Assembly (NCBI GenBank): GCA_049969115.1 | Contig: JBMFPL010000001.1 | Coordinates: forward strand, 1-29,736 | Length of the DNA: 29,736 nucleotides | From: Bryobacteraceae bacterium | GTDB taxonomy: Bacteria; Acidobacteriota; Terriglobia; Bryobacterales; Bryobacteraceae | Direction of reading: 5' to 3' | Shown here: in pieces, positions 1 to 29,736 of the stretch | Position numbering within the stretch: position 1 is the first letter of the stretch | Layout of the letters: the number at the start of each line of letters is the position of its first letter | Made by a program: the position numbers and the translations under genes | Notes under the pieces: model-generated | The model's input: the letters and a program-made list of their open reading frames with translations, nothing else | What the model was told of the DNA's origin: nothing | Database searches by the model: none

Positions 1-1
1 C

Positions 2-487
2 AAGTCGCGGCCGAACTGGAGTTATCTTCTAGTGGGGAGAACGGCGCCGGAAGCGTCGGTCTTGCGAAACTTACCCAACGTGATCCTGCCGGGGCCCCAA
101 CCATATGAAAGCTTGCCGCGGTGGGCCTGCGTGTTTGACGTAGCCATTTTGCCTTATTTGCGGGACCGGCAGGGCTTGACGGCGAACCCGCTCAAGTTAC
201 GCGAGTATCTGGCTACGGGGAAGCCGGTAGTTTCGGTACCGACGCCCGCGGTAGAGCCGCTGGCTCACTGTGTGCGACTGGCGACCACCCCGCAAGAGTT
301 TCTCGACCAGATCGAGGACGCGCTGCGCAACGACACGCCGGGCGAGCGACGGGCCCGGCAAGCTGCGGTCGCGGGCATGAGCTGGGAAGCCCGTGTGGCC
401 GAGACTCTTGCCCTGATCCAGGAGGGACTGGCAAGGAAGAAGGCGCAGCGCGCCGGTGACGAGGCGCACACAGTCCGATCCCCATGA
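2..487 (+). CDS. GT4-type glycosyltransferase, C-terminal part (5' end is outside the window)
   Basis: Frame is open from base 2 (KSRPNWSYLLVGRTAP...). Motifs 'LPNVILPGPQPYESLP', 'FDVAILPY', 'NPLKLREYLATGKPVVS' (E-x7-E-like GT-B signature) and 'SWEARV' are typical of GT4 C-terminal domains. The stop overlaps the next ATG (ATGA at 484-487). Confidence 0.85.
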   Translation, partial: KSRPNWSYLLVGRTAPEASVLRNLPNVILPGPQPYESLPRWACVFDVAILPYLRDRQGLTANPLKLREYLATGKPVVSVPTPAVEPLAHCVRLATTPQEFLDQIEDALRNDTPGERRARQAAVAGMSWEARVAETLALIQEGLARKKAQRAGDEAHTVRSP

Positions 488-2547
488 ACACCCCGGGAAA
501 CCGCAAAAAGTTGCGAATCGGGTTGGTAGGAGCCGGTTATGTCAGCCGGCATCACATCGAGGCGCTGCAGCGGCTGCCGTTCGTAGAACTGGTGGGCATT
601 GCCGATCTGGAGCTGGACGTGGCCCGGAAAGTCGCGACCCGGTACGCGATTCCGCTAGCGTGCCGCGGCTTGGAGGAACTGGCCGGGCCGAATCCCGATG
701 CCGTATATGTGCTCACCCCACCCCACACTCACTGCGCGCTGGCGGTGCAGGCCATGGAGATGGGCTGCCACGTGCTGGTCGAAAAGCCGATGGCCGAGCG
801 GGTAGAAGATTGCGATCGCATGATCGCGTGTGCGCGCGAGCGAGGAAGGATCCTGTCCGTCAATCATTCGGACAAGTTCGATCCCGTGGTGGAGCGTGCG
901 CTGCACAGGGTGCGGGAGGGCGTGTGCGGAGAACTGATCGCGGTGGACATTATCCGCAGCTCGGCATACGCGCCTTACGCCGGGGGGCCACTGCCGGCCA
1001 TGTATTCGAAGGGATCTTTCCCGTTTCAGGACATCGGGGTGCACAGCCTGTACCTTCTGGAGAGCTTTCTCGGTCCTATTCAGGAGCTCGAGGTACGTTT
1101 CCGGTCCAGCGGGCGCGATCCGAATCTTTTGTTTGACGAATGGGCGGTAGAGGCTCGCTGCGCGCGCGGGTGGGGGCGCGCATTGCTCTCCTGGAACGTG
1201 CGGCCCATGCAGAACCGCATCAGCATCTACGGGACAGGTGGCGTGCTGCATGTGGACCGGTTCCTGCAAATCTGTACAGGGAGCCGGAACCTGCCGGGCC
1301 CGAAGTTCGTGCACATGGTCGCCTCGGCCATGCAGAATGCGGCTTACACGGGATGCGTGGTCCCGCTGAACGTGGCCCGATTTGCCACTGGGCGGCTGCC
1401 GCCATCGCCCGGGATCCGCGCGGGATCGGCGGCGTTTGCGCGTGCGCTGTACGAAGGGAGCGCGCCACCGGTAAGCGCAGAAGAGGGGCGGCGCATGGTG
1501 GAGCTGATGGAAAGGGCTTCAGGCGAGGCGGACCGCCAGTGGAGCGCCCGGCGACGAGCTGCGCTGACGCCACGCCCCGCAGCCGCGTATCTGGTGACGG
1601 GCGCCGCGGGGTTCGTGGGCAGGGCGCTGGTGAGAAAGTTGCGGGAGCGAGGGCGCACGGTGCGCGTGCTGGTGAGGCGCGTCGTTCCGGAATGGCAGAA
1701 CGATGAGCAAGTTCAGGTGGTGGTGGGCGACCTGGGAGATCCGGAGATCGTCCACAGCGCCGTAGCCGGCGTTGAGACGGTGTTCCACGTGGGGGCGGCG
1801 ATGAAAGGCCCGCGCGAGAGTTTCCAGGCCGGGACGGTTTGGGGCACGCGCAACATGGTGGAGGCATGCCTGGCACACAAGGTGCGGCGGCTGGTGCACG
1901 TCAGCTCGTTGACCGTGCTTGATCACGCGGGTCACCGAGCGGGAGCCGTGGTGACCGAATCCTGGAGGCTGGAGCCGCACCCCGAGCGTCGCGGCTGGTA
2001 CACGCAGACGAAGTTCGAGGCGGAACGTATAGTGCTGGAGGCCGTGAGCTCACAAGGTCTCGACGCCGTGATTCTCCGGCCGGGCCAGATATTCGGACCC
2101 GGGTCGGGCAACCTGGCGCCGGCGGGAACGATCGTGCTGGGCGGGCGGTGGTGGATCTGCGGCTCCGGTGATGCGCTGTTGCCGCTCATCTACGTGGACG
2201 ACGTGGCGGATGCGCTGCTACTGGCGGCGGATGCCAGAGTACCCGCAGGGAGCATCTTTCATCTGGCGGATCCGGCGCGCATTACCCAGCAGGAGTATGT
2301 GGAGGCCTGCCGGAAGGCGCCTGGTTTCAGAATCCGCGTTCATTATGTACCTCGCTGGATGCTGTTGCTGATGGCCACAGGGGCCGAATGGGTGGGGCGG
2401 GCCCTGAAGCGGGAACTGCCGCTATCGCGTTACCGCGTTCGCTCGCTGAAGCCGCTCGCTCCCGTTGACTGTTCGGCGGCGCGGCAAGCGCTGGGCTGGC
2501 AGCCGGGTGTGGGAGTGGAGCAAGGACTCAGGCTAACCTTCGGCTAG
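484..2547 (+). CDS. Fused Gfo/Idh/MocA oxidoreductase + NAD-dependent epimerase/dehydratase (extended SDR), 687 aa
   Basis: N-half has 'IGLVGAGYVS', 'HVLVEKPMA' and 'QDIGVH'. C-half has 'LVTGAAGFVG', 'VFHVGA', 'VHVSS', 'YTQTK' (YxxxK) and 'ILRPGQIFGPG'. One continuous frame. Confidence 0.88.
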   Translation: MNTPGNRKKLRIGLVGAGYVSRHHIEALQRLPFVELVGIADLELDVARKVATRYAIPLACRGLEELAGPNPDAVYVLTPPHTHCALAVQAMEMGCHVLVEKPMAERVEDCDRMIACARERGRILSVNHSDKFDPVVERALHRVREGVCGELIAVDIIRSSAYAPYAGGPLPAMYSKGSFPFQDIGVHSLYLLESFLGPIQELEVRFRSSGRDPNLLFDEWAVEARCARGWGRALLSWNVRPMQNRISIYGTGGVLHVDRFLQICTGSRNLPGPKFVHMVASAMQNAAYTGCVVPLNVARFATGRLPPSPGIRAGSAAFARALYEGSAPPVSAEEGRRMVELMERASGEADRQWSARRRAALTPRPAAAYLVTGAAGFVGRALVRKLRERGRTVRVLVRRVVPEWQNDEQVQVVVGDLGDPEIVHSAVAGVETVFHVGAAMKGPRESFQAGTVWGTRNMVEACLAHKVRRLVHVSSLTVLDHAGHRAGAVVTESWRLEPHPERRGWYTQTKFEAERIVLEAVSSQGLDAVILRPGQIFGPGSGNLAPAGTIVLGGRWWICGSGDALLPLIYVDDVADALLLAADARVPAGSIFHLADPARITQQEYVEACRKAPGFRIRVHYVPRWMLLLMATGAEWVGRALKRELPLSRYRVRSLKPLAPVDCSAARQALGWQPGVGVEQGLRLTFG

Positions 2548-2719
2548 GCGTGAGGTCCCGCGATGGGGAAGTAACAAAGGGGCGCTGCGAAGGCCGGCGA
2601 GCCTGGGGCATTGGCAAGCAGGAAGTTTTTTTTGACGAAGACGCGCCGATTCGCGGGCCGGCACGGGACTGATTGACGAGGCCTCAAACGGCTGACGGGG
2701 CCGCCTGCCAGGAGCTCCC

Positions 2720-4042
2720 GTGGGCCGCAAAGAGGGAGGTGGACAAAGGTTGCCCCTGCTAACTACGGTGGTGCTGGTAGCGGTGATGTACCTGTCGCCG
2801 GTGGAGCTGGCGCCGGCGCTAGCGCCCTACCGGCCGGTATTGATCCTGTGTTTGCTGGGGCTGCCGGCAGCCGCGCTGGCAGCGGTGGCGAATCGTTTCA
2901 GTTTCCGGGCGCCGCAAATTTACCTGTTGCTTGGCTTCGCAGCGGCGGTGGGAATGTCGCGCATTTACCAAGGATGGTTGGGAGGGGCTTTGCGAGCGTG
3001 GGAGGACCTCGGTCCCGCGCTGGCCAGTTTCTTCATGACCGCCATCGTGACCAGCCAGATCCGGCGGCAGAAGATCCTGGCTGCAACCCTGGTAGGGATC
3101 GCGATTTACCTGGTGGGGCAGGGGGCGCTGGCTTACCATTACGGCTTCCGCGAGGACCAGTTCATCATGCTGGACTGGGAAGAAAGCGCCGAGGGCGAGC
3201 TCCAGAAGACGCTGCGGCGGATTTGCGGGGCCGGTTTCTTGAACGACCCGAACGACCTGGCCCAGAACCTGCTGATTGCACTGGCGCTGTTGGGCGCCTT
3301 TTGGAGGCGCGGGCGTTGGCTGGGCAATACAGTGCTGGTCGTGGTTCCGGCTTTGTGGATACTGTACGGGCTTGGCCTGACGCGCTCGCGCGGCGGGGCC
3401 CTGGGCCTGGTGGTGCTCGTGGCGCTGGCGGTGCGGGACCGGTTGGGAAGGCTGGGTTCATGGATTGTCAGCGGCATGGTACTGGCGGGGATGCTGGCTG
3501 CGAACTTCGGGGGAGCGCGCGCCTTGTCCCTGCGGGCAGCCTCCATTTCCGGGCGGGTGGAGGCGTGGTCGGCGGGCTTGCAAATGTTGAAGCAATCGCC
3601 GCTGTTCGGGGTAGGATACCGGGCGTTCACGGACTATCACGAGATGACGGCGCACAATTCGTTCGTGCTCTGCTTCGCCGAGACGGGCATGCTGGGTTAC
3701 TTTTTCTGGCTAGGCCTGTTAGTGGCGACGGCGCGAGATCTTGCGGTTCTTGCCGGCCTGTCGGCTGCCGATCCTGCGCAAGCGGCGGTGCGTCACTGGG
3801 CCAGGACGGTACGGCTGGCTTACTATACCTTTCTGACGACGGCGTGGTTTCTTTCGCGGACCTACATTCCCACGCTGTACTTGCTGATCGCCATGGGAGT
3901 GGGGCTGAGGGAGATTGCGCAGCGGAACGGCTGGGTGAAACTGCCCGGACTGGACCAGAAATGGCTGGCGATGACAGTCATCTTTCAGGTATTGACCGTT
4001 ACGGCCGTGTACGCGGTGGCACGGTTGCGATGGATGCAGTAG
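2720..4042 (+). CDS. O-antigen ligase / Wzy-like polymerase family membrane protein
   Basis: Many hydrophobic segments plus 'FLNDPNDLA', 'TRSRGGALG', 'SPLFGVG' and 'AHNSFVLCFAETGMLG' (Wzy_C/WaaL-like). AGGAG precedes the GTG; an alternative TTG start lies at 2749. Confidence 0.85.
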   Translation: MGRKEGGGQRLPLLTTVVLVAVMYLSPVELAPALAPYRPVLILCLLGLPAAALAAVANRFSFRAPQIYLLLGFAAAVGMSRIYQGWLGGALRAWEDLGPALASFFMTAIVTSQIRRQKILAATLVGIAIYLVGQGALAYHYGFREDQFIMLDWEESAEGELQKTLRRICGAGFLNDPNDLAQNLLIALALLGAFWRRGRWLGNTVLVVVPALWILYGLGLTRSRGGALGLVVLVALAVRDRLGRLGSWIVSGMVLAGMLAANFGGARALSLRAASISGRVEAWSAGLQMLKQSPLFGVGYRAFTDYHEMTAHNSFVLCFAETGMLGYFFWLGLLVATARDLAVLAGLSAADPAQAAVRHWARTVRLAYYTFLTTAWFLSRTYIPTLYLLIAMGVGLREIAQRNGWVKLPGLDQKWLAMTVIFQVLTVTAVYAVARLRWMQ

Positions 4043-4046
4043 CGGG

Positions 4047-5642
4047 TCAGGGCTCCGGGGCCAGCCAAGAAATTGCGCGGTTGACAGACAAGCGGAGGGA
4101 AGCGGGCAGGCGGCCTGTCCACTCGCGCAGGCGTTCGCGGTCGTCCGGTTCGAGGACGCGGCAGAAGCGAAGGCCCAGCGCGTAGACCGCGATGGCGGCG
4201 AGCACGGCGAGAGGGGGAGCGAGAGGGCCGCGGAGGCGCTCCACCAGCACGAGCGCAGCGGCGCCTGCACAAGCGGCGGCGAGCAGGATGCGGGCGAAGG
4301 GGCGCAGCGGGAAGCGAGCCCGGAATCCCTGGAGCGCAGCGAGCCAGGCAAGAAAGGCCGCGGCAGTCTGGGCAGCACTGTTGGCGACGGCCGCGCCCAT
4401 CGCGCCGTGGTGAGGAATCAGCAGAAAGTTGAGCAGAAGATTGAGAGCCGCCGCGCCAATCATGAGCTCGAGCAAGAGGCCCTGGCGGCTGGCGGCGACG
4501 AGAAAATCCTGGGCGGGAAACATGAGCGCCTTGGCGCTGGCGAAGACCGCGAGGAGAGCGAGCACCGGGATGGCGGGAAGGAAACGGGGGCCGTAGAGAA
4601 TGCGGACGATGGGATCGCTCATGGCGCCGACGCCGAAGCTGATGGGCAGGGCTGCGACGGCCATGAGCCGGAAGGCGGCGATGGTAAGCGCGGCGGCGGA
4701 TTCGGCGTCTTTTCCGATGCGAACCATCACCGAAGCGCTGACGGCGCTGACGAAGGCGCGGGGAAGCAGCAAGAGCCGCTGGGTGATATTGAAACCGAGT
4801 GAGTAGAAGGCCACCTGGCGGATGTCGCAGAAATGCTTCAGAAAGAGCATCTCGGAGCGGTCCCAGACGACGATGTCAAGCACTTGCAGGAGGCTCGCCT
4901 GGGCGCAGAACCTGCGCAGGACGGGCTTGAAGGCGGCGGCAGTCACGGCTCCGGCGCTGCACGCAAAGCCGGCGCCAGCGGCAAGCCAGCGACGAGCGTG
5001 GCGTGCGGCGTAATGGCGCCGCAGGAGCAGGTCGGCGGTGCGCTCGAACAGCAACGCGCCAGCCAGGCCAGGTAAATCCCAGCCCATTGCGAGCGCGAGT
5101 GCAACCCCGCTCAGGCCGAGGGCCGTGGAGGCGAGGGAGGCTTTGACGTTGCCGGCAAAATCCTCCACGGCAATATTCACGGCCGAGTACATGGCCATTT
5201 GCATGGCGGGCGCCAGGCTGATTACGGCCAGGGAAGCGTAAAGCCGGTGCCCGGGGGGAACCTTCCAGGCGACGACGAGCAACCCCAGCAGGACGACCAG
5301 GAAAGCCATAAGGGACTGCCAGCGCGACGTCCAACGCCAGATGGCGCGTGCCGTGAGCGGATCGCCGCGCCCCAAGTATTCGGCCATGTACTTGCGCGTG
5401 GCGAGCGGCACTCCGAGGGAAGCGAGGCGATTAGCGATGTTGCAAATGAAAAGGACGTAGTTGTAGTAGCCGAGCTTGGCTGGGCCCAGCAGGCGCGCGA
5501 TGGCGATGGAGCCGATCAAGGCCGAGACGAGGCCGGCCACGGTATCAAGGGCGGCGAGGACGGAATTACGTGCGATGACCCGGGCTGGCGAGGCAGTAAG
5601 GCTGGCGGGTGGGGAGTCTACATTCCGTTCCTGCTTGCTCAA
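4047..5642 (-). CDS. Wzx-type polysaccharide flippase (PST/MOP family)
   Basis: About 14 hydrophobic segments, with 'IARLLGPAKLGYYNY', 'GVATRKYMAEY'-like 'GVPLATRKYMAEY', 'QVAFYSLGF' and 'LNLLLNFLLIPHHGAMGAAVA'. The TTG start overlaps the upstream stop (TTGA, 5642-5639). Confidence 0.85.
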   Translation of the reverse strand: MSKQERNVDSPPASLTASPARVIARNSVLAALDTVAGLVSALIGSIAIARLLGPAKLGYYNYVLFICNIANRLASLGVPLATRKYMAEYLGRGDPLTARAIWRWTSRWQSLMAFLVVLLGLLVVAWKVPPGHRLYASLAVISLAPAMQMAMYSAVNIAVEDFAGNVKASLASTALGLSGVALALAMGWDLPGLAGALLFERTADLLLRRHYAARHARRWLAAGAGFACSAGAVTAAAFKPVLRRFCAQASLLQVLDIVVWDRSEMLFLKHFCDIRQVAFYSLGFNITQRLLLLPRAFVSAVSASVMVRIGKDAESAAALTIAAFRLMAVAALPISFGVGAMSDPIVRILYGPRFLPAIPVLALLAVFASAKALMFPAQDFLVAASRQGLLLELMIGAAALNLLLNFLLIPHHGAMGAAVANSAAQTAAAFLAWLAALQGFRARFPLRPFARILLAAACAGAAALVLVERLRGPLAPPLAVLAAIAVYALGLRFCRVLEPDDRERLREWTGRLPASLRLSVNRAISWLAPEP

Positions 5643-7033
5643 CGCTGTTCACCGTCAAGGCCTTGTGAACGCAGGCCGGTGAATACCACTACAGGCTGGA
5701 GTTTGCCGGCCGGCCCCGGTGGGATTCGGGGCACCGGCTCGACAACCACGGTAACTTCGCCAAGCACCTGTCTAAGTTCGGAGCGCAACAGAGAGGCGCT
5801 GGACGGGGATAGATCCCGGGACAGGACGAGGAGGAGCCGGACGCGTTGGGGAGATTCCTGGCGGACCTGGTACTGGAGAATCTCAGGGAATTCCTTGAGT
5901 AAGTGGACAAAGAACAGGCCGCTGACGGTCCGGCCTCCGGGAAGCCGGATCAGATCGGTGGTGCGCCCGAGGACCGGTTCCATCAGAGGCAGGCCGCGGC
6001 CGCAGGAACAGGGGCGGTGGAGGACGCGGCTAGCGTCGCCGATGGCGTAGCGGATGAAGACCGTACCCAGGTTGTGCAGGTCGGTGACCAGAACGTCACC
6101 GGGTTGGTCGGGAACAGCAGAGACAGTCTCGACGACGAGGTTTTCGATGTTGAGGTGCAGGCCTTCGTGTCGCTCGCACTCGGCGCCGATGGACATAAAC
6201 TCGCGGGAGCCGTAGGTCTCAAAAACAGGCGCGCAAAATATCCCGGCCAAGTAACTGCGGACGCCGGGCGCGAGCGGTTCCGCGGCAGTGATGACGGCGC
6301 GCAGCGAAGGCAAAGAAAGCCTGTGCTGTTCGAGATAGCGCGCGAAGCCCACGAGACTGGAGACGTAACCCACAAGGTAGCGTGGATGAAAGCGCCGCGC
6401 CTTGCGGAACGCGGCCTGCCAGAGAGCGTCATGCTGGAGCCAGGTGGGAACGAGGAGGCGGCGCTGGAGCACAGCGTGAGCCCGGTCTTTCAACCGGCTT
6501 GCGCGTGACTGCGAAGACAAGGGGGCGGCCCAGAGGTACATGGTGCGCTCGCCGGGCCGGCAGCCGGACCAGGAGTAAGCCCGGTGGGTGGCGGCGAGTC
6601 GCCAGTCGTAGCTTTCCCAGGTGCGGTAAAAACGGACGGGAACACCGCTCGAGCCTCCGGTAGCGTGGGGCATTCTCTCCAGCTCGAGGGAGACCGGGTA
6701 GAGTTGCTCGCGGAACTGGTTCACTTCTTCACGAGTAAGTACAGGGAGTTTGCGAAAATCGTCCCAGGTTCGGATGTCCTCGAGGCGTGCCCCGGCCCGG
6801 GCGTATTTGCGCTGGTAAAAGGGGACTGAGCGGAAAGCAACGGCGAGGAGCTTTTGCAGTTCTCCCCACTGGAATTCGAGGAGCCGGTCGGTGGGCCACC
6901 ACTGGGACTGTTCAAGAAAGGGACGGATGCGGTGGTAAGAGCGGCGGCGCGCCATGCTGCCTAACGGGAAGACGACGGCTTCCAGCAGGCGGCTATAGAG
7001 ACTCACTGGAACCCCATTGTAAGCTTGGTTCAT
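5639..7033 (-). CDS. Phenylacetate-CoA ligase-like (PaaK/CapK family) adenylate-forming enzyme
   Basis: P-loop 'HATGGSSGVP', 'PVFETYGSREF', 'ECERHEGLH', 'FIRYAIGD', 'CSCGRG' and 'GRTTD'. ATG at 7033 preferred; the ORF track starts at TTG 7045. Confidence 0.85.
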   Translation of the reverse strand: MNQAYNGVPVSLYSRLLEAVVFPLGSMARRRSYHRIRPFLEQSQWWPTDRLLEFQWGELQKLLAVAFRSVPFYQRKYARAGARLEDIRTWDDFRKLPVLTREEVNQFREQLYPVSLELERMPHATGGSSGVPVRFYRTWESYDWRLAATHRAYSWSGCRPGERTMYLWAAPLSSQSRASRLKDRAHAVLQRRLLVPTWLQHDALWQAAFRKARRFHPRYLVGYVSSLVGFARYLEQHRLSLPSLRAVITAAEPLAPGVRSYLAGIFCAPVFETYGSREFMSIGAECERHEGLHLNIENLVVETVSAVPDQPGDVLVTDLHNLGTVFIRYAIGDASRVLHRPCSCGRGLPLMEPVLGRTTDLIRLPGGRTVSGLFFVHLLKEFPEILQYQVRQESPQRVRLLLVLSRDLSPSSASLLRSELRQVLGEVTVVVEPVPRIPPGPAGKLQPVVVFTGLRSQGLDGEQR

Positions 7034-7069
7034 CGCGGTTTTCAAAACTTGTCGGGGCGTGAGGCGCCA

Positions 7070-8161
7070 TCAGCGCTTGCGCCCCAGGGTCTGGCAGTAC
7101 AGACGGAAGTAATCGCCCGCCATACGTTCGAGGGTGAAGTGGCGGGCGTGGCAGTTGCGGGCTGCCTGGCCGAGGCTGAGACGCCGCTCCGCGTCCCGCG
7201 CCAGTTCCAGGATAGCCTGAGCGAAAGCATCAGGTCGGGAAGGAGGAACCAGACGCCCGGAGCCGCAGCACCGTATGACCTCGGGCATGCCGCCGACCTC
7301 AGTCACAATGGCCGGGAGACCGACCGCCATGGCCTCGAGCAGGGCGATGGGGACGCCCTCCGACAAGGAAGAGAGAACGAACACGTGGGAACGGGCCAGC
7401 CAGGGTCCCACATCGCTGCGCTCGCCAAGCAGTTCCACCCGGTTGCGCAGACCCAGCTCCGTGATGAGTTTTTCCAAACGGGGGCGTTCAGGACCGTCCC
7501 CAACGATCCACAAGGAAAGGCCAGGCAAGGCGGGGGCAGCCAGAGCCACCGCCCGCAGCAGATTGGCAAAGTCCTTGATGGGATCGAGGCGGGCCACGGT
7601 GACGAGACGGAAGGCGTTGGGATCCCCAGGCGCGTGGAGGACGCCCGGGGGGATAGAAGGGGCAGCGGCCCCGTTGAGGATGACGGTAAGCTTCGAAGGA
7701 CAAGCCCAGGGAGCGGAGGCCAAGCGTTGCGCGGCGGAACGGGAAACAGCCACGACGTGATCGCACAGTCGTGCCGCCAGCCAGAACTTGCGCTCGGTCG
7801 CTGCCGGGGAGAGGCTGCCGCCGTGGCGCGTGCTTATCACACAAGGGACGCGGGCGAGCCTGGCCGCGGGCGCGGCCAGCAGTGTGGGGCCTACATTGTG
7901 ACAGTGAACGACATCGGGCCGTGACTTGCGGAACAGACGGAACAGTTGCACCAGAGAACGAAGCGGCGCAGAAGATGCGTGCGAATGAACGGGGATACCG
8001 CGAGCGGTAAGTTCCTGCGCCGCGCGCCCCAGCCCGGCGACGGCGTGAGCGGCCACACGGTGCCCGGCGGCGGCCTGGTGGCCGGCGAGCCAGCAAAGAA
8101 GGGTTTCGGCGCCGCCGACCGTCAGCCCAGTAATCACGTGATGGATCGAGAGGGTGCGCAT
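7070..8161 (-). CDS. GT4 family glycosyltransferase
   Basis: 'HVITGLTVGGAE', 'PDVVHCH', 'VARLDPIKD', 'IVGDGPER' and 'SSLSEGVPIALLEAMAVGLPAIVTEVGG'. Start set at ATG 8161 (MRTLSIHH) because the 40-aa upstream extension in the ORF track is not protein-like. Confidence 0.9.
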   Translation of the reverse strand: MRTLSIHHVITGLTVGGAETLLCWLAGHQAAAGHRVAAHAVAGLGRAAQELTARGIPVHSHASSAPLRSLVQLFRLFRKSRPDVVHCHNVGPTLLAAPAARLARVPCVISTRHGGSLSPAATERKFWLAARLCDHVVAVSRSAAQRLASAPWACPSKLTVILNGAAAPSIPPGVLHAPGDPNAFRLVTVARLDPIKDFANLLRAVALAAPALPGLSLWIVGDGPERPRLEKLITELGLRNRVELLGERSDVGPWLARSHVFVLSSLSEGVPIALLEAMAVGLPAIVTEVGGMPEVIRCCGSGRLVPPSRPDAFAQAILELARDAERRLSLGQAARNCHARHFTLERMAGDYFRLYCQTLGRKR

Positions 8162-8538
8162 GCAGGGGTCACGCAGGTGGTAGGTCGCGAGCCAACCGGT
8201 TGGAGGCCAGGCTAAGGAAAGTTTGGCTCGGGGGCGCCAGGCTTGCGGGAGATTTCCAGCAGTAGCTGGGCAGCACGGCACGCGCCGGCGGCCCGAGGCG
8301 CGGGTTTCGGCGCAAGGTGCGGCGAAGGGCCTTCACGTGCGCAGTGTAGCAAACGGGGGTGGAGTAGCGAACGGGCGGCAGAAGGCAGGGTTCGACTTTG
8401 CGCAGCGGCCAAGCGAGTGGGGCGAGTCACGAGGCGTGTGTGGGCAGAAGTCCTTGAAAGTTCACGGATTAGAACGGCTTGCCGGGAAAGGAAGGTCGGG
8501 AGTGGCGAGTAGGCTGGCATCAGGAGGTTTTGCGCCCG

Positions 8539-10185
8539 ATGAAAGTACGCTGGTATGTGGCGCTGGCGGTTGTTCTTGGCTTCTACCTGCGCTTTTGTCT
8601 TTCTCAGACCAGAGTGGATCTGGGGCGGCAGGGCAAAAATGTAGATTTTTCCGGGGCCGAAAAAAGCAAGCCGTTCCGGAGCGGCGCAGCACTGCCAGCC
8701 TCTTGTGAGACGGGGGAGGCGTTTTTGCAAACGGGTGAAGGAACCGAGCAGACCCTGTACGTGTGCCCCACTCCGAACAATTGGGTCGCCGTTGGCAAGG
8801 AACTCCCGAGCGATGGGAAAGGACCGGGGAAGGCCCTTTTGGCCGGGGATAGCGGTTTGCAGTGGGCCGAGGCGGCGGGGGACGTTAGCGGGCGGTTCAC
8901 GGAGCTGAGCGTGCGCGCCTTGCGAGGGCGTCCTGTGAGCGACACGGCGCCCAGCGATCGGGAGGTTCTGCGGTGGAACGCTGCTCTCGGCCGGTGGGAA
9001 CCGGCGAGCGGGGCTGGTGATTACCAAGCGGGCGGGGGCGTACTCATTGCCGGGACCAGCATCGCCGTGGACGCGGCCACGGTACCCAACTATTATCTGG
9101 GGACGGGGAATCCCTCCGGGGACTGTGCACCGGGACGAGAGTACTATCTGGACACCGCGGGCGGGCAACTATACTATTGCGCGGCAGCGAACTCGTGGCA
9201 GGCGGTGAGCAAGCGGGAGCACAGCCACAGTTGGGGATCCCTGACCGGGAACCTGACAGACCAGACGGATCTGGTCGCGGCGTTGAACGGCAAAGCGGAC
9301 TTGTCTCACGGCCATGCCGTTGCGGGTGATCTCACGGGCACGGTGAACGCGGCTACGGTGGTGAAGATCCAGGGAAGGCCAGTTGCGGCGAGCGCTCCGA
9401 CGGACGGCGCGGCGCTGGTATGGAACGGCACGAGCCAGCAATGGGAGCCGGGCACTGTTTCGGGCTCCGGGGCGGGATTCGACGCGTTGGACACCCAGGT
9501 GCTGTGGTTACGCGAAGAATTTTGCAGCGGTGGGGGTTCGTCGGGGACCGTGGGGGCGCTCGGATGGGCATACACGACCGCGGGCACAGGAGATACTCTG
9601 ACATTGTCTTACGGAAGTTCTGCCCATCCCTGCGAGCTCAAAGGCATCGGCGTGACCTCGACCGCGGCCAACGATTACCGCTCGCTGTACCTGGCGAACC
9701 CCATGGGCGTGCTCCATTCGGGCGGCAGGACGGTTCCGTGGAAAGCGGTGTTCATTTTCATGCCCAAGGGGGCGGCAACCGAGTTGAGAATGCGCGTCGG
9801 GTTCGGGGGTTATGCGCCGGCGCTGGTTCCTACGGAGTTCATCGGTGTGAGGCTTGACCACGATGCCAACTGGGACGGGTCGTCGGCCACGAACCTGATT
9901 GCCTGTGTCTGCAACGATGCGCTGAAAACTGCCTGCACGGACATTGACACGGGAGTGGCCCTGCAGATTGACACTTACTACAAGCTGACCATGTGGAGCG
10001 ACACAGCCGGAGTGATCAGCATGTCCATCAATGACGGAACGCCGGTGACGTTCACTAACCCGTCCACCTTGCCAAATACGACGAAGACTCTCCAACCGCA
10101 TTTCATCATGGGCCGAACGGGCGGCACGGGGACGCGGTCGCTTTACCTAGATTTCTTTGCTGCCAGGAGGGCGGTGACGCGATGA
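8539..10185 (+). CDS. Secreted fibre-like protein with phage tail-fibre-style repeats and a C-terminal beta-rich head (hypothetical), 548 aa
   Basis: SD CAGGAGG at 8521-8527 and ATG at 8539. Signal-peptide-like N-terminus (MKVRWYVALAVVLGFYLRFCLS|Q). Two internally duplicated modules and two HxH motifs. The CDS is secure; the function is inferred. Confidence 0.75.
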   Translation: MKVRWYVALAVVLGFYLRFCLSQTRVDLGRQGKNVDFSGAEKSKPFRSGAALPASCETGEAFLQTGEGTEQTLYVCPTPNNWVAVGKELPSDGKGPGKALLAGDSGLQWAEAAGDVSGRFTELSVRALRGRPVSDTAPSDREVLRWNAALGRWEPASGAGDYQAGGGVLIAGTSIAVDAATVPNYYLGTGNPSGDCAPGREYYLDTAGGQLYYCAAANSWQAVSKREHSHSWGSLTGNLTDQTDLVAALNGKADLSHGHAVAGDLTGTVNAATVVKIQGRPVAASAPTDGAALVWNGTSQQWEPGTVSGSGAGFDALDTQVLWLREEFCSGGGSSGTVGALGWAYTTAGTGDTLTLSYGSSAHPCELKGIGVTSTAANDYRSLYLANPMGVLHSGGRTVPWKAVFIFMPKGAATELRMRVGFGGYAPALVPTEFIGVRLDHDANWDGSSATNLIACVCNDALKTACTDIDTGVALQIDTYYKLTMWSDTAGVISMSINDGTPVTFTNPSTLPNTTKTLQPHFIMGRTGGTGTRSLYLDFFAARRAVTR

Positions 10186-13100
10186 GCCGATGGTGGACGA
10201 TTTTCTGGCTGGCAGCGCTCGCACAGGGGCAGATGCTTCGCCTGCGGTACGGCGGGCCCCAGTCCTTGTATCACATTACGAGCATATCGGGCGGCTCCCC
10301 CGCAGTGCTCACGGTGAAGAATCATGTCACGTGGCAGCAGCAACACGATTTTGCGAACGGAGATGTGATTTACATCCAGTTCGTCGGGGGCTGTGCGGAA
10401 GCGAACGGGTTCCGGAAAGTAGTCAACTCGAATCAGCAAGGCGGCACGTTTAGCATTACTGATCTGGATGGAACCCCGATCGCCTGCTCCTATCCTTACC
10501 AGAGCGGCTTCGAATCGGGCGTGGTGGGCAAAGTGGGAGAGTACACGCTCCGATCCAGCAGGCCGCGCGTTTTCCTGCCCGGCTCGGGACCGTTGCTAGA
10601 GCGTTCGAAAGACCCCGATGGCAACGGGCCCCAGGTAGCCCCAGTGGTGACGGAGAACGATTACCCGTGGCAAGCGATGGTCGCCAAGTACGCGGCCTAC
10701 ATCACGGAGGGTTGTGACGGCCGCACGCCGTCGTTGTGTCCCAACGAAGAGGCGATGATGGACGCGGGCGACGCGTCGGGCAAGCTGGGCTACGGCGCAC
10801 ACGCGGCAGCTTACATCTGGTTTGCGGACAACTCCAAAACCGGTTACCTGACCCTGGCCCGTTACATGATCAACAACCTCGAGCGCGCGATGTTGCAGAA
10901 TACCTCCGGAGTGCGGCCGGGGTTTGGCTTTCCCTGTGACGTCACCACGAACTCCTGCGGTTGGGGCTCGGGATGCGACTGGCTGTCCATCGGCATGTGG
11001 CATTACAGCCTGGCCTATGACCTGATCAGAGACCAGCTTACCGATGCCGAGCGGCAGGCGTTCGCGAAGAAGATGCTGAACGGGTGGGGCGGAGAGTATG
11101 AGTGTTCGAACCAGCTCACCAGACAGAACGGCTCCGCAAACCTGACGTCCGGGTCGCACGCGGTGACCGGTTCCGGCTTCTCCGTGTACTCTCCGGGTGA
11201 CGGAGTCTATTTCAAGACCTCGATGGCCTGGGGAGCCTTGGGACGGTGGGGGCAGGTGGTCTCGGTCTTGAGCGACAGCGAGATGACGGTGAATTTCATT
11301 ATCGGGACGAGTAAGACCGCAGCTTCCGATGTGACGGCCAGCAATGTGGATCACTACAAGGTGATGCCCTGGAGCGAAACTCGGTGCGGAGCGGCATTTC
11401 TGGCGGGAGGCCAAGGCCTGGCATACAACGTGGGAGGGGCTGTGATCCAGCGAGCGATAACTTACCTGGCGAGCGCCATTGACGCCTCCCAGACGAGGGT
11501 CCAGGTCACGCATGCGGGAGGGTTCCCTGCCCCGCCATTCTACGTACTCGTCGAGAACGAGGTTCTCAATGTGACCGCGGTAAACGGCACCGAGTGGACA
11601 GTAGAGCGGGGCAAACTGTACACGAGCGCGGCACCCCATGCAACGGGCAAAGCGCTGGAATACAGCAGCCAGACCTCGGGCGGCTCGTTTGCACTGGCCG
11701 GGCCGCGGGCACTGGCCGGAGAGTGGTTCCACAACTTGACGGCCCAGAAGGCAGTCGGATATATGGTGACCGCCTTTGTCCTGGCGGGGGACGACCCGAG
11801 AGCTGCCGATTACGCGGAGCGGATCTGGAACTGGTACTACGACACGGTTTACGTAACCAACAAGGAGTACTGGTCGGGGCCCACCCAGGGGGGTCTGCAA
11901 GACCAAGGCTACCAATTAGGGCGGTGGCAGGCCAACCAGATCTGGGCAGGGCTGGTGGGGCGGAACGCGTTCGCGGGCAGCGGCATTGATTTGCTGGAGC
12001 AATACTTCTGGCGCGGGCTTACGACGATCCTTTTGTGGACGCCCCCTAACGGGACCGATCACTGGAGGAGAATGCCGGAAGAAGTAACGACGGGCAATCC
12101 CTACTCAACGAGGAACGTCGGGTGGGCGGCGGCCGCCGCGACCTTATGGCCATCCACGGAGGCCCAGTATGCGCAGTACTGGCTGCGCAACCTCAGCGGC
12201 CTGTTCCCGAACCCTGACGGCGCCCATTCGGTTCTCTATGCGGCGTACAGCCCGGCGAATTCGTCGCAGAGGGATTTCCGGTTGGAACTGCCGCCGTGGT
12301 CGTTCCACATGGATACGGATTTCAATGCGACGGCTTATTACGGGCTGCTGGTGAGCAGGCGTGATTGGAGCGAGACTTCCGGGATGCTGGTGGCGGGGGC
12401 CGGGTGGAACTGGCCGACGGACCACACGGTGGACCAAGGGATGTACTTGCCGGGCGGATACACGATTTTCAAGGGTAGCAAGCTGCTGTTCGGTTGGGAC
12501 AACGCGTATGGCATAGGAGGAGACCTGAACACGAGCCCATGGTTCAGACTTGGAGGCTCACTTAAGAGCATCACTCATCCGCCGTGGACGTCGCTGGCTT
12601 CGGGAGGACAGTACAACCAGATTGACCGCAGGCATGGCGACGGGGTGTACGTGTATGGTCGCGGGAACTTCACGGCATCGTGGCAAGCGGCTTCAAAAGT
12701 CTTGCGGCATCACCGGCATTTCTTGCACGTAAAGAGCGATCCGGAGTATGTGATCATATTCGACGACGCCGCCATGGGCGCGGCCTTGCAGGTAAAGACC
12801 AACCTCAATTACTTCCTGCGGGGAGATACGGCGCAGACGTTCTCGGCGTCATCCGACTATCGTGACATCGTGTTCAAGAAGCCGACCGAACCGGGAGCGA
12901 TGGTTTCGACGAAGCTGCTATTCCCGGACGGGTCGGAGCCAACGATTACTTATACGCAGACATCGTACAGTCACAAGTTGACGGTGGACTGGGGGAGCGT
13001 AGCCTCGGCCCAAATGATCACAATCCACCGTCTGGCTTCCGGGACGGCAGATGCGATGCCTACGGTCGCCCTACTGCAAGGGCTGGACGGGGGTTCGGTG

Positions 13101-14198
13101 GGTTTCGAGGCGCTGGACGGGGCGGATCCGCTGGCGGTGGTTTTCTCGCGCGATGGCATGGACCGGACCGAATGCGCTTTTCGCACCAGTTTCCCGCGGC
13201 GCGGGCGAATTCTGGTCACCGGGCTTGCACCGGGTGAATACCGAGTGTACCGTGATGGCCGGGAAATCAGCACAACTCCCGTGGCGGTAAGTGCGGGGGA
13301 TGGGACCCTTTATCTGGAAGGAGAGGCAGGCAACTACCTGGTGAGTGGAGTTCCGCCAGCCACTCTGGCCGTAGATCCGCTAAGCCTCAGGTTCGAATAC
13401 ACGGTGGGAGGAGAAGCGCCGGGGCCGCAGACATTGCGGGCGACGTGCACCGGCGGCACCTGCACCGTATCGGCGAGCGAGGATTGCTCGTGGCTGGCGG
13501 TGTCGCCGCAGAGCGGCTCGACTCCGGTGGACTTCCGGGTTAGCGTGGATCCACAAGGGTTGCCCAAGGGAAGCTATTCCTGTGCGGTGACGGTGAGCGC
13601 GATCGCCCTGAACAGTCCCCAGCAGGTGGACGTCACGTTGAATGTGGCCGAAGCAGGGGGAGGCACGGGCGGCGAACTATCGGTGGAACTGATCGGAGCT
13701 ACCAGCCGGAGGTTGCTGGTGCGCTACGGCGGACTGTATCTGAAGAGGCAGGATACATGCCGGTTAGAGGTGAGCGACAGTCCGGCCTGGGAGCGGATCC
13801 TGGAATCACTCGAGGATAGTGGAGGGCTGGCGCGGCGAGTGCTGGCGTTGGGCGCGGCAGGAACGTTGCAGCCGGCGACGGGCTACTATGTGCGCGCCGT
13901 TTGCGGGTCGAACGCCAGTGCAATCCCAGCGGCCACCAAGCCCGAGGCTACAGCGCAAGCCCGTCGGGTCGCTTTCCTCCTATCGCCGCCAGCGAAACTG
14001 GGGGCGCAATGGCTGCGCCTAGAATACGGTTACGGGCCTGAGCTGGGGCAATTGGTCACGCAGTCCTGCAATTCAGAGGGCTGCGCCATGGAAGTGGAAG
14101 TCGACTCCGACCAGCTCCTCTACTTCCGCTACGCGTACTTGGATGGCTCAGGACGGGAACTGGCGCACAGTGACGTGAAAGCGGTCGCCGTGCCGTGA
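10182..14198 (+). CDS. Large secreted mosaic protein: heparinase II/III-like (polysaccharide lyase-like) scaffold, inserted beta modules, BACON-like domain and C-terminal domains, 1338 aa
   Basis: SD CAGGAGG and ATGA overlap with the upstream stop. Signal-peptide-like N-terminus. 'SLAYDLIRDQLTDAERQAF', 'YGLLVSRRDW', 'DH..D.G..GYTIFKG' and 'HRHFLHVKSDPEYVIIFD' resemble heparinase II/III-type proteins. 'LAVDPLSLRF...SWLAVSPQSGSTP...VSVDPQGL..GSY...VTV' (13365-13646) is BACON-like. Confidence 0.7.
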   Translation: MSRWWTIFWLAALAQGQMLRLRYGGPQSLYHITSISGGSPAVLTVKNHVTWQQQHDFANGDVIYIQFVGGCAEANGFRKVVNSNQQGGTFSITDLDGTPIACSYPYQSGFESGVVGKVGEYTLRSSRPRVFLPGSGPLLERSKDPDGNGPQVAPVVTENDYPWQAMVAKYAAYITEGCDGRTPSLCPNEEAMMDAGDASGKLGYGAHAAAYIWFADNSKTGYLTLARYMINNLERAMLQNTSGVRPGFGFPCDVTTNSCGWGSGCDWLSIGMWHYSLAYDLIRDQLTDAERQAFAKKMLNGWGGEYECSNQLTRQNGSANLTSGSHAVTGSGFSVYSPGDGVYFKTSMAWGALGRWGQVVSVLSDSEMTVNFIIGTSKTAASDVTASNVDHYKVMPWSETRCGAAFLAGGQGLAYNVGGAVIQRAITYLASAIDASQTRVQVTHAGGFPAPPFYVLVENEVLNVTAVNGTEWTVERGKLYTSAAPHATGKALEYSSQTSGGSFALAGPRALAGEWFHNLTAQKAVGYMVTAFVLAGDDPRAADYAERIWNWYYDTVYVTNKEYWSGPTQGGLQDQGYQLGRWQANQIWAGLVGRNAFAGSGIDLLEQYFWRGLTTILLWTPPNGTDHWRRMPEEVTTGNPYSTRNVGWAAAAATLWPSTEAQYAQYWLRNLSGLFPNPDGAHSVLYAAYSPANSSQRDFRLELPPWSFHMDTDFNATAYYGLLVSRRDWSETSGMLVAGAGWNWPTDHTVDQGMYLPGGYTIFKGSKLLFGWDNAYGIGGDLNTSPWFRLGGSLKSITHPPWTSLASGGQYNQIDRRHGDGVYVYGRGNFTASWQAASKVLRHHRHFLHVKSDPEYVIIFDDAAMGAALQVKTNLNYFLRGDTAQTFSASSDYRDIVFKKPTEPGAMVSTKLLFPDGSEPTITYTQTSYSHKLTVDWGSVASAQMITIHRLASGTADAMPTVALLQGLDGGSVGFEALDGADPLAVVFSRDGMDRTECAFRTSFPRRGRILVTGLAPGEYRVYRDGREISTTPVAVSAGDGTLYLEGEAGNYLVSGVPPATLAVDPLSLRFEYTVGGEAPGPQTLRATCTGGTCTVSASEDCSWLAVSPQSGSTPVDFRVSVDPQGLPKGSYSCAVTVSAIALNSPQQVDVTLNVAEAGGGTGGELSVELIGATSRRLLVRYGGLYLKRQDTCRLEVSDSPAWERILESLEDSGGLARRVLALGAAGTLQPATGYYVRAVCGSNASAIPAATKPEATAQARRVAFLLSPPAKLGAQWLRLEYGYGPELGQLVTQSCNSEGCAMEVEVDSDQLLYFRYAYLDGSGRELAHSDVKAVAVP

Positions 14199-14277
14199 GC
14201 CCGGAGGCGGCTTGAGCGCGCGGGTAGCTCCGAGGTAGAACGCGGGACCTTGTTGCATGCCGGCTGGCGATGCCCTG

Positions 14278-14982
14278 CTATTTCTTGCCGCGGCGGACGC
14301 ACCCCGGGAACGTTTTCTCGAGCTTGTGAACCTTGGGCGCGGATTGGGTGAGAATATAGGGGTTGGCTGGGTTACGCCGGGCGAAGTCCTGGTGGTAGTC
14401 CTCGGCGGGATAGAAGCCCTTCAGAGGCTCCAGGCGGGTGACGATAGGGCGGGAGAAGACCCGCGCCTGCTGAAGCTGGCGGATGTAGGCCTCGGCGACA
14501 CGGCGCTCTTCTTCGCTGGCGTAGAAAATCGCCGACCGGTACTGCGGCCCGTTGTCAGGTCCCTGGCGGTTCAATTGGGTAGGATCGTGGGCGACAGCGA
14601 AGAAGATTTTCAGCAACTGGCCGTAGGAAATTTTGCGCGGGTCATAAGTGATGCGCACTGCCTCGGCGTGCCCGGTTGTACCCGTGCTGACCAGATCGTA
14701 GCGGGCTGTGCGCTCGTCTCCGCCGGCGTAGCCTGCGACAACATCGAGCACGCCTTCCACCTGCTCGAAAACTGCCTCGACGCACCAGAAACAACCGCCG
14801 GCCAGGACGGCGGTGCGTGACGAAGCGCGGACGGGGGCCGGCAAGTCTTCCGACGGGTCAGGGAAAGCGGCGCTGTTGGCGCCGGTTTTGACCGGTTGCG
14901 TGACGGGTGAATTGGTCGCATTCATGGCAAGGACACCGAGCACCAGAAGCGCCGCAGGAAGGAAGTCGGCAGCTTTTTTCAT
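14278..14982 (-). CDS. msrA: Peptide-methionine (S)-S-oxide reductase with N-terminal export signal
   Basis: '[11 protein letters not shown]', 'GYAGG', '[13 protein letters not shown]', '[22 protein letters not shown]' and 'FYPAEDYHQ'. Hydrophobic N-terminus followed by a Pro/Thr linker. Confidence 0.95.
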
Positions 14983-15018
14983 CCACCAGATGAGATGAGC
15001 GAGGGGGAGGTCCGGTCG

Positions 15019-16107
15019 CTAACGAGGGGGCGCGGAGCTGGGCGGGACCACATCGTCCACCGGAGGTTCGGGTTCTTCCTCCTCCGGGTTGTCGTCCGGG
15101 CGAGAAAACACGATCTCCCAGGCGGAGATGCCGTGCAAGTAAAAGCGCGCCACGTGGCTGGCCAGACTGTCTGTCTCACCTTCCAGCAGACCGACGACCT
15201 GGGGATAGTAACCAGGTGGACGATCCATGATTTTCGTGGGCGTAGACCAGCCCAGGGGATCGGAAACGTCCGGGTTAAAGCTCACATAGACACCGGCGGC
15301 AGGCCAACCGGGTTCGCAGCAGGCATGGTTGAGCAGGACCACATAGCTTTCCAGATACGAGTTCCAGTGAATGGAAGGTCCCCAAAAAGCGTTGGCATGG
15401 GCTTGCTGCCAAGGGGTGGCGACGGGGAAGATCGGGGTGAGCCGGCCACCCAAGCCCGGTTCGGACCAGTCGCCGCGGAAGTATTTCCAGACGGCCCCGA
15501 CGGGATTCTTGCGGTCCTCGAACGCCATGCGCGCCAGACCGATACCCTGCGAAGAGGCCTCGCCGCCATAGTTGCCGAACAGGAAATAGAAAAACTGACG
15601 GTCGCGGTCCACAATCACGGAGAAATCCCCGTGGCCGCCGGCGAAAAAGCCGTTGCGCGCCGAGCAATCGGGCGGGTCGGGCGAGGTGAGAATGAGGCCC
15701 AAATCCTGGAAGCTGTGGCCGCCGTCGTAGGAGACCAGGGCGCCGATGTGGGGCATGACGAGGTCGGTACCGGTGCAGACACGGGGCTGCTCGTAATGGT
15801 ACCAGGCATACACGGTCCCGTCATCGTCCACCCAGGCGGCCTCGATCCACATGGGAAAGTGTAGGTCAGAATCCACGCGGACCGCCTCCGAACTGACGGG
15901 CGCGAACTGGTTCACGCCCCAGCTCAGCACCGGAGCGCCTGCGGAGTTGAAGACGTGAAACTGACCGTCCCGCCAGAAGACCGGGCTATTGGAATCCACC
16001 TGGGCGGGCATCCAGACGGAAGGCGCTGGGCGGAGGCGGGCGGACTGCCCCAGGACGGTCAAAGAAAACGCCAGCACCGACAGCGATTGGATCCAAAGCC
16101 GCTTCAC
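15019..16107 (-). CDS. Secreted hypothetical protein, possible five-bladed beta-propeller glycosidase-like fold
   Basis: SD GAGGGGAG, signal peptide (..LTVLG|Q) and repeated aromatic beta strands ('WIEAAW', 'VYAWYHYE', 'GDFSVIVD', 'FWGPSIHWN'). Acidic/Pro-rich tail. The fold is inferred. Confidence 0.6.
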   Translation of the reverse strand: MKRLWIQSLSVLAFSLTVLGQSARLRPAPSVWMPAQVDSNSPVFWRDGQFHVFNSAGAPVLSWGVNQFAPVSSEAVRVDSDLHFPMWIEAAWVDDDGTVYAWYHYEQPRVCTGTDLVMPHIGALVSYDGGHSFQDLGLILTSPDPPDCSARNGFFAGGHGDFSVIVDRDRQFFYFLFGNYGGEASSQGIGLARMAFEDRKNPVGAVWKYFRGDWSEPGLGGRLTPIFPVATPWQQAHANAFWGPSIHWNSYLESYVVLLNHACCEPGWPAAGVYVSFNPDVSDPLGWSTPTKIMDRPPGYYPQVVGLLEGETDSLASHVARFYLHGISAWEIVFSRPDDNPEEEEPEPPVDDVVPPSSAPPR

Positions 16108-16240
16108 TTTAGCACGCTCCCCTCGTAGTTAAAAACCGCACCATCTCGATGATGTTGCGTTTTTCGCCGGCGTTTCGGCTTCTTTTGCCATCTTTGCGGT
16201 AAGGCGCACTCCCCAGCAAGGCGGTTCCAAGGGATTCGCC

Positions 16241-17983
16241 CTAAACCGCCTCGAGTTCTTCCTCTAGCAATTGCTTCTGGTAAAGGTCGGCGTAAAAGCC
16301 GCCGGCCACCAGCAGCTCCGCATGGGTTCCCTGCTCGGCTATGCGGCCCGCCTCCAGTACGACGATCCGGTCGGCCTGGCGGACCGTGGAGACACGGTGG
16401 GAGATCACGATCGTGGTTCGCCCGCGCGTCACTGCGGCCAGCCCCGCGAGGATGCGCTCTTCGGTGAGGGTATCCACGCTGGAGAGAGCGTCGTCGAGAA
16501 TCAAGATCTGCGGGTCCCGCAAGATGGCGCGTGCAATAGCCGTCCGCTGTTTCTGCCCACCGGAAAGGGTGAGGCCACGCTCCCCTATGAGGGTTTCGAG
16601 GCCTTGGGGCAAGGAAGCCAGATCAGGGCCTAGCCCGGCTTGCTCGGCAGCCTGGCGAATACGCTCGGGGGTGGCCTGCTCCACGCCGAAGGCAATGTTC
16701 TCAGCCAGGGTGGCGCTGAAGAGTATGGTTTCCTGCGGAACCATGCCAATACGGCGGCGCAGTTCGGCGGGATCGAATTCGCGAAGATCCACCCCTCCCA
16801 GCAACACCTGGCCTTCGTCGGGATCGAGCAGCCGCGGGATGAGCCGAACGAGGGTGCTCTTGCCGCTGCCAGTGCGCCCGACGATGGCGAGGATCTCGCC
16901 CTGGCGAACGATGAGGTTGATGTGGTCCAGAGCGCGCGTACCGTCGTAAAGCACGCTGACTTCGCGGAACTCGATGTCCCCGCCTTCGGGGATCTTTCTG
17001 ATCAGGGCAGGAGCGGCGATGCGGGGCTGCTCGTTCAAGATTTGCCGGATCCGCTGGAGGGAGGCCAGGCCGCGCTGGACGAGATTGACCACCCAGCCCA
17101 AGGCGATCATGGGCCAGGTCAGCATGGCCATGTAGGTGCTGAACATGACGAACGTGCCCAGCGTGATCCGGCCGCTCATGACCTGCAAGCCGCCCACCCC
17201 AAGGACGATCAAGAATGTCAGCCCGACCAGGGCCTGTAGCAGGGGCATGAACAAGCCCGAGACCCGCGCCAAGCGCAAGCTCTGAGCGATGTAATCGCGG
17301 TTGAGGCGTTCGAACTGGGCCAGCTCGGACTCTTCCCGCACGTAAGCCCTGAGGACGCGAATACCCGCCAGCGATTCCTGTACCCTGCTGGTGATGTCGG
17401 AAAACATAGCCTGGAGGCGCTCGAAGCGGGCGTGGATGACGCGACCGAACCAGACCACGGTCAGGCTGACCAGCGGAGCGGGAAGGAGAGCGAGAGCGGT
17501 GAGCCTCCAGTCCACCCATGCCATGACGATCACGGCCAGCACGAAGGTGAGGGAAGTTTCAAAGGAGTACATGAGCCCGGGGCCGAGCATCATGCGCACC
17601 GCGTTCAGATCGTTGGTGGCCCGCGCCATGATGTCGCCGGTGCGCGTGCGGGCGTAGAAGTCGGGGGAGAGGGTGAGCAAGTGGGAAAACAGGTCGTTGC
17701 GCAGGTCGTACTCGATGTCGCGCGAGATTCCGATGAGGATGACACGCATCCAGTACTGGAACAGGCCCTTGACGGCCGCCAAACCGACGAGCAAGCCGCA
17801 GAACTTTAGCAGGGTGGCCAGCTCGAAGCGGGCGCCGATGGAGTCCACGCCGGCGCGGATGAAGAGCGGCAGAGAGGCTGCCAGCAGGTCCTTGGCCGCC
17901 AGCGCTGCGAAACCGTGCACGAAACCGGCGCGGTATCTGGCGAGGTACGGTCTGAGGAATCGCCAGACGTCGCGCACGGTCAC
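16241..17983 (-). CDS. ABC exporter, fused TMD + NBD (MsbA/MdlA-like), 580 aa
   Basis: Six-TM N-half, Walker A 'GRTGSGKST', signature 'LSGGQKQR', Walker B 'ILILDDALS' and H-loop 'ISHR'. Start set at GTG 17983, which forms a GTGA overlap with the upstream stop at 17980. Confidence 0.93.
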   Translation of the reverse strand: MTVRDVWRFLRPYLARYRAGFVHGFAALAAKDLLAASLPLFIRAGVDSIGARFELATLLKFCGLLVGLAAVKGLFQYWMRVILIGISRDIEYDLRNDLFSHLLTLSPDFYARTRTGDIMARATNDLNAVRMMLGPGLMYSFETSLTFVLAVIVMAWVDWRLTALALLPAPLVSLTVVWFGRVIHARFERLQAMFSDITSRVQESLAGIRVLRAYVREESELAQFERLNRDYIAQSLRLARVSGLFMPLLQALVGLTFLIVLGVGGLQVMSGRITLGTFVMFSTYMAMLTWPMIALGWVVNLVQRGLASLQRIRQILNEQPRIAAPALIRKIPEGGDIEFREVSVLYDGTRALDHINLIVRQGEILAIVGRTGSGKSTLVRLIPRLLDPDEGQVLLGGVDLREFDPAELRRRIGMVPQETILFSATLAENIAFGVEQATPERIRQAAEQAGLGPDLASLPQGLETLIGERGLTLSGGQKQRTAIARAILRDPQILILDDALSSVDTLTEERILAGLAAVTRGRTTIVISHRVSTVRQADRIVVLEAGRIAEQGTHAELLVAGGFYADLYQKQLLEEELEAV

Positions 17984-18573
17984 ATCCCCAGTTGCCAGGC
18001 GATGGTTTTCATCCACTCCAACAGGACGGTTTTGCGCCCCTGACGGCTGGTCCACCACGCGGCGGGGAAGTCTTCGTCGGCGGCGGGGACCACGCGGAAT
18101 TCCAGGTCAGGCGCGGACTGGCGGAAACAAGCCAGTGCCCGGCGGGTGTGATAGTCGCTGGTGACAACCAGCACCCGCCTGGCGCCGAGGCGTTTCAGTT
18201 CGGCAGTCACGATCGCCGCCTCCTCTTGAGTTGACCGGGCGCGGTGAGGCAGGCCCTGAAACCAGTGGCGGGGAAAGCCGCGTTTGACGGCGAAATCAAT
18301 AGCGAGGTCGGATTCGGCACGATCGTAAAGGAAGGTTCCGCTGACCAGCACGCGGGGCGCCCATCCTTGCCTGACGAGCTCGGCAGCCTTGAGGATTCGA
18401 TTGCCTTGCCAGCCTCCCGCAAGGACCACGGCGAGGTCTGCGCGGAAGGGCTGATCGGCGTGCACCAGACAGCGGCTGGCCAGGCCAAGCCAGATCGGGT
18501 GAGTCCACAGGACGCCGGCAGCGAGCAGCAGCGGGATCAGCCAGCGGAGGAACCGGGGAAGGCGAGGTCGCAC
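17980..18573 (-). CDS. YdcF/DUF218 (ElyC/SanA-like) family protein
   Basis: N-terminal TM helix, 'ADLAVVLAGG', 'RILKAAELVRQGWAPRVLVSG', 'STQEEA' and 'LVVTSDYHTRRA'. Confidence 0.85.
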   Translation of the reverse strand: MRPRLPRFLRWLIPLLLAAGVLWTHPIWLGLASRCLVHADQPFRADLAVVLAGGWQGNRILKAAELVRQGWAPRVLVSGTFLYDRAESDLAIDFAVKRGFPRHWFQGLPHRARSTQEEAAIVTAELKRLGARRVLVVTSDYHTRRALACFRQSAPDLEFRVVPAADEDFPAAWWTSRQGRKTVLLEWMKTIAWQLGM

Positions 18574-18576
18574 CGC

Positions 18577-19137
18577 TCAGGATTCGTCCTGGGGATTCTT
18601 GGGGTCCAAGCGCCCCACGGTTTTCAAACGGCGGTAAAGCTGCTCGACCTCGGCTTCATCTTCGGGCCTCAGCAGGTGGAATCGGGTCGCGGGCGCGCGC
18701 CGCTCGGGCTTGGGCAATGTGTTCTCGCCCCAGTATTGCCGGTACGGGATGCCGTCAATCAGGGCTTCGCGAGCCATCCGGCGCAGTTGGCGGAGCAATT
18801 GGGTCGCCGATTCCTGGTCACCGGGGTAGATCAGCAAGAAGTGGCTGTGGTCGGCCAAGGTGAGCTGGACGATCAAGGGGGAGAGCCATCCCGTACGGTC
18901 GACGCGCCGGATGTCGGCCCAGCGAATCAATCGCCGCCCGATCACGAGGTGCTTCTCGTGGATCTCGATGGCGGGCTGGAAGGCGAGCAAGAGCAGCAAC
19001 AAGGCGCTCGCCAGCAGCAGCGCAGCGGGGATGAAGGCAGGGGGCCAGTTGACGCCACACCAGGCAGAGAAAGCTGCAAACGCCAGCGCCGCCAGGCCGG
19101 CATTGAGGTATTGACGGGACGGCGTGTAGCGACTCAT
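18577..19137 (-). CDS. Hypothetical membrane protein (2 N-terminal TM helices plus a soluble domain)
   Basis: SD AAGGAG 7-8 nt before ATG 19137 (MSRYTPSRQY). Two hydrophobic helices. First gene of an apparent operon with the DUF218 and ABC genes (3-nt gap, then a 4-nt overlap). Confidence 0.7.
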   Translation of the reverse strand: MSRYTPSRQYLNAGLAALAFAAFSAWCGVNWPPAFIPAALLLASALLLLLLAFQPAIEIHEKHLVIGRRLIRWADIRRVDRTGWLSPLIVQLTLADHSHFLLIYPGDQESATQLLRQLRRMAREALIDGIPYRQYWGENTLPKPERRAPATRFHLLRPEDEAEVEQLYRRLKTVGRLDPKNPQDES

Positions 19138-19160
19138 GCGCTTCTCCTTCCCCACCTTCA

Positions 19161-19189
19161 AGCCTACCCTGCCGGAAGCCCGGCGTCAA
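19161..19189 (-). promoter_or_regulatory. Putative sigma70 promoter of the hypothetical-DUF218-ABC operon
   Basis: Minus strand TTGACG (19189-19184), 17-nt spacer, TAGGCT (19166-19161), ahead of the SD and ATG 19137. Confidence 0.55.
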
Positions 19190-19245
19190 TCGGGTTGTTC
19201 CGTCTGAGCCGCTGCAAGGCAGCCAAAAAGGGGGCCCGGTGCGAG

Positions 19246-19273
19246 TTGACGCGTCGGAGCACAATGTTAAAAT
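19246..19273 (+). promoter_or_regulatory. Putative sigma70 promoter of the cytochrome c7 gene
   Basis: TTGACG (19246-19251), 16-nt spacer, extended -10 TG-T-TAAAAT (19265-19273). SD GGAGG follows before ATG 19325. Confidence 0.6.
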
Positions 19274-19324
19274 GGGCCGGTGGCTGGAACTGCGGCCTTG
19301 CAGCAAAGCTGGGAGGATTTTTGG

Positions 19325-19678
19325 ATGCGTGGAATAGCCAGGGTTCTGATTGCGTTTTGCGTCGCGGTGAGCGTGGGCGCGGTGGCTGCGCAACAACAGA
19401 AAAAGGCTCCGGAGAAACTGGTCTTCGCCGCCAAAGTGGGTAACGTGACCTTCCTGCACGCCAAGCACGTCGAGCGTGAGAAGGGAGATTGTACGGTTTG
19501 CCACGACAAGCTGTGGCCGCAGGATGCCAAGGCCCCGCTGAACTACAAGCAGGGGATGCACAAGCCGGCCGAGGCGAAGAAGACTTCGTGCGCCGCATGC
19601 CACGTAGCGGGCGGGAAGTCCTTTGCCACGACGGGCAACTGCAACAAGTGCCACGCCAAGCCGGGCGCGAAGAGCTGA
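19325..19678 (+). CDS. Periplasmic triheme cytochrome c7 (PpcA-like), 117 aa
   Basis: Signal peptide, 'GNVTFLHAKH', three CxxCH motifs (CTVCH, CAACH, CNKCH) and an extra His in 'GMH'. This gives six His for bis-His ligation, in the c7 order. Lys-rich. SD GGAGGA precedes ATG 19325. Confidence 0.85.
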   Translation: MRGIARVLIAFCVAVSVGAVAAQQQKKAPEKLVFAAKVGNVTFLHAKHVEREKGDCTVCHDKLWPQDAKAPLNYKQGMHKPAEAKKTSCAACHVAGGKSFATTGNCNKCHAKPGAKS

Positions 19679-19744
19679 AGCTGAAGCGGCGGATGGTGCG
19701 CCGGGCGCCGAGTCGGACTTGAGAGTGCGGCGCGGGCGCATTCG

Positions 19745-20641
19745 ATGGCGATTCCGGTTTCGATCGGCATCATCGGCGGCATGGGTCCTTGGGTAGACCC
19801 GTTGCTGCTGGAGAAGTTGCTCGCCTACCAGACGTCGCTCGGCATGCGCAGGGACCAGCAGGCGATCCCCGTGATCCTGGTGGGATTCGCCCCTCTGCTG
19901 GAGGACCGGACCGAGTACTTGGACGCGGTGGCAAGGGGTGGAGCGAGGGAAAATCCAGCGCTGGCCGCGGCAGGGATCATGCGCTTGCTGGTTTCCGCTG
20001 GGGCCCGCGTGATCGGCATCCCGTGCAACACATTTCACGCGCCACCCGTTTTCGCGGTCTTCGAGCGGGAAATCCGGCCCTTACTGGAGGAGGGCGTGCA
20101 CGTGGTTCACATGGTGCGCGCCACCTGCGAACAAATCCCCGCTGCGTGGCCGAAGGCGCGCCGGGTGGGCGTGCTCTCGACCAACGGGACCTATCTGCAT
20201 CGGGTTTACGCGGCGGTGCTGGAGCAGATGGGCCTGGACCCGGTCGCACTGGCCTACGAACACCGGCGGTTTCCCCCGCAAGAGCAGGCTGCGCGGCGGG
20301 ACGCGATCGTCGCGGGCACGGCGATCCCGCTGCAAAACGACGTGCACAACGCCATCGTCAACGAAGAATGGGGGATCAAGTCGGGGCGCGGCGCCGGCGA
20401 AGGCTACCCGCTGCCGCGCGCCGTGCTGCGTTGCGCGGCTGAACAGCTCCGGGCAATGGGCGCGGAAGCAGTGGTGCTGGGATGCACGGAGATCCCGCTC
20501 GCGCTGCGGGGGGAGGATGTTCCCGGCTTGCCCCTGATCGACCCGCTGGATGTGCTGGCGCGCGAGCTGGTGGAGGGCTGGCGGAAGCGGTTCAGTCCTT
20601 CTTGGCCTGCTGCCAGAGAGCTTCCATTTCTTCCAGAGTAG
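19745..20641 (+). CDS. PLP-independent aspartate/glutamate racemase family protein
   Basis: 'IGIIGGMGP', 'IPCNTFH', 'VGVLSTNGT' and 'VLGCTEIPL'. Both catalytic Cys are present. Confidence 0.88.
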   Translation: MAIPVSIGIIGGMGPWVDPLLLEKLLAYQTSLGMRRDQQAIPVILVGFAPLLEDRTEYLDAVARGGARENPALAAAGIMRLLVSAGARVIGIPCNTFHAPPVFAVFEREIRPLLEEGVHVVHMVRATCEQIPAAWPKARRVGVLSTNGTYLHRVYAAVLEQMGLDPVALAYEHRRFPPQEQAARRDAIVAGTAIPLQNDVHNAIVNEEWGIKSGRGAGEGYPLPRAVLRCAAEQLRAMGAEAVVLGCTEIPLALRGEDVPGLPLIDPLDVLARELVEGWRKRFSPSWPAARELPFLPE

Positions 20642-21392
20642 CGTCGGCGGGCGAGCGTCCCTGCCGGCGGAGCCGTTCCTCCACTTGCGCAAAGCGAGCG
20701 CGAAATTTCGCGTTGGTTCGGCGCAGCGCCTGTTCAGGGTCCACGCCCAGGAACCGGGCCACGTTGACGAGGGTGAAAAGCAGGTCGCCGATTTCCTCCT
20801 CCTGGCGGCTGGGAGAAGCGGACTCGCGGGCGGCCGCCAGCTCGGCTATTTCCTCATGAAGCTTCTTCAGAACCTCGTCCGTGTTGCGCCAGTCGAAGCC
20901 GATGGCCGCGACGCGGGAGGCGATCTGGGAAGCCTCGACCAGGGCCGGCAGCGAGCGGGGAACCGAGTCCAGAAGGCCACCCTGCCCACCGCGCTCCCGG
21001 CGCTCGTCCGCCTTGATGCTGTCCCATCGCTGCTTGACTTCCTCGGCTGTGCTGGCGACAACGTCGCCGAACACGTGGGGGTGGCGTCGCACCAGCTTGC
21101 CTGTAATCGCGTTCAGCGCATCCTCGATGTTGAAGAGATCCTGCTCGGCGGCCACCTGCGCCAGGAAGGCCACTTCCAAGAGCAAGTCCCCGAGTTCTTC
21201 CGCCAGGGTAGGCCAGTCGCGGCGATCTATGGCGTCGAGCACCTCGTAAGTTTCCTCAAGCAGGTGAGGCTTGAGGGTGTCGAACGTCTGGCGGCGGTCC
21301 CAAGGGCAACCGTCAGGGGCGCGGAGCCGGGCCATGATCTCCACCAGACGACGGAACAGCTTTCCGGCGCGCTGTGGGTCGGCAAGCGGCAT
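20592..21392 (-). CDS. mazG: Nucleoside triphosphate pyrophosphohydrolase MazG (tandem domain)
   Basis: 'LRAPDGCPWDRRQT', 'EETYEVLDAI', 'EELGDLL', 'KLVRRHPHVFG', 'GFDW' and 'EEEIGDLLF'. Start set at ATG 21392. Confidence 0.95.
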   Translation of the reverse strand: MPLADPQRAGKLFRRLVEIMARLRAPDGCPWDRRQTFDTLKPHLLEETYEVLDAIDRRDWPTLAEELGDLLLEVAFLAQVAAEQDLFNIEDALNAITGKLVRRHPHVFGDVVASTAEEVKQRWDSIKADERRERGGQGGLLDSVPRSLPALVEASQIASRVAAIGFDWRNTDEVLKKLHEEIAELAAARESASPSRQEEEIGDLLFTLVNVARFLGVDPEQALRRTNAKFRARFAQVEERLRRQGRSPADATLEEMEALWQQAKKD

Positions 21393-21481
21393 GATAGGTG
21401 TTAGCCCGACTGAAACAGGGCGAATAACCAATGTAGCATGCGGCCGCCGGCGGCATGGCTCCCGCTAAAATAAGGAATGAT

Positions 21482-21835
21482 ATGGACGAGGAGAGGATCG
21501 AACAGGCTGCGACCGAGTCGCCGCAGGAGGCCGCCGGACAGCAGGAGAAGCCAGTCGAGGAGGAGCTGCCTCTGCCTCCCCCGACCTTCGAATTCCTCAC
21601 CCTGTCTTTACGGATGCAGGCCGAGGCGCACCTGGGCTTGATCGGTTGGGGCGAGGGAGAACGACCCAAGCCTGATTTCCGCCGGGCGCGTCACACGATT
21701 GACTTGATGGCCATGCTGGAGGAAAAGACGCGCGGCAACCTTACTACGGAGGAAAAGCGGCTCCTCGAGAATACCCTCACCGAACTACGCTTCCGCTACG
21801 TCCAGATCCTGGAAGAAAGCCGCAAAAAATCCTGA
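21482..21835 (+). CDS. DUF1844 family protein
   Basis: 'PPPTFEFLTLSL...AR HTIDLMAMLEEKTRGNLTTEEKRLLENTLTELRFRYV' matches my recollection of DUF1844. ATG 21482 preferred over 21455. Confidence 0.8.
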   Translation: MDEERIEQAATESPQEAAGQQEKPVEEELPLPPPTFEFLTLSLRMQAEAHLGLIGWGEGERPKPDFRRARHTIDLMAMLEEKTRGNLTTEEKRLLENTLTELRFRYVQILEESRKKS

Positions 21836-22633
21836 ATGGGCGCATTCGGGCAGAAGCTGAGCATCCTGGTGCTGGGATCTGGCACCAGCGTGGGCGTACC
21901 TACCATCGGCTGCAAGTGCCGGGTGTGCCAGTCGCCGGACCCGCGCGACCGCCGGTTGAGGCCGAGTGTGCTGGTGCGCTACCACGGGCGCCATATTGTG
22001 GTGGACACCACGCCTGATTTTCGCCAACAGGCGCTGCGCGCGGGGCTGGAACGCTTGGACGCGGTTCTGTTCACTCATGCTCACGCCGATCACATTCTCG
22101 GGCTCGACGACATTCGGCCACTCAATTTCCTAATGGGCGGAGCGATTCCCATTTACGGGTCGGAAGAGACATTGGGGACCATTCGCCAGGTTTTCCACTA
22201 CGTGTTCTCGGACTCGCAAAGCGAGTCCTCGATGCCGCGCCTGTCCGTGCACACGCTGGACGGCCGGCCTTTCGAGCTTTTCGGGCTCGAGATCATCCCG
22301 GTTCCGCTCAAGCATGGCAGCGGCCGCGTTTACGGGTTCCGATTCGGGTACGCTGCCTATTTGACGGACCACAGCGAAATCCCCGAGGAATCGCTGGAGC
22401 TGCTGGAAGGGCTGGAGGTGCTGTTTCTCGACGCGTTGAGGCACCGGCCCCATCCCACCCATACCACCGTCGCCCGCGCGCTGGAATACGTCGAACGGCT
22501 CAGGCCCAAGCGAGCGTTTTTCACGCACATCTGTCACGACTTGCCGCACGAGGAGACGGAAAGGGCCCTGCCCGGCCACGTGAGACTGGCCTACGACGGG
22601 CTGGAGATCACGGTGGGAGGTTGCCGGCGATGA
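21836..22633 (+). CDS. Metallo-beta-lactamase fold hydrolase (PhnP-like phosphodiesterase)
   Basis: 'LGSGTSVGVPTIGCKCRVC' (Zn site), 'VDTTPDFRQQ', 'THAHADHILGLDD' (HxHxDH), 'YLTD' and 'FTHICH'. Confidence 0.9.
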   Translation: MGAFGQKLSILVLGSGTSVGVPTIGCKCRVCQSPDPRDRRLRPSVLVRYHGRHIVVDTTPDFRQQALRAGLERLDAVLFTHAHADHILGLDDIRPLNFLMGGAIPIYGSEETLGTIRQVFHYVFSDSQSESSMPRLSVHTLDGRPFELFGLEIIPVPLKHGSGRVYGFRFGYAAYLTDHSEIPEESLELLEGLEVLFLDALRHRPHPTHTTVARALEYVERLRPKRAFFTHICHDLPHEETERALPGHVRLAYDGLEITVGGCRR

Positions 22634-23598
22634 GCAGGGAATTCCGGATCTGCCGCAGCCTGGAGGAGGCGGCCGGCTTCGGCCCGTGCGCACTGACGAT
22701 CGGCAACTTCGATGGCGTGCACGCGGGTCACCGGAGCATCCTGCGGCGCGTGGCTGAGATGGCGCGCGCCCATGGATGGAAGCCGTCGGCGTTGACCTTC
22801 GACCCCCACCCGGCGGTGATCGTAGCGCCGGAGCGGGCCCCGCGCCTGCTGACTACGCCGGAACAGCGGGCGTGGCTGATGTGGGAGGAGGGCATCGAAC
22901 AGGTGCTCATTCTCCCGTTCACCCTCGAGCTTTCCCGGCTGACTCCGGAGAGGTTCGCGCGCGAGATCCTGAAGGAGCGCCTGGATGTGCGCGCCGTGGT
23001 GGTGGGCGAAAATTTCCGTTTCGGCCACCGACACGAAGGCGACGTGCAGCGGTTACAAGAGCTGGGCAACGAGCTCGGCTTTATGACCGAGACACTGCCT
23101 GCGGTGAGGGTGCGCGGGCGAGTGGTTTCCAGCAGCGAAATCCGGCGTCTCATCCAGGCCGGAGCGGTTTCGACCGCGTGCCGCTTGCTGGAGAGGCCAC
23201 ATTGGGTGGAGGGTCCCGTGCAGCCGGGCCGTGGCGAGGGCTCGCGGCGGATCGTTCCCACGCTGAACCTGGCGCCGAACGAACTGCTGCTGCCCGCCGA
23301 GGGGGTCTACATCACTCGCGCCATGGACCCGACAAGCAGGCGGAAATGGCCCGCGGTGACCAATGTGGGGAGGCGGCCCACGTTCGACCTGGAGGAGCTG
23401 GCGGTCGAGACTCACCTGCTGGACTCGGAGGTGTCCTCGCCACCGCCGGCGCTGCGCATCGAGTTCTTGCGCTGGCTGCGCCCGGAAAAGAAGTTCCCGG
23501 ACGCGGGCGCGCTACGGGCGCAGATCATGCGCGACATCCAGCGCGCCCAGGTCTATTTCCGGAGGTTCCGTCACCTGGTCAAAGCGGCCGCGGGCTGA
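22630..23598 (+). CDS. ribF: Bifunctional riboflavin kinase / FMN adenylyltransferase
   Basis: 'IGNFDGVHAGH', 'TFDPHP', 'VVGENFRFG', 'VSSSEIR', 'PTLN', 'NVGRRPTF', 'ETHLLD' and 'LRPEKKF'. ATGA overlap at 22630-22633. Confidence 0.93.
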   Translation: MSREFRICRSLEEAAGFGPCALTIGNFDGVHAGHRSILRRVAEMARAHGWKPSALTFDPHPAVIVAPERAPRLLTTPEQRAWLMWEEGIEQVLILPFTLELSRLTPERFAREILKERLDVRAVVVGENFRFGHRHEGDVQRLQELGNELGFMTETLPAVRVRGRVVSSSEIRRLIQAGAVSTACRLLERPHWVEGPVQPGRGEGSRRIVPTLNLAPNELLLPAEGVYITRAMDPTSRRKWPAVTNVGRRPTFDLEELAVETHLLDSEVSSPPPALRIEFLRWLRPEKKFPDAGALRAQIMRDIQRAQVYFRRFRHLVKAAAG

Positions 23599-23609
23599 TT
23601 CCGCAGGCG

Positions 23610-23618
23610 TGGTAATCT
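23610..23618 (+). promoter_or_regulatory. Possible extended -10 promoter element for the GTPase gene
   Basis: TG-G-TAATCT in the 36-nt intergenic gap. No clear -35. Confidence 0.35.
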
Positions 23619-23634
23619 TGCTGCCGAGAGGGTT

Positions 23635-24579
23635 ATGCCGGCCAACCTGAGCCCGGAATACCTTCAAGCCGAGGAAGAATACCGCCAGGCGCGCACTCCG
23701 GCGGAGAAGATCGCCGCGCTGGAGCGGATGCTGGCCACCATCCCCAAGCACAAGGGGACCGAGAAACTCCAGGCGGATATCAAGCGACGGCTCTCGCAGA
23801 CGCGCAGGGAGGCCCAGCAAAAGAAGGGCGGGGCCCACAGCACGCCGTTCTACCAAGTGGAACGGGAAGGCGCAGGGCAGGTGGCGCTGGTCGGGCCGCC
23901 CAACGCCGGCAAGTCGCAGTTGGTGGCCACGCTGACCAACGCGCGCCCGGAGGTGGCTGACTACCCGTTCACGACCCGCATCCCCACGCCGGGCATGATG
24001 AATTTCGAAGATGTGCAAATCCAACTGGTGGACCTGCCGCCGGTATCGCCCGAGTTCACCGAGCCCTGGCTGCCCCAGGTGCTGCGCTACGCCAATCTCG
24101 GCGTGATGATGGTGGACGTCAACGACCCGGATGTGCTGGAGCACATCGAGTACATCGAGCAGCGGCTGGAGGCCTGGCGGGTCCGCCGTCCGAGCCTGTT
24201 GGTGGCCAACAAGGCAGACCTACCGGGAGCGCGAGAAAACTTTGCCGCCCTCGAGGACCTGTTCGGTGAGCGTTACCGGTGCTTGTTAGTTTCCGCCTTG
24301 ACCGGCGAAGGGCTCGAGGGCTTCACCCGCGCCGTCTTCGACGGGCTGGAGCTGGTGCGCGTCTACACCAAGGCCCCCGGCAAGAAGCCGGACATGACGG
24401 CGCCTTTCGTGGCGCGGCGAGGTGACACGGTGGTGGACGTGGCGCGCATGGTCCACAAGGACTTCGCCGAGAAGCTGAAGTTCGCGCGGCTGTACCGGCT
24501 GGATGGCGACCGGGACGGCATCATGGTGGAGCGCAACTACGTGGTGCAGGACCGGGACATCCTCGAATTTCACATCTGA
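23635..24579 (+). CDS. DRG-like (OBG superfamily) GTP-binding protein with C-terminal TGS domain
   Basis: N-terminal 'IPKHKGTEKLQADIKRRLS', G1 'GPPNAGKS', G2 'DYPFTT', G3 position 'DLPP', G4 'NKAD' and TGS 'RVYTKAPG...HKDFA...V...YVVQDRDILEFH'. Confidence 0.88.
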   Translation: MPANLSPEYLQAEEEYRQARTPAEKIAALERMLATIPKHKGTEKLQADIKRRLSQTRREAQQKKGGAHSTPFYQVEREGAGQVALVGPPNAGKSQLVATLTNARPEVADYPFTTRIPTPGMMNFEDVQIQLVDLPPVSPEFTEPWLPQVLRYANLGVMMVDVNDPDVLEHIEYIEQRLEAWRVRRPSLLVANKADLPGARENFAALEDLFGERYRCLLVSALTGEGLEGFTRAVFDGLELVRVYTKAPGKKPDMTAPFVARRGDTVVDVARMVHKDFAEKLKFARLYRLDGDRDGIMVERNYVVQDRDILEFHI

Positions 24580-24634
24580 AGGGCGCCTGCGGGGCGTGGG
24601 CAGGCGTGTGCTAAAGTGTAAAATTCGTTAGCCC

Positions 24635-25465
24635 ATGCAAACCACGCGCAGTCTGGAAGAACTTCAGGCCATCGCCAAACAAATCCGGCGTCATATCGTC
24701 GAAATGACCGGCGCCGCCAAATCCGGGCACCCGGGCGGCTCGCTTTCGGCGGTGGAAATCCTGGTGACCCTGTTTTTTGGCGGCGTGCTCCGCCACGATC
24801 CCAAGCGCCCGGACTGGCCGGAGAGAGACCGGTTTATCCTGTCCAAGGGACATGCTGCGCCAGTGCTCTACGCCGTGCTGGCCGAGTGCGGTTACAAGGC
24901 GGCGCCACGCGAGCTGCTGAAGACCCTGCGCAAGCTGGGATCGCCGTACCAAGGCCATCCCGACAAGCGTTTCCTGCCCGTGCTGGAAGCCTCCACTGGC
25001 TCGCTGGGGCAGGGGCTTTCGCTGGCCATGGGCATGGGATTCGCTGCGCGGCTCAACGGCAACCCGTCGCGGACTTACGTCCTGCTGGGCGATGGGGAGA
25101 TCCAGGAAGGGCAGATCTGGGAGGCCGCCATGTTCGGCGCCTTTCACAAGATCGACAATGTGACCGCCATCGTGGACTACAACAAGATGCAACTGGATGG
25201 ATTCATCAAGGACATCATGGAGCTGGAGCCGCTGGTGCCCAAGTGGCAGGCCTTCGGCTGGCATGTGCTGGAGGTGGACGGGCACTCCTTCCCTGCCCTG
25301 CAAGCGGCTTTCACGCTGGCGCGCGAGGTTCGGGGCAAGCCGACGGTGATCATCGCCCACACGGTCAAGGGCAAGGGAGTTTCTTTCATGGAGAACAACC
25401 CCAAGTTCCACGGCGTGGCGCCCACGCCCGAGGAAGTGGAACTTGCCTTGAAGGAGCTGGCCTGA
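24635..25465 (+). CDS. Transketolase, N-terminal (ThDP-binding) subunit
   Basis: 'SGHPGGSLS', 'RDRFILSKGHAAP', 'YQGHP', 'GSLGQG', 'GDGEIQEGQIWEA...N' (ThDP motif) and 'HTVKGKG'. Confidence 0.93.
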   Translation: MQTTRSLEELQAIAKQIRRHIVEMTGAAKSGHPGGSLSAVEILVTLFFGGVLRHDPKRPDWPERDRFILSKGHAAPVLYAVLAECGYKAAPRELLKTLRKLGSPYQGHPDKRFLPVLEASTGSLGQGLSLAMGMGFAARLNGNPSRTYVLLGDGEIQEGQIWEAAMFGAFHKIDNVTAIVDYNKMQLDGFIKDIMELEPLVPKWQAFGWHVLEVDGHSFPALQAAFTLAREVRGKPTVIIAHTVKGKGVSFMENNPKFHGVAPTPEEVELALKELA

Positions 25466-26436
25466 TGGCGTTGAAGACACGTTACGAACTGAAGCTGGGA
25501 ATGGCCACGCGCGAAGCGTTCGGGCGCGCCCTGGTCGAGCTGGGCCGGGAAAACCCGGACATCATGGCGGTGGACGCCGATCTCTCCAAGTCCACGTTCA
25601 CGCACCTGTTCGCCAAGGAATTTCCCGACCGGTTTGTCTCCTGCGGCATCGCCGAGGCCAACATGGTGGGTGTGGCGGCGGGGCTGGCCAGTCACGGCAA
25701 GATCCCGTTCGCAGCCAGCTTTTCCTGCTTTCTTCTGAACAAGGCCTTCGAGCAACTGCGGGTAACGGTGGCCTACCCGAACGTCAACGTCAAGATCGTG
25801 GGCACGCACAGCGGGATCTCCATCGGCGAGGACGGGCCATCGCAAATGAGCGTGGAAGAGGTCAGCCTGGCCTGCTCGTTGCCAGGGTTCGTGGTGCTGG
25901 CGCCTGCCGACGAGGTGGCGACGCGCGCCCTCGTCCGCGCCGCGGCGGCCCACGTGGGGCCGGTCTTCATCCGCACCGGCCGTCCCAGGGCGCCGATCGT
26001 GTACTCGCCGGATCAGCAGTTCGAAATCGGCAAGGCGATCGAGCTTCTGGAAGGCAACGACGTGACGCTGATCGCCAACGGGCTGATGGTGGCCGAGTCC
26101 ATTCGGGCTGCGGAGATGCTCGACGCCGAGGGCATCTCGGCCCGGGTCATTGACCTGCACACCGTCAAGCCACTGGACCGCGAAACCATCCGGCGCGCGG
26201 CGGTGGAGACCGGCGCCATCGTGGTGGCCGAGGAGCACTTGGTGGATAGCGGGACCGGTGTGCGCGTGGCGCAGGCGGTGGCCGAAATACATCCCTGCGT
26301 CATGGAGTTTGTCGGGATCCAGAATACCTACGCGGAGTCGGGGCCGCCCGAAGCGCTGCTGGAAAAGTACGGTCTCACCGCTCCCCATATTGCGGCAGCG
26401 GCGCGCAAGGCCCTGGCCCGCAAACGGGGCCGCTGA
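25465..26436 (+). CDS. Transketolase, C-terminal subunit
   Basis: ATG at 25465 overlaps the upstream TGA. 'ATREAFG', 'GIAEANMVG', 'GEDGPSQ', 'FIRTGR', 'HTVKPLD' and 'AEEH'. The ORF-track start at 24886 is a spurious in-frame extension. Confidence 0.93.
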   Translation: MALKTRYELKLGMATREAFGRALVELGRENPDIMAVDADLSKSTFTHLFAKEFPDRFVSCGIAEANMVGVAAGLASHGKIPFAASFSCFLLNKAFEQLRVTVAYPNVNVKIVGTHSGISIGEDGPSQMSVEEVSLACSLPGFVVLAPADEVATRALVRAAAAHVGPVFIRTGRPRAPIVYSPDQQFEIGKAIELLEGNDVTLIANGLMVAESIRAAEMLDAEGISARVIDLHTVKPLDRETIRRAAVETGAIVVAEEHLVDSGTGVRVAQAVAEIHPCVMEFVGIQNTYAESGPPEALLEKYGLTAPHIAAAARKALARKRGR

Positions 26437-26492
26437 GCAGCCGGAGCAGCTCTGGGGGAGCCGAGCAACCGGGCGCAGGAGGCGCCCTCCTA

Positions 26493-27212
26493 GTGGAAAC
26501 GCCGACCGGCACTTCGGAGTGGGCGGCGTGCTTCAAGCACGCGCGGGACAAAGAACGCTTGCGCATTTGCCGACTGTTGCACGACGAGGTGGGGCAGGTG
26601 CTGAGTGCTGTGGGCTTGCAACTGGAGCTGCTGCGCATGGACTGCGCCCAAGCCCCCGAGCTGGCCCGGCGCATCGGGGAGGCTCAGCAACTGCTGGAGC
26701 GCGCCCTCGAGCAGGTGCGGGGACTGAGCTACGACTTGAACCCCGGTATCGTGGAGCGGCTTGGGCTGGGCCCCGCGCTGCGGCGGCTGCTAGAGCGCTA
26801 CCGTAGGGACTTCCGAGGACAGTTGCAGTGGGATTACCAGGGCGACGAACAGGCCCGCAGCCCCCAGGCGAGCGCCATTTACCAGATCGCCGAGCAGGCG
26901 CTGGACAACGCGGTCCGCCATTCGGGCGCCAGCGAAATCGCGATCACCGTCGAAGTGGGCAGTGGACGGCTTCGGCTCGAGGTTCGCGACAACGGCAGGG
27001 GCTTGTCATACCCTCGCGCCCTGGAAAGCTCGCAGGGTGCCGGACTGCGGCTGATGCAGCACGAAGCCGAAAGGGCCGGCCTGGAGCTGAACTTGGCCAG
27101 TGAACCGGAAAGGGGTACAATTGTCACAGCGTTATGGCCGCCATCTGCCGGCGCTGCTCGCGGGCGGCGCGTGGCGATCAGGCGGCCCAGGAAACCTGGC
27201 GAGAAAAGGTAG
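26493..27212 (+). CDS. NarX/UhpB-type (HisKA_3) histidine kinase lacking an input domain, 239 aa
   Basis: H-box 'RLLHDEVGQVLS', N-box 'EQALDNAVRHSGA', G1 'VRDNGRG', G2 'GAGLRLM' and 'GTIV'. Only about 20 aa precede the DHp helix. SD AGGAGG at 26477-26482. Confidence 0.88.
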   Translation: METPTGTSEWAACFKHARDKERLRICRLLHDEVGQVLSAVGLQLELLRMDCAQAPELARRIGEAQQLLERALEQVRGLSYDLNPGIVERLGLGPALRRLLERYRRDFRGQLQWDYQGDEQARSPQASAIYQIAEQALDNAVRHSGASEIAITVEVGSGRLRLEVRDNGRGLSYPRALESSQGAGLRLMQHEAERAGLELNLASEPERGTIVTALWPPSAGAARGRRVAIRRPRKPGEKR

Positions 27213-27216
27213 TTCC

Positions 27217-27906
27217 ATGGCGTACACGATCCTTCTGGTGGACGATCACAAGATCTTCCGCGATGGTTTGAAGTCGCTGCTCGAGCGCCGGGAAGAGTTC
27301 GAAGTGGTCGGGGAGGCGGACACGGGCGCCGACGCGGTCCAGTTCTGCAAGAAGAACCGGCCCGATCTGGTGCTCATGGACATCGGACTGCCCGGGCTGA
27401 ACGGCATCGAGGCCACAGCCGAGATCAGCCGGCACTGCTCGGAGACTAAGGTGGTGATCCTGTCCATGTACAACGACGACGGGTCGGTGGTGGGCGCCAT
27501 CCGGGCCGGGGCCCGCGCGTTCGTGCTCAAGAGCGCAACCTCGGAGGACCTGCTCGACGCCTTGCGAACGGTGGCCAAGGGCGGCTTCTATTTGTGCCCG
27601 GAGGTGGCCAGCCGGGTGCAGGCACGGATCCAGCGCGGCGATTTGGAGCCCCGCACGGGCTCTTCGGTGCTGGACATGCTTTCGCCGCGTGAATTGCAGG
27701 TGCTGCGGCTGGTGGCGGAGGGCAAGACGAGCAAGGAGATCGCAGCCATTCTCGATCTGGGCCTGCAAACGGTCCGCAGCTACCGCAAGACCATGATGAA
27801 GAAGGTGGGTGCTAACAACGTGGCGGGGCTGACGCAACTGGCTCTGGCCACCGGGCTGACGCGACTGCCCACGCCGGAGAGCCGTTCGGATTCGACTTCA
27901 GGCTGA
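27217..27906 (+). CDS. NarL/FixJ family response regulator (REC + LuxR HTH)
   Basis: 'ILLVDDH', 'LVLMDIGLPGLNG', 'ILSM', 'FVLK' and 'LSPRELQVLRLVAEGKTSKEIA'. ATG at 27217, 4 nt after the kinase stop. Confidence 0.95.
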   Translation: MAYTILLVDDHKIFRDGLKSLLERREEFEVVGEADTGADAVQFCKKNRPDLVLMDIGLPGLNGIEATAEISRHCSETKVVILSMYNDDGSVVGAIRAGARAFVLKSATSEDLLDALRTVAKGGFYLCPEVASRVQARIQRGDLEPRTGSSVLDMLSPRELQVLRLVAEGKTSKEIAAILDLGLQTVRSYRKTMMKKVGANNVAGLTQLALATGLTRLPTPESRSDSTSG

Positions 27907-27933
27907 GAGAATCGGCCGGGCCGCCGCACCAAC

Positions 27934-28827
27934 ATGATAGGCCCGCTTCCTGCGGGTCGGAAGCGCCCGGTGATGCAGACGGCGCGCCTGGCGAAGTTTC
28001 GCCGGGTCCTGGCGGCTGCGCTGGGAACCAGTTATTACCGGCCGTGGCTGGTCGTAGCCTCGCTGGACAGTCGCGAAAAGATCGAGGCGGTGGGATCGTG
28101 GGAAGAAATCCTGCCCCTGTTCCCCCCACTCGAAGCGAGCAGGTATCTCGGCTCACCGGAACAATTTCGCGGCCTTTTGTTCGGTTTGCGGCGGCCGCCC
28201 GCCCTGGTTCACCCTCTCCCCGGCGCACCGCGAATCGCCGCGTTGTTGCCTGGTTTTCGCCAATCCCGGCGGCTGCGCGTCTTTGCCGACGGGTTTGGGA
28301 GGAAGCTGGCTCGCTTCCGCCCGCAGGTGCTGGCCGGCTCGCCCGCCCGCCTGGAACAACTGGCCCAGGCGTTGAAGCGGGGAGCTCTGCGGATGCCGCC
28401 GCCCACCCACGCCTTGCTCGTGCTGGTGCGGCCTGACGAACCACTGTTGACCGAAGAGCAGCGTTGGCGCCTGTGGTCGCTATTCCGCGTCCCGGTGTTC
28501 CAGGAACTGGTGGGCTTCGATGGGCAGGTGATCGCTTGGGAATGCGAGGCCCACTGCGGGCTGCACCTGGTAGAAGAAGCCGCAATCATCGAGGCGGCAC
28601 AGACTGGCGCAACACACCCCCTGCTGTTGACTTCGCTCACTGACACTGTGCATCCTCTGATCCGCCTGGCTACCGCCTGGAGCGCCTATCTCACGCAACG
28701 CCTTTGTGGCTGCGGGCAAAAGGGGCAGCGAATGCTTCCCGCAAGCGATGGCGTGCGGCAATCGTCCCCCGAGCAAGGGCGGGGCGAAACGGCGGCCCGT
28801 CTGGCCATGAAGGCTGTGGTATGCTGA
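27934..28827 (+). CDS. Short, divergent PaaK-like protein (adenylation motifs degenerate)
   Basis: Keeps 'FRPQVLAG', 'LFRVPVFQE', 'WECEAHCGLHL', 'LLLTSL...PLIRL' and 'CGCG', but has no TxGSTG P-loop. The start could be 27973. Confidence 0.6.
   Translation: MIGPLPAGRKRPVMQTARLAKFRRVLAAALGTSYYRPWLVVASLDSREKIEAVGSWEEILPLFPPLEASRYLGSPEQFRGLLFGLRRPPALVHPLPGAPRIAALLPGFRQSRRLRVFADGFGRKLARFRPQVLAGSPARLEQLAQALKRGALRMPPPTHALLVLVRPDEPLLTEEQRWRLWSLFRVPVFQELVGFDGQVIAWECEAHCGLHLVEEAAIIEAAQTGATHPLLLTSLTDTVHPLIRLATAWSAYLTQRLCGCGQKGQRMLPASDGVRQSSPEQGRGETAARLAMKAVVC
28817..28825 (+). promoter_or_regulatory. Possible extended -10 promoter for tRNA-Leu
   Basis: TG-G-TATGCT about 26 nt upstream of the mature tRNA 5' end. 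Confidence 0.35.
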
Positions 28828-28851
28828 GTATCGGAATGGCGTAGCCAGGCT

Positions 28852-28938
28852 GCGGATGTGGCGGAACTGGCAGACGCGCCAGCCTTAGGAGCTGGTGGCC
28901 GGAAGGCCGTGGAGGTTCAAGTCCTCTCATCCGCACCA
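28852..28938 (+). tRNA. tRNA-Leu (anticodon TAG), 87 nt, CCA encoded
   Basis: Acceptor stem GCGGATG/CATCCGC, D-loop 'GGAACTGGCAGAC', anticodon arm CCAGC-CT-TAG-GA-GCTGG, long variable arm GGCC-GGAA-GGCC, T-loop GGTTCAAGTCC and 3' ACCA. Confidence 0.97.
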
Positions 28939-29134
28939 GCCGGCTCTCGCGAGGGATCTTCTCCGCTGATTTCAGCGCGCATCGCGGTCTAACCATCTTT
29001 ATTCGCGCCAGGCGGCTTGCGCCACGTCCTTCCCCACCGAGTCGCGTCTCGAACGACGTGCGCTATACTTGCGGTCTGATCCGGAGCGGCAAAAGCTCGG
29101 TAGGCGTGGGCCAGCCGGGCTACTGATCGCGCCC

Positions 29135-29736
29135 ATGACCACCAGGTTGGAGTCCAGGGTGAAGCGTGCCACGCGCAAGCTGGTTAGCGGGGTGAAAGCA
29201 GCCCTGGCCAGTGGACGAGGCCCGGCCTGCGCTGCGGCTCTTGCAGTCCTGGCGGCATCCTTGTGGCTGGCCGCGACCTTGCAGGACATCGAGCGCTCGC
29301 AACTGGAACGTCACATCGAGCAGGCGGTGACGCGCATTTCCAGCGACGTGGCAGCGGCGCTGACCGACGGGCTAGCGGCGCTGGATCGTTTTGCCCGGCG
29401 TTGGGAACTGAGGGGCGGGTTCAGCGCAGAGGAGTGGCGAGCGGAGAGCGCGCTGTACCTGCGTGACATGGAGGGTCTGGTTACGCTGGCCTGGGTGGAC
29501 GAAAGCCTGACGCCGGTTCGGGTTGCGCCCGAGCGGGAGTCAGTCCTGGACGTGCACAGGCGGGCGTTCAGAGAGCCGCTCCAGATCGCGGTCCAGCGGG
29601 CACGCGAAGCAGGCAGATCCTCGCTAGCCCCTCCGCTGCTGCTTCCCACGGGTAAGTGGGTCCTCGTGGCGGCCTCCCTGAGCTCGCCGCGGCAAGGACC
29701 GCCGGGTTCGGTCATTGCGGTGCTGGATCTCAAGCG
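29135..29736 (+). CDS. Membrane sensor protein N-terminus (TM + CHASE-like extracytoplasmic domain), truncated by the window end
   Basis: My translation from ATG 29135 is open to the last base: MTTRLESRVK...ALAVLAASLWLAATLQDIERSQLE...LDRFARRWELRGG...EWRAESALYLRDMEGLVTLAWVD...PVRVAP.... It is missing from the ORF track because it has no stop. Confidence 0.7.
   Translation, partial: MTTRLESRVKRATRKLVSGVKAALASGRGPACAAALAVLAASLWLAATLQDIERSQLERHIEQAVTRISSDVAAALTDGLAALDRFARRWELRGGFSAEEWRAESALYLRDMEGLVTLAWVDESLTPVRVAPERESVLDVHRRAFREPLQIAVQRAREAGRSSLAPPLLLPTGKWVLVAASLSSPRQGPPGSVIAVLDLK

Follow-up and report, generated by a model that had tools for sequence, protein, structure and literature searches.

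Exported enzymes that process an exopolysaccharide (EPS) are encoded in its own biosynthesis cluster in several known systems, including AlgL for alginate, ExoK/ExsH for succinoglycan, PslG and BcsZ. Capsule and EPS depolymerases are also carried by phages. These include the K5 lyase KflA, which has an E. coli chromosomal relative, ElmA, and the Klebsiella depolymerase cassettes. The classical depolymerases are beta-helix trimers in the virion and are made without signal peptides.

Here we analyzed a two-gene cassette, A-B, in a 29,736-nt stretch of DNA (the window) from a hot-spring Bryobacteraceae bacterium. The sequence-only reading had presented the pair as an undescribed system. This overstates its novelty, because clusters for EPS synthesis are already known to encode exported enzymes that degrade the product (AlgL, ExoK, PslG). 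Our preferred reading, to which we assign a probability of about 0.6, is that an EPS-locus lyase and a fibre-like lectin partner process the cell's own uronate polymer and that the cassette has been repeatedly exchanged with phages. It draws on gene structure, rule-based export signals, folds, synteny, phage homologues and tree topology.

Gene structure and export signals

The locus contains the following features, numbered by position in the window.

2-8161, no single strand: flanking Wzx/Wzy-type EPS biosynthesis genes (Pfam matches; the same genes lie beside A-B orthologues)
2-487, plus strand: GT fragment (Pfam)
484-2547, plus strand: GFO_IDH_MocA and NAD-epimerase fusion (Pfam)
2720-4042, plus strand: Wzy_C polymerase/ligase-like gene (Pfam)
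4047-5642, minus strand: Wzx flippase (Pfam)
5639-7045, minus strand: CapK/PaaK-like adenylating enzyme (Pfam)
7070-8161, or 7070-8281 as the longest ORF, minus strand: GT4 (Pfam)
8162-8538, no strand: divergent intergenic region between GT4 and gene A, containing the gene A Shine-Dalgarno sequence
8539-10185, plus strand: gene A, 548 aa, predicted exported tail-fibre-like protein (ORF and translation)
8539-8604, plus strand: signal peptide of A, aa 1-22, predicted cleavage CLS-QT (n/h/c-region heuristic and homologue alignment)
10164-10170, plus strand: gene B Shine-Dalgarno sequence CAGGAGG, within the 3' end of gene A, 11 nt before the ATG
10182-14198, plus strand: gene B, 1338 aa, candidate exported multidomain heparinase II-like polysaccharide lyase
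10182-10223, plus strand: signal peptide of B, aa 1-14, predicted cleavage ALA-QG

Gene A runs from the ATG at 8539 to a stop at 10183-10185 and gene B from the ATG at 10182 to a stop at 14196-14198, and start and stop overlap as ATGA (10182-10185). This 4-nt overlap is kept in orthologous loci. Gene A has its own CAGGAGG (8521-8527), spaced 11 nt from its ATG. An in-frame ATG at 8161 gives GT4 a length of 363 aa, matching that of its orthologues, and leaves a divergent gap of 377 bp (257 bp with the longest GT4 ORF). The sequence-only reading had described two ATGA-overlapped genes, each with a CAGGAGG, divergent from a GT4-PaaK-wzx block across ~380 bp and without virion or integrase genes nearby. 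All of this was borne out, the gap length with GT4 starting at 8161, and no capsid, terminase, integrase or tail genes were found among the window ORFs. The remaining window genes are housekeeping genes (MsrA, an ABC exporter, a racemase, RibF, a GTPase, a transketolase-like gene, a two-component system and a c7 cytochrome). As for the promoter region shared with EPS synthesis that the sequence-only reading had proposed, no sigma-70-like promoter consensus was found in the GT4/gene A gap, and the upstream regions of orthologous A-B loci are poorly conserved. GC content is slightly lower over gene B (0.59-0.62) than nearby (0.63-0.68). For uronate synthesis, a single gene was located in this genome, on a contig other than that of the window, which counts against the preferred reading.

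The N-termini of A and B were read by rule as a basic n-region, a hydrophobic core and a small-x-small site followed by Gln. In homologues of A the cleavage sites align as AQ-T(R/K/Q)(V/I/L)DL, and the conserved mature start of B (xLRLRYGGP) directly follows the signal peptide. The Sec-type pattern was present in every A and B homologue, including the phage-borne and remote B proteins, and absent from 6 cytoplasmic control proteins from the window. Paired conserved cysteines are also found in the homologues, phage copies included. Signal-peptide-like N-termini had been noted at the outset, and both the pattern and its conservation in all homologues uphold them. The accompanying expectation that phage relatives lack signal peptides failed: the phage copies keep signal peptides and paired cysteines and are thus unlike classical cytoplasm-assembled tailspikes. 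A and B therefore both look Sec-exported. In a diderm cell, Sec export takes a protein no further than the periplasm, so that placing the pair on the surface is guesswork.

That the pair is an inert remnant of a prophage once inserted in the EPS locus is scarcely credible. Phage relatives do exist and the cassette lies at the cluster edge in this window, but both ORFs (548 and 1338 aa) are intact with Shine-Dalgarno sites, 4-nt overlap and signal peptides kept, the same is seen in seven other loci at 50-66% identity, and dozens of residues are invariant.

Folds of proteins A and B

The two proteins were divided as follows.

8683-9450, plus strand: shaft of A, duplicated modules and HxH motifs (read from the translation)
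9481-10182, plus strand: C-terminal ConA-like / SO2946-like beta-sandwich of A, aa ~315-548, 'type 1', ending ..GRTGGTG..DFF..
10233-10550, plus strand: N-terminal beta domain of B, aa 18-123 (model secondary structure)
10590-12251, plus strand: (alpha/alpha) toroid of B, aa 137-300 and 508-690 (fold match)
12297-13346, plus strand: beta-sandwich domains of B with a HepII_C-like end, aa 706-1055
13365-13652, plus strand: BACON-like domain of B, aa ~1062-1157 (Pfam BACON_2)
13659-14195, plus strand: C-terminal FN3-like region of B, aa 1160-1338

Gene A has 6 full-length orthologues at 50-53% identity. The proposal that A is fibre-like was supported. A matches PHROG tail families, and 254 BFVD matches at E<=1e-3 are mostly Caudovirales tail-fibre-type or ConA-like proteins; across BFVD, PDB and Atlas the matches are Caudovirales tail-fibre-type, Mtd_N, SO2946-like and ConA-like. 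The shaft contains duplicated Cys-pair modules (aa 49-82 and 188-220) and duplicated 'GD(V/L)(S/T)G...QGRPV...W..W.P' modules (aa 113-155 and 262-304), and the internal repeat is visible as a second BLAST HSP. HSH / HGH motifs lie at aa 228-259, the second HxH kept in 6/6 orthologues and the first in 4/6. The model of A has a pLDDT of 61.6 overall, low in the shaft and ~80-90 in the C-terminal domain, for which Foldseek against PDB returned 2a5z (SO2946, E 7.5e-8) as well as legume lectins and PL7 jelly rolls. Homologues of A carry one of two interchangeable C-terminal domain types. The HxH motifs and duplicated shaft modules indicate that A is probably a trimeric, tail-fibre-like protein, and a deep phage origin of A is possible.

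B had been called lyase-like, and its model does adopt a polysaccharide-lyase fold by both Foldseek and VIA-align. The core is a heparinase II fold, an (alpha/alpha) toroid plus beta-sandwich (Foldseek E 1.9e-19; VIA-align to 2fuq Z 32.3, 630 aligned residues, rmsd 4.1 A, 14% identity). PL17, PL15 and PL12 gave Z values of 18-23, well under heparinase II, and dermatan-sulfate epimerase gave 19.4. A profile match to heparinase II chains was also obtained (E 7e-6). No lyase family in Pfam or NCBIfam is matched by B above its threshold, and only HepII_C comes close (E 1.1e-5; 25.8 bits, with the cut-off at 26.1).

Additional modules decorate this core. A beta insert of ~185 aa (aa 312-495) splits the toroid; its residues 427-494 match the PHROG tail fibre family phrog_38058, and its ~70-aa module occurs in up to 29 repeats in giant proteins. 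The N-terminal beta domain gave only weak matches, to PHROG major-tail and E1_FCCH. BACON_2 was matched below its cut-off with the whole protein (E 0.0019) and with the fragment (E 2.2e-4), and many BACON_2 proteins align to this part of B. Chromosomal copies have the FN3-like tail, as does P0062 among the phage copies; in the phage copies P0032, P0033 and P0035 a common ~20-aa basic tail takes its place. A feature search of the C-terminal region against Atlas returned FN3-type clusters (score 0.88), which is a lead only.

Family-invariant residues are Asn518, Tyr577 and Arg581 in the second half of the toroid and Asp747-His748, Tyr760, Lys764, Tyr823, Arg827, Arg845 and His849 in the beta-sandwich. 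Asn518, Tyr577, Arg581 and Asp747-His748 are invariant in 19 sequences, down to 27-34% identity. By invariance and spacing only, Asn518, Tyr577, Arg581 and His748 are candidate catalytic residues; the spacing of Asn, Tyr-x-x-x-Arg and His in B is similar to that of the clan's catalytic Asn/His, Tyr(+Arg) and His. We infer the lyase activity of B and its substrate.

The same proton-abstraction chemistry would serve an exported uronyl C5-epimerase that modifies the polymer without depolymerising it, with A as its glycan-binding partner and B acting like dermatan-sulfate epimerase, or as AlgG does for alginate. Gene B is inside a biosynthetic cluster, dermatan-sulfate epimerases share its fold (Z 19.4), and heparinase-like proteins (GnlB) of uncertain, possibly biosynthetic role are reported from Acinetobacter K loci (preprint 10.64898/2026.07.20.739706). 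We nevertheless consider an epimerase quite improbable. Heparinase II, a true lyase, ranks far ahead of all other matches (Z 32.3, versus 19.4 for the epimerase), and phages carry the cassette by endolysin/holin and swap it as a variable module, which fits barrier degradation and not epimerisation.

Synteny, phage-borne copies and the gene tree

A-B lies beside the same Wzx/Wzy-cluster genes in 8 Bryobacteraceae loci, the window included. Seven of these, again with the window, have the order Wzy-Wzx-CapK-GT4-(ATP-grasp or GT4)-A-B, followed in the six others by GFO/epimerase-GT if the contig extends far enough; the eighth locus, on a contig of 7.5 kb, reads GT4-A-B-GFO/epimerase. Compared with the window, the flanks are 56-73% identical, A 51-52% and B 59-62%, a pattern that fits co-inheritance. 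Remote B homologues (27-34% identity) are found in EPS loci of other genera (G538, G174, G192 and L048). An A-like gene precedes B in G174 too, and the L048 locus also encodes an initiating transferase and a UDP-sugar dehydrogenase. With homologues paired and inside the same Wzx/Wzy cluster, the tie to EPS synthesis is stronger than was proposed. Close orthologues occur in 3/5 species representatives of the genus, a patchy distribution that would also fit a mobile cassette.

This patchiness, together with hypervariable alleles common to phages, could suggest that A-B faces outward, attacking competitors' EPS, or that it strips or masks the cell's own EPS receptor against phage adsorption. Such a role is very unlikely given the fixed position in a biosynthetic cluster and a divergence in step with the flanks. 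Furthermore, neither A nor B matched PADLOC at E<=0.01, and no partner gene for immunity or regulation was seen.

Phages carry homologues at 52-60% identity, and on their contigs the cassette, complete with signal peptides, lies next to endolysin or tail genes. L005 (IMG/VR UViG G001), with a T4-like replication module, has A-like and B-like genes followed by lysozyme, S8 peptidase and holin. The order in L046 is tail fibre, short A-like gene, B-like gene, endolysin, and in L006 the cassette lies in the tail-tip module. Phages L004 and L005 are otherwise ~90% identical. Of ten backbone proteins compared, most are 88-98% identical and three are lower (66-81%), while B is 69% and A-like 47% identical, marking a variable spot.

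In the B tree, EPS-locus copies occupy both deep clades and the phage copies are polyphyletic, scattered as tips among chromosomal alleles. P0032 shares 80% identity with a chromosomal allele. It pairs as sister with chromosomal G590c35, as P0033 does with chromosomal P0024 (support 100/100 for each). Phage monophyly was rejected by the AU test (p 1e-10 and 2e-5). Phage-borne copies stand at four places in the family tree, the deep P0035 and P0062 included. The family comprises ~138 clusters, ~30 of them full-length; gene context covers ~15 of these ~30, too few to decide at depth whether chromosome or phage was ancestral. Host-to-phage transfer is most simply suggested by this topology.

The sequence-only reading had called A-B a domesticated virion module. 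The fibre-like A and the phage homologues are real, but the direction from virion to cell is not supported, given EPS-locus copies in both deep clades and phage copies nested at the tips. In its full form, that account has an ancestor of these bacteria capture a virion tail fibre and depolymerase, which gained signal peptides and became fixed in the EPS locus as an exported apparatus for glycan remodelling, with today's phage copies as descendants of the donor lineage. The structure and feature matches of A are mostly viral, PHROG tail families match both proteins, and HxH motifs with mosaic swappable C-terminal domains are tail-fibre traits. The place of the cassette between tail-tip genes in L006, the four tree positions of phage copies with their deep members, and the slight GC dip over gene B point the same way. 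Against this, EPS-locus copies hold both deep clades, the nesting of P0032 and P0033 within chromosomal alleles is fully supported, phage copies retain signal peptides and cysteine pairs needless for a cytoplasm-assembled virion protein, and the B scaffold is a typical cellular lyase fold, not the beta-helix usual for tailspikes. No prophage genes are left in any chromosomal locus examined. We regard capture from a phage as unlikely.

In the preferred reading, a lyase and lectin partner acting on the cell's own polymer, A-B would be a translationally coupled, Sec-exported pair, inherited as part of a Wzx/Wzy-dependent EPS locus in this Bryobacteraceae genus. B would be a heparinase II-type beta-eliminase whose core is decorated by glycan-binding-type modules. 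After export, whether in the periplasm or on the cell surface, the two would cooperate on the uronic-acid-containing polymer that the locus itself makes, A binding or positioning the glycan and B cleaving it; we infer both their interaction and their localisation. The pair may thereby trim or release the polymer, control its chain length or clear away misdirected material, comparable to AlgL, ExoK/ExsH and PslG in other EPS systems. Phages would take up the cassette repeatedly, signal peptides included, and we propose that they do so because it is specific for one EPS type of their hosts. Beside endolysin/holin or tail-tip genes it would presumably serve as a type-specific EPS depolymerase. 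If this reading is true, the cassette has repeatedly moved between EPS clusters and lytic phages.

Comparison with known systems

B shares its overall fold with heparinase II (HepB, PL21; 2fuq/3e7j), PL15 Atu3025, PL17 Alg17c and PL12 heparinase III, and its HepII_C-type last domain is detectable by sequence. Unlike heparinase II, with which it shares 14% identity, B is under all curated family thresholds, has a toroid split by the beta insert, and adds an N-terminal beta domain, a BACON domain and an FN3-like tail. Its gene, next to that of a fibre-like partner, belongs to a cluster for EPS biosynthesis and not to a catabolic locus.

A has in common with phage tail fibres that bear HxH metal sites and lectin-like tips (T4 gp37-type, Mtd_N, SO2946-like C-termini) the HxH motifs, repeated shaft modules and an exchangeable C-terminal beta-sandwich, along with structural and feature matches. 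Unlike them, A has conserved cysteine pairs and what looks like a cleavable signal peptide, and its gene lies in a bacterial EPS cluster that has no virion genes around it.

As in the phage depolymerases, A-B would be a type-specific polysaccharide-degrading module in a swappable, hypervariable part of otherwise similar phages, and as with KflA/ElmA its homologues occur in host chromosomes. Unlike the classical depolymerases, B is a toroid lyase by fold, its Sec signal is conserved and it has cysteine pairs of the disulfide type, and the cassette lies directly before endolysin in two phage lineages.

AlgL, ExoK/ExsH, PslG and BcsZ resemble B in having a signal peptide and a gene in the polymer-making cluster, and action on the cell's own nascent or released polymer is presumed for both. 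They differ in fold (PL5, GH16, GH39 and GH8) and have no translationally coupled tail-fibre-like partner, and we know of no EPS processing enzyme for which the same cassette circulates in phages.

The gene pair and its export signals

Genes A and B, which encode a tail-fibre-like protein and a candidate heparinase II-like lyase, form a cassette in the window with the following features:

8539-10185, plus strand: gene A, 548 aa (ATG at 8539, stop at 10183-10185)
10182-14198, plus strand: gene B, 1338 aa (ATG at 10182, stop at 14196-14198)
8521-8527, plus strand: CAGGAGG Shine-Dalgarno site of A, 11 nt before the start
10164-10170, plus strand: CAGGAGG Shine-Dalgarno site of B, 11 nt before the start

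The A/B junction read from the sequence is an ATGA overlap. To the left of A, on the minus strand, lie genes for a GT4 glycosyltransferase, a CapK/PaaK-like adenylating enzyme and a Wzx flippase. Genes for Wzy_C, a GFO_IDH_MocA-epimerase fusion and a further glycosyltransferase lie beyond Wzx. For GT4 the in-frame ATG at 8161 is the most likely start, since the resulting 363 aa equal the length of the GT4 orthologues. With this start the divergent gap is 377 bp, against the ~380 bp proposed in a sequence-only reading of this DNA, and the rest of that description (two genes, CAGGAGG before each, the ATGA overlap, divergence from GT4-PaaK-wzx) was confirmed in the sequence. A promoter and terminator scan of 8100-14500 found no site in the divergent gap, and its number of sites did not exceed that in shuffled sequence.

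The remaining window genes are housekeeping genes. No phage structural or integration genes were present among the window genes, which bears out across the window the earlier statement that none lie nearby. The idea that the pair is an inert prophage remnant was rejected for this reason, and we regard it as barely credible. The window is an entire contig of a 3.77 Mb MAG (91% complete) whose relatives are Bryobacteraceae MAGs, and its sequence was present in hot-spring metagenome (DNA) runs only. At 14995-16107 long ORFs of 289 aa (plus strand) and 362 aa (minus strand) overlap, without a Pfam or PADLOC match, and at 19280-19678 (plus strand) lies the gene of a small multihaem cytochrome with a match to Pfam Cytochrome_C7 (E 2.5e-10).

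Export was judged by a rule-based scan (basic n-region, hydrophobic h-region, small residues at -3/-1) of A, B and ~30 homologues, with six cytoplasmic window proteins as controls. By these rules both proteins carry Sec signals: A begins with MKVR, a 13-residue hydrophobic core and CLS↓QT, and B with MSR followed by WWTIFWLAALA↓QG (arrows, predicted cleavage). The same basic start, hydrophobic core and small residue followed by Gln were found in the ~30 homologues, where the cleavage motif directly precedes an invariant mature N-terminus (QT(R/K)(V/L)DLGRQ in A, xLRLRYGGP in B). The pattern was absent from the six controls, and the signal-peptide-like N-termini noted earlier on both proteins were thereby upheld. 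Conserved cysteine pairs of B (71/102, 178/186, 252/259, 308/402 and 1089/1094) and the ten cysteines of A, some paired within repeated modules, would fit disulfide bonding outside the cytoplasm. A was also considered as a lipoprotein and rejected by eye, as LRFC does not fit a lipobox.

Placement of the cassette in EPS loci

A set of 5.8 billion proteins contained ~6 close homologues of A and ~18 of B. Besides the window, close chromosomal loci were those of B homologues P0022, P0024, P0026, P0027 and P0028 (genome G412) and contigs 35 and 122 of genome G590. In every chromosomal locus examined A-B is flanked by the same Wzx/Wzy-cluster genes. Apart from the short contig 122, which reads GT4 - A - B - GFO/epimerase, their order is Wzy - Wzx - CapK-like - GT4 - (ATP-grasp or GT4) - A - B. 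ATP-grasp lies between GT4 and A in four orthologous loci (L001, L002, L039, L040), and a second GT4 takes this place in L042. The 4-nt A/B overlap is preserved in the orthologous loci. GFO/epimerase-GT follows B in six loci, wherever the contig reaches, all but the window; there the pair is thus embedded in the cluster.

The window lacks the ATP-grasp gene and has no gene between GT4 and A (8162-8538), and its GFO/epimerase-GT block is found at the opposite side of the cluster. Thus A-B seems merely to face the cluster here, and the EPS locus of the window has been rearranged. Identity to the window was 69-73% for Wzy and Wzx, 68-71% for CapK-like and GFO/epimerase, 56-57% for GT4, 59-62% for B and 51-52% for A, so the divergence of the cassette roughly keeps pace with that of its flanks. 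When the upstream regions of six loci were aligned, a GTGC(C/T)TAGGATGAGGCTGG-like element was loosely shared by four and absent from that of the window.

Close B orthologues were found in 3 of the 5 species of the genus (species representatives); none was found in two genomes of the genus, 96% and 81% complete, nor in any other of the ~140 genera sampled in the family. Four other genomes hold remote full-length B homologues (27-34% identity). In the three examined (G538, G174, G192) remote B adjoins CapK-like, GT4, Wzx, Wzy, GFO/epimerase or epimerase genes, with an A-like gene upstream of it in G174. A further remote B, P0064, lies on a 92-kb chromosomal contig between methyltransferases, three glycosyltransferases, an initiating sugar transferase and a UDP-sugar 6-dehydrogenase. 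Homologues are linked to each other in the close loci and, as the sequence-only reading would have it, to glycan loci, with conserved synteny within biosynthetic clusters at eight close and four remote loci, the setting expected of an EPS processing enzyme.

Some of these loci carry features of their own. In G538 a 206-aa ORF with a signal peptide just upstream of remote B (L035:13588-14208, minus strand) ends in a PEP-CTERM-like sequence (VPEP, hydrophobic stretch, basic residues), which hints at an exosortase-linked EPS locus. On the P0024 contig the orthologous EPS locus contains an RHH/PIN toxin-antitoxin pair (L040:15409-16118). The G590 MAG holds two EPS-flanked A-B cassettes (C35/C122, L032/L033), with B 66% and 55% identical to that of the window and A C-terminal domains of different type; these could be two EPS loci or a strain mixture in the bin.

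Predicted structures of A and B

Gene A is tail-fibre-like with a lectin-type tip, as its modules, HxH motifs and structural matches indicate. In translation, a Cys-pair module is duplicated (aa 49-82 and 188-220), as is a GD(V/L)(S/T)G...QGRPV...W..W.P module (aa 113-155 and 262-304), and HSH and HGH motifs lie within aa 228-259, the second HxH being kept in 6/6 full-length orthologues. The monomer model is poor in the shaft and good in the C-terminal beta-sandwich (pLDDT ~80-90), a domain that occurs as two interchangeable types among homologues. Against BFVD, A gave 254 matches at E≤1e-3, chiefly uncultured Caudovirales proteins labelled ConA-like, Mtd N-terminal, SO2946-like C-terminal, phage tail repeat and T7 tail fibre. 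Against PDB, SO2946 was the top match, with legume lectins and PL7 jelly rolls after it, and an Atlas feature search gave viral Mtd_N-type clusters as a lead. Repeats, HxH, lectin-like tip and viral structural relatives are thus all present, and the earlier view of A as phage-fibre-like stands on BFVD, PDB, PHROG and HxH evidence. A virion protein would be encoded in a phage or prophage with virion genes, assembled in the cytoplasm and free of a signal peptide; A carries a signal peptide and no phage genes were found in the window, so we class it as fibre-like, not as a virion protein.

For B the sequence libraries were nearly blank. No curated threshold was reached for Pfam Hepar_II_III / HepII_C or NCBIfam HepB (HepII_C 25.8 bits, cut-off 26.1; HepB 15.7 bits, cut-off 600), and a BACON_2 match fell under its cut-off. 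We therefore describe B as heparinase II-like by fold and not as a PL21 member. An AlphaFold model of residues 1-1075 (16-sequence alignment, pLDDT 73, pTM 0.69) predicts the first four regions listed:

aa 18-123: N-terminal beta domain
aa 137-300 and 508-690: helical toroid, two halves
aa 312-495: beta insert splitting the toroid
aa 706-1055: beta-sandwich domains
past residue 1060: BACON-like domain, then FN3-like C-terminal region

The model combines the (alpha/alpha) toroid and antiparallel beta-sandwich of the PL12/15/17/21 fold class. Heparinase II was the top Foldseek match (E 1.9e-19), followed by PL15, PL17, PL12 and PL33 lyases and dermatan-sulfate epimerase. VIA-align against 2fuq gave Z 32.3 over 630 residues (next group Z 18-23), and the B-family profile matches heparinase II chains by sequence (E 7e-6). 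The modelled heparinase II-type fold thus favours the lyase-like partner proposed earlier.

Asn518, Tyr577, Arg581, Asp747-His748, Tyr760, Lys764, Tyr823, Arg827, Arg845 and His849 are invariant in 19 B-family sequences (down to 27-34% identity), and His517 is missing in two sequences. The distances from Asn518 to Tyr577 (+59) and from Tyr577 to His748 (+171), with a Tyr-x-x-x-Arg motif, resemble the spacing of the catalytic residues of the lyase clan, a Tyr with Asn/His in the toroid and a His in the beta-sandwich. Asn518, Tyr577, Arg581 and His748 are candidate catalytic residues of B, with a plausible spacing.

Residues 427-494 of B matched one PHROG tail-fibre family. This stretch corresponds to a ~70-residue beta module (aa 424-494, window 11451-11663) that, in a representative library, forms a repeat unit with 5 to 29 copies in giant proteins (1,900-7,500 aa).

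Our preferred reading, to which we give a probability of about 0.6, is that an exported lyase and its lectin-like fibre partner process the uronate-containing polymer of their own locus. That B is instead an exported C5-epimerase, as dermatan-sulfate epimerase among its Foldseek matches would allow, we think rather improbable. A role of the cassette in competition or defence seems very improbable, given that PADLOC returned no match to a known anti-phage defence model at E≤0.01.

Phage-borne copies and comparison with known systems

Phage DNA carries three shorter B homologues (P0032, P0033 and P0035; 1175-1183 aa, 52-60% identity) and a fourth that is longer and remote (P0062). P0032 lies on L005 (IMG/VR UViG_3300005573_001292, 34.8 kb, 36% complete), which encodes an SbcCD-like nuclease, clamp loader, UvsX-like recombinase, SSB, DNA polymerase, primase and DnaB-like helicase; immediately after its A-like and B-like genes come those for lysozyme, S8 peptidase, two small exported proteins and holin. 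L004, with P0033, is a sister phage. On both (L004:664-10489, L005:1185-8729) the run from A-like/B-like through lysozyme, S8 peptidase and two small proteins to holin is seen, with a hydrophobic S8 peptidase N-terminus and signal-like N-termini on the small proteins; it looks like a set of late genes for exported proteins that act on the envelope. In L004 an insertion of three further genes follows B, one of them encoding a 547-aa protein with a weak G8-domain match. On L046 a tail-fibre gene (phrog_4201, E 7.5e-67) precedes a gene for a 220-aa protein that combines a signal peptide with the N-terminal module of A, then B-like, endolysin, exonuclease and dNMP kinase genes. L006, with P0035, has endolysin-like, DUF2460-like, A-like, B-like and J-like tail protein genes.

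Signal peptide and cysteine pairs are kept in all phage copies. The phage proteins resemble a tail fibre and a depolymerase, yet their conserved Sec signals and their position before lysis genes are at odds with the classical picture of a virion depolymerase. They may be exported lysis-accessory enzymes. As a host-link check, exact matches of at least 22 nt were sought between the phage loci and the window's genome; none was found except 25 nt inside B.

The first ~1065 B residues were used for a maximum-likelihood tree, in which P0032 is sister to the chromosomal allele of G590 contig 35 and P0033 to that of P0024 (support 100/100 each), both within the EPS-locus clade, and P0035 branches close to the base of this clade. 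Forcing the phage copies together cost 210-217 log-likelihood units (AU p 1e-10 and 2e-5), in a test run after the tree was seen and with phage or chromosome labels taken from gene context alone. P0032 is 80% identical to a chromosomal B allele. Between L004 and L005 most of ten backbone proteins compared are 88-98% identical (three are lower, 66-81%), B is 69% and the A-like protein 47% identical. A wider B tree places EPS-context copies in both deep clades and phage copies at four scattered places. The simplest reading of these sequences would be that phages repeatedly captured the cassette from hosts, with later recombination inside it. In P0032, P0033 and P0035 the FN3-like C-terminus is replaced by a shared ~20-residue basic tail (QLRGG..K..R.G.K.K), and their catalytic parts are polyphyletic despite this common tail, which implies a recombination point near the BACON end and a phage-specific role of the tail.

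The sequence-only reading had proposed a domesticated virion module. Its fibre-like A stood, and domestication is still plausible for the deep origin of A; the phage B copies P0032 and P0033 are nested in the EPS-locus clade, and as an account of the cassette we judge domestication unlikely. On the gene contexts available, the deep root, above all that of A, could be either chromosomal or phage-borne.

Under the preferred reading of the cassette as a processor of its own polymer, phages would borrow it as a type-specific depolymerase. More tentatively, phages could repeatedly take the host lyase and its fibre partner, signal peptides included, and deploy them off the virion, as exported enzymes of the lysis cassette beside endolysin, S8 peptidase and holin. 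If so, the pair would dissolve the slime layer outward from the infected cell and serve in phage release or in receptor destruction. Conversely, A may have been a phage protein originally, later fixed in bacterial EPS machinery.

A degradative, type-specific cassette shared by an EPS biosynthesis cluster and lytic phages makes a sequence-level case that bears on the source of phage depolymerases and on the co-evolution of capsule/EPS type with phage host range. A B-family profile search of 1.84 billion representatives gave 138 clusters at E≤1e-30 (~30 full length), none at curated thresholds, which points to a very divergent heparinase II-like family in thermophilic Acidobacteriota and to new PL family candidates, if activity is shown. 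The literature searched describes neither the B family nor, for Acidobacteriota, the capture of EPS-locus lyases by phages from their hosts.

AlgL, ExoK and PslG are the model for the role of a processing enzyme within an EPS cluster, and by analogy A-B might play a similar part. Classical virion depolymerases differ from the phage copies, which keep Sec signals and in some cases sit by lysis genes, and this points to a possible class of non-virion, exported phage depolymerases.

Follow-up and report, generated by a model that had tools for sequence, protein, structure and literature searches.

Why should a locus for exopolysaccharide (EPS) synthesis in an acidobacterium encode a large protein in which lyase-like helices alternate with beta modules of phage-tail type? 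The question arises from hot-spring metagenome DNA of a Bryobacteraceae bacterium (Acidobacteriota; GCA_049969115.1, contig JBMFPL010000001.1), of which positions 1-29,736 were analysed as one stretch (the window). The gene, P0001, is a single ORF of 1338 aa (10182-14198), on the forward strand like all features described here; an AGGAGG motif lies 11 nt upstream of its ATG, and the stop codon of the upstream gene overlaps this ATG (ATGA). About 17 full-length relatives of equal length share 50-66% identity with it, and the family spans hundreds of clusters at 50% identity (573 cluster representatives at E<=1e-3). Since its AlphaFold2 model also has a mean pLDDT of 94.1, P0001 is a real gene and not a chance ORF. 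The first 17 residues (10182-10232) read as a probable Sec signal peptide, with a basic N-end, a hydrophobic core and Ala-x-Ala, and no lipobox Cys is present in them. Sixteen of the 18 cysteines fall into eight conserved pairs, which fits export, and judged from its sequence P0001 is probably an exported, disulfide-rich protein.

An earlier note on this DNA had placed at 10275-13360 a heparinase-like scaffold interrupted by three modules related to virion proteins. Its quoted strings, modules and cysteines all translate where it had put them: the helix SLAYDLIRDQLTDAERQAF at aa 276-294 (nt 11007-11063), the first module from aa 32 (nt 10275), the motifs of the second and third at aa 317-370 (nt 11130-11291) and aa 429-489 (nt 11466-11648), and Cys308 and Cys402 on either side of the second. 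The right-hand limit of 13360 is indeed the end of the HepII_C domain, but the gene continues to 14198, adding a BACON domain and then 174 aa more. These two regions, a translationally coupled fibre-like partner and the Wzx/Wzy EPS setting in relatives were absent from that note.

The AlphaFold2 model (pTM 0.89) consists of an alpha/alpha toroid, a beta-sandwich and a HepII_C domain, and displays the alternation of helices and strands described earlier (beta 18-122, helices 137-302, beta 310-397, beta 422-497, helices 507-692, beta 717-1157). According to the model helices, the first half of the toroid (aa 137-302, 10590-11087) holds the helix 'AYDLIRDQL..ER..F' and the second half (aa 507-692, 11700-12257) holds Asn518, Tyr577 and Arg581. 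The beta-sandwich (aa 717-957, 12330-13052), delimited by profile alignment to heparinase II, contains Asp747-His748 (nt 12420-12425) and the further conserved residues Arg845, His849, Asp861 and His949. It is followed by a HepII_C-type C-terminal beta domain (aa 962-1057, 13065-13352; Pfam PF18675, E 1e-5 to 5e-6), which aligns to the end of heparinase II.

When the model was compared with the PDB using Foldseek, heparinase II was the best match (2fut, E 3.6e-20, TM 0.55 on target, 625 columns), ahead of Atu3025 (PL15), Dp0100, exoHep, heparinase III, Alg17c, PL33, dermatan-sulfate (DS) epimerase and PL35, so that the fold matches cover PL12, PL15, PL17, PL33, PL35 and PL39 lyases and one epimerase. 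Heparinase II also came first by profile, and the toroid plus beta-sandwich predicted by the earlier note is present in the model. The enzyme of Pedobacter heparinus (PL21; 2FUQ/2FUT/3E7J) shares toroid, sandwich and C-terminal beta domain with P0001 at an identity of about 15%, whereas P0001 adds about 190 aa of beta modules nested in one toroid loop, an N-terminal barrel, the BACON domain and the 174-aa tail. Structural alignments were longest (about 1070-1130 columns, TM 0.52-0.61 on target) with the PL15 enzymes Atu3025 and exoHep, which likewise have an N-terminal beta domain added to toroid and sandwich; unlike P0001, they carry a His/Tyr/His triad (PMC7904915, PMC12088678), lack toroid inserts and are exolytic and catabolic.

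In sequence, the family profile matched heparinase II with an E-value of 1.3e-19 across the sandwich and C-domain, and in the toroid only a non-significant stretch of 36 residues was aligned, placing the 'AYDLIRDQL..ER..F' helix against chain positions 118-153 of heparinase II; no solved lyase could be aligned by sequence across the toroid. A PDB search with the single P0001 sequence gave no match, NCBIfam HepB scored 15.7 bits (cut-off 600), and neither PF07940 (Hepar_II_III_C) nor DUF4962 matched P0001 or ten distant relatives, leaving HepII_C as the sole lyase-related Pfam match. Comparison with the PL35-like protein of the same genome by hhalign returned a probability of 1.6%. A protein-language search placed P0001 next to clusters of PF07940/DUF4962-type lyases (score 0.80-0.85), which we take as a lead only. 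Within the toroid-plus-sandwich superfamily of polysaccharide lyases, P0001 most likely belongs to a large group that is sister to heparinase II (PL21) and lacks annotation.

Three beta modules are associated with this scaffold. M1 (aa 18-122, 10233-10547) is an FCCH-like beta-barrel by its model strands and profile matches, with a conserved Cys71/Cys102 pair. Its profile matches were the FCCH domain of E1 (PDB 2lzj, E 1.5e-6), a phage structural protein (7e-5) and the tail protein gp15 (1.7e-4); the major tail protein family phrog_584 matched M1 in 32 of 51 family members (best E 6.5e-10), the Pfam E1_FCCH match was below the gathering score, and a weak match to the phi92 endosialidase (4hiz) was recovered. 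FCCH domains decorate the tail tubes of siphophages (PMC13576161). The virion-type character claimed for this module is thus borne out by the profiles, but M1 is not an insert: it is N-terminal and lies ahead of the toroid.

M2 and M3, in contrast, do interrupt the toroid, and they share a single loop. M2 (aa 310-397, 11109-11372) is a small closed beta-barrel, modelled separately with a pLDDT of 92.6, between Cys308 (nt 11103-11105) and Cys402 (nt 11385-11387). Both cysteines are invariant (54/54 and 56/56), also in relatives without the insert, and this loop (11103-11387) is presumably closed by a disulfide. [quoted passage not shown] By fold, all matches were weak (best E 1.5e-3) and comprised the phi92 and K1F endosialidases, the Chi tail tip, tail tubes, tailspike N-domains and the F1-ATPase crown. 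M2 is found nearly family-wide; it is therefore not a recent insertion, although its likeness to tail proteins stands. M3 (aa 422-497, 11445-11672) comes next in this toroid loop, separated from M2 by a short helix, and is a tail-fibre or gpJ-type module, matching phrog_38058 (tail fibre, E 1e-9), phrog_1101 (E 9e-6), two copies in the minor tail protein of the phage Chi tail tip (8vjh_A, E 9e-10) and 8rk3 (E 4.6e-3), as the earlier note would lead one to expect of an insert. Fragments of 70-84 residues from phage tail fibres in BFVD also matched a P0001 module, not further specified, at an rmsd of 1.3-1.9 A. All three modules thus match phage tail profiles, but they are not specific to virions: M3-type modules form tandem arrays in cellular Kelch, TadG and VWA proteins, and barrels of the M1/M2 type occur in E1 enzymes and F1-ATPase. 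Among 69 relatives the loop measures 42, about 125, about 200 or about 300 aa, and the presence of M3 requires only two changes on the tree.

Downstream of HepII_C, aa 1061-1157 (13362-13652) form a BACON-type domain (PF19190 BACON_2, E 2e-4, below the gathering score). Many BACON proteins were retrieved through this part, and the viral fold search gave phage BACON proteins. The C-terminal region (aa 1165-1338, 13674-14195; 174 aa) is common to many relatives, contains two conserved Cys pairs and is possibly fn3-like, its only match being a weak one to fn3 (E 0.05).

Does this scaffold retain an active site? Catalysis by heparinase II involves His202, Tyr257 and His406 (PMC7904915). In the profile alignment, Asp747-His748 of P0001 falls on Asn405-His406, His748 being placed on chain position 381, the catalytic His406. 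Asn518 (nt 11733-11735) and Tyr577 (nt 11910-11912) are each conserved in 56 of 57 relatives, Arg581 (nt 11922-11924) in 52 of 57 and His748 in 54 of 56; with Asp747 included, the members of this set recur in 52-56 of the 56-57 relatives, even where identity falls to 23%. The conserved Tyr/His pair postulated earlier can accordingly be recognised as Tyr577 and His748. No conserved counterpart of the toroid His202 was found in the family, His517 being variable even in close relatives. Heparinase III (PL12), Alg17c (PL17) and Dp0100 (PL39), which share the fold, resemble P0001 in having a neutralising Asn where a helix begins, a Tyr some 55 residues further on and a His in the sandwich, and active PL12, PL17 and PL39 lyases typically have Asn/Tyr/His sets of this kind with no His in the toroid (PMC12088678). 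The spacings in P0001 are 59 residues from Asn to Tyr and 171 from Tyr to His, as compared with 53-57 and 130-166 in known lyases (table in PMC12088678). Sequence similarity to these three enzymes is undetectable, and none of them has modules nested before the Asn helix. Because the toroid lacks a sequence alignment to solved lyases, the roles of Asn518 and Tyr577 are deduced from conservation, spacing and the whole-fold match, and Tyr577 is equated with heparinase II Tyr257 by conservation and spacing only.

The genetic setting bears on the substrate. P0001, with its predicted export, is encoded inside a polymer biosynthesis locus: genes for GT, GFO/epimerase, Wzy, Wzx, CapK-like and GT4 proteins lie near it in the window, and the gene order is the same in relatives. 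Distant relatives occur in GT/Wzy/Wzx/pyruvyl-transferase/PEP-CTERM loci, and the Wzy/Wzx/GT synteny extends from 66% down to about 25% identity over at least six distinct loci. Neither uptake nor catabolic genes were found near P0001. This context, as opposed to the glycosaminoglycan utilisation locus of heparinase II, argues for a substrate other than heparin or heparan sulfate. Since Wzx/Wzy polysaccharide loci house both P0001 and its relatives, the substrate is most likely the EPS of the cell itself, and since Asn518/Tyr577 (with Arg581)/His748 resembles the PL12/PL17 Asn/Tyr/His set, the reaction is most likely beta-elimination at a uronic-acid residue; none of the window's genes was shown to make a uronic acid. 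Taken together, these results make it reasonably probable that P0001 is an exported heparinase-II-like lyase acting on the cell's own EPS. Asn518 would neutralise the carboxylate, Tyr577 and His748 would serve as base and acid, and the enzyme would trim, release or clear the polymer. AlgL and PslG are matrix-locus depolymerases of this sort. Another is RbmB of Vibrio cholerae, which, according to PMC11637428, is a degrading enzyme inside the biosynthesis/matrix cluster of its polymer; these enzymes are unrelated in fold to P0001 and far simpler in architecture, and the corresponding role of P0001 is suggested by its locus.

The same evidence could be read as that of a depolymerase directed, for food or competition, against foreign capsules or mat polysaccharides, the partner serving for targeting and the position in the EPS locus being incidental or self-protective. 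The phage-type modules, the BACON domain and the fibre-like partner do resemble the equipment of phage depolymerases, the DNA is of hot-spring metagenome origin and the distribution of the gene is patchy (4 of 61 related genomes). We nevertheless hold this unlikely, as the synteny is what one would expect of enzymes that act on the product of their own locus, and uptake and catabolic genes are missing nearby. It is likewise rather improbable that P0001 is a polymer-level uronate C5-epimerase on nascent EPS, in which the Tyr/His pair would take the C5 proton off and put it back, turning one uronic acid of the polymer into its epimer, as DS-epimerase does with this fold. Human DS-epimerase 1 (6hzn) has the same fold (E 6.9e-11), the gene is in a biosynthetic locus and the site, for want of a conserved toroid His, is unlike that of heparinase II; however, all the closer fold matches are lyases, the sole significant sequence link is to heparinase II, and such a site is the usual one in the active lyases named above. 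A lyase is thus most likely, an epimerase less so. That P0001 is a dead scaffold, kept as a polysaccharide-binding or surface-organising platform, as might be thought from the missing Pfam lyase matches and His202 counterpart, the non-His residue aligned by profile to His408 of the heparinase II zinc site and the many binding-type modules, is very improbable given a catalytic set so widely kept, which is hard to explain without catalysis.

If P0001 is a lyase acting on the cell's own EPS, M2 and M3 may have roles at the cleft. The loop carrying M2 and M3 immediately precedes the helix that begins with Asn518; because it ends at the N-terminus of this helix, both modules, leaving and re-entering the toroid through a single, putatively disulfide-stapled loop, may be situated at the rim of the substrate cleft, where they would serve to lengthen or gate it, or to hold either the polymer or the fibre-like partner. 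M1, the BACON domain and the C-terminal domains could be additional binding or anchoring parts. The top fold matches of M2, phage endosialidases (phi92 4HIZ, K1F 1V0E, NF 3GVJ) and tailspike depolymerases (E 1.5e-3, hence weak; 26% identity over 94 columns), differ in catalytic fold, the endosialidases being beta-propeller hydrolases. The endosialidase barrel is nested in the catalytic domain and binds polymer, and it would by analogy show how a depolymerase can house a lectin-like barrel.

If active, the family would represent a large branch of toroid-type polysaccharide lyases of which Pfam models cover only the HepII_C tail, tied to EPS rather than catabolic loci; it could become a CAZy family in its own right or a deep subfamily of PL21, and could open a way into the EPS of Acidobacteriota, which has hardly been studied. 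Its loop lengths differ by entire beta-barrel modules, of types that occur in phage tails too, and this natural insertion series offers a direct test of what such modules contribute to a depolymerase, be it processivity, specificity or docking. The hot-spring origin suggests thermostable enzymes.

The upstream gene P0041 (8539-10185, Met at 8539) is co-transcribed with P0001 and conserved beside relatives of P0001; its product is an exported protein of modular build, for which weak matches to tail proteins were obtained. A speculative and doubtful extension is that the two coupled genes form a cellular 'fibre plus depolymerase' device derived from phage receptor-binding parts, cutting or remodelling polysaccharide at the bacterial surface; the partner would carry or aim the lyase, and M1, perhaps with M2/M3, would dock. 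The docking idea is modelled on phage fibres and spikes, whose N-terminal domains dock on tails. The one hint of such a device is co-occurrence: in this small sample, the partner accompanies M1-bearing relatives in three separate lineages and is absent from two M1-less loci, with one exception.

P0001, the 1338-aa candidate lyase, is encoded by one open frame of 1338 codons (window 10182-14198, + strand), with an AGGAGG 11 nt upstream of an ATG that overlaps the stop of the preceding gene (ATGA). About 17 full-length relatives share its length at 50-66% identity, and an exhaustive search with aa 1-1100 as query retrieved 573 representative clusters at E≤1e-3, of which 70 remained at E≤1e-30; the same-length relatives and the size of this family rule out a chance ORF. 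All close relatives with names came from metagenome-assembled Bryobacteraceae genomes, and DNA of the window was detected in hot-spring metagenome runs. A search of 61 related genomes, counting the window's own, found the core gene in only 4; it is single-copy in the genome of the window and, as EPS loci generally are, an accessory trait. Every string quoted in the earlier note translates at its position. The extent that it proposed, 10275-13360, stops where the HepII_C domain does, but the gene continues for 280 further codons, and domain searches gave no assignment for the C-terminal 174 aa. A signal peptide and eight conserved Cys pairs point to export of the protein.

P0001 forms a two-gene unit with the gene at 8539-10185 (+), which adjoins polysaccharide genes transcribed in the opposite direction. 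The window encodes a glycosyltransferase, a GFO/epimerase fusion, Wzy, a Wzx-type flippase, a CapK-like enzyme and a GT4. Loci of relatives keep the same gene order and the same 4-nt overlap of the gene pair. More distant family members, too, have genes for glycosyltransferases, Wzy, Wzx, pyruvyl transferase, acyltransferase or PEP-CTERM proteins around them. The 548-aa upstream product, predicted to be exported and translationally coupled to P0001, is a modular protein in which Cys-containing modules are repeated and which weakly matches tail-protein PHROGs (phrog_25379 at 7e-5). The counterpart preceding the P0001 relative in locus L001 shares 51% identity with it, and a Gly_rich_2 domain occurs in a more distant counterpart. 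A relative of this protein precedes the P0001 relatives in L001, L002, L004, L011-L013 and L018, and partly in L005; none was found before the family member in L016 or L019. We favour, with moderate confidence, an exported lyase, heparinase-II-like but of a separate family, that would trim or release the polysaccharide of its own locus. Such an enzyme might instead be a depolymerase directed against foreign polymers, a reading that appears doubtful beside the recurrent placement of the family in EPS loci.

The Pfam matches were limited to HepII_C, which was borderline (aa 1009-1052), and BACON_2, which fell below threshold, with none among the lyase models, and the single sequence had no match in the PDB. 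An AlphaFold2 model of aa 18-1160, built from an input alignment of 57 sequences, reached a mean pLDDT of 94.1 and a pTM of 0.89. In this model the beta module M1 (aa 18-122) is followed by a first set of toroid helices (aa 137-302), the beta modules M2 (aa 310-397) and M3 (aa 422-497) with a short helix between them (aa 404-408), a second set of toroid helices (aa 507-692), a beta-sandwich (aa 717-957) and the beta domains HepII_C (aa 962-1057) and BACON (aa 1061-1157). Foldseek against the PDB ranked heparinase II first (2fut, E 3.6e-20, target TM 0.55, 625 columns), followed in order by Atu3025 (PL15), Dp0100, exoHep, heparinase III (PL12) and PL17 alginate lyases and, further down, by PL33, human dermatan-sulfate epimerase and PL35 GAGases. 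By sequence, a family profile also retrieved heparinase II (E 1.3e-19), the alignment covering the sandwich and C-terminal domain. These results confirm the scaffold of toroid and sandwich proposed from the sequence and make heparinase II, at about 15% identity, the closest relative with a solved structure. A C5-epimerase acting on the polymer, for which the dermatan-sulfate epimerase offers a structural precedent on this fold, is in our opinion unlikely, lyases making up the higher-ranking matches.

The lyase reading was examined further at the putative active site. Asp747-His748 paired in the profile alignment with positions 380-381 of the 2fuq chain, which are Asn405-His406 when counted from mature residue 26; the key residues of heparinase II are His202, Tyr257 and His406 (PMC7904915). 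The toroid of P0001 gave no sequence alignment to any solved lyase in single-sequence, profile or hhalign attempts, so Asn518 and Tyr577 have no residue-level mapping onto heparinase II and their roles are proposed from conservation, spacing and the whole-fold match. A profile of M3-less relatives, a set defined by module HMMs in which M2 later proved present but divergent, likewise aligned to the PDB over the C-terminal half and not over the toroid. In P0001, Asn518 and Tyr577 are 59 residues apart and Tyr577 and His748 171. The corresponding distances are 53-57 and 130-166 in heparinase III (catalytic Tyr294/His424, neutraliser Asn240), Alg17c (Tyr258/His413, Asn201), Dp0100 (Tyr239/His405, Asn186) and exoHep (Tyr390/His555, Asn336) (PMC12088678). 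This similarity suggests an Asn/Tyr/His set of the PL12/PL17 kind. Among 57 relatives down to 23% identity, Asn518 and Tyr577 were each conserved in 56/57, Arg581 in 52/57, Asp747 in 55/56 and His748 in 54/56; Arg845, His849, Asp861 and His949 also ranked among the best-conserved polar residues of the catalytic part, and His517 was substituted in several close relatives. An inactive binding scaffold seems very improbable beside such conservation, even though the family has no conserved counterpart of heparinase II His202. P0001 is predicted to work like a PL12/PL17/PL21-type lyase, yet it cannot be filed in PL21 because that position is not conserved, only the C-terminal half is alignable and the Pfam lyase models are silent.

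The earlier note had described the lyase-like scaffold as interrupted by three modules. In the model, M2 and M3 share one connection, between a helix ending at aa 299 and the long helix whose first residue is Asn518, whereas M1 is N-terminal and thus no insert. Among 69 relatives whose core is complete, four classes emerged from the spacing of the toroid halves: the loop measures 42 aa where it has no insert (as in P0139), about 125 aa where it holds M2 alone (as in P0109), about 200 aa with both M2 and M3, and 283-306 aa with an extra FCCH-like module nested within M2. The last class includes P0074 and P0084, in which the FCCH-like module apparently lies inside M2, a domain in a domain in a toroid. 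M2 was present in 62 of these relatives, M3 in 50 and M1 in 40. Cys308 and Cys402, which flank M2 as had been noted, are invariant (54/54 and 56/56). Since insert-free relatives keep both counterparts, about 15 residues apart, the loop was probably closed by a disulfide before any domain entered it. In a quick maximum-likelihood core tree built without an outgroup, M3 presence required 2 changes (gain or loss) against 16.9 with shuffled labels, and the M3-less proteins formed a single clade of 18. As the loop runs straight into the Asn518 helix, M2 and M3 would sit at the rim of the substrate cleft, where the nested barrels could shape the cleft, or else keep the polymer or a partner protein in place. 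New for a known kind of enzyme are the nested barrels in one putatively disulfide-closed loop, the size of a family that lacks annotation and the association of that family with EPS loci.

Virion-protein profile matches, expected for each module, were obtained for all three from PHROG and PDB profiles. The M1 family profile matched the E1 FCCH barrel (E 1.5e-6), a phage structural protein (7e-5) and tail protein gp15 (1.7e-4), and 32 of 51 family M1 copies matched PHROG 584, a major tail protein (best E 6.5e-10); siphophage tail tubes carry FCCH domains as outward decorations (PMC13576161). The M2 of P0001 itself had no PHROG match, and its phage link runs through relatives: 13 of 55 homologous copies matched the tail-fibre PHROG 1980 (best E 1.8e-12), and others matched five further tail families. 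The M2 profile reached the distal tail protein gp20 N-terminus (E 1.2e-4) and, weakly, an F2-pyocin side fibre. Modelled separately, M2 is a small closed barrel (pLDDT 92.6) with weak fold matches (best E 1.5e-3) to phi92 and K1F endosialidases, the Chi tail tip, tail tubes, tailspike N-domains and the F1-ATPase crown barrel. M3, which has no Pfam model, matched the tail fibre PHROG 38058 (1e-9) and PHROG 1101 (9e-6), and its profile matched twice the minor tail protein 8vjh of phage Chi (PMC11945409; E 9e-10), as well as tip attachment protein J. A viral fold search returned phage tail fibre fragments (70-84 residues, rmsd 1.3-1.9 Å, 22-30% identity) and phage BACON proteins.

The modules are not specifically virion parts: large proteins of cellular origin that also have Kelch, TadG-like or VWA parts contain M3 in arrays of up to 21 copies, and when M2+M3 was compared by tblastn with 50,697 phage records, the sole match was to M3, in a 595-kb uncultured phage. 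The phage link of M2 and M3 is one of profiles, without recent transfer. The M3-type module appears to be a widespread repeat domain of extracellular proteins that is still undescribed; P0090, P0104, P0127 and P0177 (1911-4486 aa) carry 9-21 tandem copies. A prophage or phage remnant was rejected, with no phage genes around P0001 and housekeeping genes flanking the locus. The viral protein A0A5Q2W4E8 (BFVD, 809 aa) matched the whole lyase fold (E 2.8e-12, 765 columns), so toroid-type lyases of this kind exist in viruses too.

Downstream of P0001 lies a convergent msrA (14278-14982, - strand), encoding a methionine sulfoxide reductase (PMSR, E 1e-61); the long + strand ORFs at 14257-14820 and 14995-15864 are apparently spurious. 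The CapK-like adenylating enzyme is encoded at 5639-7045 (-), and relatives' loci add 'sugar-transfer associated' ATP-grasp genes, one of which, sited in those loci between GT4 and the two-gene unit, is missing from the window. The association of the two gene types hints that the polymer may bear amino-acid-amidated acidic sugars. In the same genome, an NCBIfam HepB search matched solely the HepII_C of P0001, and hhalign of the family profile with the genome's PL35-like protein gave a probability of 1.6%. The genome has three canonical Hepar_II_III_C proteins, on contigs C476, C159 and C254 (L008-L010), the one at 388-2193 of L010 matching PL35 GAGase II (8khv, E 3.6e-106). Two family paralogues stand in tandem in L006 and side by side in L016, a metagenomic EPS locus (7001-9838 and 10521-14663), where the first overlaps the end of the Wzy gene.
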